Of a stretch of 64,000 nt of DNA, positions 1 to 64,000 are shown in pieces. A program made the translations under genes and the position numbers. Location of the stretch: contig CAYYMM010000002.1 of assembly GCA_964472395.1 (NCBI GenBank), forward strand, positions 48,150 to 112,149, read 5' to 3'. Source of the DNA: an uncultured bacterium (GTDB lineage Bacteria; CSSED10-310; CALFER01). The notes beneath the pieces were generated by a model, which made no database searches, was not told the origin of the DNA, and saw nothing but the letters and a program-made list of their open reading frames with translations. How positions within the stretch are numbered: position 1 is the stretch's first letter; each line of letters begins with the position of its first letter.

Positions 1-1
1 A

Positions 2-820
2 GCTTATGATGGCAGCACGCTGACAGCCACGAACAGCGTTGAGATGCTCGATATCGCCAATCTGTCGGCTGGTTGGGTCTCACGATCCGATCTGCCGTTC
101 ATCATCGGCGAGGGTCAGGGCTTTCATGTCCCCTATGGCCCGGGCATCCCGGCCTCGTTCCTGCGGAAAGTCGCGATCGCAGGCGGAGGGCAATGGCCCG
201 ATCAATCCTCCGAAGCCCTGCTCGGAGATCTGCCGACGGATATCTGGAACGCCGGATTCCCGGACCTGAACGAAGCCCGGCGCAATCATGCCGGTGTGTT
301 CATCCCCCTGACGACCGATGCCCCCGACGACGGTCTGCCGGGTTTCTGGGTGTTCGGCGGCAGAACGGTGTCGGATGATCCTCCATACGGCTCACCGGAG
401 TATTATTCCGTTCCGTGGATTCCGACGCCCACACCGTCCGCCGCTCCGACACCAACGCCATCCGTCTGCACGGAACTGGGCTGCCAGATCAAAATGCCTT
501 CCAATCTGTTCAATGCCGGCGATCTCTGTTCCTGCACCCTGACCATCTGCAATCCCTCGTCCACCACCTATCCCCAGGTGCCTGTTTTCGCGATTCTGGA
601 TGTGTACGGCCTGTATTTCTTCGCCCCGGATTTCTCGAACTTCAATCATTATACGCTCGATATCACACCTGGTGAGCAGGAGGTCGAAGTGCTTCCGGAT
701 TTTACCTGGCCGGAAAATGCCGGTGCCGCCTCGGGAATTCTGTGGTATGCTGCCATGACGAACGCAGATATCACGGACCTGTTCGGAGTACTGGGGCAAT
801 TTGAATTCGGCTGGGAATAA
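2..820 (+). CDS. C-terminal part of a secreted/surface protein (5' end outside window) with a Pro/Thr linker and a conserved ~115-aa C-terminal domain
   Basis: Frame is open from position 2 (AYDGSTLTATNSVEM...). PTPTPSAAPTPTPS linker at about 422-463. The C-terminal domain (467-820) matches the C-terminus of the protease at 27133-29187. Confidence 0.85.
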   Translation, partial: AYDGSTLTATNSVEMLDIANLSAGWVSRSDLPFIIGEGQGFHVPYGPGIPASFLRKVAIAGGGQWPDQSSEALLGDLPTDIWNAGFPDLNEARRNHAGVFIPLTTDAPDDGLPGFWVFGGRTVSDDPPYGSPEYYSVPWIPTPTPSAAPTPTPSVCTELGCQIKMPSNLFNAGDLCSCTLTICNPSSTTYPQVPVFAILDVYGLYFFAPDFSNFNHYTLDITPGEQEVEVLPDFTWPENAGAASGILWYAAMTNADITDLFGVLGQFEFGWE

Positions 821-2114
821 CAGAGCAACATCGATCATCGCGTGGGCGCTGTACGATTGGGGGAACTCTGCTTTTGCGACAACGGTCATGGCGGCGTTCT
901 TCCCGATCATGCTCAAACAATACTGGGATGCGGGGTCGGACACGGCCCTGAGCACCGCCCGGCTGGGCGTCACCAACGCTCTTGCCGGCCTTCTGCTCGC
1001 GCTGACAGCGCCGCTGCTCGGAGCGATTGCGGATCATGGCTCCTCCCGAAAACGTTTCCTCGGTTTTTTCGCTTTTTCAGGCGCTGCCGCCACAGCCTCA
1101 CTCGCGTTCATCCCCTCACACCGCTGGGATCTCGCACTCCCCCTCTTCGCCGCCGGCCTCTTCGGCTACTCGGCCGCCAATATCTTCTACGACGCACTCC
1201 TCACCATCGTGTCGCCTCGGGATCGCGTCCATGCCGTGTCCGCGCTGGGATACTCGCTCGGATACCTGGGCGGTGGTCTCCTGTTCGCGCTCAATGTCTG
1301 GATGACGCTGGATCCGTCCCGGTTCGGTCTTGCATCGACGAGTGCCGCCGCACTTACCTCCTTCCTGATCGCCGGAATCTGGTGGGCTGCCTTCACTCTG
1401 CCCTTGCTGATGCTGACGACGGAGCCCCGTCCGACCGGAGTTCACAGTCCTGCCTCGATCCGCATGGGACTTCGCCGTTTACGGGACACATTCCGTGAAA
1501 TCCGGGCGTTGAAACCGATCTGGCTGTTCCTGCTCGCCTACTGGTTCTACATCGATGGTGTGGATACGATCATCAAGATGGCGGTGGATTACGGTGTGGC
1601 GATCGGGCTGGATAGTTCGGGGCTGCTCAGAGCGCTCATCATCACCCAGTTCATCGGGTTTCCGTCGGCTCTTGTGTTCGGGTGGGCCGGTGAGCGCATC
1701 GGGGCGCGCAACGGGATATTCATCGCCCTCGCAGGGTATCTCGCGGTCTCGATCTACGCCGGTTTCATTTCGACCGGTTTCGAGTTTTATCTGCTGGCTG
1801 CGGTGATCGGGCTGATCCAGGGAGGCGTTCAATCTCTGAGTCGCTCGATGTTCAGCCGCATGATCCCGCCGGAGAAATGCGCGGAGTACTTCGGGTTTTA
1901 CAACATGCTGGGCAAATTCGCGGCGGTCGCGGGGCCGGCGATCATCGGTTTGACGGCGTATACTCTAAGCCGTCTGGGGACGTCTCCCGGGATCGCTTCC
2001 CGCCTGAGCATCGTGTCGGTGGCGATCCTGTTCGTGATTGGCGGTTCTATTTTATTCCGCGTGCCGGTTTCACCAGAATCACACGGTGTTCCAGCCGCTC
2101 CGACTCGCTCCTGA
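801..2114 (+). CDS. MFS transporter, UMF1/ATG22-like family
   Basis: About 12 hydrophobic segments, N-terminal WALYDWGNSAF and central YWFYIDGVDT motifs. TTG start; exact start uncertain. Confidence 0.85.
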   Translation: MNSAGNNRATSIIAWALYDWGNSAFATTVMAAFFPIMLKQYWDAGSDTALSTARLGVTNALAGLLLALTAPLLGAIADHGSSRKRFLGFFAFSGAAATASLAFIPSHRWDLALPLFAAGLFGYSAANIFYDALLTIVSPRDRVHAVSALGYSLGYLGGGLLFALNVWMTLDPSRFGLASTSAAALTSFLIAGIWWAAFTLPLLMLTTEPRPTGVHSPASIRMGLRRLRDTFREIRALKPIWLFLLAYWFYIDGVDTIIKMAVDYGVAIGLDSSGLLRALIITQFIGFPSALVFGWAGERIGARNGIFIALAGYLAVSIYAGFISTGFEFYLLAAVIGLIQGGVQSLSRSMFSRMIPPEKCAEYFGFYNMLGKFAAVAGPAIIGLTAYTLSRLGTSPGIASRLSIVSVAILFVIGGSILFRVPVSPESHGVPAAPTRS

Positions 2115-3996
2115 TCCGCCTGATTTCACGATATCCGGCCGGATCGATATCCACGGCCGCCCACCGGACCATTTCATCGTGACGGTACACATGCCCGTTC
2201 ATCCGTGTCCGGATCTGCCAGCTTGCATGTTTGAACCGCGCATCGGCATTCTTCGGTGTCTGGAGGATATCGAGGGTCTCCGGAAGCGTCACCGACACCG
2301 AGACGGTTTCCCGTGCCGTCGAATCCAGCCGCATCGGCAGCATTCGCTCGGGCATCGAGGTCAGCACGGGGATGCGCGCAAACGGCAGCCGGAACACCGG
2401 AATCTCGATGACCGACAGATCGCCCATTTCCGGACAGATCCGGCCTCCTGAAAACGCAATGCGGATCCTGGGAGACTCCGTCATGTCATTCCAATCCGAT
2501 TCGGTTACCGTTCCGATGATCGCTCCGGGAATGCACTGGACCAACTGCCGTTCATAGGCCCGATACCGCTCTTCCGGCGACAGATCCCGGTTCTCCTCCC
2601 GGGCCCAGTATGAAAAATACCCCTCTCCCATCCAGGTGATTTCGCCGGATATCCGGCCGGTTTCATCCAGCACCAGATTCATCTCGAGTTTACTTTGCGA
2701 CGCTTCGGGCGGGAGCACGGGAATCGATTCGATTGCATGCCGGTTCTGACCGATCCGAAGGGCTTTCCGGCCCGCCGAGGCGATAAAGAAACCGAACGGG
2801 AGATTATCCAGGCCGGGATCCAGCCAGTATCGGCGTTTTGCGGTGAGTTCCACGATACATCCCGCAGAATCGAACTGTTCGATTGAAGGCACACTCGGCT
2901 CGATGATGAGCGAATCGCGGTTGAACAGAACCAGTTCCGCTGCGATTCCGGCCGCGCGGTAGAGCGCCATCAGCAGGACCGTTTTATCCCGGGTATCCCC
3001 GAAACGCCGTTCCAGTGTCTGGGCAGGGGGAGTCGGATCATATCCTGCCAATTGCACAGGAATCTCGATCATCCGGATGTTTTCACTCACCCAGTAATAG
3101 ATCGCTGCGGCGCGTTCGATGTCCGTTACGCACCCCGCGGTGATCACACCGAGCAACTCACGGGTGTCGAACGGCGCTTCGACGGCTCGCATAAAGCGGC
3201 TCCGGAGCCACCCTGCGGCGGATGTCCAATCCCGGGCGCATGAATACTGGAGTCTCGGAACCACATTCTGTTCCGGTGCGCTGCCCCATTCGCTCCGGAC
3301 CATCGCCGTGTCCTCGCGACTCCAGGCATACTCGATCACCCGCCCCTTCGAGACGGAGGGGGTTTCGAGATTCCCCGCGATGGCATAGGTGAACGGCACG
3401 GAAGCCGGGATGTGGATCCTGAGATCCTCCCGGAGCACGGGAATGGCATCCTGAAAAATGTGATGCCCGCTCAATGGACGCTCGTCGGCGGGATACGTTG
3501 CCGACATCTTCACCTTGTAGTGGATGATCGTTCCGGGTTCGACGCCGGAAAACGACACGATGCGTTGCCGGATCGCACCGTACACGGCCGCATCCATGAG
3601 CCATGGCGGGATGATCTCATTGTCCGCCCCGTCCATCAGAGGCATCAGGCGTCCGTCCGGCGTCTGGGTTTCCGCCGACAGCAGTTCGACGGTCTCGAAG
3701 CGCTGATCGAACAGCACTTTCAGATCCCCATAGAGATTCTTCCCGTTACCCGTCAGAATTTTCATCCAGACTTCCTGAACCGTCACCCGGCTCCGGTCGT
3801 TCGGAATATCGACGTCGGTGTCTCTCGACAGGATGACCGCATCGGCATCCTCCAGGAGCACCGGATCAACCGGATCCGTTGCACGCAACACCGGCACCGT
3901 TTCGGAAATGACCCGTTCCTGGGCTAGGAGTGGCCACGCAACGACCAGTGCGGCAACCAGCGCGGCAACCATAACGCTCGTTCGGATCGTTCGCAT
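2047..3996 (-). CDS. Secreted DUF3857 + transglutaminase-like protein, catalytic residues apparently lost
   Basis: Signal peptide. SGVEPGTIIHY DUF3857-like motif. GDTRDK and FDSAG occupy the positions of GxCKDK and FNHAI in the neighbouring paralog. Confidence 0.8.
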   Translation of the reverse strand: MRTIRTSVMVAALVAALVVAWPLLAQERVISETVPVLRATDPVDPVLLEDADAVILSRDTDVDIPNDRSRVTVQEVWMKILTGNGKNLYGDLKVLFDQRFETVELLSAETQTPDGRLMPLMDGADNEIIPPWLMDAAVYGAIRQRIVSFSGVEPGTIIHYKVKMSATYPADERPLSGHHIFQDAIPVLREDLRIHIPASVPFTYAIAGNLETPSVSKGRVIEYAWSREDTAMVRSEWGSAPEQNVVPRLQYSCARDWTSAAGWLRSRFMRAVEAPFDTRELLGVITAGCVTDIERAAAIYYWVSENIRMIEIPVQLAGYDPTPPAQTLERRFGDTRDKTVLLMALYRAAGIAAELVLFNRDSLIIEPSVPSIEQFDSAGCIVELTAKRRYWLDPGLDNLPFGFFIASAGRKALRIGQNRHAIESIPVLPPEASQSKLEMNLVLDETGRISGEITWMGEGYFSYWAREENRDLSPEERYRAYERQLVQCIPGAIIGTVTESDWNDMTESPRIRIAFSGGRICPEMGDLSVIEIPVFRLPFARIPVLTSMPERMLPMRLDSTARETVSVSVTLPETLDILQTPKNADARFKHASWQIRTRMNGHVYRHDEMVRWAAVDIDPAGYREIRRIRSESERLEHRVILVKPARGIK

Positions 3997-3999
3997 GAC

Positions 4000-6057
4000 C
4001 TATCTCCCTTTCTTCTGCAGGATAACAAACGCCTTGTCTTCCACCCGCATGTCGGACACGACGGATCGAAACGCCTCGAACTCCTCCGCCAGAACGCGCG
4101 GCGATCGGCACTCGAACGTCTGCTCGAACCGGATCGTCTGGTCGGAATCGTGTGTATGCGTGCGAGTGAACACCAGATTCGCCCGTGACATACTGACCGG
4201 TTTCGGCAGCGACTGCACCGTCATGCCTCGCGGCAGCCGGACCGTTTCGGACACGGTCATTTTCCATGTCGATCCGAGATCCGCCGGCCAGTGCCGTTGG
4301 GATTGCGATGCGCATTCGACGACCCGCTCGAACTGGTCATCCAGGAAATTCCGTGAACTCGGGACCTTGAAAAGATTACTCCCGCCGAGTCGGATCAGGA
4401 AGTCCGGCGCATGGTAGCGCAGAGTGAAGGTGAGGGGAATCGTGAGATCGTCCATGGATTCCGGGGCGACGTCGATGCCATCGAGCACGGCGCCGGGCGA
4501 TACGGACTGCAGCAGCATGTTGAACCACTGGTCGTGCTCGGCTTCAGGAATATAGTACAGTGCGCTCCGGAATGACGAGTCGGCCTGCCCGATCCCTTCG
4601 AACCGGATCGTTCCCGTCAGGTTCCCCTGTGCATCGATTGTGGATTCTGCGGTGATCGTCGCCGCGTTACGGTCGGGCGGCAAGATCGGGATCCGGTCGA
4701 ACGGGTGGCCTTCCTTCGAGATTCTTAAAACACCCGTACCGCCACTCGTGGCAGGAAGCATCTCCTTTTCGAGATCGGTGGTGACATCGAGATACCGGAA
4801 CGAATCGGATCCGGGCAGTTTGACGGAGACGATCGCGTGGTTGAACTGATCCACCGCGGCCTCGCCGAACACCCTCCGTTCCGGATTGTTCAGCGTGTAA
4901 TAGGCATCGATTCCGATGATCCGGAGCATGGCCGTCAGGAGCCCTGCTTTGTCCTTGCAGACACCGGCGTTATTGGCAAACGTCCTCGTGACCGGATCGG
5001 GATTCACGCCGGGCCGATCGCCGTAGGTGACCCCGAGATACCGGACGCTGCGCGTCACGTAGCGGAACAGGGCCGCCATCTGCGCCTCCGGATCCGTGAT
5101 CCCTTCGGTCAACTCGGCGACCTTCGCACGGATCGCGTCGTCCGGCACCAGGAACGGTTCGATCAGAACGGATTCGCGCCGTGAGAACTCCTCCCAGGTT
5201 TCGGTGCTGACCAGAAGCGACGTCCGGACTTCTTCGATATGAACCATCCCGGGTTCCACGCGGATCACCGGAAGATTCCGACCGACCCACATCCAGTCCG
5301 TCCAGGCATCACCCGGTTCGCGTGAAAAGGCGACGCGCCCTTCCGGGTCGTTGACGACTGCCCAATGGAGATTGATCTGAGCCGGCGCGCGCAGCCGACA
5401 GGAAGCCTCGACGATCGGATCCGTGCCGTTGAAGCCCTGGCCCCAATGCAACGCGCCCGGCGATCGCGTACTGATCGCGCAGTTTTCGTAGGTATAGGAG
5501 ATGATCGCACCGGGTTCGAGGCCCGGGAAGTTGATGATCTTGCTCCGCCAGATCGGCTCGAAAATGTTGACATAGGCGTCCTCGGAATTGCTTTCGTCCA
5601 GGATATCCTCCTGAGGAATCGAGGTGATCGTGCCATCCGGTGCGATCACGTAGGCTTCCAGGATCCGGGTGCGGTCGTAGGGCAGATCATAGGAAGCCGA
5701 CACCGTGCCGTATGATTCACAGCCCTTGCGGGTAAGCACCAGAACCGCTTCCTGTTGGATGAGGTGGTAGAAACCGTCCGAATCGAATGCCGTGCGGTCG
5801 CGGACCAGCAGGCGGATCGCGTGTGTATCCGGGCCGGGGCCGGATGCGAGAGCGGTTTGGGCGAGCGCCCGGATCTCGTCCGGCGTTGCGAGGGCGTCGA
5901 GTGGAACCGGGAGCGCTTCGGAGCGTTCGAGGGCGGCGGCTTCGGGACTTCCGGGTTCGATTTTGTCCCAGGGCGGAGGGTCGGCAAGGCTGCCTGCGGG
6001 GAGCAGGGCGGCGAGGAGGATGAGGGTGATCAGCGCAAAGATGACTCGATTGGGCAT
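4000..6057 (-). CDS. Secreted DUF3857 + transglutaminase-like protein with intact Cys-His-Asp triad
   Basis: Start reassigned to the ATG at 6057 (MPNRVIFALITLILL signal peptide). Motifs FPGLEPGAIISY, GVCKDKA, FNHAIV, YLD. Confidence 0.85.
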   Translation of the reverse strand: MPNRVIFALITLILLAALLPAGSLADPPPWDKIEPGSPEAAALERSEALPVPLDALATPDEIRALAQTALASGPGPDTHAIRLLVRDRTAFDSDGFYHLIQQEAVLVLTRKGCESYGTVSASYDLPYDRTRILEAYVIAPDGTITSIPQEDILDESNSEDAYVNIFEPIWRSKIINFPGLEPGAIISYTYENCAISTRSPGALHWGQGFNGTDPIVEASCRLRAPAQINLHWAVVNDPEGRVAFSREPGDAWTDWMWVGRNLPVIRVEPGMVHIEEVRTSLLVSTETWEEFSRRESVLIEPFLVPDDAIRAKVAELTEGITDPEAQMAALFRYVTRSVRYLGVTYGDRPGVNPDPVTRTFANNAGVCKDKAGLLTAMLRIIGIDAYYTLNNPERRVFGEAAVDQFNHAIVSVKLPGSDSFRYLDVTTDLEKEMLPATSGGTGVLRISKEGHPFDRIPILPPDRNAATITAESTIDAQGNLTGTIRFEGIGQADSSFRSALYYIPEAEHDQWFNMLLQSVSPGAVLDGIDVAPESMDDLTIPLTFTLRYHAPDFLIRLGGSNLFKVPSSRNFLDDQFERVVECASQSQRHWPADLGSTWKMTVSETVRLPRGMTVQSLPKPVSMSRANLVFTRTHTHDSDQTIRFEQTFECRSPRVLAEEFEAFRSVVSDMRVEDKAFVILQKKGR

Positions 6058-6330
6058 GACGAGAGTCCTTTCCTTGGGTCCGGACGCAGCATCCGGAGGT
6101 CGAATGAACCGGAGTGTAGAACAAATCGGCGCGTACGGGAAGAGTCCGTAGTGCGGATCAAGGGAGCATGAGCGACTGATCCTTTCCGGTTCCATTCCTG
6201 CCGGAAAATGGTCGGGTAAAAGTGATGGATGGTGAATCGATCGACTGTTGCAGTCTGGATGGAGTCTCACCGTTTTACTTTATGATTGGAGGATCGCGGG
6301 GAATGCAATTACGCTAGATCTCTGCCTCCT

Positions 6331-6364
6331 CGTTGTCGTTGTCGTTGTCGTAATCGTTTTCGAT
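6331..6364. repeat. Hexamer tandem repeat (CGTTGT)3 CGTAAT CGTTTT
   Basis: Read directly. Reverse complement of the array at 6539-6599. Confidence 0.9.
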
Positions 6365-6538
6365 GCCACCGTATGTCTCCGAAACATCGCGCATTTCATG
6401 ATTCACCTCACCCGGTCTCGTCAGCATCGAAACAAGTCGGATCACAATGCTGCGTCGCGAGTGATCTCAACGAAGCGAAAGATTGACAGTGAGCCGGGAG
6501 GAATCAAGCTGGTTGTGGGCAGATCGCATAGTTTCTTT

Positions 6539-6599
6539 CGATTACGATTACGATTACGACAACGACAACGATTGCGACAACGATCAGGGCAACGGCAAC
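6539..6599. repeat. Hexamer tandem repeat of CGATTA/CGACAA units
   Basis: cgatta x3, cgacaa x2, cgattg, cgacaa, cgatca, then degenerate units. Positions 6550-6571 are a perfect 22-bp inverted copy of 6336-6357. Confidence 0.9.
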
Positions 6600-6609
6600 C
6601 GTTCCGCTG

Positions 6610-6663
6610 GCGCTCCATCCTAGCCACGCGCCCGACCGCTAGCTCCAACCGCTTATTGGCCGG
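6610..6663 (-). mobile_element. Possible truncated integron attC-like site
   Basis: Minus strand GCCAATAAGCGGTTGGAGCTAGCGGTCGGGCGCGTGGCTAGGATGGAGCGCC contains the stop codon of the upstream small gene and resembles the left half of an attC. The complementary right arm and GTTRRRY are absent. Confidence 0.35.
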
Positions 6664-7057
6664 CCTCGTTCGCTCCCATGGAAGCACTCCGTCCGCAGAT
6701 CAGTGCGTGAACTGCCGCGAGACCGGGAAGAACGAGGAACGCAGCAGAGACCGCGAGCACCCTCCATGAAGGACGATCGGAGATACCATTTGCCACGACG
6801 ATCCCCACGAGTGTGGAGACTGGCGCGGCCAGGCAGAGAGCGGCACCGACACGGTGACCAGAAGGCAGCACATTCGCGACGAAGGCCGCCAGAGCCAGCA
6901 CGACCCCACCACCGAGAGCCGGGAACATGAGCGGTTCAAGTGCCCACCAAGCGCTGTCCCTTGGGGCGAATTCCGAAGGAGGCGCTCCGACGCCCAAGAC
7001 GACTGCCAGTATAAGAGCCAGGAGGCTCCCCAACACCACCTGAGATCGTTGCCTCAT
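6653..7057 (-). CDS. Small integral membrane hypothetical protein (about 4 TM segments)
   Basis: 134-aa ORF with alternating hydrophobic helices. Start at ATG 7057 preferred. Confidence 0.65.
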   Translation of the reverse strand: MRQRSQVVLGSLLALILAVVLGVGAPPSEFAPRDSAWWALEPLMFPALGGGVVLALAAFVANVLPSGHRVGAALCLAAPVSTLVGIVVANGISDRPSWRVLAVSAAFLVLPGLAAVHALICGRSASMGANEAGQ

Positions 7058-7476
7058 CCGGCTCCGTTCACAACTGACACCCACGATCTCTCCTCCGTCG
7101 TCCGAGTCTGTCGCACCTCACGGGGTCCGACCAACAATGTGATTCAACTGTTTTCTACTCATCTGCTGTATCAAATCATACCTTCACTGATTTGCAAGAA
7201 AAAACTGCGTATCCTTTGCCAGCTATCTTTCCAGTTTCGATCGAGAGAAATTTTATCAATATCCTGCGAAAGTTATCCCCGAAGACATCGCCAGCATCTT
7301 CTCACACCGCATTGCGTCACCACAGCAAAAACCGGCATCCTGACTGATTCAATCCCGGCCTTCGAATCCAAACACGATCACCCCCCTCTTTTGTTTTGAT
7401 TCGAAATCAGATAGATAATACCGGATTCGAGTCTCGGTTCGCGTCCCCACCCATCTTATTCCAGGAGTCGATTCTC

Positions 7477-8106
7477 ATGAAACTGAATGTCGTCCGATCA
7501 ATGTATGACTGGGTCCTGAAATGGGCGGAAAAACCCTCCGCCGGTTACGCCCTGTTCGTCCTCGCCTTCGCCGAAAGCAGCTTCTTCCCTATCCCGCCCG
7601 ATGTCCTCCTCATCCCCCTCGTCCTGGGATACCGGAAAAAATGGTTCCATCTCGCCCTGCTCACGACCATCGCATCCGCCCTGGGCGGAATCTTCGGCTA
7701 CGGTATCGGCCACTGGCTCTGGTGGAGCGGCCATGCCAGCCAGATGCAGTTCAGCGGACTGGCCGAGTTCTTTTTCCGCGTCATTCCCGGCTTCTCGAAG
7801 GAAGTCTTCGAACAGATGCGCGTGAAATACGAGCTGTACAACTTCTGGATCGTCTTCACCGCCGGTTTCACCCCGATCCCCTATAAACTGATCACCATCT
7901 CCGCCGGAGCATTCAACGTCGATTTCATCATCTTCTGCATCGCCTCGATCATCTCCCGCGGCGCCCGTTTCTTTATGCTCGCCGCCTTGATCCGCATCTT
8001 CGGCGAACCGATCCGCACATTCATCGACAAATACTTCAACCTCCTTGCGGTCCTCTTCACCATCCTGCTCATCGGCGGATTCATTGTCCTGAAACATTTC
8101 ATGTAA
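7477..8106 (+). CDS. YqaA/DedA (VTT-domain) family membrane protein
   Basis: LAFAESSFFPIPPDVLLIP and FTPIPYK motifs. Start at ATG 7477. Confidence 0.9.
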   Translation: MKLNVVRSMYDWVLKWAEKPSAGYALFVLAFAESSFFPIPPDVLLIPLVLGYRKKWFHLALLTTIASALGGIFGYGIGHWLWWSGHASQMQFSGLAEFFFRVIPGFSKEVFEQMRVKYELYNFWIVFTAGFTPIPYKLITISAGAFNVDFIIFCIASIISRGARFFMLAALIRIFGEPIRTFIDKYFNLLAVLFTILLIGGFIVLKHFM

Positions 8107-8118
8107 GGGAGTCACCCC

Positions 8119-9492
8119 ATGAAACCCTCCTGCCTGCTTATCACAACGCTGCTGCTGCTCGCCGGCCTCCCGCCGGGATCCGCAACGGTCGATCTGAATG
8201 TCAGCGAACATATCCTGCAAAACGGGATGCGCGTCCTGACAGTCGAACGCCATTCCGTCCCGGTAGTCTCGTTCGCGCTGTACTATCGCGTCGGCGCGAT
8301 CGACGATCCGCCGGGGAAAAAAGGCATGGCTCACTACTGCGAACACATGCTGTTCAAATCGACGAAAAATCTGGAAGGCGAATCCTACGCGAAACTCGTC
8401 GGAGCAGTTGCCGGAGGCCACAGCAACGCCAACACGACAACAGACCGCACCTGCTACCACGCGACGATCCCCCCGGATCGCCTGGAACTGATCATTCGTC
8501 TCGAAGCGGAACGCATGGCGAACCTCGAACCGACTCGCGAGGAAGCCGCAACGGAACTCGAAGTCGTCAAGGAAGAACTCAGACAGGGCTACATGGATGA
8601 CCCCATGGGACGGTTGCGACGACTGTTCCACGAAAATCTCTTTGCAATCCACCCCTACGGCGTGCTCACGATCGGCCTGCTGGACGATCTTAATACGATC
8701 TCATACGAAGACCTGATGGCTTTTTATCACCGATTCTATACTCCGGCCAACGCCATCGCGGTCATCGTCGGCGATTTCGAGACGACCGATGCGATCCCCC
8801 TGATGGAGCGCTTTTTCGGATCGATTCCAGCGGGGGAGCGGAACCCGAGACGCTATCCGGCGGAACCGCAGCAGACTCAGGAACGACGAACGGTTTTGGA
8901 ATTGCCTGTGCAACAGAGCGTCTACTACGCGGGTTACCAGGCAGTCTCCGGATCACACCCCGATGCGCTCGCCATCGAACTGCTGACGGTCGCCCTGTCA
9001 CGCGGCGGGTCAAGCCCGCTGGGACAACTCTCACAGGGACCCGACCCGGTCGCGATGTACGCCGCGGCCTACTTCCGGGGCCTTCTCGAACCGTACCCGA
9101 TCATCGTCACCGGAGCGCCTCTCCCGGGCGTGTCGACCGATATCCTGGAAACCCGCATCGACTCGGAACTCGAATCGATCGCCCGGAACGGATTGACGGA
9201 AGCGCAATTCCGGACGGCGCGCGCGCAACTGGAAGCAGCCGAAATCTATGAACTTCAGTCCTCTCTCGGCGTCGCCATCGGTCTGGGAGAAGCGGAGATG
9301 ACAGGCGCATGGCGGGATGCCATCACGCGTGCCGATCGACTCGCGACGGTGACCCGTGAGGATGTCTGCCGTGTCGCAAAAGAGTATCTCAGGCGCGACC
9401 GTCGCACCGTCGCCATCCTGAAACCTCAGCCGCCGGAATCGTCAGACATACCGGAATCCGGCGCATCGTCACCCGAGGGAGACGTCCGATGA
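8119..9492 (+). CDS. M16 (pitrilysin-like) zinc peptidase, catalytic subunit, exported
   Basis: Signal peptide. Inverted zinc motif AHYCEH, NANTTTDRTCY, E...V.EE. Confidence 0.92.
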   Translation: MKPSCLLITTLLLLAGLPPGSATVDLNVSEHILQNGMRVLTVERHSVPVVSFALYYRVGAIDDPPGKKGMAHYCEHMLFKSTKNLEGESYAKLVGAVAGGHSNANTTTDRTCYHATIPPDRLELIIRLEAERMANLEPTREEAATELEVVKEELRQGYMDDPMGRLRRLFHENLFAIHPYGVLTIGLLDDLNTISYEDLMAFYHRFYTPANAIAVIVGDFETTDAIPLMERFFGSIPAGERNPRRYPAEPQQTQERRTVLELPVQQSVYYAGYQAVSGSHPDALAIELLTVALSRGGSSPLGQLSQGPDPVAMYAAAYFRGLLEPYPIIVTGAPLPGVSTDILETRIDSELESIARNGLTEAQFRTARAQLEAAEIYELQSSLGVAIGLGEAEMTGAWRDAITRADRLATVTREDVCRVAKEYLRRDRRTVAILKPQPPESSDIPESGASSPEGDVR

Positions 9493-10922
9493 TCCGCCGA
9501 ACCGTCACGCTCACATTCATCACATTGCTCCTGTCGGCCTGCATCCACCGTCAACCCTCCCCGACCGACTCGATCAGGAACTATGTCGCAACGGCTTCCT
9601 GGGATCGGTCGGCGTCCTTTGATTTCCAGGAACCGGTTCAGATCACACTGTCGAACGGGTTGAGGGTATTTCTGATCGAACGCGAGGACATTCCGATGGT
9701 GTTTTTCCGGACGCAGGTCCGCGGAGGTTCCATCTATGATCCCCCCGGGAAGGAAGGCCTGGCCTATCTGACCGGCTGGGTCCTGACGGAAGGCGCCGAA
9801 GGAATCCCGGATGAAACGATCGACGCGATGATGGATTCTCGCGGAGCGATTCTGACCTCGCAGGCCTTCAGCGAATCCTGCATCGCCACGCTCACCTGCC
9901 TGAAGAAGGATCTCGGCGATGTCTTTCCGATGTACGCCGGTATCGTGTCGAAGCCCTCACTGGAAGAAACCAAGATCCGGGAATCGATCGGCTACCTGAA
10001 AGGTGATCTCCTCCGCCTGAAGAACGACCTGGGCGAACTCTGCTTCCGCCGCTTCCGCGCCGACGTTTTCGGCGACCACCCCTACTCGAAACCCTACAAG
10101 GGAACGATCGCCGGACTCGATTCCATTGACCGCCGGGATGTTGTCGCGTTTTACGACCGCTATTACCAGCCCTCGGATGCGGTCCTGATCGCAGTGGGGG
10201 CGATCACGGAAACGGAACTCAGAACGCTGTGCGAGAAACACCTGTCCAACTGGACATCGCGCACTGCGGACCCGCTCCCGGAGATCGCTCCGCCCGAACC
10301 CCTTCATGGGATCACCATCCGGATCATCGATCAGGAAGCCGTACAGGCCCAGATCGCACTGGGCCACATCGGCATCGATCGCCGCAATCCTGACCAGTTC
10401 GCCCTGGATGTGCTGAACGAAATTCTCGGCGGAGGCAGTCTCGCGTCGCGCCTGGGCAACGAAGTCCGGGTCAACCGCGGCCTGACATACGGGATCTACA
10501 GTTTTTTTGCCCGGCGTGAGTTTACAGGCGAATTCGCGGTGTCGACCTTCACCAAGGTCGAGTCGGTCGGGCAGGTGGTCGAGGTGATTCTGAACGAATT
10601 GAGAAAAATCCGAGATACAGCGGTTTCGGAGGAGGAACTTCGAGACGCGAAGCAGGGGCTGATCGGGCAGTTTCCGTTGCGTTTCGAGGAGTACGAGGGG
10701 CTGGCCGAGGAAATCAGCTATCTGTATTACAACAATCTGCCGATCGAATACGTCAAAGAGTATTCACAGCGCGTCGCGGCGATCTCCGCCGATGACCTGC
10801 AGCAGGCCGCCCGCACCTATATCGATCCCGACAACCTGACCATCACGGTGGTCGGCCCGGCGGATCGCATCGAACCTCAACTCCGATCGCTCGGCGTCGT
10901 CGAACGCGTCCCGGCGATCTGA
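9489..10922 (+). CDS. M16 peptidase non-catalytic subunit, probable lipoprotein
   Basis: LLSA-C lipobox. No HXXEH. LGGGSLASRL...R..RGLTY motif. ATGA overlap with the upstream gene. Confidence 0.88.
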   Translation: MIRRTVTLTFITLLLSACIHRQPSPTDSIRNYVATASWDRSASFDFQEPVQITLSNGLRVFLIEREDIPMVFFRTQVRGGSIYDPPGKEGLAYLTGWVLTEGAEGIPDETIDAMMDSRGAILTSQAFSESCIATLTCLKKDLGDVFPMYAGIVSKPSLEETKIRESIGYLKGDLLRLKNDLGELCFRRFRADVFGDHPYSKPYKGTIAGLDSIDRRDVVAFYDRYYQPSDAVLIAVGAITETELRTLCEKHLSNWTSRTADPLPEIAPPEPLHGITIRIIDQEAVQAQIALGHIGIDRRNPDQFALDVLNEILGGGSLASRLGNEVRVNRGLTYGIYSFFARREFTGEFAVSTFTKVESVGQVVEVILNELRKIRDTAVSEEELRDAKQGLIGQFPLRFEEYEGLAEEISYLYYNNLPIEYVKEYSQRVAAISADDLQQAARTYIDPDNLTITVVGPADRIEPQLRSLGVVERVPAI

Positions 10923-10940
10923 TCGGAAAGGACCCCTCCC

Positions 10941-12461
10941 ATGACGGACTTCCGGAAACCATCCGATGAAAAAGAACTCGTCGCCATGCTCGATTCGATC
11001 GACGCCCGCCTCGAAGAGATCGGCGCCCGTTCGAGTCTCGCGCACTTCAACCGCCTCACCGGTGCACCTCACGAAGATCTCGAAGCGCTGAATCAGGAAT
11101 CCGCCGCAATCATGCTCAATGCGGATTATCGCGACACGATCGAACACTGGCGCTCCCGATCACTCTCCCCGCGTCTCATGCGCAGACTCGACCTATTCCA
11201 TCGGGCATTCCGGAGCGCTCGGATCGACAACAATCCTGGCCTGTTTGCGCTGGCAAACCGGATTGAAGAAAAGATCATCCGCTTCCAGCCGGAACTCGAC
11301 GGTGTGAAGTTGTCCCGCAGCGATCTGGGCAAGGTGCTGGAAACCGAACCGGATCGAGCCCGGCGAGAGAGAGCCTATCGCGCCAACAAGGCACTCGGCG
11401 AACTGATCGAGCAAGATGTTCTTGAACTGTTCGCATATCGAAACGATCTGGCGAAAGAACTCGGTGCCGCCACCTACGTCGATCTCGGTCTGGAACTCGC
11501 TGACCTGAAGGAATCCGAACTCGATATGCTGTTCGACCAGGTCCGGCTCGCCACCGAGGATCTCTGGAATGACAGCCTGTCCGATATCGCGCATCAACTC
11601 GGCATCGCATCCCCCGCTCCTTGGGATTTCAGCTACTACATCCACTCGGTGCTCCCCTCCCCTCCGATCTCGAAATTCCCCAAAAGCGGCATCATCCCGA
11701 CATTCCGGAAATGGCTCGCGCGCTGCGGCGGCGATTTGGGCAAACTCCCGATCGAGGTCATCGAACAGGACATCCCGTATGGTGGTTTGTGCGTCCCGAT
11801 CCGAATGGGCAAGGACATCCGGATTCTGACAAATCCCCGCGATGGCCTGTCCTGGTACAATATTCTCTTCCACGAATTCGGCCACGGCATCCACGCCAGC
11901 CTGATCGATACGTCCTCACATCTCGTCGCGGGAGGCGATCCGTCCTTCTTCTGGGAGGGGATCGCAGGGGTATTCCAGTGGATCACCGACATGCCGGAAT
12001 TCCTGAAGGACGAGTTCGGGATGACGGATCGTGAGATCGCCGATGTGGTGCGGCAGAACCGGGTCCGGAACATCCTGGGTTACCGGAACATCGCCGTCGC
12101 CTGCCGTCTCGAATGGGCCATCTACCGCCGCACCCCCGATCCCCGGAAGTATCTGGAGAATCTGCTGCGTGACACCATTGGCATCGAGCCGCCGGAACGA
12201 CCCTCCTGGGCCGGCGATACCCTGTACACCACGCACCCGCTTTACCATCAGAATTACCTGCTGATGGATGTCATGGCGACCCAGACGATCGACGCGGTCC
12301 GGCGCTCCTTCGGCACGTATCCGGCCCCGGGGATGTTCGACTTCGTCGTCGATCATTATGTTCGAGACGGTGGATGGAAACCCTGGCGGGACAAGATTGC
12401 CGCGGCAACCGGCTCGCCGCTGACCGCTCAGGCGCTCGGCCACTACCTGACGGATCATTGA
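10941..12461 (+). CDS. Gluzincin metallopeptidase (M3/M2-like), cytoplasmic
   Basis: HEFGH zinc motif followed by FWEGIA third-ligand region. No signal peptide. Confidence 0.8.
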   Translation: MTDFRKPSDEKELVAMLDSIDARLEEIGARSSLAHFNRLTGAPHEDLEALNQESAAIMLNADYRDTIEHWRSRSLSPRLMRRLDLFHRAFRSARIDNNPGLFALANRIEEKIIRFQPELDGVKLSRSDLGKVLETEPDRARRERAYRANKALGELIEQDVLELFAYRNDLAKELGAATYVDLGLELADLKESELDMLFDQVRLATEDLWNDSLSDIAHQLGIASPAPWDFSYYIHSVLPSPPISKFPKSGIIPTFRKWLARCGGDLGKLPIEVIEQDIPYGGLCVPIRMGKDIRILTNPRDGLSWYNILFHEFGHGIHASLIDTSSHLVAGGDPSFFWEGIAGVFQWITDMPEFLKDEFGMTDREIADVVRQNRVRNILGYRNIAVACRLEWAIYRRTPDPRKYLENLLRDTIGIEPPERPSWAGDTLYTTHPLYHQNYLLMDVMATQTIDAVRRSFGTYPAPGMFDFVVDHYVRDGGWKPWRDKIAAATGSPLTAQALGHYLTDH

Positions 12462-12469
12462 TCGCATCG

Positions 12470-15349
12470 ATGAAGGCCGCGCGGATCCTGTCTGTTTGCC
12501 TGTCGGTTCTTCTGATCCCTGTTGTGTCGCATGCCTTCGGGGCAATCAACGTTCGCCTCCTGACCGAGCCGATCTCGGCGGCTGCTGGCATCGACGTCAC
12601 GCTCGAAACCGCCTTTCAGAAACCGATGCGGAATGCGACGGGGCAGACGGGGCAGGCCTGGTTCTTTGAGCTGCCGCCGGGCGATTACACCGTTTCGTTG
12701 ACTCCGGAAGAAGGCCGTCCGCGGCTCCGCATCCCGGTGTCGCTCGGCATCAACGCCGTCATCATCGTCGATGTGTTGTGCAGTGCTTGCGACGATGCCG
12801 ATCGGGTCTGCATCCGCCGTGAAAAACTGCCGGATTCGCCGGCGGTCGTGACGGCATCCGAAATAGACTGGCTGCCGGAAGGCTCGAACCTCACCGGCCT
12901 GTTCCGCTCGGTACCCTGGTCGTTCGGCGAGCAAACCCATCATGTGCTCGGGGGCTCCCCGAACGATCTCGGATTGATCATCGACGGCATGGACCTGAGC
13001 GATCCGGCGGGTCGGGTATGGATTCCGGGATACTCGGTGCAGTCGTTCGATCAGATGCTCCTTCACGGGGTGGCTCTGCCGATCGGCGACACCCCGGATC
13101 GCACGTCGATTCTCGAGATCACCCCTCGTCAGCCCGCGCAGCGTCTCCATCTGTTCGCCCGGTTCAATCAATCTCACGGAGAACTCCTCAACCTGCCAGG
13201 TTCCACACGCCTGATTCAGGGCGGAGATGGGATTGAGTCGGAAGCCGCGCTGGCCGGACCGGTCTGGTCGGATCGGATCTGGTTCATGGGAAGTTTCCGC
13301 GGTCTGGCCCGGGCGTTGCCCGACCCGGAACAGGTCTCGCCGCAGGACAACTGGAGGCAGCATGAATCGGCTGTCACCGGGAACGCCCTGGCGGGTCAGC
13401 TTCTGTTTCGCCTGTTCGATGAACAGCGCGTGAGGATCATGTATGGTCTCGAGGGATATCGGTATGATGACATCGTGCCGACGGACACCAGTTCGCCGGA
13501 TGCCGCGACGGATTTCCTTGTCGAGCGGCCTTTCGGTCTGATCCGCTGGTCCTGGCGCATTTCCCCCCGCTGGAGTCTCGGGGCAATGGCCGGACAGCTG
13601 CTCGACCGGGACGAATCGAGCCCCCGGAACCGGTCACGATCGGATCCGACTGATGCGTCATTTCGGGATATGCGGACCGATCGCTACTACAACAATGGAG
13701 CGAACTGGACAGAAGACGAGCGCAGGCGAATGATCGCGTCCTTCCGGATCCATTACTCCAACGATGACCTCGCGGGCGTCCACCGACTGACTCTCGGAGC
13801 AGGCTGGCAGCGGGACCGGCAGCGGATCGAAGAGACTGCCGCGGGAGGGGCCTGGTATGAGTTTACGGAAACGGACGCGCTTCGTGAGCGCTTGTCGGAC
13901 GAATCCGCAGTTCGCTTGAGAGGCGATTTCTTCCATTTTCATCTCGAAGACAAATGGTATCTTCTCGATCATGTGCTCCTGGAAGTCGGCGTCCAGTACA
14001 ACCGATCGATCTATTATGACAGTCGAGGGGATTCCGCATATCCAGGATGGGAATGGGGTGCATTCAAGGCCGGGGATTATCTGGACGATGACGGTGGGTA
14101 CAAGTGGACGAGTCAGATGAAGTTCGACACGATGTGGGCACCGAGAATCGGCTTCAAATGGGATATCTTCAAGGATAACTGCGCCGTGATCACGGCATCC
14201 TTCAGCCGATACTACGATCCGCTCGATCTGACGTTCCCCCGCGATGTCGAGGCGCGGGCGGGCGAACGCAGGATCCGTGAACGCTATACCGGTCCCGGGT
14301 GGACCGATGCGGACCAGAACGGCATTCCCGATGAACCGCACTTCTTCGCAAATGAAAACTGGAGTCCGGCATCGGGAGATGCTGAACCGGCGACCCTGCT
14401 CATCGATACCGAACTTGCGCCGCCGAGCACCGATGAAGTCGCCGTCGAATATCGTCATGACTGGAAAAACGGCATTCGGCTCTCGACCGGAATGATCGTC
14501 CGGGAAGCCAGTCAGATGATCGAGGATGTCGGGTTGTTCGGCGATGCGGACGGCAACATCGTCTGGACATATCGGGGGGCAGTTGACGCCGAGACCAACG
14601 AAATCAAAGCCGGAAAGCCGTATGATCCGTGCGTGGGCGATTATACCCGACGATACTCCTTCGTGACCAATCTGGAAGGTTCGCAGCGCCGATATTACGG
14701 GTTTCACATTCAGGCCGCCTACGAAGGCAGGAGGGTCAAGCTCCTGGGTGGGTATGTGCTGTCCAACACCATCGGAAAGGTGGTCGGAGTCGATCTCGAA
14801 ACCGGCGATCCAGCCTACCTGACATCGGCATTCGATTCGGTCACGTCATCCCGGAACCGCTGGGGAGATCTTCCCTGGTCGGCCCATCACCACCTGTCCG
14901 CCTCCGCATGGATCCTTGCGTTCGATCACCGCTGGTTCGAATGCCGTCTCGGGATCGCGGGTTACTGGAGGAGCGGATTTGCATCGACAGCATGGGAACC
15001 ACCTCCTCCGACATTCGATCCCGGGAACGCCTCCAACGATTTCGACGATCCCGACACATGGACCGGCACGCCGCCCGATGCTTCGAATTCCGAGATCTGG
15101 TATCCGGACGGTCGGGGCAATCGGAGGCTGGACCCGATCGTCAATGTCGATCTGTCCGTCCGCAACAGTTTTGAATTAGGTCCATCGAGCCGGCTGGGCC
15201 GACTGACTCTCCAGCTCGATGTGATGAATGCCACGAACAACAGGACGTATCGAGAAACCATCGAGGGTGGAGAATGGGCCTCCGACGAGGCTGATCGTCG
15301 CGAGGCATCCTCCCGCTGGTACCGCCTCGGCGTCAGCTATTCGTTCTGA
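12470..15349 (+). CDS. Divergent Oar-like TonB-dependent outer-membrane receptor
   Basis: Signal peptide from ATG 12470. C-terminal RLGVSYSF beta-signal. Shares many blocks with 29305-32319 and 32566-35547 (MKFD.M.APR.G..WD.F, IEDVGLF.D..GNIVWTY.G, GDLPWS..H). Confidence 0.8.
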   Translation: MKAARILSVCLSVLLIPVVSHAFGAINVRLLTEPISAAAGIDVTLETAFQKPMRNATGQTGQAWFFELPPGDYTVSLTPEEGRPRLRIPVSLGINAVIIVDVLCSACDDADRVCIRREKLPDSPAVVTASEIDWLPEGSNLTGLFRSVPWSFGEQTHHVLGGSPNDLGLIIDGMDLSDPAGRVWIPGYSVQSFDQMLLHGVALPIGDTPDRTSILEITPRQPAQRLHLFARFNQSHGELLNLPGSTRLIQGGDGIESEAALAGPVWSDRIWFMGSFRGLARALPDPEQVSPQDNWRQHESAVTGNALAGQLLFRLFDEQRVRIMYGLEGYRYDDIVPTDTSSPDAATDFLVERPFGLIRWSWRISPRWSLGAMAGQLLDRDESSPRNRSRSDPTDASFRDMRTDRYYNNGANWTEDERRRMIASFRIHYSNDDLAGVHRLTLGAGWQRDRQRIEETAAGGAWYEFTETDALRERLSDESAVRLRGDFFHFHLEDKWYLLDHVLLEVGVQYNRSIYYDSRGDSAYPGWEWGAFKAGDYLDDDGGYKWTSQMKFDTMWAPRIGFKWDIFKDNCAVITASFSRYYDPLDLTFPRDVEARAGERRIRERYTGPGWTDADQNGIPDEPHFFANENWSPASGDAEPATLLIDTELAPPSTDEVAVEYRHDWKNGIRLSTGMIVREASQMIEDVGLFGDADGNIVWTYRGAVDAETNEIKAGKPYDPCVGDYTRRYSFVTNLEGSQRRYYGFHIQAAYEGRRVKLLGGYVLSNTIGKVVGVDLETGDPAYLTSAFDSVTSSRNRWGDLPWSAHHHLSASAWILAFDHRWFECRLGIAGYWRSGFASTAWEPPPPTFDPGNASNDFDDPDTWTGTPPDASNSEIWYPDGRGNRRLDPIVNVDLSVRNSFELGPSSRLGRLTLQLDVMNATNNRTYRETIEGGEWASDEADRREASSRWYRLGVSYSF

Positions 15350-15470
15350 TGAACGGATCCGGACGATCTTGACTTTTCGGCCTGTTTCGGGCATTGATCA
15401 GAGTGCCATACCGGTTGGCGGATGATGCGATTCGCCGAACCCGAAAGTCTTTCCTTTTCAGGAGGTTCAC

Positions 15471-16763
15471 ATGCATAGTGCGCCGGTTCAGAGCATGCGG
15501 GAAGCACATACGCTTCTTGCCGAGATATCCTTTTCTCCGATCGAGTTGAAACGGGGATATGCTGGCCGATATCTCCGAATCGATCTCTCTCACAACGCGA
15601 TCGACATTCTCCCCGTAACCCAGCAGATGAAGGATCTGTGGATCGGGGGCAAAGGCTTCGACCTTTGGCTGACATTCAAGGAAATCTCTGCCGGAACAAA
15701 GTGGGACAGCCCCGAAAACCCGATCTGTTTTTCATCGGGCCCTCTGGGTGGGACCGCTGCGTTTCCGGGTTCAGGCAAAACACTGGTCACGGCCATCTCG
15801 CCGCAGACATTTTCGATGATGGATTGCAACGTCGGCGGATATTTCGGGCCTTTCCTGAAGTTTGCGGGGTTTGATGCTCTGGTTCTGATCGGGAAGGCGT
15901 CCGAGGAAACGATCTGTGTGATCGATTCCAAAAACGGATCGATCCGAATCGAGACCGCGCCGATGGAAAGCATCGATTCGCATGTCGTGGCGGAAGAATT
16001 GACGGAGATGTATGCCGATGATGAGATGGATAAGCGGAACATCGCGGTGGTGTCCGCGGGCCGGGCTGCCTCGCACGCGAGGATCGGCTGTCTGAACTTT
16101 TCGTTCTATGACTGGCGACGCCGGCTTCCCCGGTTCAAGCAGGCCGGGCGCGGCGGCATCGGCCGGGTTTTCCGCGATAAAAAACTGAAAGCGCTCGTGC
16201 TGAAAAGCCGCCGGATGCAACCGGAATGGACCATTGAAAAAGGCCCCATTCAATATCCCGTCATCGATTCCCCATGTGTCTCGTGTTCATCCGGAAATGA
16301 AACAACTGCCGTCCAGCGGATCGCAGCAGCATACGGATGCAATCCGGATTACGTGAACGAAATGCTCCAGGATATTCAGGACGAGATGCGGTACATCTCG
16401 AAAAGCGCGATCACCGAATTGGGGCGCCTGACCGGAATCCCCCGATCCTATCTGTTCCACATCGCGACATCGTCGGGGTACTTCAGTCTGACTCCGAAAG
16501 GGAAGCATGAGATCAAGGTTTGCATGGGGAATGCCTGCAAGGCCAGGGGATCCGAGAACGTGCTTGAGGCTTTCGAGCGCGAACTCGGTATTCGACGCGG
16601 GGAGACCACTTCCGATCTGCTGTTCAGCATCGAAGGCGTCCCGTGTCTCGGCTGCTGCAATCTCGCCCCCGCCGTCCGTATCGGGCACGATCTCCACGGA
16701 GGGGTCCAGCAGGCGGCTGTCGGCAAACTCCTCAAAAAATATCGCGATGGAGGTCAGGTATGA
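15471..16763 (+). CDS. Fusion of the aldehyde:ferredoxin oxidoreductase (AOR/WOR) N-terminal domain with a NuoE/HydC-like [2Fe-2S] domain
   Basis: GGKG, SGPLGG, TAISPQT, GGYFGPFLKFAGFDALV and AGRGGIG...KKLKALV (AOR_N), then CMGNAC...CLGCC (HydC/NuoE). GGAGG RBS at 15461. Confidence 0.9.
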   Translation: MHSAPVQSMREAHTLLAEISFSPIELKRGYAGRYLRIDLSHNAIDILPVTQQMKDLWIGGKGFDLWLTFKEISAGTKWDSPENPICFSSGPLGGTAAFPGSGKTLVTAISPQTFSMMDCNVGGYFGPFLKFAGFDALVLIGKASEETICVIDSKNGSIRIETAPMESIDSHVVAEELTEMYADDEMDKRNIAVVSAGRAASHARIGCLNFSFYDWRRRLPRFKQAGRGGIGRVFRDKKLKALVLKSRRMQPEWTIEKGPIQYPVIDSPCVSCSSGNETTAVQRIAAAYGCNPDYVNEMLQDIQDEMRYISKSAITELGRLTGIPRSYLFHIATSSGYFSLTPKGKHEIKVCMGNACKARGSENVLEAFERELGIRRGETTSDLLFSIEGVPCLGCCNLAPAVRIGHDLHGGVQQAAVGKLLKKYRDGGQV

Positions 16764-18610
16764 ATCAGCCCAATTCCAGCACGACGGAAACCAATCAGGT
16801 AATCAGCCAGCCCCGGGATTTTCGCGGAGAGTTACTGATCTGTTCGGGTTCGGGCTGCTCGGCCAATGCTTCGGACGAAATCCGCAAGGAACTCGTTCGC
16901 CTGCTATCTGAAAACAACCTCTCGAGCGCTTACAGGATCAGCATCACAGGCTGTCATGGATTCTGCGCCGCAGGGCCGATCATGATCGTTCAGCCGGAGG
17001 GGATCTTCTACCAGAAACTCACGATCAAAGTCCTCGATCGGATCGTCAGGGAGCACCTGGTCGAGGGAAAACCGGTGGAAACACTGCTGTTCAGGCATAC
17101 CGTCGGAACGATCCCGAAACGCGAGGATATTCCCTTCTTCAGCGGACAGGTGCTGATCTCACAGAGAAACAAAGGACTGATCGATCCGGAATCCATCGAT
17201 TCCTACATCGGCCGCGACGGATATCTCGCATTCACCCGGACACTCCGGAACCGACAGCCGGAGGAGGTGATCCAGTCCATCATCGATTCGGGATTACGAG
17301 GCCGCGGCGGCGGTGGATTCCCGACAGGACTCAAATGGCGTGCCTGTCGCGATGCGGCGGTTTCGTCGGGGCTCTCCCCCATCATTGTATGCAATGCGGA
17401 TCACGGCATGATGCAGCTCGAATCCGACCCGCATTCCGTCATCGAGGGCATGCTGATCGGCGCGTTCGCAATCGGTGCGTCCGAAGGCATCATCTACCTT
17501 CGGAACACCTACCATCTCGCGCGGAAACGCCTCGAAATCGCACTCGCACAGGCCACGGAAAAAGGGTTCCTGGGAACCCGGATCGCACAGAGTGGAATGT
17601 CGTTCACCATCCGGATCCACCGGGGCGCCGGAGCGTTTATCGGTGGCGAGTCCTCGTCGGTCATCGCGTCGATTTCGGGATCGATCCCCGAACCGCACGC
17701 CAAGACGATCCGAAATGCTGTGAAAGGTGTTCACGGGCGTCCGACCGTCGTGAACAACGTCGAGACATGGGCGACGGTGCCGGTGATCATGCACAAGGGA
17801 GCGGACTGGTTCGCGGCCATCGGCACGGGAATCCGGAAGGGTGAACCCCTGAGCGGATCGTCAGGAACAAAGGTGTTTTCGCTGATCGGAGACATCACGT
17901 ATCCCGGTCAGATCGAAATCCCGCTCGGGACATCGCTCGGTGATGTCATTACCCGTTTCGGCGGAGGCGTTCCAAGGCAGATTCCCCTGAAAGCCGTACA
18001 GATCGGCGGACCGACCGGCGGATACATCCCGACCTCCCGTCTCGACCTGAAACTCGATTTCGATTCGCTGAAGGCAGCCGGCACGATTCTCGGATCCGGC
18101 GAACTCATTGTCCTGAGTGAAAAGAAGTGTATCGCGGATTCTCTGAAAAACACGATCGAGTTTCTCGCCGACGAATCCTGCGGCCAGTGTACGCCCTGTC
18201 GCGAGGGTTTGAATGTTGCACGGAGTATTCTCCGCCGGATCACGGAAGGCAACGCCACGACGGATGATCTCGATGGTCTGCGCGAACTGGCTCTGACGAT
18301 GCGAGAGACGAGCATGTGTCAGTTCGGTGTGACGGCCGCCAATCCGATCCTCACCGCGCTCGACTCGTTCCTGCCCGAACTGCGTGCTCATATCGATCAG
18401 AAGAGATGCCCCGCGCGAGTCTGCAAGTCGCTGATCCGCTATGAAATCAATGCTGAGCGTTGTACGGGGTGCACGATGTGTGCGCGCGCCTGTCCGGTAT
18501 CGGTCATTTCGGGTGAACGGAAAAAACCCCACCGGATCGATTCAACGCGTTGCATTCGATGTGGAACCTGTTTTGAAGTGTGCAAGTTCGACGCAGTGGA
18601 GGTGAAATAG
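16760..18610 (+). CDS. NuoF/HydB(BfuB)-like subunit with degenerate FMN/NAD(H) site
   Basis: N-terminal CSGSGC...GCHGFC [2Fe-2S]. GLRGRGGGGFPTGLKW, ESCGQCTPCREG, H..QKRCPARVC and two C-terminal [4Fe-4S] motifs. ATGA overlap with the upstream gene. Confidence 0.9.
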   Translation: MNQPNSSTTETNQVISQPRDFRGELLICSGSGCSANASDEIRKELVRLLSENNLSSAYRISITGCHGFCAAGPIMIVQPEGIFYQKLTIKVLDRIVREHLVEGKPVETLLFRHTVGTIPKREDIPFFSGQVLISQRNKGLIDPESIDSYIGRDGYLAFTRTLRNRQPEEVIQSIIDSGLRGRGGGGFPTGLKWRACRDAAVSSGLSPIIVCNADHGMMQLESDPHSVIEGMLIGAFAIGASEGIIYLRNTYHLARKRLEIALAQATEKGFLGTRIAQSGMSFTIRIHRGAGAFIGGESSSVIASISGSIPEPHAKTIRNAVKGVHGRPTVVNNVETWATVPVIMHKGADWFAAIGTGIRKGEPLSGSSGTKVFSLIGDITYPGQIEIPLGTSLGDVITRFGGGVPRQIPLKAVQIGGPTGGYIPTSRLDLKLDFDSLKAAGTILGSGELIVLSEKKCIADSLKNTIEFLADESCGQCTPCREGLNVARSILRRITEGNATTDDLDGLRELALTMRETSMCQFGVTAANPILTALDSFLPELRAHIDQKRCPARVCKSLIRYEINAERCTGCTMCARACPVSVISGERKKPHRIDSTRCIRCGTCFEVCKFDAVEVK

Positions 18611-18612
18611 CC

Positions 18613-20601
18613 ATGGCCGAAAAAATCACGATCCGAATCAATGGAAACGCGATCAAAGCGACACGGGGAGCGAACCTGCTCAAGGTGCTCCAGGAGAACG
18701 GCTACGACATCCCCACCCTGTGCGCTCACAAGGATCTCTCACCGGGCGGGACCTGCAGGATGTGCCTGGTCGAACTGGAATCGAGCGGAGTTCGATCCCT
18801 GGTGACATCGTGCAACTGTACCGTTGATGCCGACATCGATGTTTTTACGGAATCCGAGCCGGTTATCCGGAACCGAAAACGGCTCGCCGAACTGTATCTC
18901 GGTCGTTTCCCGAACGTCCCCGTCATCCGGGAACTCGCCGCGCGGTGTGGCGTGGCTTCCTCACGTTTCAGTTCGCCGGTGACCGATCCGAATCCGCGTG
19001 CCTGCATCCTGTGCGGGCGCTGCGTCCGGGCCTGCAAGGAATTCGTGATCGAACGGATCCTCGATTTTGCAGGAAAAGGGATCAACCGGCATGTCGCGAT
19101 GCCCTTCAATGAAATGGACGAGCACTGCGTGGGTTGCTCATCGTGCGCTTACGTCTGTCCGACCGGCGCCATACGAATCGTCGACGATCTGAATCAGCCT
19201 GTGAATCCGCAACTCATCCGTGATCACGGGATGAAGGTGAACGCCGAGATGGCAACACTCGATAAGGCGCAGAACCGGATGCGGGAAGTGGGGACGGCCA
19301 ACATCGTCGAAGTCATGGACAAGTATGAACTGCTGCCTGTCATGAATTACCGATTCGGATCTCACCCCGATACCCCGAAGATCGACTCGAAAGTCCTGAA
19401 AAGCCGATACTTCACGCAGGAAATGGCCGATGGCTGCTGGCGGGGTTGCTCGATGGCCTGCGCTAAAGCCGTCGATAACTACACGCTTCGGACCGGACCT
19501 TATAAAGGCCAGAAGGTCTGCGTGGATGGTCCCGAATATGAGACATCCGGCGGAGGCGCCAACATGGGATGTTTCGATCCGGATTTCATCGTCGAATACA
19601 ATTTCTACTGCGATACGTATGGCATCGACACGATCAGTTTCGCCACGACGATGGGTTTCGTGATGGAGGCTTTCGAGGCGGGGCAGATCACGGAACACCA
19701 CACGGGTGGATTGAAACTCAATTTCGGAGCTGTCGACGATGCGCTCGAAGTCCTGCATCAGATGGCGCGAGGTAAGGGATTCGGCGTGGATGTCGGCCAG
19801 GGAATCCGGTGGCTCAAAGAGAAATGGGTGCGCGAGTACGGCGCGGACCGGCAGTTCCTGCAGGATATCGGCATGGAATGCAAAGGACTGGAGGTCTCCG
19901 AGTATCTACCGAAGGAATCACTGGCCCAGCAGGCCGGATACGGACTTGCGATCAAGGGACCGCAACACGATGAAGCCTGGCTCATCTTCATGGACATGGT
20001 CAACAACCAGATTCCCACATTTGAGGACAAGGCTGAAGCCCTGTACTACTTCCCCCTTTTCCGGACATGGTTCGGCCTCATGGGATTGTGCAAGATCATC
20101 TGGAACGATGTCGTTCCGGCCAACAACAAATTCGAAAAAGAAGCTGCCAAGATCCCCGATCATGTGAACAACTATTTCAAATACTGGGAAGGGATGACCG
20201 GAATTCCTCTGAATGAGGAAAGCATGCTGCTGCAATCCGCTCGCGTTTATAACCTGCAACGTGTCATGAGTGTTCTGTTGGGGTACGGGACTCGCGAGTA
20301 TGATCGAATGCCGTATCGCGGCATGGGCCCCGTCACACCTCCCGAGTATGAATGGCGCAAGGACTATTTCGACAAACAACTCAGGGATATTCTCGGAGTC
20401 GACCCCGAGGGCAAGTCGACGGAGGAGAAGATCCGGATATTGCGGGCACACCGTGAAGACCAGTATGAGAAAGTCACGGATGTCGTCTATCGGAGGCGCG
20501 GATGGACGAAGAACGGCGTTCCGAAATTGAGCCGCCTCAAAGAACTCGGAATCGATCTGCCGGAAATCGTGGCCATCGTCAAGGATCGACAGGACGACTG
20601 A
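18613..20601 (+). CDS. Fusion of a NuoG/HydA-like N-terminal Fe-S module with the AOR/WOR C-terminal (tungstopterin/[4Fe-4S]) domains
   Basis: PTLC...GTCRMC...TSC [2Fe-2S], CILCGRCVRAC and CVGCSSCAYVCP, then GCWRGCSMAC, GPEYE, CDTYGIDTIS, GPQHD, GLC and YRRRGW..NGVP. Confidence 0.9.
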   Translation: MAEKITIRINGNAIKATRGANLLKVLQENGYDIPTLCAHKDLSPGGTCRMCLVELESSGVRSLVTSCNCTVDADIDVFTESEPVIRNRKRLAELYLGRFPNVPVIRELAARCGVASSRFSSPVTDPNPRACILCGRCVRACKEFVIERILDFAGKGINRHVAMPFNEMDEHCVGCSSCAYVCPTGAIRIVDDLNQPVNPQLIRDHGMKVNAEMATLDKAQNRMREVGTANIVEVMDKYELLPVMNYRFGSHPDTPKIDSKVLKSRYFTQEMADGCWRGCSMACAKAVDNYTLRTGPYKGQKVCVDGPEYETSGGGANMGCFDPDFIVEYNFYCDTYGIDTISFATTMGFVMEAFEAGQITEHHTGGLKLNFGAVDDALEVLHQMARGKGFGVDVGQGIRWLKEKWVREYGADRQFLQDIGMECKGLEVSEYLPKESLAQQAGYGLAIKGPQHDEAWLIFMDMVNNQIPTFEDKAEALYYFPLFRTWFGLMGLCKIIWNDVVPANNKFEKEAAKIPDHVNNYFKYWEGMTGIPLNEESMLLQSARVYNLQRVMSVLLGYGTREYDRMPYRGMGPVTPPEYEWRKDYFDKQLRDILGVDPEGKSTEEKIRILRAHREDQYEKVTDVVYRRRGWTKNGVPKLSRLKELGIDLPEIVAIVKDRQDD

Positions 20602-20605
20602 GTGC

Positions 20606-21253
20606 ATGTCGGCGAACGTCGATATCTTTGAGCGAAACGTACCGGATCAGACGAACGCGTTGCGGGAAGCGACCGTCGGCATCGCGGGATGCGGGGGACT
20701 GGGATCCAACATCGCCGTATCGCTTGTTCGTGCCGGCATCGGACGCCTCATCCTGGTCGATTTCGACCGGGTCGAACCCTCGAATCTCAATCGCCAGCAC
20801 TTCTACCTGTCTGACATCGGGCAACTGAAAGTCGAGGCCTTGAGTCGGCATCTGACCGCTATCAATCCGGATGTCAGAATTCATTCGCATCCTGAACGGC
20901 TCGATGCGGAACGGACACCGATTGTGTTCCGGGAAGCGGATTTATTGATAGAGGCTTTCGATCGGGCCGAGAGCAAGAAGTGGTTGATCGAGGCCTGGTG
21001 CGCAGCCTATCCGGACCGACCGATCATCTGTGGAAACGGCTTGTCTGGCGCTGGTGACACCGAATCGCTTCGTGTACTGAAAATGGGTAACATCACCATG
21101 TGCGGTGATGGACGAACGGACATGGCAATCGGATTGAGCGCGCCGAGAGTGGCGATCGTTGCGGCCATGCAGGCAAACGAAGCCGTTGCGTACTTCTTGA
21201 AATGCCATGCGGCGTGCAGGGCTGCGTCCGAAAGGGAGCGGGAGGGTCGATGA
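20606..21253 (+). CDS. thiF: Sulfur carrier protein adenylyltransferase ThiF/MoeB-like
   Basis: GIAGCGGLGS, DFDRVEPSNLNRQ, EAFD motifs. Confidence 0.88.
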   Translation: MSANVDIFERNVPDQTNALREATVGIAGCGGLGSNIAVSLVRAGIGRLILVDFDRVEPSNLNRQHFYLSDIGQLKVEALSRHLTAINPDVRIHSHPERLDAERTPIVFREADLLIEAFDRAESKKWLIEAWCAAYPDRPIICGNGLSGAGDTESLRVLKMGNITMCGDGRTDMAIGLSAPRVAIVAAMQANEAVAYFLKCHAACRAASEREREGR

Positions 21254-21447
21254 TCCGAGTCAATGGAGAATTATTGGAGTGGACGGAGGGTATGACCGTT
21301 CAAGACATGTTGAATAAAAAAGGTTACGACTTTGCGTTGATCATCGTCACGATCAATGACCGGCTGATACCCGACGATGAGTATGAGGAAACCCAGATAC
21401 CGGATCAGGCCGATGTCAAAGCCCTGCACATTCACCACGGTGGTTGA
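21250..21447 (+). CDS. thiS: ThiS/MoaD-like ubiquitin-fold sulfur carrier
   Basis: 65 aa, I.VNG start, C-terminal GG. ATGA overlap with thiF. Confidence 0.88.
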   Translation: MIRVNGELLEWTEGMTVQDMLNKKGYDFALIIVTINDRLIPDDEYEETQIPDQADVKALHIHHGG

Positions 21448-21465
21448 ATTCGAGGGACACCTTAC

Positions 21466-22764
21466 TTAAACCCGTGGGATCCGGTTGATTTCCTCCAGCA
21501 GTTCAAATGGTGTGGCGAATCGTTCTTCCGGTCGTCGTCGCGTCAGTTTGTTGATCATCGTGCAGAACACGGGCGACAGATTCCGGTTGAGGGTGGGATC
21601 CAGAATCGCCTCGTCCCCGTCAAGTCTCGCGAGGATCGACGCGTACGGAGATTCACGTTCATAAGGGTTTGTGCCGGTCACCGCGTGATGGATGGTAAGC
21701 CCCAGCGAGTACAGGTCTGCTCGGATATCAATCGGGCGGGCATCCAGAACCTGTTCCGGCGCAAGATACCCCGGCGTACCGACGACATGGCCGATCGTCG
21801 TAGCCGTGCGATCGATCATGCGTCTCGATATCCCGAGATCCCCTAATTTGGCCTGCCATGAATCCGTCACGAAGATATTGCCAGGTTTGACATCCCGATG
21901 CAGCACCTGATGATCGTGCAAGTGATTCAGGGCCCGGGCGATGCATTCGATCAACGACATCGCCTCCGATTCCTTCAACCAGATCCCTGACCTTATGATG
22001 GCCTGCAGTGTTCTTCCAGGGACGTACTCCATGATCTGATAAATAAAATCGGGTGTGCGTTTTATTTCGAGAATCTGAACGAGACATGGGTGAGGAGGCA
22101 GTTCCAATCCAATGAGTGCGCCGCGGAAAAAACGCTGCAGATCGCGTACATTCCCCAGTTGAGACGGTTTGATGACTTTGACGGCGACCGATTCGTTCGT
22201 CGCCTTGTTCAAAGCTCGAAACACGGCGCCGGTGGCTCCCGATCCGATTTTTTCGACCATCGTGTACGCCGGTAGAAATGCATCCGCGGTTTTTCCGTCC
22301 GGAGTATCCGAAGACGTCATGGGATGCGTCGACTCGGAAGCCGTCGATTCCGCATGACGGATGTGCACTTTGATCTTCGCCCTGAGGATCGATTCGGGAA
22401 CCGGTTTATGCAGATAGTCATCCGCGCCGGAATCGTATGCCCTCAGGATCGAATTCTCACTGGAATCGCTCGAGTAGAAAAGCACCGGTACATCAAACTG
22501 ATGATGCAATTTAATCACTGCACAGGTTTCGTAACCGTCGTGACCTTTCAATTGATCGGAGATGATGATCAGGCTGGGTGATTCCCGTTGGGTTAGTCGG
22601 ACCAGGCGATAACTGTCGGGAGTGGTGATGACGTGATAACCCGAATTTCTGAGATATGAGGCGGTCAGGCTGAGATCTGCAAGATTGGAATCGCCGATGA
22701 GAATGACCGGTATCGACCGGGTCTTCGGATCTGTCTGATTATCGATCTGATGACGTTCCTCCAC
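21466..22764 (-). CDS. Receiver (REC)-domain Ser/Thr protein kinase
   Basis: N-terminal REC-like domain ending DYLHKP. Kinase motifs GSGATGAV, VAVK, HRDVKPGN, DLG, GTPGYLAPE. GTG start. Confidence 0.9.
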   Translation of the reverse strand: MEERHQIDNQTDPKTRSIPVILIGDSNLADLSLTASYLRNSGYHVITTPDSYRLVRLTQRESPSLIIISDQLKGHDGYETCAVIKLHHQFDVPVLFYSSDSSENSILRAYDSGADDYLHKPVPESILRAKIKVHIRHAESTASESTHPMTSSDTPDGKTADAFLPAYTMVEKIGSGATGAVFRALNKATNESVAVKVIKPSQLGNVRDLQRFFRGALIGLELPPHPCLVQILEIKRTPDFIYQIMEYVPGRTLQAIIRSGIWLKESEAMSLIECIARALNHLHDHQVLHRDVKPGNIFVTDSWQAKLGDLGISRRMIDRTATTIGHVVGTPGYLAPEQVLDARPIDIRADLYSLGLTIHHAVTGTNPYERESPYASILARLDGDEAILDPTLNRNLSPVFCTMINKLTRRRPEERFATPFELLEEINRIPRV

Positions 22765-23135
22765 CTTGGCCTCCCGGACGGCTCGAAGGCCGGTCCTCTC
22801 TGACGGAAGGAATCATAGAACACATCATGCATGGGAGCAAGCCGGTGTGCTTCGTCGGAAATACGGATTAGAACCGGGGTAAAAAGAGAGCGCCTCCGGA
22901 GTATGGCCGAAGGCGCTGGGAGGAAAGGGTGAGTGGTGGTTAAACTCACACATTAGTTTGATAAAGCAATTTCAATGCCAGTTTTCGATGTCTCGATATA
23001 GCTTCTTCCCTGTATGAAAAAATCGCAACATGGGATCCCGCTGGGGAATCCCCTCCTCAAAATAGAATCGCGGTTGGGAGACTACACCCCAGTATGGGGT
23101 TATCCCGGCCAATCGGAGGCACCTGGCGGGTTGAC

Positions 23136-23164
23136 TTGAGAATCGGAAGGGAATGTCCTATGAT
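23136..23164 (+). promoter_or_regulatory. Sigma-70 type promoter for the SHMT-like gene
   Basis: TTGAGA-N17-TATGAT about 50 nt upstream of the start codon. Confidence 0.6.
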
Positions 23165-23213
23165 ATTAGGCCGATCCATAACGGAATGGATCCGAACTGC
23201 ACGGAGGTTCTGC

Positions 23214-24659
23214 ATGACTCAGTTTATAGAAAAAGTATCGCATCTGGTGTCCCGCGCCGTCGCCAACAACACATGGAGGCAGCATCATTGCCTCAATCTG
23301 ATTCCATCCGAAACGACACCGAGTCTTCTCGTGAAGATGTGTGAAATTTCCGATCCCGCCGGCCGTTATGCCGAACATCGTACGATGAAGGGACGCGAAG
23401 TCTATTTTTATCAGGGAACCGATTTCATTCGAGATGTTGAGATCGAGTGTCAGGCCGCTATGGGAGAATTTTTCGGATGCTCGCAGGCTGAACTCAGGCC
23501 GATCTCCGGTCAGATGGCCAATGAAGTCGTCTTCAAAGGCGTCACCAAGTTTCTGAACAAGCGGGACAACACGGAATTCCGCCGGATCCGGGCCGTCATG
23601 AACAACGATCTCGGGAAAGGCGGGCATCTCTCCAGCCAACCCATGGGTGCCCTGTTCAATTACGTCGATCCGGATCCCGCCTCCAAGAAAGAAAATTGCA
23701 TCAACTTCCCGATTCAGGCCGGGAATCCCTATCGGATCGATGTCCCAAAGCTTCTTGAAATCGTCCATGATGCCAAACCGGAACTGGTCGTTTTCGGCAA
23801 GAGCATGTTCATCTGTCCGGAACCGGTGCGTGAGTTTTACAATGTGGTAAAAGATTGGGAAAACCGGCCGATCATCATGTTCGATATGGCCCACGTTCTC
23901 GGACTGTACGGCGCTTTTCAGACTCCGTTGCAGGAAGGTGCAGACATCGTGACCGGTTCGACTCACAAAACCTTTTTCGGACCGCAGCGCGGGGTGATCG
24001 TATCGAATTTCGACAAGAACCACCCGTTTCGGCCGCTCTGGGTCGAGATCAAATCGAGGGCGTTCCCGGGTTCGACATCGAACCACCATCTCGGTACGTT
24101 GCTTGCGCTCCTCATGGCGACGCACGAGATGAACGAATTCAAGACCGAGTATCAAACCCAGGTATGTCGCAACGCCCGCGCATTTGCGCAAGCGCTGGTC
24201 CGCGCCGGCATGACCGTCGAAGGCGATGCCTCAGAAGGATACACGCATACTCATCAGGTTCTGCTCAGAGTCATCCAGCATGGCGATGGTGAAGCCATCG
24301 CACGCCGGTTGGAGGAGAACAACATCGTTTGCAACTATCAGGCCCTTCCAGACGATGAAACTTTCCTGAAATCCAGCGGATTACGGTTGGGCGTTCAGGA
24401 GATGACCCGATATGGCATGGTTGAATCTGATTTTGATGCCATCGCGGGATTCATCGCCGATGTCGTCATCCGAAACGCGAATGTGAGACAGGCGGTGAGC
24501 GATTTCCGCCGCAAGTTCCTCATCCAAACCTTCTGTCTGCCTGCGAAGCAGTCACTGGAATTCGGAGCTCAACTCCTGGCGACCGTTCTCCCCTCCTCCA
24601 CCTACGCGACTGAATTCGCGAATAACCTCCATTCACTCGCTCATACTCTCCCCGCCTGA
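23214..24659 (+). CDS. glyA: Serine hydroxymethyltransferase-family PLP enzyme (divergent)
   Basis: LNLIPSE, RYAE, YQG, GGHL, DMAHVLG, GSTHKTFFGPQRG (PLP Lys), SGLRLG. GGAGG RBS before ATG 23214. Confidence 0.75.
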   Translation: MTQFIEKVSHLVSRAVANNTWRQHHCLNLIPSETTPSLLVKMCEISDPAGRYAEHRTMKGREVYFYQGTDFIRDVEIECQAAMGEFFGCSQAELRPISGQMANEVVFKGVTKFLNKRDNTEFRRIRAVMNNDLGKGGHLSSQPMGALFNYVDPDPASKKENCINFPIQAGNPYRIDVPKLLEIVHDAKPELVVFGKSMFICPEPVREFYNVVKDWENRPIIMFDMAHVLGLYGAFQTPLQEGADIVTGSTHKTFFGPQRGVIVSNFDKNHPFRPLWVEIKSRAFPGSTSNHHLGTLLALLMATHEMNEFKTEYQTQVCRNARAFAQALVRAGMTVEGDASEGYTHTHQVLLRVIQHGDGEAIARRLEENNIVCNYQALPDDETFLKSSGLRLGVQEMTRYGMVESDFDAIAGFIADVVIRNANVRQAVSDFRRKFLIQTFCLPAKQSLEFGAQLLATVLPSSTYATEFANNLHSLAHTLPA

Positions 24660-24666
24660 TCACTTC

Positions 24667-25851
24667 ATGAATCATCTGCCGCGCATTCGAGTATCTGAAC
24701 AGGGATGCAGGGAAATCCAATCTGGGGGAGTCATTTTGCGCCCGAATCACATCGATTCCGTCGCGCCGGATGTCTCCCCCGGCGATCTCGTCCATATCAT
24801 CTCGAACCAGCATGCCTGCTGCGGAATCGGCTACTACAATCCGGCATCACGGCTCCCGTTACGCATTCTGACGACCCGGGATGAAACGATCGATGCCGAT
24901 TTCTGGAAACGACGGTTTGAAAGCGCGCACCGGTTCCGGAGTCAGTTTTTTGACGATTCGGATTCCTTCCGCTTGATTTACGGCGAGTCGGATAATCTAC
25001 CCGGGCTCGTTGTAGATCGTTTCTCCGATGTTCTTGTCGTTCAGGTCACCACGCTGGGCATGGAACGATTGATCGATCCGATCGTGCAGAAGTTGGATGA
25101 GATATTCAACCCCCGTGCGGTCATTCTTGCGGCTGATTCCCAATCGAGACTCAAGGAAGGTCTGCCGTTGTATCGAAAAATCATCAGGGGAGACATCAGC
25201 ATGCCGTTTATGGCGCAGGTAGACGGTATCACGCATTACATCGATCCTCTGGCCGGACATAAAACGGGTTTCTTCCTGGACCATCGCATGAATCGACTCG
25301 ATGCCGCGCGCCTGTCGCGCGGTCGCCGCGTGCTGGATATGTTCTGTTATAGCGGTGCTTTCGCCATTCGCGCAGCCATCGAGGGCGCTGAACGGGTCAC
25401 GGCCATCGATCTGTTCGACCCCGCCATCGAACTCGGACGCCGAACCGCTTCTGCGCACGGCATTCCCCAGGATCGCTGCATGTTCATCCGGAACGAAGCC
25501 TCGCGTTTTCTCCAGGACCACGCCGGCGGCGCCGAATGGGATCTGATCTTTCTCGACCCGCCTTCATTAGTGAGAGGGGTCGGGCGAGCCCAGAGAAACA
25601 ACTCCAATTACCGCAAAATCAATCGCCTCGCCCTCCAGTGCCTCGCTCCTCAGGGCATTCTCGTCACATCGATTTGCTCGTTCCATACCCATCTCCAGGA
25701 GTTCAAGGATCTCTTGACGGACGCATTGACCGAGAGCGGTCGGCAGGGACGCATTTTCAAATCCAGTGGAGCAGGTCCGGACCACCCGGTCCGTCCGGGA
25801 CTCTGGGAATCCGAGTATCTGAAATGCCTGTTCATCCAGATGTTCGACTGA
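24667..25851 (+). CDS. rlmI: RlmI-like class I SAM-dependent rRNA methyltransferase
   Basis: N-terminal PUA-like region, GESDNLPGLVVDRF, GHKTGFFLDHR, VLDMFCYSG, DPP. Confidence 0.85.
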   Translation: MNHLPRIRVSEQGCREIQSGGVILRPNHIDSVAPDVSPGDLVHIISNQHACCGIGYYNPASRLPLRILTTRDETIDADFWKRRFESAHRFRSQFFDDSDSFRLIYGESDNLPGLVVDRFSDVLVVQVTTLGMERLIDPIVQKLDEIFNPRAVILAADSQSRLKEGLPLYRKIIRGDISMPFMAQVDGITHYIDPLAGHKTGFFLDHRMNRLDAARLSRGRRVLDMFCYSGAFAIRAAIEGAERVTAIDLFDPAIELGRRTASAHGIPQDRCMFIRNEASRFLQDHAGGAEWDLIFLDPPSLVRGVGRAQRNNSNYRKINRLALQCLAPQGILVTSICSFHTHLQEFKDLLTDALTESGRQGRIFKSSGAGPDHPVRPGLWESEYLKCLFIQMFD

Positions 25852-26411
25852 TCGTTGCGCAAGACCGCGAGTCAGTACCCGTTCTCATCGCTCTCGCCCT
25901 GACCATCCTCTCATTCACCCCAAACGGTCTCGCGTCCACCAAACCCTTCACCAGTCGTCTGCTCCTGTCGTTCCACCTGTCACCAAGCCTTGTGATTCCA
26001 ACGGTTGACGAGCGACAGGATCAGTGGATGGCCTCCATGGGAACACTGATCGAAGTCCCCCTGTTTTCGAGACACCAGATTGGTGTGTTTATCGATGGGA
26101 TTCATTTCCGCACACAAGCCGGCGATGTGTCGCTCCTGAGCGCCGGATTCTCGGACCGGATTTTCCTGCATGGCAATCATCGGTTCAACGGACCGTTTCT
26201 GCGGTGGTTCACAGGGGCGGCTGCATCAGATCGTTATTTTCCAGGTAACGGAGCGCGTCTGAACTTCAGATCCGGTCTGCTCGCGGGACTTTTCTCGAAA
26301 AACCATACCGCCTACCTCGAAGCCGGAATTGAGCATGTTTCAAACGGGTATCTGCGTGATCCGAACATCGGGATCAATGCGCTGACCGTTCGGATCGGAT
26401 TTCGAGTCTAG
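25824..26411 (+). CDS. PagL-like (acyloxyacyl hydrolase / lipid A 3-O-deacylase) outer-membrane protein
   Basis: Hydrophobic N-terminal segment, amphipathic beta strands and C-terminal EHVSNG...PNIGIN motif. Start uncertain. Confidence 0.55.
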   Translation: MPVHPDVRLIVAQDRESVPVLIALALTILSFTPNGLASTKPFTSRLLLSFHLSPSLVIPTVDERQDQWMASMGTLIEVPLFSRHQIGVFIDGIHFRTQAGDVSLLSAGFSDRIFLHGNHRFNGPFLRWFTGAAASDRYFPGNGARLNFRSGLLAGLFSKNHTAYLEAGIEHVSNGYLRDPNIGINALTVRIGFRV

Positions 26412-26490
26412 CGATGGCGGTATATCGCAGCGATTCTCAAGTTGAACCGTTCGGCTCGAATTCCGTAAAATACAGGTGGAGGGGAAGAGG

Positions 26491-27114
26491 ATGAAGCGCT
26501 ATCGGAACCTCGTTATCTCACTCGGGCTCGTGTGCCTCGTCGCTCCCGTATTCGGAGCGGTCGATCTGATCGAACAATCGATGTTGCCGGTCCGGGATGC
26601 CCTGGACGAGTTACTCATCAAAACCCAGCATGTCTTCGTACAGAGAGACGATTCCGTGGATGCCTTTCATATTGCCGGCACGGGCGCGCTCTGGGTCGGC
26701 CGGATCTCGATTACCGGCTCTCAAAGTCTGTCGATCTCCATCAATGACTGGAACAAATGGTTTGAAAATTCGGGTCGTCGCAAGGATGAAAATGCTGCTC
26801 GGGACAACAACCAGGATCTGAATAAAATCAAGCGTCTTCTGGAGATGGATGCCGAACGCCTCAACCAGATGGAGCAGCGCGTTACGATGTTCAAGAAGGA
26901 GCTGATCCAGTTCGTGTCCCAGCACTGGGTCGCGTTGAAGAATCTGCCGGCCAATGAATCCCTTTTCCTGGTATTCAAGGTGGCGGATGAAGAATTCGCA
27001 TCGAAGTTCGGGACTTCGACCCTGATGCTTCAGGTCTCGATGAGCGACCTGATCGGTCACACCCCCGAGGCCGAGCGGTCGATTCCCGACAGTGCCTTCA
27101 GATTCAATCTCTGA
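26491..27114 (+). CDS. Secreted hypothetical protein
   Basis: Signal peptide MKRYRNLVISLGLVCLVAPVFG, purine-rich RBS, typical codon usage. Confidence 0.75.
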   Translation: MKRYRNLVISLGLVCLVAPVFGAVDLIEQSMLPVRDALDELLIKTQHVFVQRDDSVDAFHIAGTGALWVGRISITGSQSLSISINDWNKWFENSGRRKDENAARDNNQDLNKIKRLLEMDAERLNQMEQRVTMFKKELIQFVSQHWVALKNLPANESLFLVFKVADEEFASKFGTSTLMLQVSMSDLIGHTPEAERSIPDSAFRFNL

Positions 27115-27132
27115 TCAGTTCCCGGCAGCCGA

Positions 27133-29187
27133 TCAGCGTCCCCCCCATCCCCATTCGATCATGTCATAATCCAGAGCCTCCGTGTTGGAGGGGTTCAACG
27201 CCGCACCCCAGAACCGGATACCCGACGCTGTTCCGTCCACTGCGGGCCACTCGAATTCCAACAGGGTTGCCTCCTGGTGTTCATACATGCCCAGTTCACC
27301 TGGTGCCCACTCCGGAGCGTCTGTCCAGGACGGCCAGAAGAAGTAGGAATTGTAGACATCGAGGATCACCCATTGATTGAACGGCACGGAACCGGTCCGG
27401 TGATTGCGGACATCGAGCGCCAGGCTGAAGCAGTCACCGGTCGCAAGCAGGGTGTCCGGAAGCACCATCCGGACGTCGACGGGTTCTGTCAAACGGCTCT
27501 CAAACCCGGAATCGACTCCCGTGAACAGCATGAAATCATCGATGTTCCAGCCGCCGAACTGCAAGCCTTCATCGGATGTCAGCGCGAACGTGACCTGAAC
27601 ATTGGCAGGATCTGCGGCAATAGCATCCGTGATGTCATACACACACGGAACCCAATCGGTATCGATCAGATGTCCTTCAAATGGATTCCGCCAGATTTCC
27701 GTTCCGTTGACTCGAATCGTCATCTGATCGTATCTCGATTCTTCGACGGTTGCATAGCGCTGGAACATCAGCAGGACCCGGTCATAGGGACTGCAATCGA
27801 TGATGGGGGACACCAGATAATTGGACAGTTCATTGGAGTAATTGCCGGTTTTCACCAGATTGTTTCCCCACATTTTCGTTCCGGAATACGGGGTCATCGG
27901 ATCGTGTTGCGGATCGCCGTCCGCCGGGAACGATCCGCGCATCCAGTCGTCTTTCTTCTGTGTGAATCCGTGTGTCCAGCCGTCATCCGAAAGCCCCTCG
28001 AAATCATTGAAGTAGATCACGAATCGCGGACCGGCGAATGTCGTGATCGTTTCCGACGTCTGAACATCGCCGCATGCATACGTGAGAACCAGTTCGATGG
28101 GTGATCCGGGCACGAGCCCCGGGTTAGTTGCAAGACTGAAGACACCGGCCAGGTCTGTTTCGGTTTTTGCAGGAATGGCCGGCACGGACACCTGATTCGA
28201 CGTGATCTGGATGTTGGGATTGGAGCATGCGAGCTGCAGGGTGCCCGCTACGGATGCTTCGCGTCCCTTGTTCCGGATGCGCACCTGCAAGGAGGTGTTT
28301 TCGGAGGGGCTGATGCAGCCGTCCTGATCCGGGATCGACCACTGCGACACCATCAGACGCACCGGAGGGATGGCCTGAACCGTCGCGATCGCGGCCTGTT
28401 CACCGATATGCATGTCACCGTACTGGATGTGAAAATACCCGTTATCGCCCCAGTCTGCACCCCAGGAATTCTTGACGATCCAGGATCCGGTCGGCGCACA
28501 GACTTCGTCATCCCAGCCGACAATGGTGACACCGTGGTTGACCTGTGTGGTGCTCGTGTCGTGATAACATCCGCTGGTATAATTCTTGAGATTGTCATTC
28601 GCGCCGATCACCGTAGCAACTGGTCCGGATTCCATCAGCGCGGTTTTAATCACATCGATATCGGTGTTGATGTATGAATAATCGGCAACCATGTAGTACG
28701 GTTCGTGGTCGTCCGCCCGGCAGTTGCCGTTTTCGGCTTCATAGGGATAATCGGCTTCGAGTCGCAGGCCTTCGTATATGAGATACCCGAAAGCGCTATC
28801 GTAGGATCCGCCGTTGCAGCCGTAGGATCCGGGAGTGCAGTCAACGAGCTGCTGTTCCGAGACATCGACTTCGATTCCTTCCGTGAGCAGTATCTGGGAT
28901 TCGATGACAGCCGTTGCGGTGAACGCCCAGCAGCTTCCGCACTGAGCCTGATCCTTGACCGACGTCACGCCGTTCTGTTCCCGCCAGTCGAAGCGGACGG
29001 GAAGGTCGCGCTGGCCCTTCGGAAATGGCCGTTCCGGTTCAATGTAATCGGGATCCGGACGATAGGTCAGGATGCTCTGAAATTCATCGTCCGTCAGGCG
29101 CGCAACCCAGTTCTCTGCGTGCAGCGGAGCCATCGATCCGATCACCAGCACGATTCCGCACATCATCCATCTGATCCCTGTTAACAT
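27133..29187 (-). CDS. Secreted papain-family (C1) cysteine protease with accessory beta domains and the conserved C-terminal domain
   Basis: FDWR, QAQCGSCWAF, NHGVTIVGW, WIVKNSWG. AAGGAG RBS before ATG 29187. Confidence 0.92.
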   Translation of the reverse strand: MLTGIRWMMCGIVLVIGSMAPLHAENWVARLTDDEFQSILTYRPDPDYIEPERPFPKGQRDLPVRFDWREQNGVTSVKDQAQCGSCWAFTATAVIESQILLTEGIEVDVSEQQLVDCTPGSYGCNGGSYDSAFGYLIYEGLRLEADYPYEAENGNCRADDHEPYYMVADYSYINTDIDVIKTALMESGPVATVIGANDNLKNYTSGCYHDTSTTQVNHGVTIVGWDDEVCAPTGSWIVKNSWGADWGDNGYFHIQYGDMHIGEQAAIATVQAIPPVRLMVSQWSIPDQDGCISPSENTSLQVRIRNKGREASVAGTLQLACSNPNIQITSNQVSVPAIPAKTETDLAGVFSLATNPGLVPGSPIELVLTYACGDVQTSETITTFAGPRFVIYFNDFEGLSDDGWTHGFTQKKDDWMRGSFPADGDPQHDPMTPYSGTKMWGNNLVKTGNYSNELSNYLVSPIIDCSPYDRVLLMFQRYATVEESRYDQMTIRVNGTEIWRNPFEGHLIDTDWVPCVYDITDAIAADPANVQVTFALTSDEGLQFGGWNIDDFMLFTGVDSGFESRLTEPVDVRMVLPDTLLATGDCFSLALDVRNHRTGSVPFNQWVILDVYNSYFFWPSWTDAPEWAPGELGMYEHQEATLLEFEWPAVDGTASGIRFWGAALNPSNTEALDYDMIEWGWGGR

Positions 29188-29251
29188 GCGATTCTCCTTT
29201 CGAGGCACACCATCCGGAGAATGTATAGCACAGAGGATGCCAGTCGAGCAG

Positions 29252-29283
29252 AAAAAAAGAAGGATCCTCTCTCGAGGATCCTT
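29252..29283 (-). terminator. Rho-independent terminator after the TonB receptor gene
   Basis: AAGGATCCTC-N4-GAGGATCCTT hairpin followed on the minus strand by C plus T7. Confidence 0.8.
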
Positions 29284-29304
29284 ATCAGTGATGGCAGCGA
29301 ACGA

Positions 29305-32300
29305 TCAGAAGGCGTATTTCAGTCCGATGCGGTAAGTTCGAGGAGCGCCCCAGCCGTCTGCCTGCCCGAAGAGTTCCGGTCTGCGCGGATTGTAGGTTTC
29401 GATTTCGGAATTGATGCCCTGGTAATCCGTGATATTGTCAACATCGAGCTGCAGGGTGGCTGAACCGAATTTGCCGAATGAGAAGGTGTTCTGGAATGAG
29501 ATATCCACATTATAGAACGATGGGAGCGTCTCGGTGCCGCGTCCGTAGGGGAAAGACCAGAAGCTGTCTTTGTACGGGGGTTTTCCGGTCCAGGTCGACG
29601 GATCGGCAAAATCATTCGAGGGGTTATCAGGATCGAATGCTGCAGCCGGTTTGGTGCGTTTGGAATAGTGGAAACCGCTCTGGAGAAACGCATCGACACC
29701 CAGACTGACCTCGTACCATTCGGTCACCGGATAATGGACGGATCCAGCAACTTTCAGGAAGTGCCGGGGTGACCACGGAAGTTCGCCATACAGATTGAAG
29801 GTTGTGCCGTATGTGTCGAACTGACCGCTGAACTGGCTGGTGCCTCCGGCACTGTCTTCCTGCTGTTCGATCACGGCGCCTTCCGCTTTGGACAACGTGT
29901 AACTGGCCTGAAGATCCCAGAGATCCTGGCGGGCGATGATGTTCAGTTCGACGCCATCATACTCACGTGTGTTTCCCTTGGCATTCGTGACGTAATAGAT
30001 GTGCTTGGCGTAGTCGCCGGTGGCGTTTTCATCCGGATCACGCGGGTCGTATTTTTTGTTCGGATCGAGGCCGCTGAAATCATCGCGGACACCACCCAGG
30101 TATGTCCAGACAATGTTTCCTTCGTCATCGACGAACAGACCGACGTCTTCGAGCATATCATTGGTTTCACGATGCGTGTAATTCACATTGACCGATAGAC
30201 CCTTCCGGATCACCTGTTCGAATCCGATCGTGTATTCATCGTTGTATTCTGCTTCAATATTCGGATCGATCAGGTTGGAGATGTCTCCCGCTTCATCCTC
30301 CGATGTCGTCATCCAGTTGGCATCATCGAAGAAGAAGTCCTGATCCGGGACACCATCGCGGTCGCGATCTTCCCACTGCGGTCCTGTATACCGTTGATTG
30401 CGAGTCAGGCTGTTGTCGATATCCGGGGGCTGGAACATGCCTGGCAGTGAAAGATCGAACGGGTTGTAAAAGCGTCCCCAGAAGGCCGAGACGGATGATT
30501 TGCCGTTACCGAAGATATCCCAGTTGATCCCGAGGCGTGGAGCGAGCATGTCGTCGAACTTCATTTCACCGTTGCGTTTGTAAGAACCATCCGGGTTGAT
30601 GATCTGGTCCGCCCTGAAGTCTCCCCATTTCCATCCCGGAACGGACGACTCATCATCGTTGTTATAATACGTGGCCGTCTCGAAGCGCACGCCTGCGTTG
30701 ACGGTGAGATTATCGAAGATTGACCAGGTATCCTGAACGAACACACCCAGATATCGGCTCGATTCGGTCGTTGTCCCGACATTCGTCAGAATCTCCCGTG
30801 TCGCTTCGGTGCCGACATAGTAGTCGGGATTCGCCGGATCACCCATCGGGATCTGTGTCACGGTATAGTTTGCCCCACCGGCACGGTTGACGTACGAATC
30901 ACGTTGTGAGTGATGCAGTTCGAATCCGGACTTGAATTCGTGGGCACCCCATAGATCTTCGACGAAATAATTCCCGACGAAACTCAACTGGCTGCGATCC
31001 CGATCGTCTTCCACCCAGACATTCCCGTTGTTGTAGTATTGGTCATAATAGGTGTCATAGAAGTGTGCTTTTCGAGGATCTGTTGTGTTAAGTGATTGCG
31101 GTTTCACATCGAGGAAACTGTTGGACAGACCGACACGGGACACGAAAAACAGAGTGGGTGAGTAGAGCCAGGTCCATTCAAGGGAGTAGAAAGGACCGCC
31201 CTGGGTTTGAGTTTCATAGCAATCCGGCACAACCTGCGTTCGGGCTTCCGGAGTCTGGTTCGTCCCTTTGATTTCGGCATTTTCGCCCGAATAGTTGGCA
31301 ACGAGTTTGTGAGACTGAGTCGCCTGATAGGTGAGTTTGATGTATGGGAGATGGAAAAAGCGATCCCGATTCAGATCGGCATCATAGTCGAGATCCGGGT
31401 CGCCGCCGTATCGTGACAGAGTATTGACGGAGATATCATAGGTTGTGAGTTGATAGGTTGCCATGAACCACAGTTTGTCGCGCATGATGGGGCCTTCGAG
31501 CGTGACTGTCGGCTCCATCTGGTCATAGCTGATTGCCGCCTGAGGGTGCTTCCAACTGTCTTCCCAATCAGAGGCGCGGTATCGGAGACGGAGAATTCCG
31601 TGGAAGTCGTTGCCTCCACTGCGTGTGACCGCATTCACGATCCCGCCTCTGGCACGTCCGTACTCGGCGGCAAATCCCCCTGTCTGCACCTCTACCTCGG
31701 CGATCGCATCGGCATTCAGGTTGGCTCCGAATGTTCCCGTGACCGGGTCGGTCGTGTCTACGCCGTCAAAGAGGCACAGGTTGTCGTTGTCGGCGCCACC
31801 TTTGACGTTCACATTGCCGGTTCCGAGATCCACGGTGCCGCCGGTCATCGCGAACGCCGAAAACAGATCGTCCGATCCCGGAAGGCGTTCCGTGACATCA
31901 CGCTCGATCGTTGTTTTAACCGTTGCCGATTTGGCATCGACCACCTGAGCTTCAGCAATGACGATGGCCGTTTCCGTGAACTTCTGCATTTGCATGGTGA
32001 AGTTCACGGTTGCGGTCGTATTAACGGAAACACGGATGTCGGTCTGCAAGTACGGTTGCAGTCCGTACAGATCGCCTTTGAGTTCGTAGACGCCCGGTGG
32101 GAGTTCCGGCATTCGGAACGTCCCGGTCTGGCTCGTGACATCCACGCGCTCACCCTGAAGCGCGGGTCCCGAGACCGTCACGGTCACTCCGGGCATGGGA
32201 TCTCCGTTCGTGTTGATAACTTTTCCGGCGATGACTCCCGTCAATCCGGCGTATGATACGCCTGTCGAGAGTGTCAGGATGATCATTCCCGCTATCCAGA

Positions 32301-32319
32301 TCCACTCTTTTCGCACCAT
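29305..32319 (-). CDS. Oar-like TonB-dependent receptor with N-terminal carboxypeptidase-regulatory-like domain
   Basis: Signal peptide, PELPPGVYEL, plug motifs DGVDTTDP and GGFAAEYG...GGIVNAVTRSG, C-terminal RIGLKYAF. Confidence 0.9.
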   Translation of the reverse strand: MVRKEWIWIAGMIILTLSTGVSYAGLTGVIAGKVINTNGDPMPGVTVTVSGPALQGERVDVTSQTGTFRMPELPPGVYELKGDLYGLQPYLQTDIRVSVNTTATVNFTMQMQKFTETAIVIAEAQVVDAKSATVKTTIERDVTERLPGSDDLFSAFAMTGGTVDLGTGNVNVKGGADNDNLCLFDGVDTTDPVTGTFGANLNADAIAEVEVQTGGFAAEYGRARGGIVNAVTRSGGNDFHGILRLRYRASDWEDSWKHPQAAISYDQMEPTVTLEGPIMRDKLWFMATYQLTTYDISVNTLSRYGGDPDLDYDADLNRDRFFHLPYIKLTYQATQSHKLVANYSGENAEIKGTNQTPEARTQVVPDCYETQTQGGPFYSLEWTWLYSPTLFFVSRVGLSNSFLDVKPQSLNTTDPRKAHFYDTYYDQYYNNGNVWVEDDRDRSQLSFVGNYFVEDLWGAHEFKSGFELHHSQRDSYVNRAGGANYTVTQIPMGDPANPDYYVGTEATREILTNVGTTTESSRYLGVFVQDTWSIFDNLTVNAGVRFETATYYNNDDESSVPGWKWGDFRADQIINPDGSYKRNGEMKFDDMLAPRLGINWDIFGNGKSSVSAFWGRFYNPFDLSLPGMFQPPDIDNSLTRNQRYTGPQWEDRDRDGVPDQDFFFDDANWMTTSEDEAGDISNLIDPNIEAEYNDEYTIGFEQVIRKGLSVNVNYTHRETNDMLEDVGLFVDDEGNIVWTYLGGVRDDFSGLDPNKKYDPRDPDENATGDYAKHIYYVTNAKGNTREYDGVELNIIARQDLWDLQASYTLSKAEGAVIEQQEDSAGGTSQFSGQFDTYGTTFNLYGELPWSPRHFLKVAGSVHYPVTEWYEVSLGVDAFLQSGFHYSKRTKPAAAFDPDNPSNDFADPSTWTGKPPYKDSFWSFPYGRGTETLPSFYNVDISFQNTFSFGKFGSATLQLDVDNITDYQGINSEIETYNPRRPELFGQADGWGAPRTYRIGLKYAF

Positions 32320-32492
32320 ACCCAACCTCCTTCCAGAAAGTCACTTTGTTTCGGACCGTGTGCAGATCGCACGATTCTGACCCCTTTTTGGATTGGTTTT
32401 CGGTCCGAATACACCATGTCCAATCCTCCTGCTTCCGGTTACGAAACAGAAGGTGGAAAAGTTTGATACGATGGAGCGGGAGATAGTAAAAG

Positions 32493-32543
32493 GTGCGCCC
32501 TGCCGGGCGCACAAAAAAAAGGGCCTCCCGATGGGAGGCCCTT
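32493..32543 (-). terminator. Rho-independent terminator plus a second adjacent hairpin
   Basis: AAGGGCCTCCC-GAT-GGGAGGCCCTT stem with an 8-A tract (T8 on minus), directly followed by GTGCGCCC-TGCC-GGGCGCAC. Confidence 0.85.
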
Positions 32544-32565
32544 AAAGAATCAGACGATGAGTGAA

Positions 32566-35547
32566 TTAGAAGGCGTATTTGAGGCTGAGGCGGTACACGC
32601 GGGGTGTGCCCCAACCATCGGCCTGGCCGAAGAGTTCCGGTTTGTTCGGGTTGTAAACTTCGCTTTCGCTCACGATACCCTGGTAATCCGTCACGTTTTC
32701 GACATCGAAGAGAACCGTCGCAGTACCCCACTTGCCGAAGCTGAAGGCGTTCTGCAGCGAAACATCGATGTTATAGAACGAGGGAAGCTCATAACCGCCT
32801 CGGCCTTCGGGGAAGGACCACGGATAGCTGCGGTACGGCGGCCGACCGGTCCATGTGCTCGGATCATTGATATCGTTATCCGGTTTATCGGGATCGTAGG
32901 TGAAGGGCGGAGCGCTGCGCTTGGAGTAGTAGTATCCCGTGCGGACGAACGCGTTCACGCCGAAGCTGAGTTCATACCAGTCGGTGAAGTCATAGTGGAC
33001 TGAACCGGCCAGTTTGAAGTAGTGGCGTGCGGACCAGGGAAGTTCGCCGTAGAGATTGTAGGTCGTTCCATAGGTGTCGAACTGACCGCTGAACTGAGCG
33101 ATACCGGTGTATCCCGGCTGAGCTTCCGTGACAGCGCCTTCGGCTTTTGAATACGTGTAACTGGCCTGCAGATCCCAGTTCTTCTGACGGGCGACTGCGT
33201 TGATTTCCAGACCGCTGTATTCACGTGTCGAACCTTCGGCGTTGGTCACATAATAAAGATGTTTGGAGTAATCTTTGCCGTTGTCGCGAGGATCGAACTT
33301 CTTGTTCGGATCGAGACCCGAGAAATCGTCCTTAACGCCACCGAGATATGTCCAGACGATGTTGCCGTCTTCATCCACGAAGATACCGGTGTCTTCCAGC
33401 ATGTCGTTGGATTCGCGGTGTGAGTAGTTCACGTTGACGGTGAAGTTCGGGAGGATTTCCTGTTCGATACCGACCGTGTATTCATCCGAGTATTCGGCTT
33501 CGATGTTCGGATCGATGAGGTTCCAGTCACCTTCTTCGTCTTCTTCTGTCGTGACCCAGTTGTTGTCATCGAAGAAGAAATCTTCATCCGGGATACCGTC
33601 TTTGTCGCGGTCGGACCACATCGGGCCTGTGTATTCCTGCTGACGATTGGCAACGTTGTTCGCAGCGAACGGCTGGAACATACCGGGCAAAGAGAGATCG
33701 AACGGGTTGTAGAAGCGGCCCCAGAAACCGGAAACCGATGTCTTGCCGTTTCCGAATACATCCCAGTTCACGCCGAACCGCGGAGCGAGCATGTCGTCGA
33801 ACTTCATGTCGGCGTAGCGTTTGTGCGAGCCATCGGGATTCAGGTATGAACTGGCTTCGAACTGACCCCATTGCCAGGCTGGTACCGAGGATTCGTCGTC
33901 ATCATTGTAGAATGTCGATGTCTCGTAACGCAGACCGATGTTGAAGGTCAGGTTATCGAGGACCGACCAGGTGTCCTGAATGAAGGCGCCGATGTAACGG
34001 CCGGATTCGGTCGCTGTACCTGCGTTGAAATAGATGTTCCGTGTGGCGTCAGTACCGGTGTAGTAATCCGGGTTGTTGGGATCGCCGACCGGAACCTGAG
34101 TGATGATGAACGACGCACCACCCGGACGGGCAGAGTAATTGTCGCGCGTCATAGTGTGCATTTCAGCGCCGGCTTTGAATTCGTGTGAGCCACCGAGTTC
34201 TTCGACGAAGTAGTTGGCGATGAAGCTCAACTGCGTGCGGTCACGTTCGTCTTCCGACCAGCTGTCGCTGTTGTTGTAGAACTGCTGATAGTAGGTGTCA
34301 TAGAAGGAGCCGTTGCGATAGTTCGAGATATCTTCGGTGGCAGGAACCGAATCGAGAATACCGAACGACGCTCCGGCGCGGGTGATGAAGAACAGCGAGG
34401 GACTGTAGAGCCAGGTCCACTCGATCGAGTAGAACGGTCCGCCCTGGGTCTGTTCATTGTAGGTTTCGGGAAGATTTTCGGCCGCGGCTCCGCTGGTGCC
34501 TTTGATCACGGCATCTTCACCGGAGTAGTTCACGACGATCTTGTGGGACTGAACCGGCTGGAAGGTGATCTTGGCATACGGCAGATGGAAGGTGCGGCTC
34601 TGGTCGATGTTCACGTAATCATCGGGGTTGTTGGGATCCGCGCCGTACCGGCCGATCGTCTGGGAATTCAGATCGATGTTCGTGTACTGATAGGTCAGCA
34701 TGAACCAGATTTTGTCCTTGAGAATCGGTCCTTCGAATGTGACGGTCGGTTCCCAGTAATCGTATTCGTCTTCCGCTGTCGGATGATCGGAATCAGCCTG
34801 CCAGTCGGAATTGACGTACTTCAACCGGATGATGCCGTGGAAATCGTTTCCACCCGAACGGGTTACGGCATTGACGATACCGCCGCGGGCACGGCCGTAT
34901 TCGGCAGCAAACGCACCGGTCTGAACTTCGACTTCGGCGATCGCATCGGCGTTCAGGTTGGCGCCAAATGTCGAGGTCACCGGGTCGGTGGTGTCGACGC
35001 CGTCGAACAGATACAGGTTATCCGTCTGAGCGGAACCCTTGACGCGCACGTTTCCGCTTCCGGTGATACCGCCGGACATCGAGAATGCAGCGAAAAGGTC
35101 ATCCGATCCGGGAAGACGCTCGGTCACTTCGCGTTCGATGGTCGTTTTCACGGTCGCGGCTTTCACATCGATAACCGGTGCTTCGGCCTGGACAACGACT
35201 GTTTCCTGCAGTTTCTGCATTTCCATCGCGAAATTGACGGTGGAAGTGCTGTTGACGGACACTTTGATGCCCGTCTGCTGAATGGTCTGCATGCCCATCA
35301 GCTCGGCTTTCAGATCATACGATCCCGGTGCCAGTTCCGGCATACGGAACGTTCCGGCCTGGCTCGTCACATCGATGCGCTCACCCGGCAGATTCGCTCC
35401 GGTAACCGTAATCGTGACTCCCGGAATCGGGTTCCCATCGGCATCCGTCACTTTGCCGGCAATGACACCGGTCAAAGCGGCGTAGGCTGTTCCACCGCCG
35501 ATGAGGAGGGCCATCAAGCCCAGTGCAAATAATTTGCGAAGGTGCAT
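32566..35547 (-). CDS. Oar-like TonB-dependent receptor (tandem paralog)
   Basis: Same architecture as 29305-32319 and colinear with it. C-terminal RLSLKYAF. Confidence 0.9.
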   Translation of the reverse strand: MHLRKLFALGLMALLIGGGTAYAALTGVIAGKVTDADGNPIPGVTITVTGANLPGERIDVTSQAGTFRMPELAPGSYDLKAELMGMQTIQQTGIKVSVNSTSTVNFAMEMQKLQETVVVQAEAPVIDVKAATVKTTIEREVTERLPGSDDLFAAFSMSGGITGSGNVRVKGSAQTDNLYLFDGVDTTDPVTSTFGANLNADAIAEVEVQTGAFAAEYGRARGGIVNAVTRSGGNDFHGIIRLKYVNSDWQADSDHPTAEDEYDYWEPTVTFEGPILKDKIWFMLTYQYTNIDLNSQTIGRYGADPNNPDDYVNIDQSRTFHLPYAKITFQPVQSHKIVVNYSGEDAVIKGTSGAAAENLPETYNEQTQGGPFYSIEWTWLYSPSLFFITRAGASFGILDSVPATEDISNYRNGSFYDTYYQQFYNNSDSWSEDERDRTQLSFIANYFVEELGGSHEFKAGAEMHTMTRDNYSARPGGASFIITQVPVGDPNNPDYYTGTDATRNIYFNAGTATESGRYIGAFIQDTWSVLDNLTFNIGLRYETSTFYNDDDESSVPAWQWGQFEASSYLNPDGSHKRYADMKFDDMLAPRFGVNWDVFGNGKTSVSGFWGRFYNPFDLSLPGMFQPFAANNVANRQQEYTGPMWSDRDKDGIPDEDFFFDDNNWVTTEEDEEGDWNLIDPNIEAEYSDEYTVGIEQEILPNFTVNVNYSHRESNDMLEDTGIFVDEDGNIVWTYLGGVKDDFSGLDPNKKFDPRDNGKDYSKHLYYVTNAEGSTREYSGLEINAVARQKNWDLQASYTYSKAEGAVTEAQPGYTGIAQFSGQFDTYGTTYNLYGELPWSARHYFKLAGSVHYDFTDWYELSFGVNAFVRTGYYYSKRSAPPFTYDPDKPDNDINDPSTWTGRPPYRSYPWSFPEGRGGYELPSFYNIDVSLQNAFSFGKWGTATVLFDVENVTDYQGIVSESEVYNPNKPELFGQADGWGTPRVYRLSLKYAF

Positions 35548-35646
35548 AACGTCAAGACCTCCTTATAAGATTGGTGTTTCGGTTGCACTCTCTTGCAACT
35601 TGCTTTTCCAAGCAACCCCGTTTCAATAAATCCGGTGTATCCGGCA

Positions 35647-36666
35647 CTACTTTCCTTTCTTGGCTTGTTCCTTGAGCAATTTGACGGTGTCTTTCGCATT
35701 TTTCAATTGCTCAGGATTCGCCTGAGGATTCTTCTCGAGAACCGCCTGATACTGCTGATACACTTCCAGAGCCTTGGTCATGTTCTGTTCCTGTATATAC
35801 AAATCCCCCAACAGGGCCAGCCCATCACCGTACTCCGGGTTCTTCTCACGACAAATCTCGAGCCACTGAATCGCTTCCGCGAATTTCTTGTCTTTGATGT
35901 CTATGTTCGCCAGATTGAACAGAACCGTCGCATCCGGAACATCTTTGACCAGGTCCGACCAGACCGCTTTCGCATTCGCATAATCCTGCTTGATCATGTA
36001 ACTGGCGCCAAGCAGCCGATGGATATCGAGTTTGGAGGCGCCTTCCGTATCGAGTTCCTTCGCCTTGGTCAGGTAGGTGATGGTTTCATCCACCTTGTGT
36101 GCGTTGAAAGCAAACTGACCCAGGAGCAGGTAATCGAGATATGACACGGCGGGATCGAGCTCGATCGCTTTTTTCAGATGCGTCTCGGCCGCAGCTACAT
36201 CACCGGCTTCATACGCTTTGATTCCCTGATTGTGCTCGTCCTTGGCGAACAGCTTGTTCTTCTCTTCTTCCGTCATGCCTGCCAGAACCTGTTCCTTGTG
36301 CGCTTCCTTGGCCTCTTCGATCGTCAGCATGGTCCAGTCCTGCTTGACTTTGACGCCGGCCCGGAGCTTCACTTTGCCTTCAAGATCCTGGTAACCTTCC
36401 TTCGTCGCCTTGATCTTGTATTCGATCGGATCGACGCCGTTGATCATCGCCTTGCCGTCCTCGTCCGTCGTGATCTCGTATTTCATCGTATCAAACTCGA
36501 CGGCCTGAAGCGTGATCAGAACGCCTTCAATGGGTTTTTTATCCTTCGAATCGATCGACACGATGAGACGTCCCTTGATGTCCGCCGACACGCCGATCGC
36601 GCACAGAACCATCCCCCCGATCACCAACCAACTCATCAAACCGTTTTTATTTCGCATGATCGTCAC
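35647..36666 (-). CDS. Exported protein with carboxypeptidase-regulatory-like domain and TPR repeats
   Basis: Signal peptide, G..D..G.A.I.G..P..Y.I...KEGY motif, helical TPR repeats. Start could be 36657. Confidence 0.82.
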   Translation of the reverse strand: MTIMRNKNGLMSWLVIGGMVLCAIGVSADIKGRLIVSIDSKDKKPIEGVLITLQAVEFDTMKYEITTDEDGKAMINGVDPIEYKIKATKEGYQDLEGKVKLRAGVKVKQDWTMLTIEEAKEAHKEQVLAGMTEEEKNKLFAKDEHNQGIKAYEAGDVAAAETHLKKAIELDPAVSYLDYLLLGQFAFNAHKVDETITYLTKAKELDTEGASKLDIHRLLGASYMIKQDYANAKAVWSDLVKDVPDATVLFNLANIDIKDKKFAEAIQWLEICREKNPEYGDGLALLGDLYIQEQNMTKALEVYQQYQAVLEKNPQANPEQLKNAKDTVKLLKEQAKKGK

Positions 36667-36817
36667 TCCATAAAATCTCGATGAAAACTAGCCAATTCCT
36701 GACGCATTGTCAACCTGAAAGCAATCTCATTTAAAATCCTGTCCATGTTCCCGGCAATCTCGATTCTAACTCCTCTCCAAAACACTAGTTTATCGTAAAA
36801 CAATCAAAAATCAAAGT

Positions 36818-38215
36818 CTATCTCGCAGACGCATCCGCGACAGTCGCGAAAAAATCATACGGCCCGACATCTTCGATCCGCGCCGCCACAAACGTCCCCG
36901 GCGCAATCATCCGATCCAGATGCACCACCGAATCGACCTCCGGAGCCTGTGACTCCATCCGTCCCACCGCTCCACCTTCCCCACACTCATCCACCAGCAC
37001 CACTCGCATCGCTCCCATCAATTCCCCATTCCGCTTCTCCACAATCCCCTGCTGGATCTGCATCAACTCCGCCCGCCGTTCCTCGGCAAGCCCGGATTCA
37101 ATGGTCCGATGCAAATTCCAGGCCGCTGTATCTGGTTCCGGTGAGAAGCAAAAGACGCCGAGATGATCCGCCAACCCGTCCTCGACAAACGCCCGCAACT
37201 CCCGATACGCACGGATCGTTTCCCCCGGGTATCCCGTCATCAGCGTCGTCCGGATCGTGATCCCGGGAACCCGTCTCCGAATCTTCTCGAAAATCCGCCG
37301 AATCTCGACGACGGACCCCGACCGGTGCATCCGCCGCAAAACACTTCGATCCACATGCTGGATGGGCAGATCGAGATACTTGCAGATGGTCCCCAACTCC
37401 GCCACTCGATCCAGAACCCGGTCCGTGACGTGCATCGGATGCAGATACAGCAACCGCACCCAGCCCAGATCGTCCAGTTCCACGAGACGGTCCAGGAGCG
37501 CCGCGAGATCTCCCTGGCCGGCCTGTTCACTCCCGTACATTGCCGTGTCCTGCGAGATCAAGTCGATCTCACGGACCCCCCCCGCAATCAACTCCCGGAC
37601 CTCACCGATGACCGTGTCCACCGGCTTGCTCCGATACGCCCCGCGCAGATACGGGATTCTGCAATACGCGCACCGGTTCGAACAGCCATCGGCAACCTTG
37701 ACATACGCATACGACACGGGTGTCACCGGAAGTCGTCGCAAAATCTGCTCCGAAAACGCCTCAGGAGGTTCCCGGGCCGAGATTTGCCCGGGCAAATTCC
37801 CCATCACGACATCCACGAGCGCTTCGTGATCGAACGGCGAAACAAACCGGTCGGAAGCGCTGTCCAGTTCACTCTCGAGAATCCCGCGATCACGATCCGC
37901 CATGCATCCCGTCACGACGATCCGTTCCAGGCGCCCGAGACGGCGGAAAGATGCCATCTCCCGGATCGTCTCCACGGCCTCATCACGTGCCGCCTGCAGA
38001 AAACCACAGGTGTTGACAATGATGACGTCCGCCTCCGCGGGATCACTCGTAATCCGCAACCCCGCGTCCCGGATGCTCCCGAGCATGGTCTCGGCATCCA
38101 CCGTGTTCTTGGCACATCCCAGTGATACCATCGCCACGACCGGTTTTCTGCGCCGTCTTTTCTCGGTCCCCGATCGAGACCCTTCCGGGGAGGATGTTCC
38201 CCTTCCGTCACGCAT
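36818..38215 (-). CDS. rimO: Ribosomal protein S12 methylthiotransferase RimO
   Basis: SLGCAKNTVD, NTCGF, AYVKVADGCSNRCAYCRIP, RYLDLPIQH-type motif, APEVD TRAM region. Confidence 0.92.
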   Translation of the reverse strand: MRDGRGTSSPEGSRSGTEKRRRRKPVVAMVSLGCAKNTVDAETMLGSIRDAGLRITSDPAEADVIIVNTCGFLQAARDEAVETIREMASFRRLGRLERIVVTGCMADRDRGILESELDSASDRFVSPFDHEALVDVVMGNLPGQISAREPPEAFSEQILRRLPVTPVSYAYVKVADGCSNRCAYCRIPYLRGAYRSKPVDTVIGEVRELIAGGVREIDLISQDTAMYGSEQAGQGDLAALLDRLVELDDLGWVRLLYLHPMHVTDRVLDRVAELGTICKYLDLPIQHVDRSVLRRMHRSGSVVEIRRIFEKIRRRVPGITIRTTLMTGYPGETIRAYRELRAFVEDGLADHLGVFCFSPEPDTAAWNLHRTIESGLAEERRAELMQIQQGIVEKRNGELMGAMRVVLVDECGEGGAVGRMESQAPEVDSVVHLDRMIAPGTFVAARIEDVGPYDFFATVADASAR

Positions 38216-38789
38216 GGATCTGCCCGATGATGTCCCGATGAGCCCAAATGTAATCCACCATCGAATACAACGTCACGATGACCACCAGCAGCATCGTCCA
38301 CCACGATACCTCCGCCAGCGGAAACGCAGGCATCAAATCCGTGATGAGCCGTCCCAGGAGAATGACAAAGATCGCAATCGCTTGCGAAACGGCCTTGATC
38401 TTTCCCGATTTTCTCGCGGAAAGCACAATGTTTTCACCCCTCACCACGAGCCTGAGAAACGAAATCGCCGTCTCCCGGTAAAACAGAAGCACCACCATCC
38501 AGGCCGGAGCGAGTTGCATCCACCAGAAACAGAAAAAGAACGTAAATCGGTACACATAATCCGCGAACGGGTCGAACAGCTTCCCGAAATCCGTGACCTG
38601 ACCCCGGTCCCGCGCCAGTTTTCCATCTAGCGCATCGCTGATCTCCGAGAATGTTGCCACCATGACAAGAAACCCGTTGACAGCCCATTGCCAGCTCAGC
38701 CCGGGATGCGACAGATCGAACCACGTCACCAGAAAAATCAGCGGCGACATGCACAATCTCACGAAGGTCAATCGATTGGATAACGTCAT
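38208..38789 (-). CDS. pgsA: CDP-diacylglycerol--glycerol-3-phosphate 3-phosphatidyltransferase
   Basis: N.LT..R, SDALDGKLAR...T.FGKLFDP.AD, GKIK motifs. ATGA overlap with the upstream gene. rimO-pgsA linkage is common. Confidence 0.88.
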   Translation of the reverse strand: MTLSNRLTFVRLCMSPLIFLVTWFDLSHPGLSWQWAVNGFLVMVATFSEISDALDGKLARDRGQVTDFGKLFDPFADYVYRFTFFFCFWWMQLAPAWMVVLLFYRETAISFLRLVVRGENIVLSARKSGKIKAVSQAIAIFVILLGRLITDLMPAFPLAEVSWWTMLLVVIVTLYSMVDYIWAHRDIIGQIHA

Positions 38790-40126
38790 TTCCGTATCTC
38801 CGGGTTTCGACTCAACAACCCCCGTTTCAAGCGCCACAGCAAAGAATACACCGAAAACAGGGCATCGAGAAAGCGGGTGCGGCGATTCATGTAAAAAGTC
38901 TTCTTCAATCCCTCCATCGAATCCGGCAACAGATCCCAGTCGCGATCGATCACACCCTCACCGACGGCAATTTCCCACAGCGGCGTATGCGGCTCGATCC
39001 GCGCATCTCCGAAGATGATCCCCCCCGCCTTCGACCCGAGCCTGCGCTTCGTTCGGATCGCAAATCGGATCATCCGCAGAAACGATTCCAGTGTCTGCCC
39101 GGGAGGATTCCAGAAGAAGTTGAACGCGACCCGGACTCCGTCCAGTCCGGCCGCGCTGTCGACCACACGATCGATATCCGCCGTACCGATCGATTTCCCC
39201 AGCCGTTCGAGGACCCGGTCATCGTACGCATCGGGCGAAAACGAGAATTCGGGACATCCCGTATCCCTGCAGAGCATCATGAACTCCCGATCCATGCCTC
39301 TTTCGGTAAACCATCCCCTCCATCGAACGGACACTCCGCCAGCCTTCATCGCCTCCAGTATCTCGATGGACCGCTCCCGTGGCAGGTTGAACACACCATC
39401 CACGAATGTGATCTCGCGCACCCCCCGCTCGCCCAACACCCGGATCTCGTCGATAACCGACTCCACCGGACGCAACCGGAGACATGCGCCATTCAATTGT
39501 GGATATGTGCAGTAGATGCACCCCAGCGGACATCCCCGCTTCGTCTGGACGCCGACTCCGCCCTGATGCTCGTACGGGAGGGGATCCAGCAGATCATATC
39601 GGGGGATACCGAGACGCCCGATGTCGGGCAACCGGGGCACTCCCGTGAACGCGATCGCGCCTTCGCGCCGGAAATAGACTCCCGGGACCGTTTCAGGTCG
39701 ATCAAGCGCATCCACGAGCACCGGCAGGGTTTCCTCGGCTTCGAGAAACACCCCCAGATCCGCCTCCGGAATCCGCCGCATAACGGCCTCCGGAAACAGC
39801 GAAAAACCCGATCCGCCCAGGAGAATCACCGCATGCGGACACACTTTCTTGACATCCTGGACGAATGCCGTGAGATGCAGAAAGTAATAGAACAGATCCC
39901 GGCGCATCTGCGAATCGATGTTCCGAATCGAAACCCCGATCAGATCCGGCTCGAATTCCTGCAACGCCATAAGAGTTCGGGCATCTGAGTCCCGATTCGG
40001 GTCGAAAAGCCTCATGGTGTGACCAGGAAGGTATGCGGCCAGAGTGGCTATTCCGAGCGGATAGATGAGGGGTTCCGACCGTCCGAGCGGAGCCTGGATC
40101 AGCGCGATTCGCCTGGAACGTGACAA
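38786..40126 (-). CDS. Cobalamin-binding radical SAM protein
   Basis: N-terminal B12-binding domain (YPLG...LAAY, D.IGVSIRNID), RGCPLGCIYC, FVDGVFN. TTG start at 40126 follows the NTPase stop. Confidence 0.85.
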   Translation of the reverse strand: MSRSRRIALIQAPLGRSEPLIYPLGIATLAAYLPGHTMRLFDPNRDSDARTLMALQEFEPDLIGVSIRNIDSQMRRDLFYYFLHLTAFVQDVKKVCPHAVILLGGSGFSLFPEAVMRRIPEADLGVFLEAEETLPVLVDALDRPETVPGVYFRREGAIAFTGVPRLPDIGRLGIPRYDLLDPLPYEHQGGVGVQTKRGCPLGCIYCTYPQLNGACLRLRPVESVIDEIRVLGERGVREITFVDGVFNLPRERSIEILEAMKAGGVSVRWRGWFTERGMDREFMMLCRDTGCPEFSFSPDAYDDRVLERLGKSIGTADIDRVVDSAAGLDGVRVAFNFFWNPPGQTLESFLRMIRFAIRTKRRLGSKAGGIIFGDARIEPHTPLWEIAVGEGVIDRDWDLLPDSMEGLKKTFYMNRRTRFLDALFSVYSLLWRLKRGLLSRNPEIRK

Positions 40127-40128
40127 GG

Positions 40129-40689
40129 TCAGCGCTTCGCCTTCCTGACCGGGCGAGGGGGAGACATCCGGTTGAAAAGCTCCAGAATTTTCGCCGGAAG
40201 TTCGCTCCGATTCTGAGCCGTCACCGTGATCACGACACAATCCGGACGGTTCATGATCGTCGTGATGAACGGACTGGCAAAATTCTGAATAACGCCCAGC
40301 ACCGGCTTCACAGAATCCAGACAACGCGTCGCCATATCCCGGAATTCGGCGCTGTAGCATTCCATCTTGCCGATCTGATCGATGACGATCAGGTCCTTCT
40401 TGTCGAGCGCGTCCCGAAGGGCGGGAACGGCGACATCGGACATGACTTCGAGATCCACCCCGTATTTGGATACCTGATAGGTACTTTTTTTGTTGATATG
40501 CGCCAGCACGGCCTGCTGACCGGTCAACGTCATCAACTCGACTCCCTTGTTCGTCTTTCCGGATTTGATCTCATGAGTCAGAAATCCGCCGGCCTGGAGC
40601 CACAGATCGCCCAGAATCACTTTGAGTATTTCCGTCTTTCCGATGCCGGGATCACCCGTCAGTAGAAAATTCTTGAATTTGGCCGTCAT
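40129..40689 (-). CDS. THEP1/NTPCR-like nucleoside triphosphatase
   Basis: LLTGDPGIGKT, GGFLTHE, KYGVDL, IDQIGKME. GGAGGAG RBS. Confidence 0.88.
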   Translation of the reverse strand: MTAKFKNFLLTGDPGIGKTEILKVILGDLWLQAGGFLTHEIKSGKTNKGVELMTLTGQQAVLAHINKKSTYQVSKYGVDLEVMSDVAVPALRDALDKKDLIVIDQIGKMECYSAEFRDMATRCLDSVKPVLGVIQNFASPFITTIMNRPDCVVITVTAQNRSELPAKILELFNRMSPPRPVRKAKR

Positions 40690-40782
40690 GCCGCCGCACT
40701 CCTCCCCGACGAATCCAACACGCCGGGCCAAAAGTACTACCTGTAATCGCCCCCGGTGTCAATTGATAGGCAACCGACGGTC

Positions 40783-41679
40783 CTACTCAACCCGAAACCG
40801 TCCCAATGCATGTTCAAGATACGCCCCGACAGTCGCGGGTAACGCGTCAAATCCCATCACCGCAAGAGTCTCGCTAAACGGCCGCCATACGCGGGGATCC
40901 GACTGCCCGAACATCACGACTCCATTCAACCCGAGCAATCCCGCTAGATGCGCCGGCCCGGAATCATTCCCCAGGAATGCCGTCGCACAGGACATCGCTG
41001 CTGCCAGACGATCCAGCGGAAACCCTTCGAGAATCCGGTCGCGGCCGCGGTCCATCACCGACATGACCGAGTCTCGGCTGTCCGCCGGACCGACGATCCA
41101 ATCCACGCCGGGCCACATGCCTGGCGCTGTCTGATCCAATGCCTCCCTCATCCGCCCCGCACCCCATTGCTTTTTCGTTGATCCGGCACCGGCATGCGCC
41201 ACGAGTCGCCCGGGTTCTCCAGCGCTCATCCCGGATCGGACACACAGAAGCGGCGGGGTCACGGACTCCCATTCCGTCTCGGTCGGAGGCGGGACCAATA
41301 TACCGGCAACGTGCCGATAGACCCATTCCCGCGACTCCCCCGGCAGCGGTTCGACAACAACCGCCCTCTCCCCGAAATGATGTCGGGCCATAATCGCCAG
41401 ATCACTCGACAGCCTCGCGAACACGATTGCCTGATCCGACATGCTCCAGACCCCGCGAATCCGCTCCGGAACACTTCTCTGCGACCATTGCCACAGCGGC
41501 AGGGAATCCTCATCGATCGCGTCGATATCCTCGATCATTCGCATGAGAGGGATATACCGCGCAGGGCACTGGACGGTGACCCGGATCCCGGGAAACCGCA
41601 GTTTGAGGAGATGGATGAGGGGGACGATGGCGAGGAAATCGCCGAGAGCGCCACCGCGCCGCAAGAGAATCGATCGCAT
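40783..41679 (-). CDS. Glycosyltransferase family 9 (heptosyltransferase-like)
   Basis: GALGDFL N-terminal motif, H.GAGS..KQW, FLGNDSGPAHLA. Confidence 0.85.
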   Translation of the reverse strand: MRSILLRRGGALGDFLAIVPLIHLLKLRFPGIRVTVQCPARYIPLMRMIEDIDAIDEDSLPLWQWSQRSVPERIRGVWSMSDQAIVFARLSSDLAIMARHHFGERAVVVEPLPGESREWVYRHVAGILVPPPTETEWESVTPPLLCVRSGMSAGEPGRLVAHAGAGSTKKQWGAGRMREALDQTAPGMWPGVDWIVGPADSRDSVMSVMDRGRDRILEGFPLDRLAAAMSCATAFLGNDSGPAHLAGLLGLNGVVMFGQSDPRVWRPFSETLAVMGFDALPATVGAYLEHALGRFRVE

Positions 41680-41697
41680 GCCGTGACGCCGCCGCGA

Positions 41698-43197
41698 TCA
41701 ACCCTCGGGGGCCGGCACGACTTCGATGCCGCTTTCATCCAGCACCGGTGTCGGAGTCGGTTCCGTCGACGGTGTGATGTCGGTCGCCACCGGATCATAC
41801 GGCTGCAGCGTCGGCTCCGGGGATGGGGTCGGGGTCGGAATCCCGTGAATCGTGAACTGCAGCGGCGCGCTCACGGTTCGGTGTGTCGCAGCTTTATGGA
41901 TCACATCGAAGGACAGGGTGTCGATCGCGGCATCCCTTACCCCGAGTGTCTCGACGATATACTCATACACCAGCGTCTCACAGAGGCTTCCGGCAGCACC
42001 CGGCTCGATCGGGGGCAACTCGATCCGGTTCTCTCCGGGACTGTTCTCCATCCATAATTGCCAGTGATAATTGAATTCCCGCTGATACACATGCACGACG
42101 GCAATCGTGCCGTCTCCGGCTATCCACTTCAGACCGGGAAACCGACAGTCCGGCGTTTCGTGCAATTCGAGACCCGTTGCGGGTTTTTTCATGACGAACA
42201 CGTGTTCTTTGGGGATATCGTTCCATTTGAATTGCGCCATCGACAGGGTCTGCGACAGAAGATCCGGGCAGGACAGGGACGCTTCGAGCGCAATGGTATC
42301 GATCCCCTCGACATGATGAATTCTGAGCGTTGCAACGCCTGGGAGGAGCAATTCCGCAAGCCCGATTGTCATTCGTCCGGGAGGACCGGAATCCGCGTAA
42401 GCCGTGATCGTGAACCGAGGTGACGCGCAGAGCTTTGCGGATTTGCCCGTGGTGAGTGCAGTCGTATCAACCGTACACTCGATTTCGCGCACCGCATCCG
42501 CATGAGGCGCATCCAACGCCATGTCGTACGTCGCGTTCCTCACGATGGGCGTATCGAACAGAGGGATGAAACCGACGTGACGCACCTGGTGGTTCGCATC
42601 GAAAGTCAACGCCGAGATCCCGGGACTCGTGACGGGAATCCGCATCCGCACCGGATCGGGCGTCGTCAGGAAAATCTCTCCCTGCGCCGTGATCGGAATG
42701 GTCTTCCCCTCCGAGTCACCCTCGAACAAACGCAGGGCCGCGTCCTCCGGACGGATTCCCGAAACGGCAATCGAAACGGGATGCTGCCGGTAGGGTTTGC
42801 GCAAGGTGAAGGGTAACACGAGATTCGAGGAACGCACGCCCATGACGGTCAGCGTGTCATATGCCTGAGTCTCGGCGCCGCGGACCGTCACGGTCAACGG
42901 GACGGACGATTCCGGAATGGGAAGGTCGAGCGTGCCTTCCTTCGACGTTTCTCCCGAACCCACGGACACAAATGGGATGCCTCGATGCACCTCGACGATC
43001 GCCCCCTTCACCGGTTTCCCCTGAAAGGCATCGACCACCGTAATATGCAGCAAATCCCGGACCGGCTCACCGGATACACCTCCCGGAAAAGGCGTGTAGC
43101 GATCCGTGACCGGCGCAGAGCTCGCGATTTCGTCCGTTTCCGAACATCCCGGCAGAACGGCAAGAGCAAGCACGATCAGCCATCGAAACGAATTCAT
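41698..43197 (-). CDS. Hypothetical lipoprotein with Pro/Thr-rich acidic tail
   Basis: LPG-C lipobox. C-terminal PTPTPSPEPT...PTPTP. Confidence 0.72.
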   Translation of the reverse strand: MNSFRWLIVLALAVLPGCSETDEIASSAPVTDRYTPFPGGVSGEPVRDLLHITVVDAFQGKPVKGAIVEVHRGIPFVSVGSGETSKEGTLDLPIPESSVPLTVTVRGAETQAYDTLTVMGVRSSNLVLPFTLRKPYRQHPVSIAVSGIRPEDAALRLFEGDSEGKTIPITAQGEIFLTTPDPVRMRIPVTSPGISALTFDANHQVRHVGFIPLFDTPIVRNATYDMALDAPHADAVREIECTVDTTALTTGKSAKLCASPRFTITAYADSGPPGRMTIGLAELLLPGVATLRIHHVEGIDTIALEASLSCPDLLSQTLSMAQFKWNDIPKEHVFVMKKPATGLELHETPDCRFPGLKWIAGDGTIAVVHVYQREFNYHWQLWMENSPGENRIELPPIEPGAAGSLCETLVYEYIVETLGVRDAAIDTLSFDVIHKAATHRTVSAPLQFTIHGIPTPTPSPEPTLQPYDPVATDITPSTEPTPTPVLDESGIEVVPAPEG

Positions 43198-43355
43198 TGC
43201 GTGTGGATGCACGGACACCTCCCCCTGAGTCTGTTCGGGATCAAGACAAAATCCACTCTACAGAGGGCGGGCAATGAATTCAATTTGAAAGCGCGGGATC
43301 ATCTCATGTATCGTGAGCTGTGAAACCTGCCTCATCCGATCCGACAGGAGCAGAC

Positions 43356-44891
43356 ATGACATCGTTGCTGCACGAACCCATTAATCGACGCCGGTTCATC
43401 GCCGGAAGTCTGAAAACCGCCGCCGTTCTGACCGCCCTTCAGTCCGGCTGGTCACCGCTGCTCGAAACCGCATCCGCCAGAGAGCTTTTAAACGAGCGTC
43501 TCGAGACGGACCCGGACGATCTGCAGTCGATTCTGAAACGGGCGGCGCGCACCGGCGGAGACGTTTCCGAAATATTTCTCGAACAGACGGTGCGTCGCGA
43601 ATTTCGGATGCTCGACGATCGGCTGACCGACGCGAGATACCGGATCAGCGAGGGTTGCGGGGTGCGCGTGATCGAAGGCCGCTCGATCGGGTATGCGTTT
43701 GCGGACGGATTCGACCGGGCCGATGTCAGGGCCGCCGCGATGCATGCCCGCGGGATCGCCCGGAATCGCGGCCGGAGTCCCTCGGTGCCTCTGGCGAAAA
43801 AACCGACGGTCGGCGGAGGCATCATCCGGTCAATCCGACATCTCGACAGCATCGATGACGCCGCCCGCCTGAACGTCATGCAACGCGCGATCCGGACGGC
43901 TCGCGAATCCAGCAATCTGATCGAGCATATCGAGGTGCAATACTCGGATGAAGTGAGGCGCATCCTGATCGCGGACAACCAGGGTCTGTATCGCACCGAT
44001 ACACAGCCGCTCATCACGGTCCAGGTCAATGTCAGCGCGGCGGACGGATGGCGGAGGCATCAGGGGAATCGGCGGTTGTCGAAGAAATGCGGCTTCGAGT
44101 TATTCGATGATGACGCAGTCGAGCGGATCGCTGCGCAGGCCGCCGAGGAAGCCGTGCAGATGCTGGCGGCAGGCGACCCTCCAGCGGGAGAGATTCCGGT
44201 GATTCTGGCGAGCGGGACCGGCGGAGTCATTTTTCACGAAGCCGTCGGGCATGGTCTCGAAGGCGACAGCATCATCGAAAACGGCTCCTATTACTGCAAC
44301 CGTCTGGGCGATCGCATCGGTTCGCCTCTGCTGACACTCGCCGATGACGGCTCGTTCCAATCGGGACGCGGTTCCGCGCATTTCGACGACGAAGGGTCGC
44401 CGACGAACCGAACGGTTCTGATCGAAAATGGTGTGCTCAAGACCTATCTCACCGACCGGATCTCAGCGTCGGTTCTCGGACTGCCACTCACCGGGAATGC
44501 ACGCCGTGAAAGTTACCGTGAACCGCCGCTGGTGCGGATGACCAACACGCTGCTCGATGCAGGCCGGGACGACCCCTCGACGATTCTCGCGGACACCCCC
44601 GAAGGTCTCTATTGCAAATCCTTCAACGGCGGCATGGTCGATACGGCTTCGGGGCATTTCACGTTCTACGTCCGGGAGGCCTACGAGATCCGGAACGGAC
44701 GGATCTCGCGACCGATCCGCGGAGCCACACTCACAGGCAAAGGCGCGGACCTCCTCATGCGGATCGATCGGGTCGGAACCGATTTCAACACGTTCATCGG
44801 GACCTGCGGAAAAGGTCAGTGGGTGCCGGTATCGTTCGGTCAGCCCACCATCCGCATCTCGCACATTGTCGTCGGCGGAACGCGGATCTAG
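43356..44891 (+). CDS. tldD: TldD-family metalloprotease with twin-arginine signal peptide
   Basis: NRRRFI...ASA leader, HEAVGH, DDEG, GNARR, RMTNT, C-terminal GTCGK.GQ.VPV..GQP. AGGAG RBS before ATG 43356. Confidence 0.9.
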   Translation: MTSLLHEPINRRRFIAGSLKTAAVLTALQSGWSPLLETASARELLNERLETDPDDLQSILKRAARTGGDVSEIFLEQTVRREFRMLDDRLTDARYRISEGCGVRVIEGRSIGYAFADGFDRADVRAAAMHARGIARNRGRSPSVPLAKKPTVGGGIIRSIRHLDSIDDAARLNVMQRAIRTARESSNLIEHIEVQYSDEVRRILIADNQGLYRTDTQPLITVQVNVSAADGWRRHQGNRRLSKKCGFELFDDDAVERIAAQAAEEAVQMLAAGDPPAGEIPVILASGTGGVIFHEAVGHGLEGDSIIENGSYYCNRLGDRIGSPLLTLADDGSFQSGRGSAHFDDEGSPTNRTVLIENGVLKTYLTDRISASVLGLPLTGNARRESYREPPLVRMTNTLLDAGRDDPSTILADTPEGLYCKSFNGGMVDTASGHFTFYVREAYEIRNGRISRPIRGATLTGKGADLLMRIDRVGTDFNTFIGTCGKGQWVPVSFGQPTIRISHIVVGGTRI

Positions 44892-44903
44892 AGGAGCAAT
44901 CGG

Positions 44904-46229
44904 ATGACTTTCGAAAAGCTGGCGCGGAAGATTCTGGACCGGATTACCTCGGCGGGCATGACCGGCGAGTGTTTTCTGGAGGAGTGGAACCGGAGCGTGA
45001 TCACGGGCAAAGGCGGCGAGATCCGTGAAAACCGGACGGCACAGGGGCAGGGACTGGGTATCCGGATCGCACAGGGACAGCGTGCCGCGGGCATGTCCGC
45101 GACGCGTTTCGACGTGGATGCGATCACCCGGTCCGTGGATCGGATCATCCGGCTGGTGCCGCAACTGCCCGAAGATCCGTTCCTGCGATTCGCGGAACCG
45201 GCGCGGCTGCCCGATGCGGGGCCTTTTCATGATCCGGGATTCCGCTTCCCGCTTCCCGAGTCGGCTTCCCGCGATCTGCTCAACAGCCTCGATGCGATCA
45301 ACGGAACGATCGAATCGCCCGCGGAAGTCGCCCTGCAGGAGTCCTGTGAACAAACCGACACCGCGATTCTCAACACGCTGGGATTGGATGTCGCCACACG
45401 TTCGACGTCCTTCACCCGCACGATCGCCATCACACTGGAATCCGGCGGTGAACGCATCCAGGTTGAAGACGAACGAGAAACCGCCTTTCCGGACGATCTG
45501 CCCGCCTTCGGAAAGATCCTGCAGGATCTGCTTCCGATGCTCGATCAAACCATCGGCGGATCGCTTGTCCCGACGGGCGTGTATGCGACAGTGTTCCACC
45601 CCGCCGCTGGCCGCACCTTCCTGCGCTCCGTCCTCGATTGCCTCAGCGGCTGGCTCGTGAACCGCCGACGGACATGGGCGATGGACCGGCTGAACACACC
45701 GATCGCGTCGGAGGGGGTGACGATCGTCGACGATCCGCACGCGCCGAGGTCGTCCCGGTCGAGAATCGTCGATGGTGAGGGGGTGCCGACCGCGACGAAA
45801 CCGATCATATCGCAAGGGGTACTGCGCGGATTTTTCGATACGCTGGGCACGGCCGCCGAAAGCGGACGGGCTCCGGGGAACGCTGTGCGCGGCTACGACG
45901 GAAGCCCCCGCACCGGATGGACCCGCATCACGATGTCCCCGGGAATGGATTCCCCCGATGCGATCATCCGGGACACGGGCGAGGGCCTGTATATCCACAG
46001 ACTGATCGGATTCGGGCTCGATGAAAGCTCCGGGCAGTATTCGATCGGCGCGATGGGGAGACGGATCACGGGAGGCGTACTCGGGGACGCCGTCGCGGGC
46101 ATCACGATCGCCGGCAATCTCGCCGACCTGCTTCAAGACATCGACCGCATCGGCAACGATCTCCCCGCCGGCTACTCACTGCTCTGCCCGACCTTCAGGA
46201 TCAGTCGCGTCAGCGTCGGCGGGAGCTGA
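44904..46229 (+). CDS. pmbA: TldE/PmbA-family protein
   Basis: G.GIR, DGEG, I.QGVL..F, GNA, G.YS...G, I..GNL. No HExxxH. Confidence 0.85.
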   Translation: MTFEKLARKILDRITSAGMTGECFLEEWNRSVITGKGGEIRENRTAQGQGLGIRIAQGQRAAGMSATRFDVDAITRSVDRIIRLVPQLPEDPFLRFAEPARLPDAGPFHDPGFRFPLPESASRDLLNSLDAINGTIESPAEVALQESCEQTDTAILNTLGLDVATRSTSFTRTIAITLESGGERIQVEDERETAFPDDLPAFGKILQDLLPMLDQTIGGSLVPTGVYATVFHPAAGRTFLRSVLDCLSGWLVNRRRTWAMDRLNTPIASEGVTIVDDPHAPRSSRSRIVDGEGVPTATKPIISQGVLRGFFDTLGTAAESGRAPGNAVRGYDGSPRTGWTRITMSPGMDSPDAIIRDTGEGLYIHRLIGFGLDESSGQYSIGAMGRRITGGVLGDAVAGITIAGNLADLLQDIDRIGNDLPAGYSLLCPTFRISRVSVGGS

Positions 46230-46267
46230 TCCCCTCACAGGGAAAAAAAGCCAGCCGCAGCGGGATT

Positions 46268-47623
46268 TCATTCCAGGCGCGGGGTCACGCGATACGCCAT
46301 GTTGCCGCGAACGACGATGAGCATGACGGAATCCCGATGACTGCCCTGAATGATCGTCTGGTAAAAAGCATCCGCAGAAACGATACGGGTGCGGTCGATC
46401 TGGAGCAGCGCATCACCGGATCGGATACCGACGTCGTCCGCCGGCGATCCTGGACGGACCTCGTTCACATACACCCCTTTTTCCGCATTCCCGCGCGCGC
46501 CATCGACCTTGATCTCTTTGACCGACAGCCCGAGAATTTCCCAGGTGAGCTGCTGCGGATCGCGTGTCGGAAGCGCTTCGGCCGTGATGTCGGCCTGATA
46601 TTCCTTGCCGCCTCTGAGAATCGTAATGCGGATCGAATCCCCCGGCAGCACCTCCAGGAGCTGATCCCGGAAGTCATCGCTGGATGTGACGGTATACTTC
46701 CCGAGACCGATGATCACGTCTCCCGCACGGATCTCGGCGCGCTCGGCCGGTGACCCCTTCGACACTTCGGACACGAGAGCACCCTCATCGCGATCGACTC
46801 GCAGATGTTTGGCCAGAACGGATGTGAGATCCTGGGTGTGGATCCCGATCCACGGGCGGGGGACCGTGCCGATTTCGAGCAGATCCTTGATGACCCGTTT
46901 GGCCTTGTCGATCGGAATTGCAAATCCGATCCCCTTGGCGTTTTCGTAGATGGCCGTGTTGATTCCGATCAGTTCGCCCTTGACGTTCAGGAGCGGTCCG
47001 CCGGAATTGCCCGGATTGATCGAGGCGTCGGTCTGAATGAAATCGTGATAGGTGTGCGTTTCGTTCGTCCGGTCTTTGAACGTCAGGCTGCGGTTGAGCG
47101 CGCTGACGACGCCGGTCGTGACGGTGTTGGACAGTCCGTACGGATTGCCGATCGCGATGACCGTTTCACCGATCATCAGGTCGTTCGACGTGAACGGCGC
47201 GATGAACGGGAGGGGTTCCGGGGCGGTTATTTTGAGGAGTGCGAGGTCGAGGCGGCGGGAGGCTCCCAGTAATTCGGCTTCATATTCCTGCCCCGACGCA
47301 AGCGTGACGGTGATTTTGGAGGCCGGCAGGATGATGTGTTCGTTGGTGAGGATGATGCCGTCGGGCTGGATGATCGTGCCGGATCCCAGACTCTGGTTGG
47401 TGATGTTGCGCCGGCGGCTCGGTTCGAAGTAGTTGAAGATCCATTCGTCGCCGAAGGGGTTTGCGCCGGTGACGGATACGACTTTTTCGGTCGAGATATT
47501 GACGACGGCCGGTCCGGCCTGACCCAAGGCGCGTACGACGGGCGACACCCGGACCGGGTCGACGTCCGCATGAATCGGCGCTATGAACGCAAAGAAAATG
47601 AGCAACGGAATCAAGTGACGCAT
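46268..47623 (-). CDS. DegP/DegQ (Do-family) serine protease with two PDZ domains
   Basis: Signal peptide, LGSG.II...G.ILTNEH, FIQTDASINPGNSGGPL. GGAGG RBS. Confidence 0.93.
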   Translation of the reverse strand: MRHLIPLLIFFAFIAPIHADVDPVRVSPVVRALGQAGPAVVNISTEKVVSVTGANPFGDEWIFNYFEPSRRRNITNQSLGSGTIIQPDGIILTNEHIILPASKITVTLASGQEYEAELLGASRRLDLALLKITAPEPLPFIAPFTSNDLMIGETVIAIGNPYGLSNTVTTGVVSALNRSLTFKDRTNETHTYHDFIQTDASINPGNSGGPLLNVKGELIGINTAIYENAKGIGFAIPIDKAKRVIKDLLEIGTVPRPWIGIHTQDLTSVLAKHLRVDRDEGALVSEVSKGSPAERAEIRAGDVIIGLGKYTVTSSDDFRDQLLEVLPGDSIRITILRGGKEYQADITAEALPTRDPQQLTWEILGLSVKEIKVDGARGNAEKGVYVNEVRPGSPADDVGIRSGDALLQIDRTRIVSADAFYQTIIQGSHRDSVMLIVVRGNMAYRVTPRLE

Positions 47624-47962
47624 CAAACACCTCCCTGTCGTACCAGAAGGTTCAAACAGCAGGACGCATTTTAGCGCGTTGCGGCATGTGCGTAAAGATG
47701 AGAGAAGAATCGTCGGTTCTTCTGGGACAGAATTGCTACCAGCAAGACTGCGATTCCATGTCGAGTTCATTCCTTTAAGTGGCTGGGTGAGGGGGCAACT
47801 TCCATAGGAAGTGATTCGCCAAAAGCTTCGAAGATCCGGAGTCCGTTCAAGCGGGAGTCGGGTGTTTCCGTGCCGGTGTAATCGATGCCAATGCAGCGAC
47901 TAAACGTTGTTTTAATTTGTTCCGTCATTTACTTGCTCTCCCTGAATGTGTATCCAGTTTGT

Positions 47963-49024
47963 CTAAATATCGTACAAGCCGACCCGCTGGCATCCTTCGA
48001 GGAAGGCCTTTTTCAGGAAGTTACAGTTTGAAAACGGAGACTTCGCGGTCTGTAGCTGAACCATTGCAAGCGAATCTTTCGGAGGAAAATCGTGGGTATC
48101 GTGCAGAATACGAATCTGCTCTAGCCAGTCTTTGGCGTCACTACCGCAGCATTTCGCCTTGTAACGTTCTTCGATGCCGTACACCTCTTTCCATGTTTCG
48201 ATCTCCTCATGGGCGGTGGCGGGACCGAACGAGAGTTGAATGTCGTCGGGTGTCATGTGGTCGATATCCGGTTTGTGAAGGCCGACAGTAATTTCGATAC
48301 CATGAGCACCGGTTGCATAAGGGTAGAAGGCCTTGCGGCGTCCGACGGCATTGTGTGCCGGGTCGCGGCTGAGTTTGTAGAAGCTGTTGCACTCGTGGCA
48401 GGCCGGGGCGAGGTTTCGGAAATTGATCGTATTGAAGGGATAGAGCGTCTTGGGTAGATAATGGTCATAGGCCTCACGCTTGTTGTGATGCAGTCCCTTG
48501 ATGTCGCCGAGGCCGCAGAACGGACATTTGCCGGTCGTATTCGTCTGCATGAATGCCTGGTAGTGTTCATCAATCTTGCCGATTTTTTCGCGTAGCGCTT
48601 TGATGTCGAGCAGTTGCTGGGAATAGAGTCCCTTGAAAAAAGATTTCAGTTGCTCGCTCAGATCAGGATAGGTGGCGGCAATATCGGTATAGCGGGCGAT
48701 CTGAACCGCCGGGTCATTGGCGCAGACCTTTTCGATGTCGTTGTTGGCTTGGTGCCACCGCTTGAACTGCGAGATTTCCCCTCGCGAAAGCTGAGAGAAA
48801 CTCAGATATATGGCTTGAACCTGGCTTGAGAAACGATCCCCTTCTTGAGTGTGATCGTAGGCGAAAGTTGTCATCACCTCCTTGAGTGGTGGATTGGCAT
48901 CAAACAGGCTTAAGTCGTAAGGACCAGCCTTCGGTGCATGACACCAGACTTGATAAAAGATGAAGTTTATAAAACGCTGCATCCGCTCCATCTGATGCGG
49001 GACATAGGTATAGGCAAACAGCAT
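47963..49024 (-). CDS. HNH-type nuclease-like protein (PtuB-like)
   Basis: CPFCG...AYDHYLPK..YP....N..NL...CHECN. Coupled to the ATPase by a TGATG overlap. Confidence 0.75.
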   Translation of the reverse strand: MLFAYTYVPHQMERMQRFINFIFYQVWCHAPKAGPYDLSLFDANPPLKEVMTTFAYDHTQEGDRFSSQVQAIYLSFSQLSRGEISQFKRWHQANNDIEKVCANDPAVQIARYTDIAATYPDLSEQLKSFFKGLYSQQLLDIKALREKIGKIDEHYQAFMQTNTTGKCPFCGLGDIKGLHHNKREAYDHYLPKTLYPFNTINFRNLAPACHECNSFYKLSRDPAHNAVGRRKAFYPYATGAHGIEITVGLHKPDIDHMTPDDIQLSFGPATAHEEIETWKEVYGIEERYKAKCCGSDAKDWLEQIRILHDTHDFPPKDSLAMVQLQTAKSPFSNCNFLKKAFLEGCQRVGLYDI

Positions 49025-50811
49025 CAGCCCTTGTCCTCCATGCTGTCAAGGATGGTCTTGATGAGCAGAATCTTTTCCACCGAGTCACCGAGTTCGCGAT
49101 TGATCTCGACTAGGAGCTTCTCCTTGTCCTCTCCCTGTTCAAAACGTTGCCGCAGGTTGTCCAGCATCGACTGTGCATGGCCACCGATGGTCTCGCGCTT
49201 TCCAAAGGTGGCCATGGTGATCTTGTTGATGGATGCGCCAAGGGTGTTATAATCGGGATTTCTAACGCTGACCTTGCCTGTTACTTCGTCCTTGTTAAAC
49301 ACCAGCACCTTTTCCGGCCTGCTGTCAGAGATCAGAAACGGGGTGTGGGTCGTGACCAGCATCTCCTGGCCGTCGCTGCCGTTGAAGCTCTGATTCAGGC
49401 GAGTGACGAAGTTGGCGCGCCAGTCGGGGTTGAAATGGGTCTCCGGCTCGTCGAGCAGGAACAAGCTCTGGGTGTTCTTGAACAGCATGCATAGACCCAT
49501 TGTATGAACCAGTTGGTGCTCTCCGTCCGATAGATTCTTGAGGAGCATTGGTTTTGAAACATCACTTTTCGTGAAGTAAAAGTTTTTAAATCGCATAATG
49601 CGCTCATCCGAGGCCAAGGTCGGGACGGTTTCGCTTACGTATTGGCTGTCGGATTGATACAGATCGGCCTTTAACGAGTCGCTGACGGAAAAGAGGTTCA
49701 ACGTGAGCAGCACCTGAAAGGCATGGAATAGGGCGATGGGTGAGTGGTTGACTTCAAAATCGAAGTTCTCGCCGAAGGCTTGGCGGGTGTAGTCATTGAC
49801 CCAGTAATCGAGATAGAGCGTGTCGCTGGCCTCGTCGATATACCAGCAGGTTGCGCTACGCTTCATACGCCTGATTACTGGATCGAAAGACTCATACCGA
49901 GTAGCTGAATTCTCCTGTTGATTACGTAGTTCTTTTTGCAACGTTTCATCGGCCTCAAGAAGGCGAATAAGATGAATCCGATAGCGACCCGATTCAGCGT
50001 CCCTGGTTAATGCTGGATTTTCTTTCCCAAAATGCTCAGCAACCTCAAGCGAGACCTCTATGCTGCGCCGGATGATGATACGGAACTCTTTGAGTTCCTT
50101 GATTTTCACATCGTCGCGGAAGGGTCTGAGCGCATCGGCATCCTGAAACAGCAGATTGCAGAGCAGGATCGCCTGGCTGAAACCGCTGTCGAGGTAGACC
50201 AGCCGTGATTCCGGGCGACCGGGATAGGGAAGCTGATGCTTCAGTGCCTGCCAGTATTCGTCGAACTGGACAAAGCGCATCTTGAAAAACGGCAGGCTGA
50301 GGATTTCGTTCTCTCCGGAGGAATAGCCCAGAATATAGTCCGGCAGCATTTGGCGACCGAGCGTCTGGGTCATCTTCAAGGGTTCATCACCGTTCCCGCT
50401 CACCAGGAACCATTTTGGCCCCTCTCCTGCTTGTTTTATAACCTTAACGCGGGCATTCCCACCCATTCCCATCGCGCAAATCTCGCTGCCGTCTTGTATG
50501 GGCAAGACATATTCCAGCTCGAATGCGTCGGGTTGTGCGCTTTCTGCTTTGAATCCATTCCGGTTTTCTTCTTCATTATATCGGAAGCTGTCCGGCAGGT
50601 TTTCCAGATAGATGCATTGCAGATGGTAGAAGATCGCTGCCAGCACCTCCAGCAAATTCGATTTCCCGCTGCCGTTAGGACCAGCGCAGACAAAAGGGGT
50701 AAAACCTTGTTCTTCCAGCAAGTCCCACTCGCTGCGGAAGCGGCACTCGAAACCCGCTTGCAGGCTGCGAAATCCTTTCGGGTCGGTGATTTTGAGGCGC
50801 AACAGCTTCAT
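49024..50811 (-). CDS. ABC-type ATPase of the restriction-system-associated class (PtuA/AAA_21-like)
   Basis: Walker A GPNGSGKS, signature LSDGE, Walker B LLDEPETH, H-loop TTHTP. Confidence 0.88.
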   Translation of the reverse strand: MKLLRLKITDPKGFRSLQAGFECRFRSEWDLLEEQGFTPFVCAGPNGSGKSNLLEVLAAIFYHLQCIYLENLPDSFRYNEEENRNGFKAESAQPDAFELEYVLPIQDGSEICAMGMGGNARVKVIKQAGEGPKWFLVSGNGDEPLKMTQTLGRQMLPDYILGYSSGENEILSLPFFKMRFVQFDEYWQALKHQLPYPGRPESRLVYLDSGFSQAILLCNLLFQDADALRPFRDDVKIKELKEFRIIIRRSIEVSLEVAEHFGKENPALTRDAESGRYRIHLIRLLEADETLQKELRNQQENSATRYESFDPVIRRMKRSATCWYIDEASDTLYLDYWVNDYTRQAFGENFDFEVNHSPIALFHAFQVLLTLNLFSVSDSLKADLYQSDSQYVSETVPTLASDERIMRFKNFYFTKSDVSKPMLLKNLSDGEHQLVHTMGLCMLFKNTQSLFLLDEPETHFNPDWRANFVTRLNQSFNGSDGQEMLVTTHTPFLISDSRPEKVLVFNKDEVTGKVSVRNPDYNTLGASINKITMATFGKRETIGGHAQSMLDNLRQRFEQGEDKEKLLVEINRELGDSVEKILLIKTILDSMEDKG

Positions 50812-50817
50812 CCGGCG

Positions 50818-52344
50818 TTATCCCTTTTCCGCAGTGATCTGCACGCGGTTGCTGGCATCGTCGTAACCCTGGGTCAGACGACCCTCTTCCAACGCTGCGA
50901 ACACCCAGTCTTTGAGTGCGTCATACTCCGCTGCGCCCCAGTTCGGCGCGTCGTCTTCCATCAGCTCCCCCGATCGTTGCTGAGCGGCTTCCATAAATTC
51001 CTGTGCGGAAAAGGGTGTATTCCCCAGATGCTTCAGCCAGGCATTCAGCCACTCTCCAAGCAGGGATTTGCGACCTTCCGCGGTTCGGAATGCAGTGATC
51101 TCCGCAGGTGCAGGCAACTCGAACAAAGGCTTCATGGGTTGTTTTTCCTCTACATCGGTCATTTCTTCATCCGAAATCTGAGGCCCTTCCGGTGGCAGTG
51201 GCACCCGTGACAGATCCAGTTCGCCTTTGAATGCCTTCTGGCTCAGTGCGCCATAGAGGCTCTCCAGATCGGTCAGGCTTTGCTGGTAGCGGGAATTAAG
51301 ACCCTCGACCTTTGCGACAATTGAGGCAAATCGGTTTTGTAGACCGACGGGAGGTTTTACAACTTGAAGCCCTCGAATATCGTCAAAGTTGAGACCTGCT
51401 TTAACACCTTCTCGGTTCTTCTTTTGTACAAACGAATTTCCGTAAGGTAGCGTGAAATACCAAGCCAAAAACAAAGGATGAAGGCCGCAGTCTGGACATA
51501 ATCGAATGAGTGCCAAATGTTGGTTAATGTATGAACCTTCTAGTTCTTTGGGTACCACTGCAGTTCTTCCCAGGTCAGCGGTTATTGAAAGGAGTAAATC
51601 CCCATGCTTAACCCTAGTTCGATTCGCTTCAGCGGAATCTGGAGCTTTTACATAAACGATGTCATCTAGTTTGAGGCTGGCATCTTTTACGTTGTTTATC
51701 CTTATAAATACACTTCCAGATTCTGAATAGTACTTTGCCCAACCACGAGACCCGCTTGTAAGGAATTCCATAAAAACGCCAAGAGAAAAGTGAAGTTGGC
51801 GTTTCATACTCTCAGGATCGCCGAACATCTCCAGAAAGACGCTTTTGATCAACTCATCGAGTTGTTGCTGGTGGTGCTTGCGCCGGGCGATCAACCCTTC
51901 CACCTTGCCGAGCAGATGGGCAATGCGCTTTTGGTCGTCGAGCGGGGGGAGGGGGATGGTAATAGAGTCAAGTTTATTACGAGTTAACTTCCCGCGTGTG
52001 GTTCCAGTGATGTAAGGATTAAGATCTGCGTAATTGAGATAGGCCGCAAGATACTCGAGAATCGTGCCACATTTTGCCGTTAAGACATGGGCATGATTAT
52101 TGACCCAGCATCTTTCATTATAGATTTTTGCACAAACTTCATTTGCTCCCCAGCTTCCCCCATCCTCAGAAATGCAAAGAATTTTTTCGTCAAAAATATA
52201 ATCGTCGATATATTCAAGCACGTTATTTGCTCCGATATAGGGGTAGAGCTTAGCCTTAGTAAGCTTAGCGCGTTCAGTAGAGTTGAGAGGAATCCGCTTG
52301 CTATCGAGGTTGTTTGTGATTTGATTTAGCGGAATGGAATTCAT
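50818..52344 (-). CDS. hsdS: Type I R-M specificity subunit with C-terminal extension
   Basis: Two TRDs separated by IPLPPLDDQKRIA...ELIKSVFLEMFGDP and PP...Q..F...V.K conserved regions, then about 110 extra residues. Confidence 0.9.
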   Translation of the reverse strand: MNSIPLNQITNNLDSKRIPLNSTERAKLTKAKLYPYIGANNVLEYIDDYIFDEKILCISEDGGSWGANEVCAKIYNERCWVNNHAHVLTAKCGTILEYLAAYLNYADLNPYITGTTRGKLTRNKLDSITIPLPPLDDQKRIAHLLGKVEGLIARRKHHQQQLDELIKSVFLEMFGDPESMKRQLHFSLGVFMEFLTSGSRGWAKYYSESGSVFIRINNVKDASLKLDDIVYVKAPDSAEANRTRVKHGDLLLSITADLGRTAVVPKELEGSYINQHLALIRLCPDCGLHPLFLAWYFTLPYGNSFVQKKNREGVKAGLNFDDIRGLQVVKPPVGLQNRFASIVAKVEGLNSRYQQSLTDLESLYGALSQKAFKGELDLSRVPLPPEGPQISDEEMTDVEEKQPMKPLFELPAPAEITAFRTAEGRKSLLGEWLNAWLKHLGNTPFSAQEFMEAAQQRSGELMEDDAPNWGAAEYDALKDWVFAALEEGRLTQGYDDASNRVQITAEKG

Positions 52345-52388
52345 CCAACCATCTCCCTCAGCTCCAGCAGTTCCCGCACAATTCCGCT
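52340..52388 (-). repeat. Diverged direct copy of the hsdM 3' end (53534-53582)
   Basis: Encodes SGIVRELLELREMVG* versus SGVVRELLELRGMVG* in hsdM. 9 mismatches in 49 nt. Confidence 0.9.
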
Positions 52389-52425
52389 CTCTAGAGTTGC
52401 AGAAACCTCGCCGCAATTTTCGCGG

Positions 52426-53538
52426 TTAGCGATCTGATTCATCGTCCTCCTCCCTGAACTCGGCTTCAATCTCCTCGATCGATGGCAGTGAACCTCTAAG
52501 ATCATCGGGAAGACTCCGGGTGAGTTGCGTCTCCCATTGAGCGACACCCATGGGGCGGCGGTAGCCGTCGAGGGCATATTCGATGACCAGATTGTTTTTA
52601 CTTTTGCACAAAAGCAGACCGATGGTCGGTTTATCGTCCTTGTGACGCATCAGATCATCAATTGCGGAGAGATAAAGATTCAGGGTTCCTGTGAAACCCG
52701 GATCAAACGGGATGGCTTTAAGCTCAATGACGACATAGCAGCGCAGTTTGAGGTGGTAGAAGAGCAGGTCGAGGCGAAAATCCCGGTCGCCGACTTCCAG
52801 TAATACCTGTCTTCCGACAAAGGCGAAGCCGGCACCGAGTTCCAGCAGGAATTGCTGGACATGATCGACCAGCGCCTGCTCGATTTCTCGCTCCTTGCGG
52901 ATGTCGGCAGTACCGAGAAAATCAAACAGGTAGGGATCTTTGAATACCTGAGCGGCCATATCGGAATCTGACGGTGGCAAGGTTCGCGCAAAGTTGTTGG
53001 TGGCCCTGCCCTGTCGTTCGTGAAGGCGGGTTTCGATCTGCAAGGTGAGGATGTCTTTGGACCAACCATTTTGGATCGTTTTATCTATGTACCAGAGTCG
53101 AGTCTTGGCATCGGCAAGCTTGTCCAGCAAGGCCAGATTGCTGCGCCACGGGATTTGTGCAACGGTGCGTTGCACGATTTCACGGACTGGCCACTCAGAG
53201 GCGAATTTCCGCATGTATTTCAGGTTGCGCGGTGAAAACCCGTTCATTTCCGGAAAGGCTTGCTTGAGATCCTCAGAAAGCCGGTCAATGATTCTGGCAC
53301 CCCAGCCTTGCCGGTCCTGACGCTCAAGAATGATCATTCCGATATCCCAGTAGAGAAGAACCATGGCGGCATTGGCGGACAGAGTGACCCGCAGCCGTTC
53401 ATGGGCGATGCGCTTTTTCAGGTCGGAGAGTGTGGTCTGATAGTCCGTGGGCAAATCCAGCGGTTTTCCGGCGACGGGAAAAGACGCCTGAGGTTTGCGG
53501 CTGCCTCTGGAAATGCGCTTGTTCCGGGGATCGTTCAT
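52426..53538 (-). CDS. DUF1016/YhcG-family PD-(D/E)XK protein
   Basis: YWDIG, GWG, GFSPRNL..MR.F, KDPY.FDFL, ELGAGFAFVGRQ, DLLFYH..L.CY.VIELK. Confidence 0.93.
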   Translation of the reverse strand: MNDPRNKRISRGSRKPQASFPVAGKPLDLPTDYQTTLSDLKKRIAHERLRVTLSANAAMVLLYWDIGMIILERQDRQGWGARIIDRLSEDLKQAFPEMNGFSPRNLKYMRKFASEWPVREIVQRTVAQIPWRSNLALLDKLADAKTRLWYIDKTIQNGWSKDILTLQIETRLHERQGRATNNFARTLPPSDSDMAAQVFKDPYLFDFLGTADIRKEREIEQALVDHVQQFLLELGAGFAFVGRQVLLEVGDRDFRLDLLFYHLKLRCYVVIELKAIPFDPGFTGTLNLYLSAIDDLMRHKDDKPTIGLLLCKSKNNLVIEYALDGYRRPMGVAQWETQLTRSLPDDLRGSLPSIEEIEAEFREEDDESDR

Positions 53539-55235
53539 CCAACCATCCCCCGCAATTCCAGCAACTCGCGCACAACCCCGCTTTGCACCTTGGCCAGATC
53601 GGCATCTTCCACCTCACCCACTTCTTCCTTCAGCAGCCGTTCTACGATCAGGCTGGGCGCTTCATATTCCACCTCTTCAAACACATCCTCCTTGTAACGC
53701 GACAGCGAAAGGTCATACCCCTCCGCCTCGATAGCGGCACGCGGTATAAAAAAACACTTCGCGGTGCGGTCGGTGTCGGTCTCGGGATTGCGGGCATGAA
53801 ACTTGGCAGCGATATCCTGCAAGTCGCCATAACCCTCCTGCTTGGTGCGCTTGTCGTCCAGCGAATAGCCATCAGCCCGCATTTCGTAAAACCAGACGTT
53901 TTGCGTGGCCAGTTGGGTGACTTTGTCTTTCGGCCCCCAGACCTTGGTAAAAAGCAAAATGGCTGTGCTGACACCGGCGTAGGGTTTGAACACGCCGCTG
54001 GGCATGGTGATGACGGCTTTGAGGTCGCAACGCTCCAACAACATTTGTCGCAAGGACTTGAACGCGCCGCCTGAGCCGAACAGCACACCTTGCGGCACGA
54101 TGACACATGCAGTGCCCCCCTTTTTGAGCAATCGGTAGATATTCTCGACAAACAGGAGCTCGGTCTTGGTAGTGGAGAGGCTGAGGTTTTCGTTGATGTC
54201 ACCCTTGTCGATGCTGCCGGTGAAAGGCGGATTGGCCATGACGATATCGTATTCGGCCTCCTCATTATAGCTCTTGGAGAGCGTGTCCTTGTAGTCGATG
54301 TGAGGCTCGTCGATCCCGTGCATCATCAGGTTCATCAGGCCCAAGCGCACCATGGTGGCGTCGATGTCATAGCCAAAAAGGCTGGATTGCAAAATGGTCT
54401 GCCTTTTTTCGTCGATGGCTGCTGCGACAGATGTTCGAACGAAACCATCTTCATCAGGTTTCAGGTCTTTGGTTCCCGCCTTAATCGCCAGTTGAGTGAC
54501 GATGTACTGGTAGGCACCGAGTAGAAAGCCGCCAGAACCGCATGCCGGGTCGGCAATTCGGTGGCCGAGTTGCGGCTGCACCAGATCGGTCATCAGCTTG
54601 ATGATGTGGCGCGGAGTTCGGAACTGACCGTTCTTGCCAGCGGTGGCGATCTCGGAGAGGAGCATCTCGTAGACATCACCCTGGATATCCTGAAAGGCCT
54701 GGCCCTTCTCGTGTGAGTCCTTTTCCATGATCTCGAAGATCTCGTCGATGATCTTCACCGCCTCTACCAGAAGGGCCGGTTTGGGGATAATGAAGACGGC
54801 ATTCTTCATGTGGTGGGTGAAGTTGCATTCGGCCCCGTTTATGTCCTTGAGGAAAGGGAAGACTCGGGTCTGAACATGCTGGAGCATTTCCTCAGCCTGC
54901 ATGTGCTTAAACTCGCTCCAACGCAGAGTGCGCTTGTCGATTTCATACATCTTGGCATCGGCCTGGCGATTATCTGTCTCTCGTTGAGTGTCGTCTTTTC
55001 TTGCTCTTACGCGATATTCCGGTGGCATCCACTGCCCTTCGAATTTGGAAGTGTAGGGCTCGCCGGTCCACTCGGCATCGGCCTGCTTTTTCTGATCCAG
55101 TTCGTCGAGTCGTTTCATGAACAGCAGGTAGGTGATCTGCTCGATGGCGGTGAGCGGGTTGGAGATGCCGCCGGACCAGAATTTGTTCCAGAGCTGACCG
55201 ATTTTGCTTTTGAGTTCGGGGTTGTTTTGCAGCAT
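53535..55235 (-). CDS. hsdM: Type I R-M methyltransferase subunit (m6A)
   Basis: GQFRTPRHII, DPACGSGGFL (motif I), NPPF (motif IV), GVFKPYAGVST. Confidence 0.95.
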   Translation of the reverse strand: MLQNNPELKSKIGQLWNKFWSGGISNPLTAIEQITYLLFMKRLDELDQKKQADAEWTGEPYTSKFEGQWMPPEYRVRARKDDTQRETDNRQADAKMYEIDKRTLRWSEFKHMQAEEMLQHVQTRVFPFLKDINGAECNFTHHMKNAVFIIPKPALLVEAVKIIDEIFEIMEKDSHEKGQAFQDIQGDVYEMLLSEIATAGKNGQFRTPRHIIKLMTDLVQPQLGHRIADPACGSGGFLLGAYQYIVTQLAIKAGTKDLKPDEDGFVRTSVAAAIDEKRQTILQSSLFGYDIDATMVRLGLMNLMMHGIDEPHIDYKDTLSKSYNEEAEYDIVMANPPFTGSIDKGDINENLSLSTTKTELLFVENIYRLLKKGGTACVIVPQGVLFGSGGAFKSLRQMLLERCDLKAVITMPSGVFKPYAGVSTAILLFTKVWGPKDKVTQLATQNVWFYEMRADGYSLDDKRTKQEGYGDLQDIAAKFHARNPETDTDRTAKCFFIPRAAIEAEGYDLSLSRYKEDVFEEVEYEAPSLIVERLLKEEVGEVEDADLAKVQSGVVRELLELRGMVG

Positions 55236-55237
55236 GT

Positions 55238-56113
55238 CTATCTTTCCTCCAACCGTTTGACGTTTTTGTCCGCAAGCAGGAGTTTCATCTGATGAATGGC
55301 GGTCTGGTTCAGGATTTTCAAGCGCTCGGCCTGTGGGAGTCCCTGATGAATGAAATGGGCGTTCAGGGTTTCGAGATTGGCCAGGCAGACAAGCTGGGAG
55401 ACATTGGCTTCATCCCGAATATTGCCTTTGTCGTCAGGATTTTCATCCCGCCACTGCTTCGCCGTTTTCCCGAACAAAGCCATGTTCAGCAGGTCGGCTT
55501 CGCTGGCATAGATCATTTTGATTTGCTTGGACATAAGCTTCGGCGGGATCAGGTTTGCCATGATCGCATCGGTGTGAATTCGGTAGTTGATTTTTGCCAG
55601 GTTACGGCGAATATCCCAGCCGAGTTGCTGGAGTTCTTGTTGTTTGAGTCGCTGGAACTCTTTTATCAGGTAGAGTTTGAATTGAGGAGATATCCAGGAG
55701 GCAAATTCAAAAGCAATGTCCTTATGAGCGTAAGTTCCGCCATAGCGGCCTGCCTTTGCAATGATCCCAACAGAGCCGGTCTTTTCCACCCATTGCTTAA
55801 CCGACAGGACGAAGCGGTTCAAACCTGCTTGATTTTTAATTCCCTCGAATTCGGGGGAATTAAAATCCGGGTTGTAGATATCCTCCCAAATACCTAAGAA
55901 CTCGATGGTGTTTTTGTTCCGAAGCCATTTCTCAATCAGTGCCAGTCCGTTTTCGATATCGCGCACCATGTCGGTCAACGAAATATAATCCTGCCCGTTT
56001 TCTTGCAGAACGGTAATCTGACTGCCTTGCACGGAAAGTTTTTGTTTCTTTCCGCTCATTTCTAAACGGGTCGATTTCGACTCTTTTTCTTGTCTTTCGG
56101 GTGTCATTTCCAT
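55238..56113 (-). CDS. KilA-N domain protein
   Basis: DYISLTDM, WLRNKNTIEFLG.WE, GRYGGTYAHKDIAFEFASWIS. Confidence 0.9.
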   Translation of the reverse strand: MEMTPERQEKESKSTRLEMSGKKQKLSVQGSQITVLQENGQDYISLTDMVRDIENGLALIEKWLRNKNTIEFLGIWEDIYNPDFNSPEFEGIKNQAGLNRFVLSVKQWVEKTGSVGIIAKAGRYGGTYAHKDIAFEFASWISPQFKLYLIKEFQRLKQQELQQLGWDIRRNLAKINYRIHTDAIMANLIPPKLMSKQIKMIYASEADLLNMALFGKTAKQWRDENPDDKGNIRDEANVSQLVCLANLETLNAHFIHQGLPQAERLKILNQTAIHQMKLLLADKNVKRLEER

Positions 56114-58923
56114 CAGGCCGCCAATCGTGCGGTGAGCTGCAATATCTCGTTGATCTCCGACGGACTGAACACACCGCGAATCCCCTGTGGGTGAATCACC
56201 GTGAACGGAGTGTTGATGAGGTCTTTCTTCTCGACCTTCTCGCGCTCGATGATGAAACCCTTGAGCAGGTTCAGGAACTCCAGTTGGCGGCTGGACAGAT
56301 TGCTGTGCTGCGCAATGAATTGATCAAAAGCATCGCTGACCGTTTCCGGAAAGCTTTTCAGGATTTCGATGCCGAGGATGTGGCGGATGAACTGGATGAA
56401 GCGAGCCTTGCGGATATTGTAAACTCGGCGCAGTAGATTTTCGGTGATATGCGGGTGCTCGGCATGGAGCAGCTCGGCCAGTTCTGTGGTCTCGTCAGCC
56501 GAGATCTCTTCTCCGTTCTTGAGCTTTTTCAGAATTGGGTTGCGCTCGGTCAGTTCCGTGATCATGGCCTCGACCATGTCGCGGTAGCGGCTGATACTTA
56601 CCGATTCGTTCTGAGGACCGAACTCGACCCTCTCTTTGCGATGTATCTCATCTCTCAGGTCGAGATGCGTAGGACCAGGGCCGAACTGTTGCTCGCGAAA
56701 TTTCATCAGCGGACCGAGACGGGTGTTCAGATCGTCGAGTGCGTCTTCCTGCGCGTTGGCATCTGTTTTGGCCCAGTATTGATTGGTCTGAGCGGTTCGA
56801 ATCAACTCCTCTTCGGCTTGAACGAAGTTGATTGAAAGCGGCAGTTCGCTGATCTGCTCGACGATACCTTCTTTCAGGGTTTCGGCTTTTTCCTTTTCCT
56901 CACTCAACCTGGCGAGAGAAAACTCCAGCAAATCCCGCTCAAAACGCATTGCTTTGAAGTCGGCCTCGGAGACGGTGCGAAACAGCGGCTTAATCTCGGC
57001 ACGCAGGAATTCTAACCGCTGGTGATTCAGGGTGATCCAGAAGTTTTCTTCGTTGAGGCGAGCTAGAGCACCGCTTGCCTCCTTGATAATGACGGATGTA
57101 TGCGGCAACTGCCGGATCTGTTGGCGTAGTTTGGCAATTTCACGTTCTGCAATCTGGGCCTGAGCGAGGTCGATGGCTTTTTCGATCTTGTCGAGACGTA
57201 AGCCAACCAACCTCACAGGCAGAGGTAGTTGGGGCTTGAGCTCCTTGCCTTTGGGTTGCAGCTTGAAGTACTCGAAGTTATCCCAGCAATCGAGGATCAG
57301 AAACACGTCTTTTTCCAGACACCACGGCTTGGGTTTACTAGTTTCCAGCAGGCGGGTGCCGCGCCCGATCATCTGCCAGAATTTGGTGTAGGAGTAGACC
57401 GGCTTGGCAAAGAGGAGATTGACGATCTCACGCACGTCAATGCCGGTGTCGAGCATGTCGACGCTAATGGCAACGCGCGGCATATCGTTGTTGGTGAACT
57501 GGTCGAGCAGTCCGCCTTTGCCGTAAACGCGTGGGTCATCGGAGACCATTACCTTGGCCAGTTCACCTTTGTATTGCGGGAAGAGTTTGTCAAAGATTTC
57601 TTCGATGCGCCGGGCGTGTGCTTTGGATGAGCAGAAGAAGATCGTTTTTCCTGGCAACACGCCGCTCCCGTCCTTGATGCACTCCTCCATGAATTCCTTG
57701 ACGATGAGCGTATTCGTTCCCTTGTTGATCACCTGCTTTTCGAGCTGCGAACCCTCGAAATTGATCTCTTCGATGTCTTTGCCTTCCTGCAACAGTTTTT
57801 TCTGATCCTCAAGTGAGATTGTTCGCTTGCTGATGCCTTCCGTCTGGAAGCGGGTCTGGATCTTCATTACCTGGAAGCTGCAGAGATAGGGCGGTACATT
57901 GTTGACCGCCTCCTCGAACGTGTAAGCAAAAGTGGGAAGTCCGTCTTCGCAGTGGAAGAGCTGGAACGTGTTGTGGTCGATGATGTCGGTGGGTGTGGCG
58001 GTCAGGCCCAAAATGATGGTCTTGAAATAGTCCAAAACCTCTTTGTAGGTGTTGTAGATGGATCGGTGGCTCTCGTCGACCACGATGAAATCGAAAAAGT
58101 GCGGAGACAAGTACTGCGAGTCTTCCCGGATGATGTTGAGCATCGTGGGATAGGTCGAGATGTAGATTCGGCGATCCTTGGCGATCATCTTCTCGCCGAC
58201 ATTCGGCCAACGCGGCTCGTGAGGTAAATGTTCCTTGAAAGCTGCCAGTGCTTGTTCGCGCAGTGCGATTCGGTCGACCAGAAACAACACTTTCTCCGCA
58301 TGACCGGCACGCATCAGGGCATCCACCATCGCGATGCATGTTCGGGTCTTGCCGGTGCCGGTGGCCATAACCAGCAGGAAGTCGCGTTTTTTCTGCTCGA
58401 TCCCTTCCAACACCGCACGAATGGCTCTGATCTGATAATCGCGACCGGCTATCGTAGTGTTGATCAGTTCCTGGCTCAGGGGTTTGCGGTTGCGGCGGAT
58501 GTATTGAAAACGCTCGAGATCATCGCGGGTCGGAAAGCCAACCACCTTGCGTGGCGGATAGTTGTCCAGATCCCAGAAATAAATGTCGTGACCGTTGGTG
58601 TAGAAGCAAAATGGCAGTTCGCCACCCCGCTGTTTCTGGATGTTATAGCAGTACTGCTTGGCTTGCTCGCGGCCAATCTTAGCATCTTTGCTCGTTTTCT
58701 TTGCTTCGATGACAGCCAGGGGTTTGTGGTCTTTACCGAGCAATACATAGTCACTGAACTGATGACCTTCGTAATGTGTACGAGGTTCAGCAACTCCGTC
58801 AGGAAGTGGAGTCAGGATGTCGAATTCTTGGATGACTTGGGTAGGATCATTAACGTTCCAACCCGACAGAGCAAGCTGGCTGTCAATCAACTCTGAGCGA
58901 GTTTGAGCCTCTGTTTTGGTCAT
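56113..58923 (-). CDS. hsdR: Type I restriction enzyme R subunit (EcoEI/EcoAI-like)
   Basis: SDY.L...IEAKK nuclease, ATGTGKT, DESHRS, LGLTATP, DMLDTGID, QMIGRGTR, EcoEI-R-type C-terminus. Confidence 0.95.
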   Translation of the reverse strand: MTKTEAQTRSELIDSQLALSGWNVNDPTQVIQEFDILTPLPDGVAEPRTHYEGHQFSDYVLLGKDHKPLAVIEAKKTSKDAKIGREQAKQYCYNIQKQRGGELPFCFYTNGHDIYFWDLDNYPPRKVVGFPTRDDLERFQYIRRNRKPLSQELINTTIAGRDYQIRAIRAVLEGIEQKKRDFLLVMATGTGKTRTCIAMVDALMRAGHAEKVLFLVDRIALREQALAAFKEHLPHEPRWPNVGEKMIAKDRRIYISTYPTMLNIIREDSQYLSPHFFDFIVVDESHRSIYNTYKEVLDYFKTIILGLTATPTDIIDHNTFQLFHCEDGLPTFAYTFEEAVNNVPPYLCSFQVMKIQTRFQTEGISKRTISLEDQKKLLQEGKDIEEINFEGSQLEKQVINKGTNTLIVKEFMEECIKDGSGVLPGKTIFFCSSKAHARRIEEIFDKLFPQYKGELAKVMVSDDPRVYGKGGLLDQFTNNDMPRVAISVDMLDTGIDVREIVNLLFAKPVYSYTKFWQMIGRGTRLLETSKPKPWCLEKDVFLILDCWDNFEYFKLQPKGKELKPQLPLPVRLVGLRLDKIEKAIDLAQAQIAEREIAKLRQQIRQLPHTSVIIKEASGALARLNEENFWITLNHQRLEFLRAEIKPLFRTVSEADFKAMRFERDLLEFSLARLSEEKEKAETLKEGIVEQISELPLSINFVQAEEELIRTAQTNQYWAKTDANAQEDALDDLNTRLGPLMKFREQQFGPGPTHLDLRDEIHRKERVEFGPQNESVSISRYRDMVEAMITELTERNPILKKLKNGEEISADETTELAELLHAEHPHITENLLRRVYNIRKARFIQFIRHILGIEILKSFPETVSDAFDQFIAQHSNLSSRQLEFLNLLKGFIIEREKVEKKDLINTPFTVIHPQGIRGVFSPSEINEILQLTARLAA

Positions 58924-59803
58924 GATTCAAATTTCTCGGGTTTTCCATTCGCCACAGAAAGCCCTGAATTACTTCCTGAAAGCTTGAAGGGAAGTGTTTT
59001 GTGTTGAACATCTGTGCCTGATTGTGTGCCTGTTGTCTGCGAACCGACTTGGTCTGCTCCCCAAAAATTTCTGCTGCTTTTACCATGTCGGTTTGCCTCA
59101 AATCCATGCACGCCAGCGACCCCGGAGTATAGAATGAAATACAACTTGCCGAACGACCAATTACGCTCATTAATTTATCATGTAACCTGGCAAGTGCAAA
59201 GAGTTTTGTTTTCGAATTTGCAGATTCCCGATGAATTTTATAACAGACATCACACCAGATCAGAAGCTTATGCTCTTCTCATGATTTGGAAAAATCGCAC
59301 ACACGAAGGTTTCCGGCCTTGTAGTAAAATACGGGACGAAAATCTTGCAGCGCATTATTCATCCATTTCAGGCTTTTCTGCAGTAGATAGGGTGTTCGGA
59401 GACCGATTTCGTACATGGAGTGACCTTCATGCTGAGTAACAATCCAGCCAAAGAAAGCCTCCGGACACCTGTTCGATCGAAACGTCGACCAGGAACAGAG
59501 AAGGATTCTCTTCCAGGGATTCACAATTCCTGATGTCAATCTGAAGACCTTGGTCCTGACACTCCACGCAATCAACACTGCCATTGGGACTCGGATCGGT
59601 TGTGTAAAGGTAAGCAAATTGTGCCATTTGTTTCGCTCGATGTCCGAAAGGTTCATCACCGAGGATGAAACAGCCATCAAACCGATCAGAATCGATATGA
59701 TTGAGGTGTTTCTCATGTCGCGGTTTCGACCGCCAATTTCCGGAGCATTACAAGAATCACGCATTTTGTAACTCCTGAGACTTTGATGGCGGCTGCAATC
59801 ATC

Positions 59804-59857
59804 TCAGGACGCGACGATATCATCCAGATAATCCAAACAGCTTTTCATCCGGTTCAT
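59804..59857 (-). pseudogene. Truncated HEPN/DUF86 toxin remnant
   Basis: ATG overlaps the MNT stop and gives MNRMKSCLDYLDDIVAS*, resembling DUF86 N-termini, then terminates after 17 codons. Confidence 0.5.
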
Positions 59858-60156
59858 ACTGGAATCAGTTCCTCAAGAATCTGTTTTTCGATTCGCCTCC
59901 GAAGACTTTTCCTGCTGACCAGATCGACTTTAACTCCAAGTTGTTCTGATAGATAGTTTTCCATTTCTACAAATTTAAAAAACCCCGGAGACTCGGAAAA
60001 GGAAACCAGGATATCGAGATCACTGTCAGGACGGTTTTGATTTCGAACGCGAGAGCCGAAAACACCGAGCGATTGGACATGAAATGCCGCGGTAAGCAGA
60101 GGCATTTCGCGCCGTATCTTCTCGATCAGTTCATCCAGATTTGTGTGTGTTTCCAT
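59854..60156 (-). CDS. Minimal nucleotidyltransferase (MNT) antitoxin
   Basis: GVFGS.VR...RPDSDLDILV and LGVKVDLV motifs, 100 aa. Confidence 0.9.
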   Translation of the reverse strand: METHTNLDELIEKIRREMPLLTAAFHVQSLGVFGSRVRNQNRPDSDLDILVSFSESPGFFKFVEMENYLSEQLGVKVDLVSRKSLRRRIEKQILEELIPV

Positions 60157-60217
60157 ACGTCTATTGATAATCATACCGCGTATAAAAAGCAACAACTCCT
60201 CAAATTCCGGCAGACAG

Positions 60218-60247
60218 AAAAAAAGCCCCCGGCGAACCGGAGGCTTT
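60218..60247 (-). terminator. groEL Rho-independent terminator
   Basis: Minus strand AAAGCCTCCGG-TTCG-CCGGGGGCTTTTTTT. Confidence 0.85.
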
Positions 60248-60272
60248 CAATAAATCGAGAGTCAGTCAGGAA

Positions 60273-62275
<2,003 letters not shown>

Positions 62276-62334
62276 ACTTCGTAACCTCCGATTGAGTAAG
62301 TTCGAGGGCTTGCTGCCCGGTTTGCCGTCCATTG

Positions 62335-62361
62335 TTAGCACTCGTTTCGATCGAGTGCTAA
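62335..62361. promoter_or_regulatory. CIRCE element (HrcA operator)
   Basis: Exact TTAGCACTC-N9-GAGTGCTAA 60 nt upstream of groES. Confidence 0.97.
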
Positions 62362-62612
62362 CACAACCTATTCCAACTTGATCCCAAGAATCAAGCGAAA
62401 AATTTCAGAAAAATTTTTTAGATTCTCTGGATTTTCAAAATTTTTAATGAATTTTTTTTATTTACTGATTAAACACACAAATTACTTTGTAAAATGAATT
62501 CTTACTTTGTTTTACATATCGATAACTTTGCCTTTTTGATCCTTCCCCGCCTTTCATCTATGATTATTAAAGACTCTTCCGGTTGACCCCGCCAAACCAG
62601 GAGGCTGCCCCG

Positions 62613-63248
62613 ATGAACGAATCGATGCCCATACCCGACGATCTCACAAGCCACCTCGACTCCGCCCTCGCCCGCCTCATCCAATCCCTCACCTCCCTCC
62701 GCAGCTCCCTCGCCCTTCCCCTCTCGCCCGAATCACTCGCCGCCCCGCTCCTCCCCCTGCAGACAGGCCTGCTTTCGTCCATCTACACCCTTCAATCCTC
62801 AACCGACCACCTCCTGGATCTACTCGCCACCCGCCACCTGCAACCGACTCACCCTGAACCCGACACGACCCGGACCGAGTCGGAGACGATCGTGGAATCC
62901 CCCGTTCTCAGGGTGCTCATCGGTGACCCCGACCCGGCCAATCTCGAACGCCTCACCGGCTGGACCCAGGATGCGGGTCATCTGGTCTGGCCCTGTGTTT
63001 CTTTCGAAGATGCGATCCAGAAAGCCTCAACCCGCCCGTTCAACCTGATCATTCTCGATGATCGGTTGCCTCGCTTTGACCAGGGACGTGTTTTGGGGAC
63101 TCTGGCGTCCCGCGATGAGAAGGATATAGTGAATCTGGTGCTGATTACGGCGGATCCCGAGAACCACCTTGGCATCATGTGTCTCACCCCGCCGGTCTCC
63201 CCGGACGATCTCGACCGGACGCTCCGAAACCGTTTCTCCAGAAAGTAA
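62613..63248 (+). CDS. Hypothetical protein with N-terminal helical region and degenerate C-terminal receiver domain
   Basis: GGAGG RBS. VLIGDPD...FNLIILDD...LVLITA. The conserved Lys of KP is replaced (LTPPV). Confidence 0.65.
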   Translation: MNESMPIPDDLTSHLDSALARLIQSLTSLRSSLALPLSPESLAAPLLPLQTGLLSSIYTLQSSTDHLLDLLATRHLQPTHPEPDTTRTESETIVESPVLRVLIGDPDPANLERLTGWTQDAGHLVWPCVSFEDAIQKASTRPFNLIILDDRLPRFDQGRVLGTLASRDEKDIVNLVLITADPENHLGIMCLTPPVSPDDLDRTLRNRFSRK

Positions 63249-63259
63249 CGCTCCGCGCG

Positions 63260-64000
63260 TCACTCAGGGCGCAGGATCTGAAAACTGCGCATTTTATGCC
63301 GGAGCGTCTTGCGGTCGACCCCGAGCAATTCGGCGGTTTTACTGAGGTGCCAGCGGGTCTGTTCGAGCGTTCTGAGAATGATGTCGCGCTCGATCCGATG
63401 CATCTCCTCCCGGGCGACCTCCTTGAGATCCGGCACATCGTCCTCACCGCTCCGGATCAGGCGGCTCGGGATCGAATGCGTGGCATCCCTCTGCATGCTC
63501 CGCATCATCTCTTCCGGAAGGTCGCGTTCGCGAATTTCGTTGTCCGCGAGAATCACGGCGCGCTTGATCACATTTCTGAGTTCACGGACGTTCCCCGGCC
63601 AGTGATAGCGGGAAAACAACTGGAGCACCTCGGGGGTGATCGCCGGAACCGTCCGGTCGAACTGCGCCGCGAAGCGGGATGCGAAGTGGGCGACCAGCAG
63701 AGGAATATCCTCCGGTCGATCCCGGAGCGACGGGATCCGAATGGTGATCTCGTTCAACCGATAATACAGATCTTCCCGGAAGGTCCCGCGCCGGATGGCG
63801 TCGTCGAGATCCGCGTTGGTCGCGGCGATCAGCCGGAAATCGATCTGACGCTGCTGGGTGCCTCCGAGTCGCTCGATGGTGCGTTCCTGGATGACGCGCA
63901 GAATCTTCATCTGGGATGACGGGGTGAGATTGCCGATCTCGTCGAGCAGGATCGTGCCGGTATGGGCCAACTCAAATTTCCCGATTTTATTAGCGCGAGC
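63260..64000 (-). CDS. Sigma-54-dependent transcriptional activator (NtrC-like), 5'-partial
   Basis: GKFELAHTGTILLDEIG, RLIAATN, FREDLYYRLN, WPGNVREL, C-terminal Fis-type HTH. Frame open to the window edge. Confidence 0.95.
   Translation of the reverse strand, partial: ARANKIGKFELAHTGTILLDEIGNLTPSSQMKILRVIQERTIERLGGTQQRQIDFRLIAATNADLDDAIRRGTFREDLYYRLNEITIRIPSLRDRPEDIPLLVAHFASRFAAQFDRTVPAITPEVLQLFSRYHWPGNVRELRNVIKRAVILADNEIRERDLPEEMMRSMQRDATHSIPSRLIRSGEDDVPDLKEVAREEMHRIERDIILRTLEQTRWHLSKTAELLGVDRKTLRHKMRSFQILRPE

Follow-up and report, generated by a model that had tools for sequence, protein, structure and literature searches.

The window analyzed here is a 64,000-nucleotide stretch of DNA from an uncultured bacterium (GCA_964472395.1 CAYYMM010000002.1:48150-112149). 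Two of its genes, an open reading frame that enters from the left edge (ORF1) and a papain-family protease gene on the opposite strand, encode proteins with homologous C-terminal domains. Their features, and those of the genes upstream of the protease, are as follows.

2..820, plus strand: ORF1, 272 residues visible, 5'-open at the window start, stop codon at 818-820
2..421, plus strand: cargo part of ORF1, by homology the C-terminal end of a Kelch-type beta-propeller protein
422..463 (aa 141-154), plus strand: Pro/Thr linker of ORF1, PTPTPSAAPTPTPS
464..817 (aa 155-272, conserved upstream Cys included), plus strand: C-terminal domain copy 1, supported by HMM, AlphaFold and Cys positions
27133..29208, minus strand: papain-family protease gene, 691 residues
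27136..27489 (protease aa 574-691), minus strand: C-terminal domain copy 2, followed by the stop codon at 27133-27135; supported by BLASTP, HMM and AlphaFold
27490..28410 (aa 267-573), minus strand: middle region of the protease, no curated domain
28411..29004 (aa 69-266), minus strand: papain-family cysteine peptidase domain (PF00112 Peptidase_C1, E 4.1e-60)
29116..29187, minus strand: probable Sec signal peptide, MLTGIRWMMCGIVLVIGSMAPLHA, if the start is Met8; a heuristic reading rather than the call of a trained predictor
29305-32325 and 32566-35547, minus strand: two TonB-dependent receptors (Pfam), both upstream of the protease gene and co-directional with it
35647-36666, minus strand: CarboxypepD_reg+TPR protein (Pfam), likewise upstream of and co-directional with the protease gene

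The domain at the C-termini of ORF1 and the protease is 113-118 residues long, typically ~115. Pairwise BLASTP of the two tails found 37/117 identities (32%, E 6e-13). For a comparison that was not circular, we trained a profile HMM on 44 family members from outside the window, omitting the two window sequences. This independent model recovered ORF1 (1.9e-55) and the protease (4.4e-25), and the next best six-frame ORF of the whole window reached E ~1. The HMM and BLASTP scores thus place the similarity far above chance and indicate exactly two copies within the window. An earlier inspection of the DNA by itself (the sequence-only reading) had proposed that the C-termini of these two proteins are homologous, that the proteins are otherwise unrelated, and that a Pro/Thr linker precedes the first copy. 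All three proposals held, with Peptidase_C1 in the protease and a Kelch propeller in ORF1 as judged from its cluster representative, P0003 (697 aa, with a signal-peptide-like N-terminus and Pfam matches to Kelch_1, Kelch_6 and Kelch_4). A full-length ORF1 ortholog lies in another locus (L001, 1156-3336).

The two copies represent different forms of the domain. Copy 1 is of the typical Cys-containing form, with VCTELGC (Cys156 of ORF1, nt 467), GDLCSCTLTICNP, ILDVYGLYFFAP, FTWP, WYAAMT and a terminal FEFGWE. Copy 2 is divergent: it lacks a Pro/Thr (PT) stalk and three of the four conserved Cys (one is kept), reads YFFWPSW where the family has YFFAPxF, ends in IEWGWGGR, and sits in a divergent, long-branched clade of the domain tree.

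Some of the DNA around ORF1 is also conserved. An MFS/Atg22-like transporter gene with a TTG start (801-2114, plus strand) overlaps the end of ORF1 by 20 nt, and the pairing is kept beside the ORF1 ortholog in L001 (transporter at 3320-4630), suggesting that the tagged Kelch protein and the transporter are co-transcribed. Nearby on the minus strand (2047-6270) is a tandem pair of DUF3857 plus transglutaminase-core proteins. This family adjoins tagged genes at an orthologous position in L001 (4569-6335) and also in L064/L065 (3742-6195), where the tagged gene is a different and divergent one.

The domain could not be named as a known family, in agreement with the sequence-only reading. Pfam and NCBIfam, carbohydrate-binding and Ig-like models included, gave no match at E<=1 over the domain region of either window protein, and only scattered single chance matches at E<=10 across 46 members. 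A profile search of all PDB sequences with the domain returned nothing at E<=10. The genome announcement of the phylum CSSED10-310, to which the domain maps (see below), makes no mention of it (PMC8248873), and a wider literature search yielded no description either.

Structure prediction by AlphaFold2 gave an eight-strand beta-sandwich for copy 1 (pLDDT 97.4, pTM 0.86) and the same eight-strand layout for copy 2 (pLDDT 95.3, pTM 0.85), confident models in which both window copies are predicted to be Ig/FnIII-like sandwiches. Foldseek comparison with the PDB placed the nearest folds of both copies at TM 0.5-0.64 and E 2.6e-4 or worse. Nearest among the solved structures (TM 0.57-0.64, E 2.6e-4 to 2e-3) were V. 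cholerae RbmA, a CARDB domain (3idu) and the C-terminal FnIII-like domain of GH3 beta-glucosidases; factor XIII barrel domains, RhoGDI, ML-type lipid binders, a porphyran-binding CBM and the Wzt carbohydrate-binding domain were further neighbors. The likeness to CARDB is one of fold alone (TM 0.5-0.6 to 3idu), with 0 of 46 members matching PF07705 at E<=10. Structural neighbors of so generic a kind carry no information on what the domain might bind.

A profile search of 1.84 billion representative proteins defined the family as 1,981 50%-identity clusters at E<=1e-3, or 1,037 at E<=1e-10. Among the best 152 representatives of the 1,981 clusters, the domain ended 0-5 aa from the C-terminus in 147, and in all 77 copies read directly from genome DNA (65 loci) it ended 0-7 codons before the stop. 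Each protein carried one copy, the only exception being P0050 with its extra partial matches. The sequence-only reading had expected the domain to be C-terminal throughout and had counted internal copies against a sorting or anchoring signal. Such copies do occur at low frequency, in three of the 152 representatives (P0079, aa 445-559 of 862; P0118, 274-385 of 691; P0141, 210-325 of 452), in each of which a second PT linker leads on to one more domain. The region after the domain in P0079 reads as FGE-sulfatase-like, a Pfam family that matched once in a set including this protein. The three internal copies may be true fusions, or artefacts of assembly or frameshift. Short members that might have passed for 'tag-only' proteins were fragments starting at contig edges or internal Met residues.

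Upstream of the domain, the 30 preceding residues are on average Pro/Thr-rich family-wide (22% Thr, 21% Pro). A PT stalk was found in 115 of 148 members (78%), with a median length of 46 aa and a maximum of 200 aa; the other 22%, the window protease included, have none. At the opposite end of the protein, 109 of 126 full-length members (~87%) begin with a signal-peptide-like sequence, as called by a hydrophobicity heuristic and not a trained predictor, which bears out the expectation that the domain rides on signal-peptide proteins. Only 6 of the 126 have a lipobox-like pattern, and most tagged proteins would therefore lack a lipid anchor of their own.

The domain itself is strongly acidic (D+E 12.4% vs K+R 1.9%) and aromatic (17%), and its mean Trp content of 3.6% agrees with the earlier description of it as Trp-rich. 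Four Cys are conserved in >83% of members: one stands five residues ahead of the 'LG' at the start of the domain, and the other three belong to GDxCxCxVxxCNP. Invariant or near-invariant positions include MP, GD, the N of CNP, the LD of ILDVYG, FAP, FxWP, the T of AMT, and FGW, the last forming the C-terminal end with 0-4 additional residues (F 97%, W 94%).

What the domain is attached to varies widely, as had been anticipated: at least 36 Pfam families were matched at E<=1e-5 among 77 full-length members. Among them were Beta_helix (11), Chlam_PMP (9), NosD (5), Kelch, FG-GAP, Peptidase_S8 (3), Peptidase_M1, FGE-sulfatase, LTD and Metallophos. One tagged member is a Peptidase_C25 (gingipain/PorU-family) protein with its propeptide. 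No glycoside hydrolase was present among the 25 most frequent cargo families listed. In public records, tagged proteins are called 'hypothetical protein' or are named for their cargo ('right-handed parallel beta-helix repeat-containing protein', 'DUF6923').

We determined the distribution of the domain by scanning one genome for each of 185,579 species with the core peptide P[VL]F[VA]ILDVY. The 65 matching loci came from only five CSSED10-310 metagenome-assembled genomes (MAGs), four from Zodletone spring and one from soda-lake sediment, and from four MAGs without a phylum label; since the pattern is a single peptide taken from an 8-sequence alignment, it is biased towards the typical form, and divergent copies in other phyla could escape it. 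This distribution supports the earlier proposal of a lineage-specific domain. In the domain tree, copies from the unlabeled MAGs interleave with those from CSSED10-310, which fits, without proving, that labeled and unlabeled MAGs are one lineage. A close relative of the window organism is MAG CALFER01, whose domain copies are 90-91% identical. The window organism is present in activated-sludge, wastewater and bioreactor metagenomes; a query for RNA data as evidence of expression yielded just two runs, their library type unspecified. CSSED10-310 has been described as Gram-negative and sister to Acidobacteriota (PMC8248873). Signs of an outer-membrane envelope were seen here as well: the window encodes TonB-dependent receptors and a member of the heptosyltransferase family, and a syntenic locus has PagL.

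Copies are dense within these genomes. The loci fetched from MAG Zod_Metabat.419 hold at least 24, and as that genome comprises 3.12 Mb and 2,515 genes (PMC8248873), at least 1% of its genes carry the tag by one search pattern. The 21-kb locus around P0002 has four copies. In L066 (21.6 kb of a 230-kb contig), four tagged genes occupy 21 kb; each is of the divergent 'FFWP' subtype, and among their products are a BNR-like repeat protein of 548 aa and a Reg_prop-like protein of 937 aa. On a tree of 78 copies, MAG labels required 39 changes, against a minimum of 9 and a shuffled mean of 49.5, indicating that most paralogs are older than the split of these genomes. A few recent duplications aside, there appears to have been little genome-specific homogenization. 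Concerted evolution within a genome, the expectation for a plug that must fit its own socket, was rejected on the same tree, where copies of different MAGs interleave.

Clustering of the genes in the 65 neighborhoods (~0.5 Mb) and the window yielded no recurrent secretion or envelope gene beside tagged genes. The recurrent neighbors were peptidases M14 and M28, DUF3857/transglutaminase proteins, and radical-SAM pairs whose recurrence is accounted for by orthologous synteny. Components of the type IX secretion system (T9SS; SprA/Sov, PorV, PorU, GldK-N) did not appear in ten Pfam-scanned neighbor ORFs, a sample too small to establish absence.

One gene in these neighborhoods ends differently. 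Directly upstream of a beta-sandwich-tagged gene in L016, the gene at 2-328 (plus strand) has a PT linker followed by IPATGPVGLG, a hydrophobic membrane helix and RFRRNR, a tripartite tail in the style of exosortase or sortase substrates. That a PT stalk can end instead in motif, helix and basic tail suggests a general 'cargo, stalk, anchor' design in this lineage. PEP-CTERM, LPXTG, GlyGly-CTERM and IPTL-CTERM are, like the tag, endings that varied surface proteins share at the C-terminus, and a Pro/Thr-rich spacer often precedes them. Whereas PEP-CTERM, LPXTG and IPTL-CTERM signals consist of ~25-35 aa of motif, helix and basic tail, the tag is a globular domain of ~115 aa, and the tripartite layout is absent from it: 0 of 152 representatives had a hydrophobic 15-mer in the last 35 residues.

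The tagged protease in the window is itself part of a conserved arrangement. Its ortholog P0001 is 91% identical, with the N-terminus MVKEARWILCGLVLFVGAVAPLHA. The middle region (aa 267-573) has no Pfam match and no PDB sequence match; in NCBIfam, aa 293-493 gave a weak partial match to NF038112 (E 8.8e-07, far below the cutoff) that covers the non-catalytic part of this model of a myxosortase-dependent M36 peptidase. The two upstream TonB-dependent receptors are paralogs, each with an N-terminal CarboxypepD_reg domain, and the receptor-protease gene order recurs in a related assembly (L067/L068), with PagL nearby. A single operon of receptors and protease was not supported, as strong terminator-like hairpins lie between the genes (32543-32519 and 29283-29260); we therefore treat the genes as a conserved cluster and not a proven operon. 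The region looks like a peptide-utilization locus, in which a surface-held protease beside peptide-importing receptors would make functional sense.

Two further observations concern other genes of the window. Convergent with the protease (26476-27114, plus strand) is a gene for a 212-aa protein without a Pfam match that has a signal peptide and, in its center, a charged segment resembling a coiled coil. Homologs lie no farther than 3 kb from unrelated tagged genes, in L016 (5425-6117) and L057 (3445-4257), and L067-L069 have a 207-aa gene without a Pfam match at the same position beside the protease; the association may be due to chance or may reflect a link to the tag. Elsewhere in the window (8119-15349, plus strand) is a second proteolysis cluster, which combines two M16 (insulinase-type) peptidases and one M3-like peptidase with an outer-membrane beta-barrel protein of 991 aa, itself a paralog of the two receptors at 29305-35547.

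The terminal position, single copy, cargo independence, signal-peptide-like N-termini, density within genomes and lineage restriction of the domain all point to an address tag rather than a substrate-binding module. From this architecture we infer a function in export, anchoring or docking, and further infer that tagged proteins are retained at the cell surface through a single common partner. Our first-ranked reading is accordingly tentative, plausible and yet short of probable: the domain would be a module of CSSED10-310 that, whatever the cargo, stays on the protein and addresses or tethers it to the cell surface. Tagged proteins would be exported by Sec through the N-terminal signal peptide, and the ~115-residue beta-sandwich would fold outside the cytoplasm, probably stabilized in most members by disulfides among the four conserved Cys. 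The acidic, aromatic-rich domain would then bind one common envelope partner, either a surface glycan (LPS or capsule) or a surface protein, so that the cargo, whether protease, propeller, beta-helix adhesin or other, would be held at the surface on a flexible Pro/Thr stalk. For the C1 protease of the window, the outcome would be peptide production beside the two adjacent TonB-dependent receptors. We ranked a tether first because of the frequent long PT stalks, the general lack of a lipid anchor of the proteins' own and the alternative stalk ending in L016, and also counted in its favor the fold neighbors from adhesion and matrix modules (RbmA, CARDB, the GH3 FnIII-like domain). Counted against it were the absence of a recurrent envelope gene from the 65 neighborhoods and the 22% of members without a PT stalk.

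Strict terminality is explained equally well by a secretion signal, which also counts against a tether. The second-ranked reading is such a signal, acting at the outer membrane in the manner of the C-terminal domains (CTDs) of T9SS cargo: a translocon or shuttle would recognize the folded domain in the periplasm, the cargo would cross the outer membrane, and a peptidase would remove the domain, the cargo perhaps becoming covalently attached to a surface glycolipid. Like the type A CTD of Bacteroidota (Por_Secre_tail), the tag is a folded beta-sandwich at the extreme C-terminus, present once on Sec-exported proteins, independent of cargo and repeated dozens of times per genome, and its terminal FGW motif is highly conserved. 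Proteins exported by T9SS include beta-helix and PMP adhesins, S8, C25 and M1 peptidases, and FG-GAP and Kelch propellers, a spectrum that tagged cargo recalls down to the one C25 peptidase. The two nevertheless have no detectable sequence relationship: PF18962 and TIGR04183 matched neither the window proteins at E<=1 nor any of 46 members at E<=10, and no other sorting-domain model matched these members. Both models of the window copies are beta-sandwiches; among the top 50 Foldseek PDB matches listed for each there was no T9SS CTD structure. Unlike the type A CTD, the tag is longer (113-118 aa, eight strands), strongly acidic and endowed with four conserved Cys, and it usually follows a long PT stalk, which would be unusual ahead of a cleaved signal; a further point against is the internal copy in 3 of 152 members. 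T9SS is known from the FCB group. The lineage of the tag, a phylum reported as sister to Acidobacteriota, lies outside that group (PMC8248873). On balance we consider a T9SS-like signal unlikely, if a serious competitor of the tether. A related proposal, which we find slightly less likely still, is an export-and-attachment pathway at the outer membrane, as yet undescribed and with an origin separate from type IX, for which the domain would serve as cargo signal. It would have its own translocon and processing enzyme, and the tag-bearing C25-family peptidase and lineage-specific outer-membrane barrels would be the obvious candidates for its components.

The remaining readings assign the domain a partner away from the envelope proper or within a scaffold. 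As a ligand-binding module of the CBM or adhesion type, ranked third, it would attach its cargo to a substrate, floc matrix or particle outside the cell and not to the cell's own envelope. The acidic, aromatic-rich composition would suit this role, as would fold neighbors such as RbmA (a biofilm matrix protein), CARDB, the porphyran-binding CBM and the Wzt domain, the origin of the organism in sludge and wastewater flocs, and the rare internal copies. A PT linker leading to a terminal binding module is, moreover, the classic layout of secreted polysaccharide hydrolases, and the tag shares it. Binding modules, however, usually occur at varied positions and in tandem, and CARDB/FnIII-like modules are neither confined to the C-terminus nor phylum-specific, whereas the tag is terminal in 97-100% of copies with one per protein, and has no sequence-level match to them or to any CBM or Ig-like Pfam model among 46 members. 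Its cargo is mostly proteases, propellers and adhesin-like repeats, with no glycoside hydrolase among the 25 families listed, and a module for a common environmental polymer would hardly be expected to be confined to one phylum; we regard this role as decidedly unlikely. Fourth-ranked, and very unlikely in our judgment, is a dockerin-like plug that inserts into repeated sockets of a lineage-specific scaffold and so assembles enzymes into a surface complex. The tag resembles the type I dockerin of cellulosomal enzymes in being terminal, single-copy, placed behind a Pro/Thr linker and present on many secreted enzymes, with dozens of copies per genome, and old paralogs keep 40-65% identity despite unrelated cargo. 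A type I dockerin, by contrast, is a ~70-aa calcium-binding helical duplicate, while both domain models are all-beta with eight strands and PF00404 gave no Pfam match; no cohesin-like partner or repeated candidate socket protein was seen in ~0.5 Mb of neighborhoods, and the 39 label changes on the domain tree do not indicate genome-specific co-evolution of copies.

Common C-terminal tags address whole sets of secreted bacterial proteins, and to our knowledge each tag so far (T9SS CTD, PEP-CTERM, LPXTG, dockerin) has led to dedicated machinery. The domain described here comprises ~2,000 sequence clusters and marks at least 1% of genes in some genomes, yet has no curated model. With such a model, surface and secreted proteins could be annotated throughout a phylum that occurs in activated sludge, wastewater, and soda-lake and sulfidic-spring sediments, and phylogenetic profiling would have a starting point in the search for the partner or pathway. 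Should that partner be a new outer-membrane route, the tag would lead to a new secretion system; should it instead be a glycan or scaffold, the tag would represent a new principle of surface display and a possible anchoring tag.

Follow-up and report, generated by a model that had tools for sequence, protein, structure and literature searches.

A split tungsten- or molybdenum-type aldehyde oxidoreductase predicted to be built from two subunits of a Bfu-like core in uncultured anaerobes

The window analyzed here, 64,000 nucleotides of DNA from an uncultured bacterium, carries on its plus strand three coupled genes over which the parts of an aldehyde oxidoreductase (AOR) are distributed. Gene 1 (15471-16763, 430 aa) encodes AOR domain 1 and a NuoE/BfuC domain, gene 2 (16760-18610, 616 aa) a full BfuB-type flavoprotein, and gene 3 (18613-20601, 662 aa) a WorA-like Fe-S domain followed by AOR domains 2-3, such that 2.4 kb of coding sequence separate the AOR N and C domains. 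An AGGAGG Shine-Dalgarno sequence lies 6 nt 5′ of gene 1, and each of the three genes has its own GGAGG box. The ATG of gene 2 overlaps the stop codon of gene 1 (ATGA), and the TAG of gene 2 is separated from the start of gene 3 by 2 nt; the ORF coordinates thus bear out the reading frames and couplings of the preliminary description. No second AOR gene was found within the window.

The operon continues past gene 3, which had not been noted before. After a 4-nt gap there follows a gene for a ThiF-family adenylyltransferase (20606-21253, plus strand; Pfam ThiF 2e-38; NCBIfam NF006395 at 220.8 bits, cut-off 159), and overlapping it by ATGA a gene for a ThiS-like small protein (21250-21447, plus strand; Pfam ThiS 1.3e-7; TIGR01683 at 46.6 bits, cut-off 37.45). 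The ThiF gene is found 3′ of the split operon in most loci, and the ThiS-like gene lies downstream of split and unsplit relatives alike. Judged by its sequence, the ThiF-family gene is a probable pterin-cofactor accessory gene, and the ThiS-like protein is the equivalent of "WorX", a described neighbor of WOR genes (PMC13328260). Both products would be helpers in cofactor maturation, not subunits.

Within gene 1, AOR/WOR domain 1, which forms the saddle base for the pterin, occupies residues 1-250 (15471..16220, plus strand) and begins with a clade-specific extension of 28 residues. Residues 32-245 match AFOR_N (PF02730/IPR013983; Pfam 1.8e-46), residues 29-251 align with residues 3-210 of P. 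furiosus AOR (1aor), and the AF2 model of the domain resembles domain 1 of 4z3w_A, 1aor_A and 9mqx_D in Foldseek. K103, N120 and G226-R227-G228-G229 are invariant across the split family, in which the cofactor-contact residues of this domain are also conserved, and the KKLKALVLKS segment previously placed near its end was located at residues 237-246. There follows a tether of about 25 residues (residues ~251-275; 16221..16295, plus strand), which is probably flexible: its pLDDT is below 50 (residues 250-273), and in the family alignment it is unconserved and variable in length. The remainder (residues 276-430; 16296..16763, plus strand) is a NuoE/HydC/BfuC-like, thioredoxin-like [2Fe-2S] domain for cluster C1. 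It matches 2Fe-2S_thioredx/NuoE at residues 282-425 (Pfam 3e-36), 8a6t_C (2e-31) and WorC (9mqx_C, 5.9e-31; Foldseek TMt 0.84, rmsd 1.9), and its C351, C356, C392 and C396, the BfuC [2Fe-2S] C1 set, are invariant. Thus, the assignment of gene 1 as an AOR N-domain joined to HydC/NuoE stands.

The first 191 residues of gene 3 (18613..19185, plus strand) form a BfuA/WorA-like Fe-S domain with sites for one [2Fe-2S] cluster (A1) and two [4Fe-4S] clusters (A2 and A4). Pfam recognizes Fer2_4 at residues 3-81 and two Fer4 domains at residues 127-188, and the ligand sets C37/48/51/67, C131/134/137/141 and C172/175/178/182 are invariant in the family. The best PDB match of residues 2-193 is WorA (9mqx_A, 7e-34; 35% identity by Foldseek), and no His-Cys3 motif for cluster A3 was found in this domain. 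WorA itself carries A1, A2 and A4, but no A3 (PMC12318220). Hence, of the earlier assignment of gene 3 as a HydA/NuoG-type Fe-S domain plus AOR C-domains, the domain composition holds up, but the Fe-S part is WorA-like, and by its sequence the core appears closer to WorCBA, with a BfuA lacking A3, than to the hydrogenase HydA.

AOR/WOR domains 2-3, with [4Fe-4S] ligands, pterin motifs and catalytic residues, begin at about residue 192 (nucleotide 19186), where their onset had been placed before, and extend to the end of the gene (residues 192-662; 19186..20601, plus strand). Residues 208-647 are recognized as AFOR_C (PF01314/IPR001203; Pfam 1.1e-86), the C part aligns with 1aor residues 238-601, and Foldseek matches it to 1b25_A, 9mqx_D and 1aor_A over about 470 columns. 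The domain-model E-values for the two AOR halves, 1e-46 for AFOR_N and 1e-87 for AFOR_C, are far beyond chance. In contrast to the tethered domain 1, domains 2-3 are fused directly to the C-terminus of the Fe-S domain, via a conserved, gap-free junction in which D191, P196, I202, R203, G206, M207 and other residues are invariant. The motifs listed in the preliminary description were all found: GCWRGCSMAC (residues 274-283), GPEYE (306-310), CDTYGID (333-339) and GLC (491-493).

Gene 2 (16760..18610, plus strand) was correctly taken as HydB/NuoF, and its Pfam and PDB matches place it with bifurcating BfuB/HydB-type flavoproteins. It is built of an N-terminal [2Fe-2S] domain, an FMN domain, SLBB, a helical domain for the [4Fe-4S] cluster B1 and a C-terminal 2x[4Fe-4S] domain (Pfam: Complex1_51K, SLBB, NADH_4Fe-4S and two C-terminal Fer4; N-terminal 2Fe-2S_thioredx weak). 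The best PDB matches run end to end along bifurcating 7t2r_B (7e-176), 7q4v_B (1e-170) and WorB (9mqx_B, 2e-161), as compared to about 1e-77 for non-bifurcating NuoF. Cysteine sets for B1, B3, B4 and B5 are present (C28/C33/C65/C69, C474/C477/C480/C520, C568/571/574/578 and C598/601/604/608), and an RCPAxxC pair (C550, C555) with its preceding His, candidate ligands of a B2/Zn site, aligns with 7t2r_B; by the Bfu definition, non-bifurcating BfuB homologs lack B2-B5.

This design is not a peculiarity of one genome. Among the 80 GTDB species loci retained, our survey for the same gene order found AOR-N/NuoE, NuoF and NuoG-N/AOR-C in 60, spread over many phyla, and each chimeric protein forms more than 120 protein clusters at 90% identity with a uniform Pfam architecture. 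The split AOR is therefore a common design in uncultured anaerobes and a large family, not a one-off. The module between the halves varies: about half of the loci have genes 1 and 2 joined into one, and a few (L020, L052, L053) are without the FMN domain but retain the split AOR. Both AOR halves are under strong purifying selection (dN/dS of the window against locus L081: 0.048 for gene 1, 0.145 for gene 2 and 0.026 for gene 3).

Single-chain relatives of about 720 aa (L061-L080, P0249, P0251) share 51-62% identity with both halves and match them residue for residue in order. Residues 1-250 of gene 1 correspond to residues 2-251 of the L061 protein, and residues 192-660 of gene 3 to its residues 253-724; the alignment proposed earlier as a check is thus seamless, with nothing lost. 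The unsplit proteins share the N-terminal extension, the Cx3Cx3C spacing, the WFGLxGLCK motif and the ThiS/ThiF neighbors, but they are single polypeptides without a Bfu module and would rank as Class I WORs. Their best NCBIfam model, the YdhV-type NF007354, scores about 100-110 bits where the cut-off is 868, and we found no characterized member of this clade. In neighbor-joining trees of each half, with a distant AOR as the root, the 44 split and 19 unsplit sequences form separate sister clades. Since this sister clade is the same for N and C, an origin of the halves from different clades is not borne out. Sequence pairs that are more alike in the N half also tend to be more alike in the C half (r=0.57 for the pairwise identities, Mantel 0/2000).

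The shared gene order, the seamless mapping, the common sister clade, the co-variation, the retained residues and the selection support the reading put forward at the outset, a hydCBA cassette lying in frame within an AOR gene. A bfuCBA cassette may have entered the gene of a single-chain AOR, about 720 aa long, precisely between domains 1 and 2, though insertion is one of several evolutionary routes to the same end state. Furthermore, the split may have arisen more than once: a divergent lineage of split enzymes (P0254/L082; 41-44% identity) shows no greater affinity to the main split clade than to the unsplit AORs.

The closest known system is WorABCSL, the Class IV WOR (Acetomicrobium mobile WOR1, PDB 9mqx; Eubacterium limosum WOR1), in which an AOR unit likewise sits on a BfuABC/HydABC-type core. 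The likeness extends to the cluster set of the WorA-like domain, which is identical, to the WorB and WorC homologs and to the ThiS-like WorX gene in the operon. In WorABCSL, however, WorL is one chain of 604 aa joined via a separate polyferredoxin, WorS, which is recruited by a helix adaptor on WorA, and each WorABC bears three WorSL. In the present operon, a separate full-length WorL is absent: the protein is divided between domains 1 and 2, the first being joined to WorC and domains 2-3 taking the position of the Zn finger and adaptor of WorA. No WorS gene was found in the five-gene operon or in or beside the core genes of the 60 related loci. The AOR halves, only about 20-26% identical to AmWorL, belong to a different and longer clade.

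The 2026 WOR classification takes as its criterion that both AOR domains lie in one WorL polypeptide (PMC13328260), and the split family, with these domains on genes 1 and 3, is thereby excluded from it. A description of the split design was not found in the literature searched, including that classification, the 2022 Bfu survey, the 2025 WorABCSL structure paper and the 2025 tungsten-enzyme review, in agreement with the earlier statement that no characterized enzyme with this topology is known.

Type 1 Bfu enzymes (the HydABC [FeFe]-hydrogenase, Fdh-Bfu) also have a conserved BfuBC core and a catalytic domain C-terminal to the BfuA Fe-S domain, but there BfuA carries the entire catalytic domain and has clusters A3 and A5, whereas the BfuA described here resembles Type 2 in lacking both, and a third of the catalytic unit is on BfuC. 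In the Class II benzoyl-CoA reductase BamBCDEFGHI, the tungsten AOR subunit BamB (4z3w_A), the best match of the gene 1 N-domain model, works with the NuoEFG-like BamGHI; it differs in being a single chain with a BamC partner, Hdr-like subunits and a different chemistry. What sets the operon apart is an AOR catalytic protein cut in two, with its halves fused to different NuoEFG/HydABC-type subunits. For the division of a pterin-enzyme cofactor fold between two polypeptides there is a precedent in FwdB/FwdD of formylmethanofuran dehydrogenase, though this belongs to the DMSO reductase family, not AOR, and its pieces are unfused to subunits of an electron-transfer core.

Taken together, we consider it likely (probability about 0.72) that these five genes form a genuine, conserved operon for a tungsten (or molybdenum) bis-pyranopterin AOR/WOR unit put together from two polypeptides on a BfuCBA core. 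The conservation of both halves suggests that they rebuild one active site, for which domain 1 would dock onto domains 2-3. Electrons from the substrate at the W-pterin would then pass via the AOR [4Fe-4S] cluster and clusters A4, A2 and A1 of BfuA, a path proposed from the route seen in WorABCSL, into the BfuB/BfuC core. In the family majority with intact BfuB, ferredoxin, reached via B3/B4, and a pyridine nucleotide at the FMN may accept the electrons, as in bifurcating WOR1. Judged by the retained counterparts of P. furiosus T243, E313, Y427 and H448, the enzyme would catalyze aldehyde oxidation or carboxylate reduction.

A possible alternative, though clearly the less probable one, is that no bifurcation takes place, and that the Bfu-like module serves only as a built-in Fe-S wire on which ferredoxin docks, or else as a simple diaphorase, with ferredoxin alone as the acceptor in the window. 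When BfuB was aligned with 7t2r_B and with 44 family BfuBs, its conserved CNADEGDPGAFMDR NADH/FMN loop turned out to carry a 7-residue deletion (site at gene 2 residues 211-217, CNADHGM; 17390..17410, plus strand): the window reads CNADHG-------MMQLE, as compared to CNADEGDPGAFMDRSI in 7t2r_B and 36 of the 45 family BfuBs. The identical deletion is present in L081 and L041, and loop deletions occur in nine of the 45. Thus, the NAD(H)/FMN site, intact in most of the family, is not intact in the window, although GRGGGGF and NNVETW are kept. The whole family moreover has GES(T/S)AL and SMSG in place of GEETAL and SIEG of canonical BfuB/NuoF, and its use of a nucleotide appears uncertain. BfuBs from lineages with the deletion share 41-51% identity with intact BfuBs, which reach 71% among themselves, while the AOR halves of these lineages stay at 60-74%; BfuB in the window's lineage hence evolves faster than the AOR halves. 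The three loci without an FMN domain point in the same direction, as the module evidently can work without NAD, and according to the 2025 review WOR1 has been shown only to distribute electrons to ferredoxin and NAD+, without an endergonic step. Against this stand the canonical loop in most BfuBs, the presence of all Fe-S sites in the N- and C-terminal cluster domains that distinguish Bfu from NuoF/FdsB, and a dN/dS of 0.096 for the window's FMN domain. Purifying selection on BfuB argues for a functional core, and the loop deletion makes NAD-linked bifurcation doubtful for the window's enzyme, in whose lineage the NAD(H) branch was probably altered or lost. The window's enzyme has the Fe-S sites and the BfuB match of an electron-bifurcating-type core, but bifurcation itself should not be assumed for this member.

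A chemistry other than aldehyde/acid interconversion, for which aromatic ring reduction by BamB is a precedent in the AOR family, seems unlikely to us. It would fit with the mere 20-26% identity of the split clade to any characterized AOR, with about 120 extra residues, with NCBIfam equivalogs that all score below cut-off, and with two changed motifs: the cluster spacing is Cx3Cx3C rather than Cx2Cx3C, and pterin motif 2, the second of the two DxxGL(C/D) motifs, reads G-L-x-G-L-C493, with Gly for the Asp of other AORs, both in split and unsplit clades. Nevertheless, T228, C275, C279, C283, E310, D334, G337, D339, Y431, H452 and C493 of gene 3 are conserved in 44 of 44 split sequences. These comprise the [4Fe-4S] ligands C275, C279, C283 and C493 (P. 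furiosus C288, C291, C295 and C494), pterin motif 1 (D334-x-x-G337-x-D339), and T228, E310, Y431 and H452, the counterparts of P. furiosus T243, E313, Y427 and H448, said to mark aldehyde-oxidizing WORs (PMC13328260).

It is very unlikely that domain 1 docks instead onto domains 2-3 of a neighboring BfuCBA, so that domain-swapped dimers or filaments would form in place of a closed heterotrimer. The disordered tether would allow this, and the related tungsten enzymes AorAB and WorSL build nanowire-like oligomers, but positive support for swapping was not found, and genes 1 and 2 encode one chain in about half of the loci with the halves unchanged. A tether of 25 residues also suffices to dock domain 1 intramolecularly when BfuC lies next to BfuA, as it does in established HydABC and WorABC structures. 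At its boldest, and we regard this as a long shot, the two-polypeptide reading would define a sixth structural class of tungsten oxidoreductase, with a composite site across two subunits of a bifurcating core. Closure of domain 1, tethered to BfuC with its cluster domain mobile in the Bfu cycle, onto domains 2-3 held rigidly on BfuA would in that case gate cofactor loading or catalysis, or would link neighboring cores in trans into larger assemblies. A chimeric assembly, or a decaying AOR gene broken by a mobile cassette, can be dismissed: we found no evidence for it, the gene 3 protein (99% identical) is on eight independently assembled contigs, all five genes recur in a second genome with 92.8% identical DNA, the order is common to 60 species-level loci, the frames are intact, each with a Shine-Dalgarno box and dN/dS of 0.03-0.15, and the flanks of the operon are without repeats, transposase or a break in composition.

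As for the metal of the pterin cofactor, the sequence is compatible with tungsten as well as molybdenum. An indirect hint at such a cofactor comes from genes for a tungstate/molybdate-type, ModA/WtpA-like ABC transporter, MoeA and MobA-like proteins, which adjoin the operon in 4-9 of the 60 loci.

The catalytic unit of an AOR-type enzyme is distributed in the window over the outer two of three tightly coupled genes, each of which is preceded by a GGAGG-type ribosome-binding site. Gene 1 (15471-16763, forward strand, 430 aa) encodes an AOR N-domain (Pfam AFOR_N, aa 32-245, 1.8e-46) joined to a NuoE-type thioredoxin-like [2Fe-2S] domain (aa 282-425, 3e-36). Its stop overlaps, as ATGA, the start of gene 2 (16760-18610, forward strand, 616 aa), which carries the NuoF FMN domain, SLBB, NADH_4Fe-4S and a C-terminal 2x[4Fe-4S] ferredoxin domain, with a weak match to an N-terminal [2Fe-2S] domain. 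Gene 3 (18613-20601, forward strand, 662 aa) begins 2 nt past the gene 2 stop and combines Fer2_4 and two Fer4 motifs with AFOR_C (aa 208-647, 1.1e-86). Downstream in the same operon lie genes for a ThiF-family protein (20606-21253) and a ThiS-like protein (21250-21447), which are on the forward strand, are recognized by Pfam and score above their NCBIfam cut-offs. The gene coordinates, the junctions, the Pfam domains and the motif positions confirm the preliminary description, which had reported a split AOR with a HydC-HydB-HydA(N) module fused into the break, and every motif that it cited was found in its place. Genes 1-3 and their unsplit relatives reach no NCBIfam equivalog cut-off. A promoter scan over the operon yielded 0 promoter-like sites, terminator-like sites were fewer there than expected from shuffled sequence, and an RNA scan of the whole window, covering Moco/Wco riboswitches and others, returned nothing at gathering score. 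Judged from its sequence, the feature is best supported as a WOR-Bfu enzyme with a split and doubly fused catalytic subunit and without WorS, belonging to a widespread and uncharacterized family.

AOR and WOR enzymes are conventionally viewed as having a single catalytic chain, and the split family departs from this view. Gene 1 aa 29-251 align with residues 3-210 of Pyrococcus furiosus AOR (1aor), which we take to be AOR domain 1 (Chan et al. 1995), and the C-terminal part of gene 3 aligns with residues 238-601. In AlphaFold2 models, gene 1 comprises AOR domain 1 and a BfuC fold (TMt 0.84 to 9mqx_C, a chain of the Acetomicrobium mobile enzyme WorABCSL), connected by a segment (aa 250-273) with pLDDT <50, and gene 3 comprises a WorA-like Fe-S domain followed by AOR domains 2-3, with about 470 columns aligned to 1b25, 9mqx_D and 1aor. 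All 44 split sequences retain T228, E310, Y431 and H452 (T243, E313, Y427 and H448 in P. furiosus numbering), the clustered C275, C279 and C283 with the distal C493, and D334, G337 and D339 of the first pterin motif. In the N half, K103, N120 and a GRGG segment are invariant and align with R76, N93 and R182 of 1aor, which presumably contact the pterin phosphates and Mg. The cluster motif has the form Cx3Cx3C and the second pterin motif has Gly for Asp; both deviations also occur in the unsplit sister clade and therefore are not due to the split. Compared between the window and its 93%-identical relative, gene 1 has a dN/dS of 0.048, gene 2 of 0.145 and gene 3 of 0.026, with 0.013 in the AOR-C part. 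Such strong constraint on both halves is as expected if they still form one cofactor site, and the two halves are presumed to associate physically. The split AOR presents a natural experiment, in which a pterin active site is divided exactly at a domain boundary.

The electron-transfer core resembles those of bifurcating enzymes. Over its entire length, gene 2 aligns with bifurcating BfuB proteins of known structure (7t2r_B, 7e-176; 7q4v_B; WorB, 9mqx_B, 2e-161), as compared to about 1e-77 for non-bifurcating NuoF, and its Cys sets include those of the N-terminal [2Fe-2S] cluster, of B1 and of the two C-terminal clusters. It is by these extra BfuB clusters that Bfu proteins are told apart from their non-bifurcating homologs (Schut et al. 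2022). The Fe-S domain of gene 3 is closest to WorA of WorABCSL (7e-34) and has the same clusters, namely the [2Fe-2S] cluster A1 and two [4Fe-4S] clusters, without the His-ligated A3. Electrons travel along S4-A4-A2-A1 in WorABCSL (PMC12318220). In gene 3, AOR domains 2-3 start at the position that the Zn finger and the WorS-recruiting helix occupy in WorA, and the Fe-S/AOR junction is gap-free and conserved. This arrangement, together with the lack of WorS, suggests that electrons would likely pass from the W-pterin via the AOR [4Fe-4S] cluster and A4-A2-A1 to BfuB/BfuC. The split family illustrates how a tungsten enzyme can be connected to a Bfu core without the WorS nanowire.

The closest characterized system is Class IV WOR (WorLSABC), with which the window shares homologs of WorA, WorB and WorC as well as WorX. 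However, it lacks two of the features that define this class, since it has neither WorS nor a WorL of full length on its own. Within the Bfu scheme, the enzyme resembles Type 1 in carrying a catalytic domain on BfuA, and Type 2 in that its BfuA is without A3 and A5, whereas the placement of one third of the catalytic unit on BfuC is found in no described type; it is a hybrid. The 2026 WOR classification, with five classes and 92 clades, selected WorL by the presence of IPR013983 and IPR001203 in one protein (PMC13328260), and the split family was therefore excluded by construction. A WorL that is split or fused is mentioned nowhere in the searched text of the 2022 Bfu survey, of the 2025 paper on the WorABCSL structure and of the 2025 review on tungsten enzymes, and further, non-exhaustive text searches of the literature were likewise empty.

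The split AOR is a widespread family and not an accident. The gene 3 protein occurs on 8 independently assembled contigs, and a second genome (GCA_036722415.1) has the same five genes at 92.8% DNA identity. Protein searches returned more than 120 clusters (at 90% identity) for each of the chimeric proteins, with uniform Pfam architecture. When one genome of each GTDB species was scanned, at least 584 relatives of the N half, unsplit ones among them, were confirmed; the order AOR-N/NuoE, NuoF, NuoG-N/AOR-C is found in 60 of the best 80 of these, usually with ThiF and ThiS next. The MAGs with this order are labeled Aminicenantes, Elusimicrobia, Fermentibacteria, Krumholzibacteriota, Eisenbacteria, Myxococcota, Cloacimonadota, Syntrophomonadaceae, Sumerlaeota, KSB1, Bdellovibrionales and Pirellulales, among others. 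All 80 best loci come from MAGs, with no cultured host among them. This family, present in many phyla of uncultured anaerobes, is invisible to the 2026 classification. In databases, the chimeric proteins are called 'NAD(P)H-dependent oxidoreductase subunit E' or '(2Fe-2S)-binding protein', names that conceal from metabolic reconstruction what is probably an aldehyde/acid redox enzyme.

The remaining 20 of the 80 loci bear on the origin of the split. Their AORs are single chains of 719-740 aa with 51-62% identity to both halves, and here, too, ThiS is next in most loci, with or without ThiF. With one of them (L061), the mapping is seamless: gene 1 aa 1-250 correspond to its aa 2-251, and gene 3 aa 192-660 to its aa 253-724. 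Split (n=44) and unsplit (n=19) sequences were reciprocally monophyletic in neighbor-joining trees of the N half and of the C half, which were rooted with a distant AOR, carry no support values and have limited sampling. Furthermore, the two halves co-vary in their pairwise identities (r=0.57; Mantel 0/2000). The outgroup was another, distantly related AOR in one chain, with about 25-27% identity, encoded directly upstream of the split operon in a Syntrophomonadaceae MAG (L037:4921-6576). Seamless mapping, reciprocal monophyly and co-variation are as predicted if a bfuCBA cassette interrupted a single-chain AOR gene in frame, and they support the cassette insertion proposed in the preliminary description, where colinearity with single-chain AORs was named as a check. 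The same end state would be reached by gene fission with subsequent recruitment and fusion, and the data fit both routes. Intermediates, i.e., a gene for AOR-C only or a BfuA joined to a full AOR, were absent among complete proteins when protein lengths were surveyed in representatives at 50% identity; P0256 (FG-GAP with AFOR_C) and several short matches look like fragments or chimeras. One divergent BfuA-N/AOR-C fusion, P0254 (651 aa; L082:2-2589), follows a BfuB C-terminus, is 41-44% identical and lies roughly equidistant from the main split clade and the unsplit AORs. It may have branched off early or may have been split independently, and a single origin therefore is not proven. An unsplit relative, P0250 (862 aa), carries an insertion of about 115 residues within AFOR_C, from about position 471 to about 587.

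The Bfu module is less constant than the AOR halves. The NADH/FMN loop of BfuB, which we take to supply the acidic residues that bind FMN and NADH (as in Nqo1 of complex I), has the canonical form CNADEGDPGAFMDRSI in 36 of 45 family members. In the window, the conserved loop sequence CNADEGDPGAFMDR is shortened by a 7-residue in-frame deletion at 17390-17410 (gene 2 aa 211-217), giving CNADHG-------MMQLE as in L081, the locus of the 93%-identical relative, and in L041, and six other loci have different deletions in the same loop. GES(T/S)AL and SMSG stand throughout the family where the canonical sequences are GEETAL and SIEG. The window BfuB shares 51% identity with intact BfuBs, as compared to 71% among the latter, and the window's AOR halves are as conserved as those of other members (66% and 70%). 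This BfuB evolves faster than the AOR halves, with purifying selection persisting (dN/dS 0.145; 0.096 for the FMN domain). In about half of the loci (L004, L007, L009, L011, L012, L014, L015, L018, L019, L021, L024, L026, L027, L032, L034-L037, L047 and others), genes 1 and 2 form one reading frame for a chain of about 1070 aa (AOR-N, BfuC, BfuB), such that the enzyme consists of two polypeptides, not three. The N-terminal domain of BfuB is absent from L022 (6989-9706, lacking the [2Fe-2S] domain), L046, L048 and L050; in L055 (7001-9358) and L056, half of the NuoE domain and the whole C-terminal ferredoxin domain are missing; L020 (8287-9177) has a BfuB without FMN and SLBB domains; and L052 (6917-9115) and L053 (5306-7393) lack the FMN domain. 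All of these variants keep the split AOR, which is thus the constant part, the flavin/NAD part being dispensable in some lineages. For the core of the family, our model therefore remains that of a bifurcating WOR, and we regard the NAD branch of the window's enzyme as doubtful, given its loop. The series of variants, from intact BfuB through deletions in the NADH loop to loss of the FMN domain, could help to separate the role of the Bfu module as a wire from its role in bifurcation.

Compared with the neighbors of related loci, the window has no conserved companions other than ThiF and ThiS. In 4-9 of 60 loci (L014, L026, L032, L011, L021, L015 and others), divergent genes 0.2-5 kb upstream encode a ModA/WtpA-like binding protein, a permease, a TOBE-domain ABC ATPase, MoeA and a YqeC-MobA-like protein, as well as a small MobB-like P-loop protein without Pfam match. 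These likely are tungstate/molybdate uptake and cofactor genes, which accompany the operon in a minority of genomes, and the ModA/WtpA-like, MoeA and MobA-like genes fit what is expected for a W/Mo-pterin enzyme. The peptidases of families M16 and M3, the outer-membrane barrel, the receiver-kinase and the SHMT-like protein encoded near the operon in the window do not adjoin it elsewhere and were rejected as parts of the system; no clue to the substrate came from the window's neighbors. Directly downstream and convergent with the operon lies a fusion of a response-regulator receiver with a Ser/Thr protein kinase (21466-22764, reverse strand), which is also present in L081 and is not a conserved neighbor elsewhere. 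An SHMT-family protein encoded farther along (23094-24659) has 521 aa and thereby exceeds the usual serine hydroxymethyltransferases by about 100 residues, though part of this excess may stem from an over-long ORF call. Clustered upstream (8119-15349) are secreted-protease-type genes for two subunits of M16 peptidases, an M3-like peptidase and an outer-membrane beta-barrel protein of 991 aa, and downstream (27133-29208) is one for a 691-aa papain-family peptidase. These genes around the operon hint at a proteolytic, amino-acid-fermenting lifestyle.

Follow-up and report, generated by a model that had tools for sequence, protein, structure and literature searches.

The gene at positions 16760–18610 of the window (the whole stretch of 64,000 nucleotides analysed here, from a contig of an uncultured bacterium) is best explained as BfuB of a putative three-gene split/fused tungsten aldehyde:ferredoxin oxidoreductase (AOR) of the Bfu family. 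Its product has lost seven residues from the loop that shapes its NADH pocket, and this in-frame deletion is real and fixed in the window clade. The reading that we hold, with slightly better than even confidence, is that of a NAD-blind, non-bifurcating aldehyde:ferredoxin enzyme in which FMN is probably kept as an internal relay. An annotation as 'NADH dehydrogenase subunit F' would mislead, as the sequence-only reading had warned.

Architecture of the split/fused AOR locus

The genes of the locus are as follows.

15471–16763, + strand: AOR domain 1 (N-terminal) fused to a NuoE/BfuC-like thioredoxin-type [2Fe-2S] domain (Pfam AFOR_N 1.8e-46, 2Fe-2S_thioredx 3e-36)
16760–18610, + strand: BfuB/HydB/NuoF-type subunit, 616 aa (Pfam Complex1_51K, NADH_4Fe-4S, Fer4)
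18613–20601, + strand: BfuA-type N-terminal [2Fe-2S] + 2x[4Fe-4S] domain fused to AOR domains 2 and 3 (Pfam Fer2_4, Fer4_7, AFOR_C 1.1e-86)
20606–21253, + strand: ThiF/MoeB-like protein (Pfam ThiF 2e-38)
21250–21447, + strand: ThiS/MoaD-like small sulfur-carrier protein (Pfam ThiS 1.3e-07; synteny conserved)

The start of BfuB is the ATG at 16760, which has a GGAGG 7 nt upstream and overlaps the stop of the preceding gene as ATGA. A longer reading frame from GTG-16643 overlaps the upstream gene and is an unlikely alternative. The first fusion retains the C1 ligands CxxxxC...CLGCC and can be aligned over its full length with the equivalent fusion of a full-loop locus. The usual neighbours of BfuB, namely BfuC (NuoE-like) and BfuA (N-terminal Y-cluster domain), are thus both present as AOR-domain fusions. 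The AFOR_N and AFOR_C matches, spread over two polypeptides, place the enzyme in the tungsten/molybdenum (WOR) family. The CWRGCSMAC motif for the AOR [4Fe-4S] is conserved, as is the distal Cys, and AOR domains 2 and 3 are predicted to hold the tungstopterin and [4Fe-4S] site. The BfuA fusion is 68–85% identical among related loci, and the closest GTDB-representative locus shows 72% identity in the AOR subunit. The ThiF/MoeB-like protein is probably a partner in maturation of the pterin cofactor, and its gene is kept downstream in four related loci (L001, L004, L005 and L166).

There is no WorS gene at the locus and no intact WorL, the AOR being split between AFOR_N (on BfuC) and AFOR_C (on BfuA), and the locus does not have the subunits of the Wor-Bfu group (WorABCSL type, Type 2 of PMC9304861). 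No additional carrier or NAD(P)-binding subunit is encoded in the conserved operon, and an Rfam scan of the window gave no match. The split/fused tungsten-AOR architecture is apparently both widespread and undescribed.

BfuB itself is a clear member of its family. It scores 102 bits against PF01512 (cut-off 31.2) and 93.6 bits against PF10589, and its matches in the PDB include HydB (7t2r_B, 7e-176) and WorB (9mqx_B, 2e-161). The AF2 model (pLDDT 88.5) has Foldseek TM scores of 0.88–0.89 to NfnB, HydB and WorB, and of 0.85–0.94 to solved members of the NuoF / 51-kDa / HydB superfamily. Scored by the definitions of PMC9304861, the cluster set (B5, B1, B2/Zn, B3/B4) is complete, and every Fe-S/Zn ligand falls in an invariant column of a 57-sequence alignment, in agreement with the earlier claim that all Cys clusters are intact.

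16841–16966, + strand: B5, N-terminal thioredoxin-like [2Fe-2S], ligands C28, C33, C65 and C69 (invariant columns)
18179–18319, + strand: B1 [4Fe-4S] (N3-type), ligands C474, C477, C480 and C520 (Pfam NADH_4Fe-4S 6.9e-27; invariant columns)
18461–18583, + strand: B3/B4, 2x[4Fe-4S] (C-terminal, ferredoxin branch; Pfam Fer4; invariant columns; dN = 0 vs L003)

The ligands of B3/B4 are C568/571/574/578 and C598/601/604/608, and the invariant residues of the B2/Zn His/Cys site are H544, C550 and C555.

Loop deletion and the remaining pocket segments

The window at 17390–17722 translates to CNADHGMMQLESDPH ... GAGAFIGGESSS ... PEPHAKTI, exactly as quoted in the sequence-only reading, which had claimed an in-frame loss of about seven loop residues at 17390–17720. 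The segments of the pocket are as follows.

17291–17338, + strand: Gly-rich FMN-phosphate/NADH loop 1, GLRGRGGGGFPTGLKW, residues 178–193; intact
17390–17434, + strand: remodelled loop C211–H225, CNADHGMMQLESDPH; 7-residue in-frame deletion, junction near 17407/17408
17624–17659, + strand: GAGAFIGGESSS, residues 289–300; F293 and E297 kept, Cys295 changed to Gly
17687–17710, + strand: PEPHAKTI, residues 310–317, NADH 'loop 2'; R313 to H and Y316 to T derived, H318 to R just after
17753–17767, + strand: NNVET, residues 332–336; intact, with N332, N333, V334 and E335 invariant
18005–18019, + strand: GGPTG, residues 416–420, against the GGPSG signature; S419T
18080–18103, + strand: NADH 'loop 3', GTILGSGE, residues 441–448, against GSMMGSGG; M443I, M444L and G448E

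The loss is borne out by the translation, by phmmer and by the 57-sequence alignment. Where homologues read CNADEGDPGAFMDRSxxExDPH, BfuB has the remodelled loop, in which His215 stands for the Glu after NAD and the GDPGAFMD-type excursion is gone, and with it AFM and the acidic residues that contact NADH. Comparison with 7t2r_B, 7q4v_B and 9mqx_B by phmmer leaves a gap of 6–7 residues after CNADHG, opposite (E)GDPGAFMD. In the alignment, the spacing from the invariant N212 to D223-P224 is 10 residues in BfuB versus 17 in its relatives, and in AF2 models the coil from strand to helix spans 4 residues versus 9 in a full-loop control. The complete NADH/FMN loop, N-A-D-E-x-[ED]-P-G-x-[FY]-x-D-R, is therefore absent. 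The AFM motif is one of five FMN/NAD pocket signatures that Bfu enzymes conserve and non-bifurcating enzymes lack (PMC12018979), which bears out the tie between AFM and bifurcation drawn in the sequence-only reading. In NuoF, the nicotinamide and ribose of NADH are contacted by bridges from E95, E97 and D103 of the equivalent loop (PMC6560083). These contacts are largely water-mediated, and binding might survive remodelling.

The deletion is not an artefact of assembly. The same CNADHGMMQLESDPH is found in a syntenic ENA locus (L003, 94% amino acid identity) and in Logan loci (L001/L002, 73%). Contigs of other runs span BfuB with 0 gaps, one of them from a different study and with 111 substitutions, and a metatranscriptome contig that is identical over 17245–17428 crosses the deletion junction. 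Nor is BfuB a pseudogene in decay: its frame is intact across loci of 73–94% identity with a dN/dS of 0.08–0.15. In comparison with L003, the whole gene has a dN/dS of 0.149 and the FMN domain one of 0.095, while the C-terminal cluster domain has a dN of 0. Artefact and pseudogene, the former of which the sequence-only reading had named as a means of refutation, are refuted by these data, and nothing was found in support of either. The clade in question comprises the window, L001/L002, L003 and, distantly, L030. It is rare in JGI metagenome contigs, since a degenerate DNA pattern for CNADHG.M.LES.PH gave 0 matches in them and a protein-based scan of the same contigs gave no relative above 53% identity.

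The other pocket segments are affected unevenly. Loop 1 is identical in the window, L001 and L003, with R180–P188, K192 and W193 in invariant columns, and this loop, N212/D214 and NNVET are identical throughout the clade. D214, whose equivalent is the semiquinone-stabilising Asp (PMC12018979), is retained, as are the adenine-side NADH contacts F187, K192, E297 and K315; the last aligns with Arg-303 of Tsi NfnB, which forms a salt bridge with the NADH beta-phosphate (PMC12018979). Of the five Bfu signatures (PMC12018979), the Gly-rich loop and the GAGAF Phe (F293) are present, and three fail: AFM is deleted, GGPSG reads GGPTG and MMGSGG reads ILGSGE. GGPSG is a pocket signature motif in the same work, and loop 3 touches the nicotinamide in NfnB (PMC11829005). 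S419 occurs in 29/29 full-loop sequences, and Thr replaces it in the window clade, L030, L028 and L031. C295 is present in 28/29 full-loop sequences and in three solved homologues (7t2r_B, 7q4v_B and 9mqx_B).

The sequence-only reading had also taken GAGAFIGGESSS and PEPHAKTI as decayed, and this holds only in part. Almost all the 116 nearest full-loop relatives have GES[ST] (in which Ser replaces the second Glu) and EP[RH]AK, and so does WorB of Acetomicrobium mobile, whose solved structure contains both FMN and NAD(H) (PMC12318220). These two motifs are thus normal for the Wor-type BfuB subfamily. Within these segments, only C295 to G, A300 to S, R313 to H, Y316 to T and H318 to R are specific to the clade. 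Low AF2 confidence at residues 291–300 and 311–320 was rejected as a sign of pocket decay, as it is equally low in a full-loop control (P0019) from an identically organised locus, L166. A candidate convergent change at N66 (TGCNGFC to TGCHGFC) was likewise set aside, as His stands there in solved bifurcating HydB and WorB.

Recurrence of the deletion among related loci

Loops shortened by 4, 7, 8 or 11 residues occur in L004/L006/L090, L005, L010, L028/L031, L030, L037 and L040. The split-AOR loci number at least 573. Most split-AOR loci retain the loop; the deletion is fixed in its own clade and is not general to the architecture. The related loci were picked by similarity to deletion-type queries, and the frequency of deletions among them is not representative. 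Deletions are seen only in the split-AOR context, the loop being full in all 66 BfuB loci without an AOR-C gene, as judged by a motif scan of ±2.5 kb flanks.

In the BfuB tree, L004 is sister to the full-loop L053 (100% bootstrap), L005 is nested among full-loop sequences (92.5%), and the long-branch deleted forms cluster together (96.5%). However, the deleted loci are scattered on the tree of the AOR subunit, and a count of origins from the BfuB tree alone was for this reason discarded. The clustering is likely due to long-branch or convergence attraction. By these trees the deletion is estimated to have arisen at least three times and possibly up to seven; the minimum is three, not seven, because of the 96.5% grouping.

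Other pocket positions have changed along with the loop. C295, G448, M443 and R313, all of them positions at which 27 or more of the 29 full-loop proteins agree, are each altered in 6/7 deletion lineages. The window clade and L004 share 14 changed positions versus 4.7 expected (p = 1e-5), a statistic that ignores rate heterogeneity among 'conserved' columns and treats lineages that are not fully independent. The rate of BfuB relative to its AOR partner is 1.29 in deleted loci versus 0.90 (p = 5.5e-6). Equivalent deletions and convergent changes of other NAD-pocket loops in independent lineages are to be expected if NAD(H) coupling has been lost. The earlier suggestion of coordinated pocket decay drew in part on the two subfamily-normal motifs, which are compatible with FMN and NAD binding, and the FMN domain, with a dN/dS of ~0.10, is not decaying.

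Some loci have lost more. L020/L048 have a broken Gly-rich loop and are also without C1, B3/B4 and B5; L011 has no FMN domain; and L033, which like L011 keeps the split AOR, has neither BfuB nor BfuC. Together these loci form a graded series of loss. The series bears on whether FMN is lost together with NAD(H), in which case BfuB would do no more than carry Fe-S clusters and act as a scaffold, with electrons leaving via BfuA or B1 and bypassing the flavin. Persistence of the split AOR in L011 and L033 would fit such a bypass, as would the absence of the otherwise conserved C295. However, the clade shows no variation in the phosphate loop, N212/D214 or NNVET. FMN is the sole bridge between B1 (6.4 A) and C1 (14.6 A) (PMC12018979), and C1, B3 and B4, which would be electrically isolated without it, are strictly conserved in the clade. 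Where the phosphate loop is broken, as in L020/L048, C1 and B3/B4 are lost too. On these grounds FMN is probably retained and its loss is quite improbable; the low dN/dS of the FMN domain and its kept phosphate loop, N212/D214 and NNVET point to the NAD(H) site, rather than FMN, as what was lost.

At 44% identity, the window clade and L030 have in common the new-loop residues H215, G216, M218 and L220-E221-S222. A new function would account for such a conserved, remodelled loop no less well than simple closure does.

It is possible, although we consider it unlikely, that the pocket is remodelled rather than closed, binding FMN and a dinucleotide or other two-electron partner (NADP(H), F420, or a flavodoxin-type or other carrier) and still bifurcating with a different high-potential acceptor. 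Conservation of CNADHG.M.LES.PH between the window clade and L030 would agree with this, as would the purifying selection on the FMN domain, the retention of the Gly-rich loop, F187, K192, E297, K315 and D214, and the survival of every cluster of the low-potential branch. Independent deletion lineages, however, show no common new motif: their deletions differ in length, and the residue that replaces G448 varies (E, A, N or L). The series of losses also extends to loci from which the whole FMN domain, or BfuBC itself, has gone, and the conserved operon offers no gene for an additional carrier or NAD(P)-binding subunit.

Predicted electron path and comparison with known systems

Under the favoured reading of a NAD-blind enzyme, the seven-residue excision together with C295G, R313H, Y316T/H318R, GGPSG to GGPTG and GSGG to GSGE would disable the NAD(H) pocket of BfuB, while the FMN-phosphate loop, N212/D214, NNVET and all Fe-S/Zn ligands are kept under purifying selection. 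Bifurcation of electrons between NAD+ and ferredoxin would be lost. Electrons would pass from the aldehyde through the W-pterin, the AOR [4Fe-4S], the BfuA clusters, B1, FMN, C1 and B3/B4 to ferredoxin, or in reverse, with FMN acting as a buried one-electron relay.

The closest characterised system is WorABCSL of A. mobile (9mqx; PMC12318220), which likewise couples a tungsten AOR module to a BfuABC core. Its WorB shares 43% identity with BfuB of the window (TM 0.88), belongs to the same subfamily (GESS, P(R)xKY(I/V)H) and has the same Fe-S complement. However, the CN(A/G)DEGDPGAFMDR loop of WorB is complete, and the subunit binds both FMN and NAD(H). The complex also has a separate WorL and a poly-ferredoxin WorS in 3:1 stoichiometry, whereas the window locus has the split AOR fused to BfuC and BfuA, and no WorS. 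BfuB subunits of HydABC, NiFe-HydABCSL and NfnABC (7q4v, 7t2r, 9bp5 and 9n5u) have the same domain order and fold (TM 0.86–0.89), share B1, B2/Zn, B3, B4 and B5, and are likewise adjoined by BfuC-like and BfuA-like genes. They carry all five pocket signatures including AFM, whereas the window protein lacks AFM and has three others altered.

NuoF/Nqo1, FdsB, HoxF and Hyd1B of Syntrophomonas wolfei share the core of FMN domain, SLBB and N3 cluster and are non-bifurcating. These NuoF-type homologues keep NADH oxidation and are without the ferredoxin branch (B3/B4 and others) (PMC9304861; PMC11406978). The window BfuB would represent the opposite loss, with the ferredoxin branch kept and the NADH pocket lost, and the excision has recurred within one split/fused tungsten-AOR architecture. 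If the enzyme is indeed NAD-blind, NADH-linked or bifurcating annotations and metabolic models misdescribe a sizeable minority of lineages, and some niches, here that of a peptide-degrading sludge bacterium, do not require that low-potential aldehyde electrons be bifurcated. The family would also provide natural controls for the proposal that NAD binding triggers the Bfu conformational cycle.

A bolder idea, which we put forward tentatively and hold to be well short of probable, is that split-AOR Bfu enzymes form a natural series in which independent lineages have each, time and again, shut down the NAD(H) site. In it, the loop CNAD-H-G-x-M-x-LES would be not a scar but a selected His/Met lid over the flavin, making a linear, ferredoxin-only relay with FMN as one-electron carrier, or providing a binding site for some new partner. 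Such a series would contradict the invariance that is stated for the bifurcating BfuBC core of Bfu enzymes (PMC9304861); its members would be ready natural 'mutants' for how NAD binding gates bifurcation.

AorABC of Aromatoleum aromaticum and the monomeric AOR of Pyrococcus furiosus also have a tungsten AOR catalytic unit, which in both is unsplit and has no Bfu module. The net reaction predicted for the window enzyme, from aldehyde to ferredoxin, is that of the P. furiosus AOR. The AOR operon of A. aromaticum contains ThiF/MoaD-like maturation genes, as are found near the AOR of the window.

Split AOR gene cluster

The region under study lies inside a five-gene cluster, all on the same strand:

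15471-16763, +, tungsten aldehyde oxidoreductase (AOR) N-terminal domain fused to a NuoE-like thioredoxin-type [2Fe-2S] domain
16760-18610, +, HydB/NuoF-type protein of 616 aa (BfuB)
18613-20601, +, BfuA-type N-terminal domain ([2Fe-2S] + 2x[4Fe-4S]) fused to AOR domains 2 and 3
20606-21253, +, ThiF-like protein
21250-21447, +, ThiS/MoaD-like protein

BfuB starts at the ATG at 16760, with GGAGG seven bases upstream and an ATGA overlap with the stop codon of the preceding gene. The AOR is split over 15471-20601, as it is in the related loci L004-L055 and L166. Domain 1 (AFOR_N) is fused to a NuoE/BfuC-like protein, to which many relatives add BfuB to give a protein of ~1065 aa, and domains 2-3 (AFOR_C) sit behind the BfuA-type [2Fe-2S]+2x[4Fe-4S] domain. 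This architecture is widespread, since the BfuA-AOR fusion matched at least 573 times, in many phyla, when GTDB species representatives were scanned; groups with matches are Krumholzibacteriota, Eisenbacteria, Cloacimonadota, Aminicenantes, Myxococcota, Bdellovibrionales and Thermoplasmatales. Type 1 bifurcating (Bfu) enzymes, which carry the catalytic domain on BfuA, comprise FeFe, Nfn, Fdh and F420 only, and Wor is Type 2 (PMC9304861). The split and fused AOR-Bfu falls outside those Type 1 enzymes and outside the WOR types in PMC12318220. No split AOR fused to BfuA and BfuC was found in the literature searched, which does not prove novelty. The nearest characterised system, WorABCSL, shares the BfuB subfamily and the chemistry, but its NAD pocket is intact, WorL is unsplit and WorS serves as a nanowire.

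Shortened pocket loop of BfuB

The translation of 17390-17722 agrees exactly with the strings reported in a sequence-only reading, and the in-frame loss of about seven residues described there is borne out: N212 to D223-P224 (both invariant) spans 10 residues in the window protein and 17 in relatives. When aligned to solved HydB and WorB chains, the protein shows a 6-7-residue gap after CNADHG, facing (E)GDPGAFMD. Asn212 and D214 are retained, the following Glu is His, and the AFM and acidic residues are absent. The AF2 model is confident (pLDDT 88.5) and superposes on NfnB, HydB and WorB with TM 0.88-0.89. The deletion takes out the coil excursion that links a strand to the next helix, where the control model has 9 residues and the window model 4.

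In NuoF of Aquifex, two residues of this loop, E95 and D103, reach the nicotinamide through bridging water and a third, E97, bridges to the ribose; the peptide at E95 flips between redox states (PMC6560083). Ala-Phe-Met is one of five signature motifs around the FMN/NAD pocket in Bfu enzymes, being conserved in these and absent from non-bifurcating ones, and the preceding Asp has been proposed to stabilise the flavosemiquinone (PMC12018979). Two of the four other signatures, the Gly-rich loop and the Phe of GAGAF, are unchanged. GGPSG is altered to GGPTG (S419T), and MMGSGG, whose MGSGG loop contacts nicotinamide in NfnB (PMC11829005), to ILGSGE (M443I/M444L/G448E); these changes are derived. 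The BfuBC core has been stated to be invariant (PMC9304861). The literature searched yielded no BfuB without the AFM/NAD loop, although novelty is not thereby proven.

All Fe-S and Zn ligands are invariant columns, in agreement with the intact clusters first reported. The GES[ST] and EP[RH]AK segments had been taken for replaced motifs. They are present in nearly all 116 closest full-loop relatives and in Acetomicrobium mobile WorB, which was solved by cryo-EM with FMN and NAD(H) in place (PMC12318220), and are thus subfamily traits rather than decay. Within them, C295G, A300S, R313H, Y316T and H318R are derived in the window clade (the window, L001/L002 and L003).

The loop deletion is no artefact and the gene no pseudogene. 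Only two close-relative clusters occur among 5.8 billion clustered proteins, P0001 (94% identity) and P0002 (73%); CNADHGMMQLESDPH is identical in both, and their loci are fully syntenic with the window in independent assemblies (ENA and Logan). Contigs from public runs were compared along the BfuB gene. One of 14 kb is identical to the window, one from another study shows 111 substitutions and 0 gaps over the gene, and an identical one from a metatranscriptome run crosses the deletion junction. The assembly artefact once considered as a refutation is contradicted by the independent loci and the gap-free contig. Against the 94%-identical locus, dN/dS is 0.149 for the BfuB gene, 0.095 for the FMN domain, 0 for the C-terminal cluster domain and 0.065 for the adjoining AFOR_N-NuoE gene.

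Loop states and recurrent loss

The deletion is found in all members of the window clade, but is not general: the full loop is present in the majority of the 40-odd split-AOR loci with readable BfuB, and the remainder form a spectrum.

Loop and module states among split-AOR loci lacking the full loop
7-residue deletion: window clade; L030 (44% identical, CNADHGAMHLESNPH)
8-residue deletion: L004/L006, L005
11-residue deletion: L010, L028/L031, L037
4-residue deletion: L040
Loop substituted, Gly-rich loop broken, C1, B5 and B3/B4 cluster domains missing: L020/L048
FMN domain missing: L011
BfuB and BfuC both missing, AFOR_N free-standing: L033

A second sample, of 80 metagenomic BfuB loci, contains a single deletion (L090), again in AOR context, and the full loop is present in all 66 loci in whose +/-2.5 kb flanks a motif scan found no AOR-C gene. 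The Bfu module is reduced stepwise in related split-AOR loci. The main interest is that the loss recurs, and that it does so within an AOR-Bfu architecture, itself undescribed, whose loci form a graded reductive series.

Several of these loci have further features. L011:4689-6887, without the FMN domain, has only SLBB and an N3-type cluster; in L020:3478-5820 and L048:4608-6956 the Gly-rich loop is broken, the NuoE domain is cut short and the terminal cluster domains are missing; and in L033:6174-8971 an AFOR_N of 269 aa stands alone, with no BfuB/BfuC. In L009:3528-6986 the loop is full-length yet substituted (CNADEGGPGAFSDR) and NNVET reads LDNVET; this locus may be at an early point in the same process. 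L030:5166-6977 combines the 7-residue deletion and the His of the window protein with GGQAS in place of GGESS. The shared deletion type is either ancient or a striking convergence; the BfuB and AOR-subunit trees place L030 differently.

In a neighbour-joining BfuB tree with the loop columns masked, L004 is sister to the full-loop L053 (bootstrap 100%), L005 falls within a full-loop clade (92.5%), and the long-branch deleted forms group together (96.5%). On the AOR-fusion subunit tree, deleted loci occupy six or seven separate places. Together the trees suggest between three and seven independent losses. The deleted lineages alter the same columns far above chance, judged over 244 columns outside the loop that are conserved in 27 or more of the 29 full-loop sequences. 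The window clade and L004 have 14 changed positions in common vs 4.7 expected (p = 1e-5), and C295, G448, M443 and R313 are each altered in 6/7 deletion lineages; a caveat on these statistics is that intrinsic rates vary among columns and that the lineages are only partly independent. When loci are ranked by the divergence of BfuB relative to that of the AOR subunit, all nine deleted loci come within the top ten (mean ratio 1.29 vs 0.90, p = 5.5e-6). L009 is the only full-loop locus among these ten and the only full-loop locus with a ratio >1.0.

Proposed role and genomic setting

With moderate confidence, the window enzyme is best read as NAD-independent. One pocket has been excised or mutated repeatedly, the same satellite residues are then freed from constraint, and the remainder of the protein, above all the ferredoxin-branch clusters, stays conserved, as expected if NAD(H) binding were abandoned and another role kept. 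The interpretation given in the sequence-only reading is partly supported: the recurrent deletions and convergent pocket changes favour NAD-independence, but 'FMN loss' and 'decay' are unsupported, the FMN domain being under constraint (dN/dS as cited) and the FMN-phosphate loop, N212/D214 and NNVET unchanged in the window clade. FMN is probably kept, because of these unchanged elements, because it is the sole bridge between clusters B1 (6.4 A) and C1 (14.6 A) (PMC12018979), and because the window clade strictly conserves C1, B3 and B4, which are lost in exactly those relatives with a broken FMN-phosphate loop. Together with the pattern of NAD(H)-site loss, this points to a putative non-bifurcating aldehyde:ferredoxin oxidoreductase, in which BfuB would serve as a flavin and Fe-S conduit and ferredoxin-docking module. 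Such a route is thermodynamically allowed, as direct reduction of ferredoxin is within reach of the aldehyde/acid couple at ~-560 mV (PMC9304861). The window case is the mirror image of the known non-bifurcating homologues, in which NADH is retained and the ferredoxin branch is absent. Speculatively, the flavin face may be capped by residues conserved in the new loop, namely His215, Met218 and LES.

In the Pyrococcus paradigm, AOR removes aldehydes derived from 2-keto acids. A neighbourhood rich in peptidases and TonB-dependent receptors fits an amino-acid fermenter whose AOR clears such aldehydes. Functions in 2047-15349 and 27133-47770 are mostly secreted or proteolytic, with two DUF3857-transglutaminase proteins, two M16, one M3 and one C1 papain-like peptidase, TldD/PmbA, an HtrA-type protease and three large OMP/TonB-dependent-receptor-like proteins. 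This content suggests a peptide-degrading diderm. Pfam gave no match at E <= 1e-5 for two sizeable ORFs, at 41698-43218 (-) (506 aa) and 47963-49024 (-) (353 aa).

Directly downstream of the AOR cluster, 21466-22764 (-) encodes a response-regulator receiver domain fused to a Ser/Thr protein kinase, kept at the equivalent position in L001; in L004, two genes for Ser/Thr kinases lie upstream of the cluster. These genes may indicate a regulatory link. The stretch ~49000-59000 (-), with a lower GC of 0.51-0.52 against about 0.58-0.60, looks like a defence island: it holds a type I restriction-modification system (HsdR, HsdM, HsdS) and, among the Hsd genes, a KilA-N protein, a YhcG/DUF1016 PDDEXK nuclease and an AAA_21/AbiEii-like ATPase. 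Runs containing the window sequence are activated-sludge and wastewater metagenomes.
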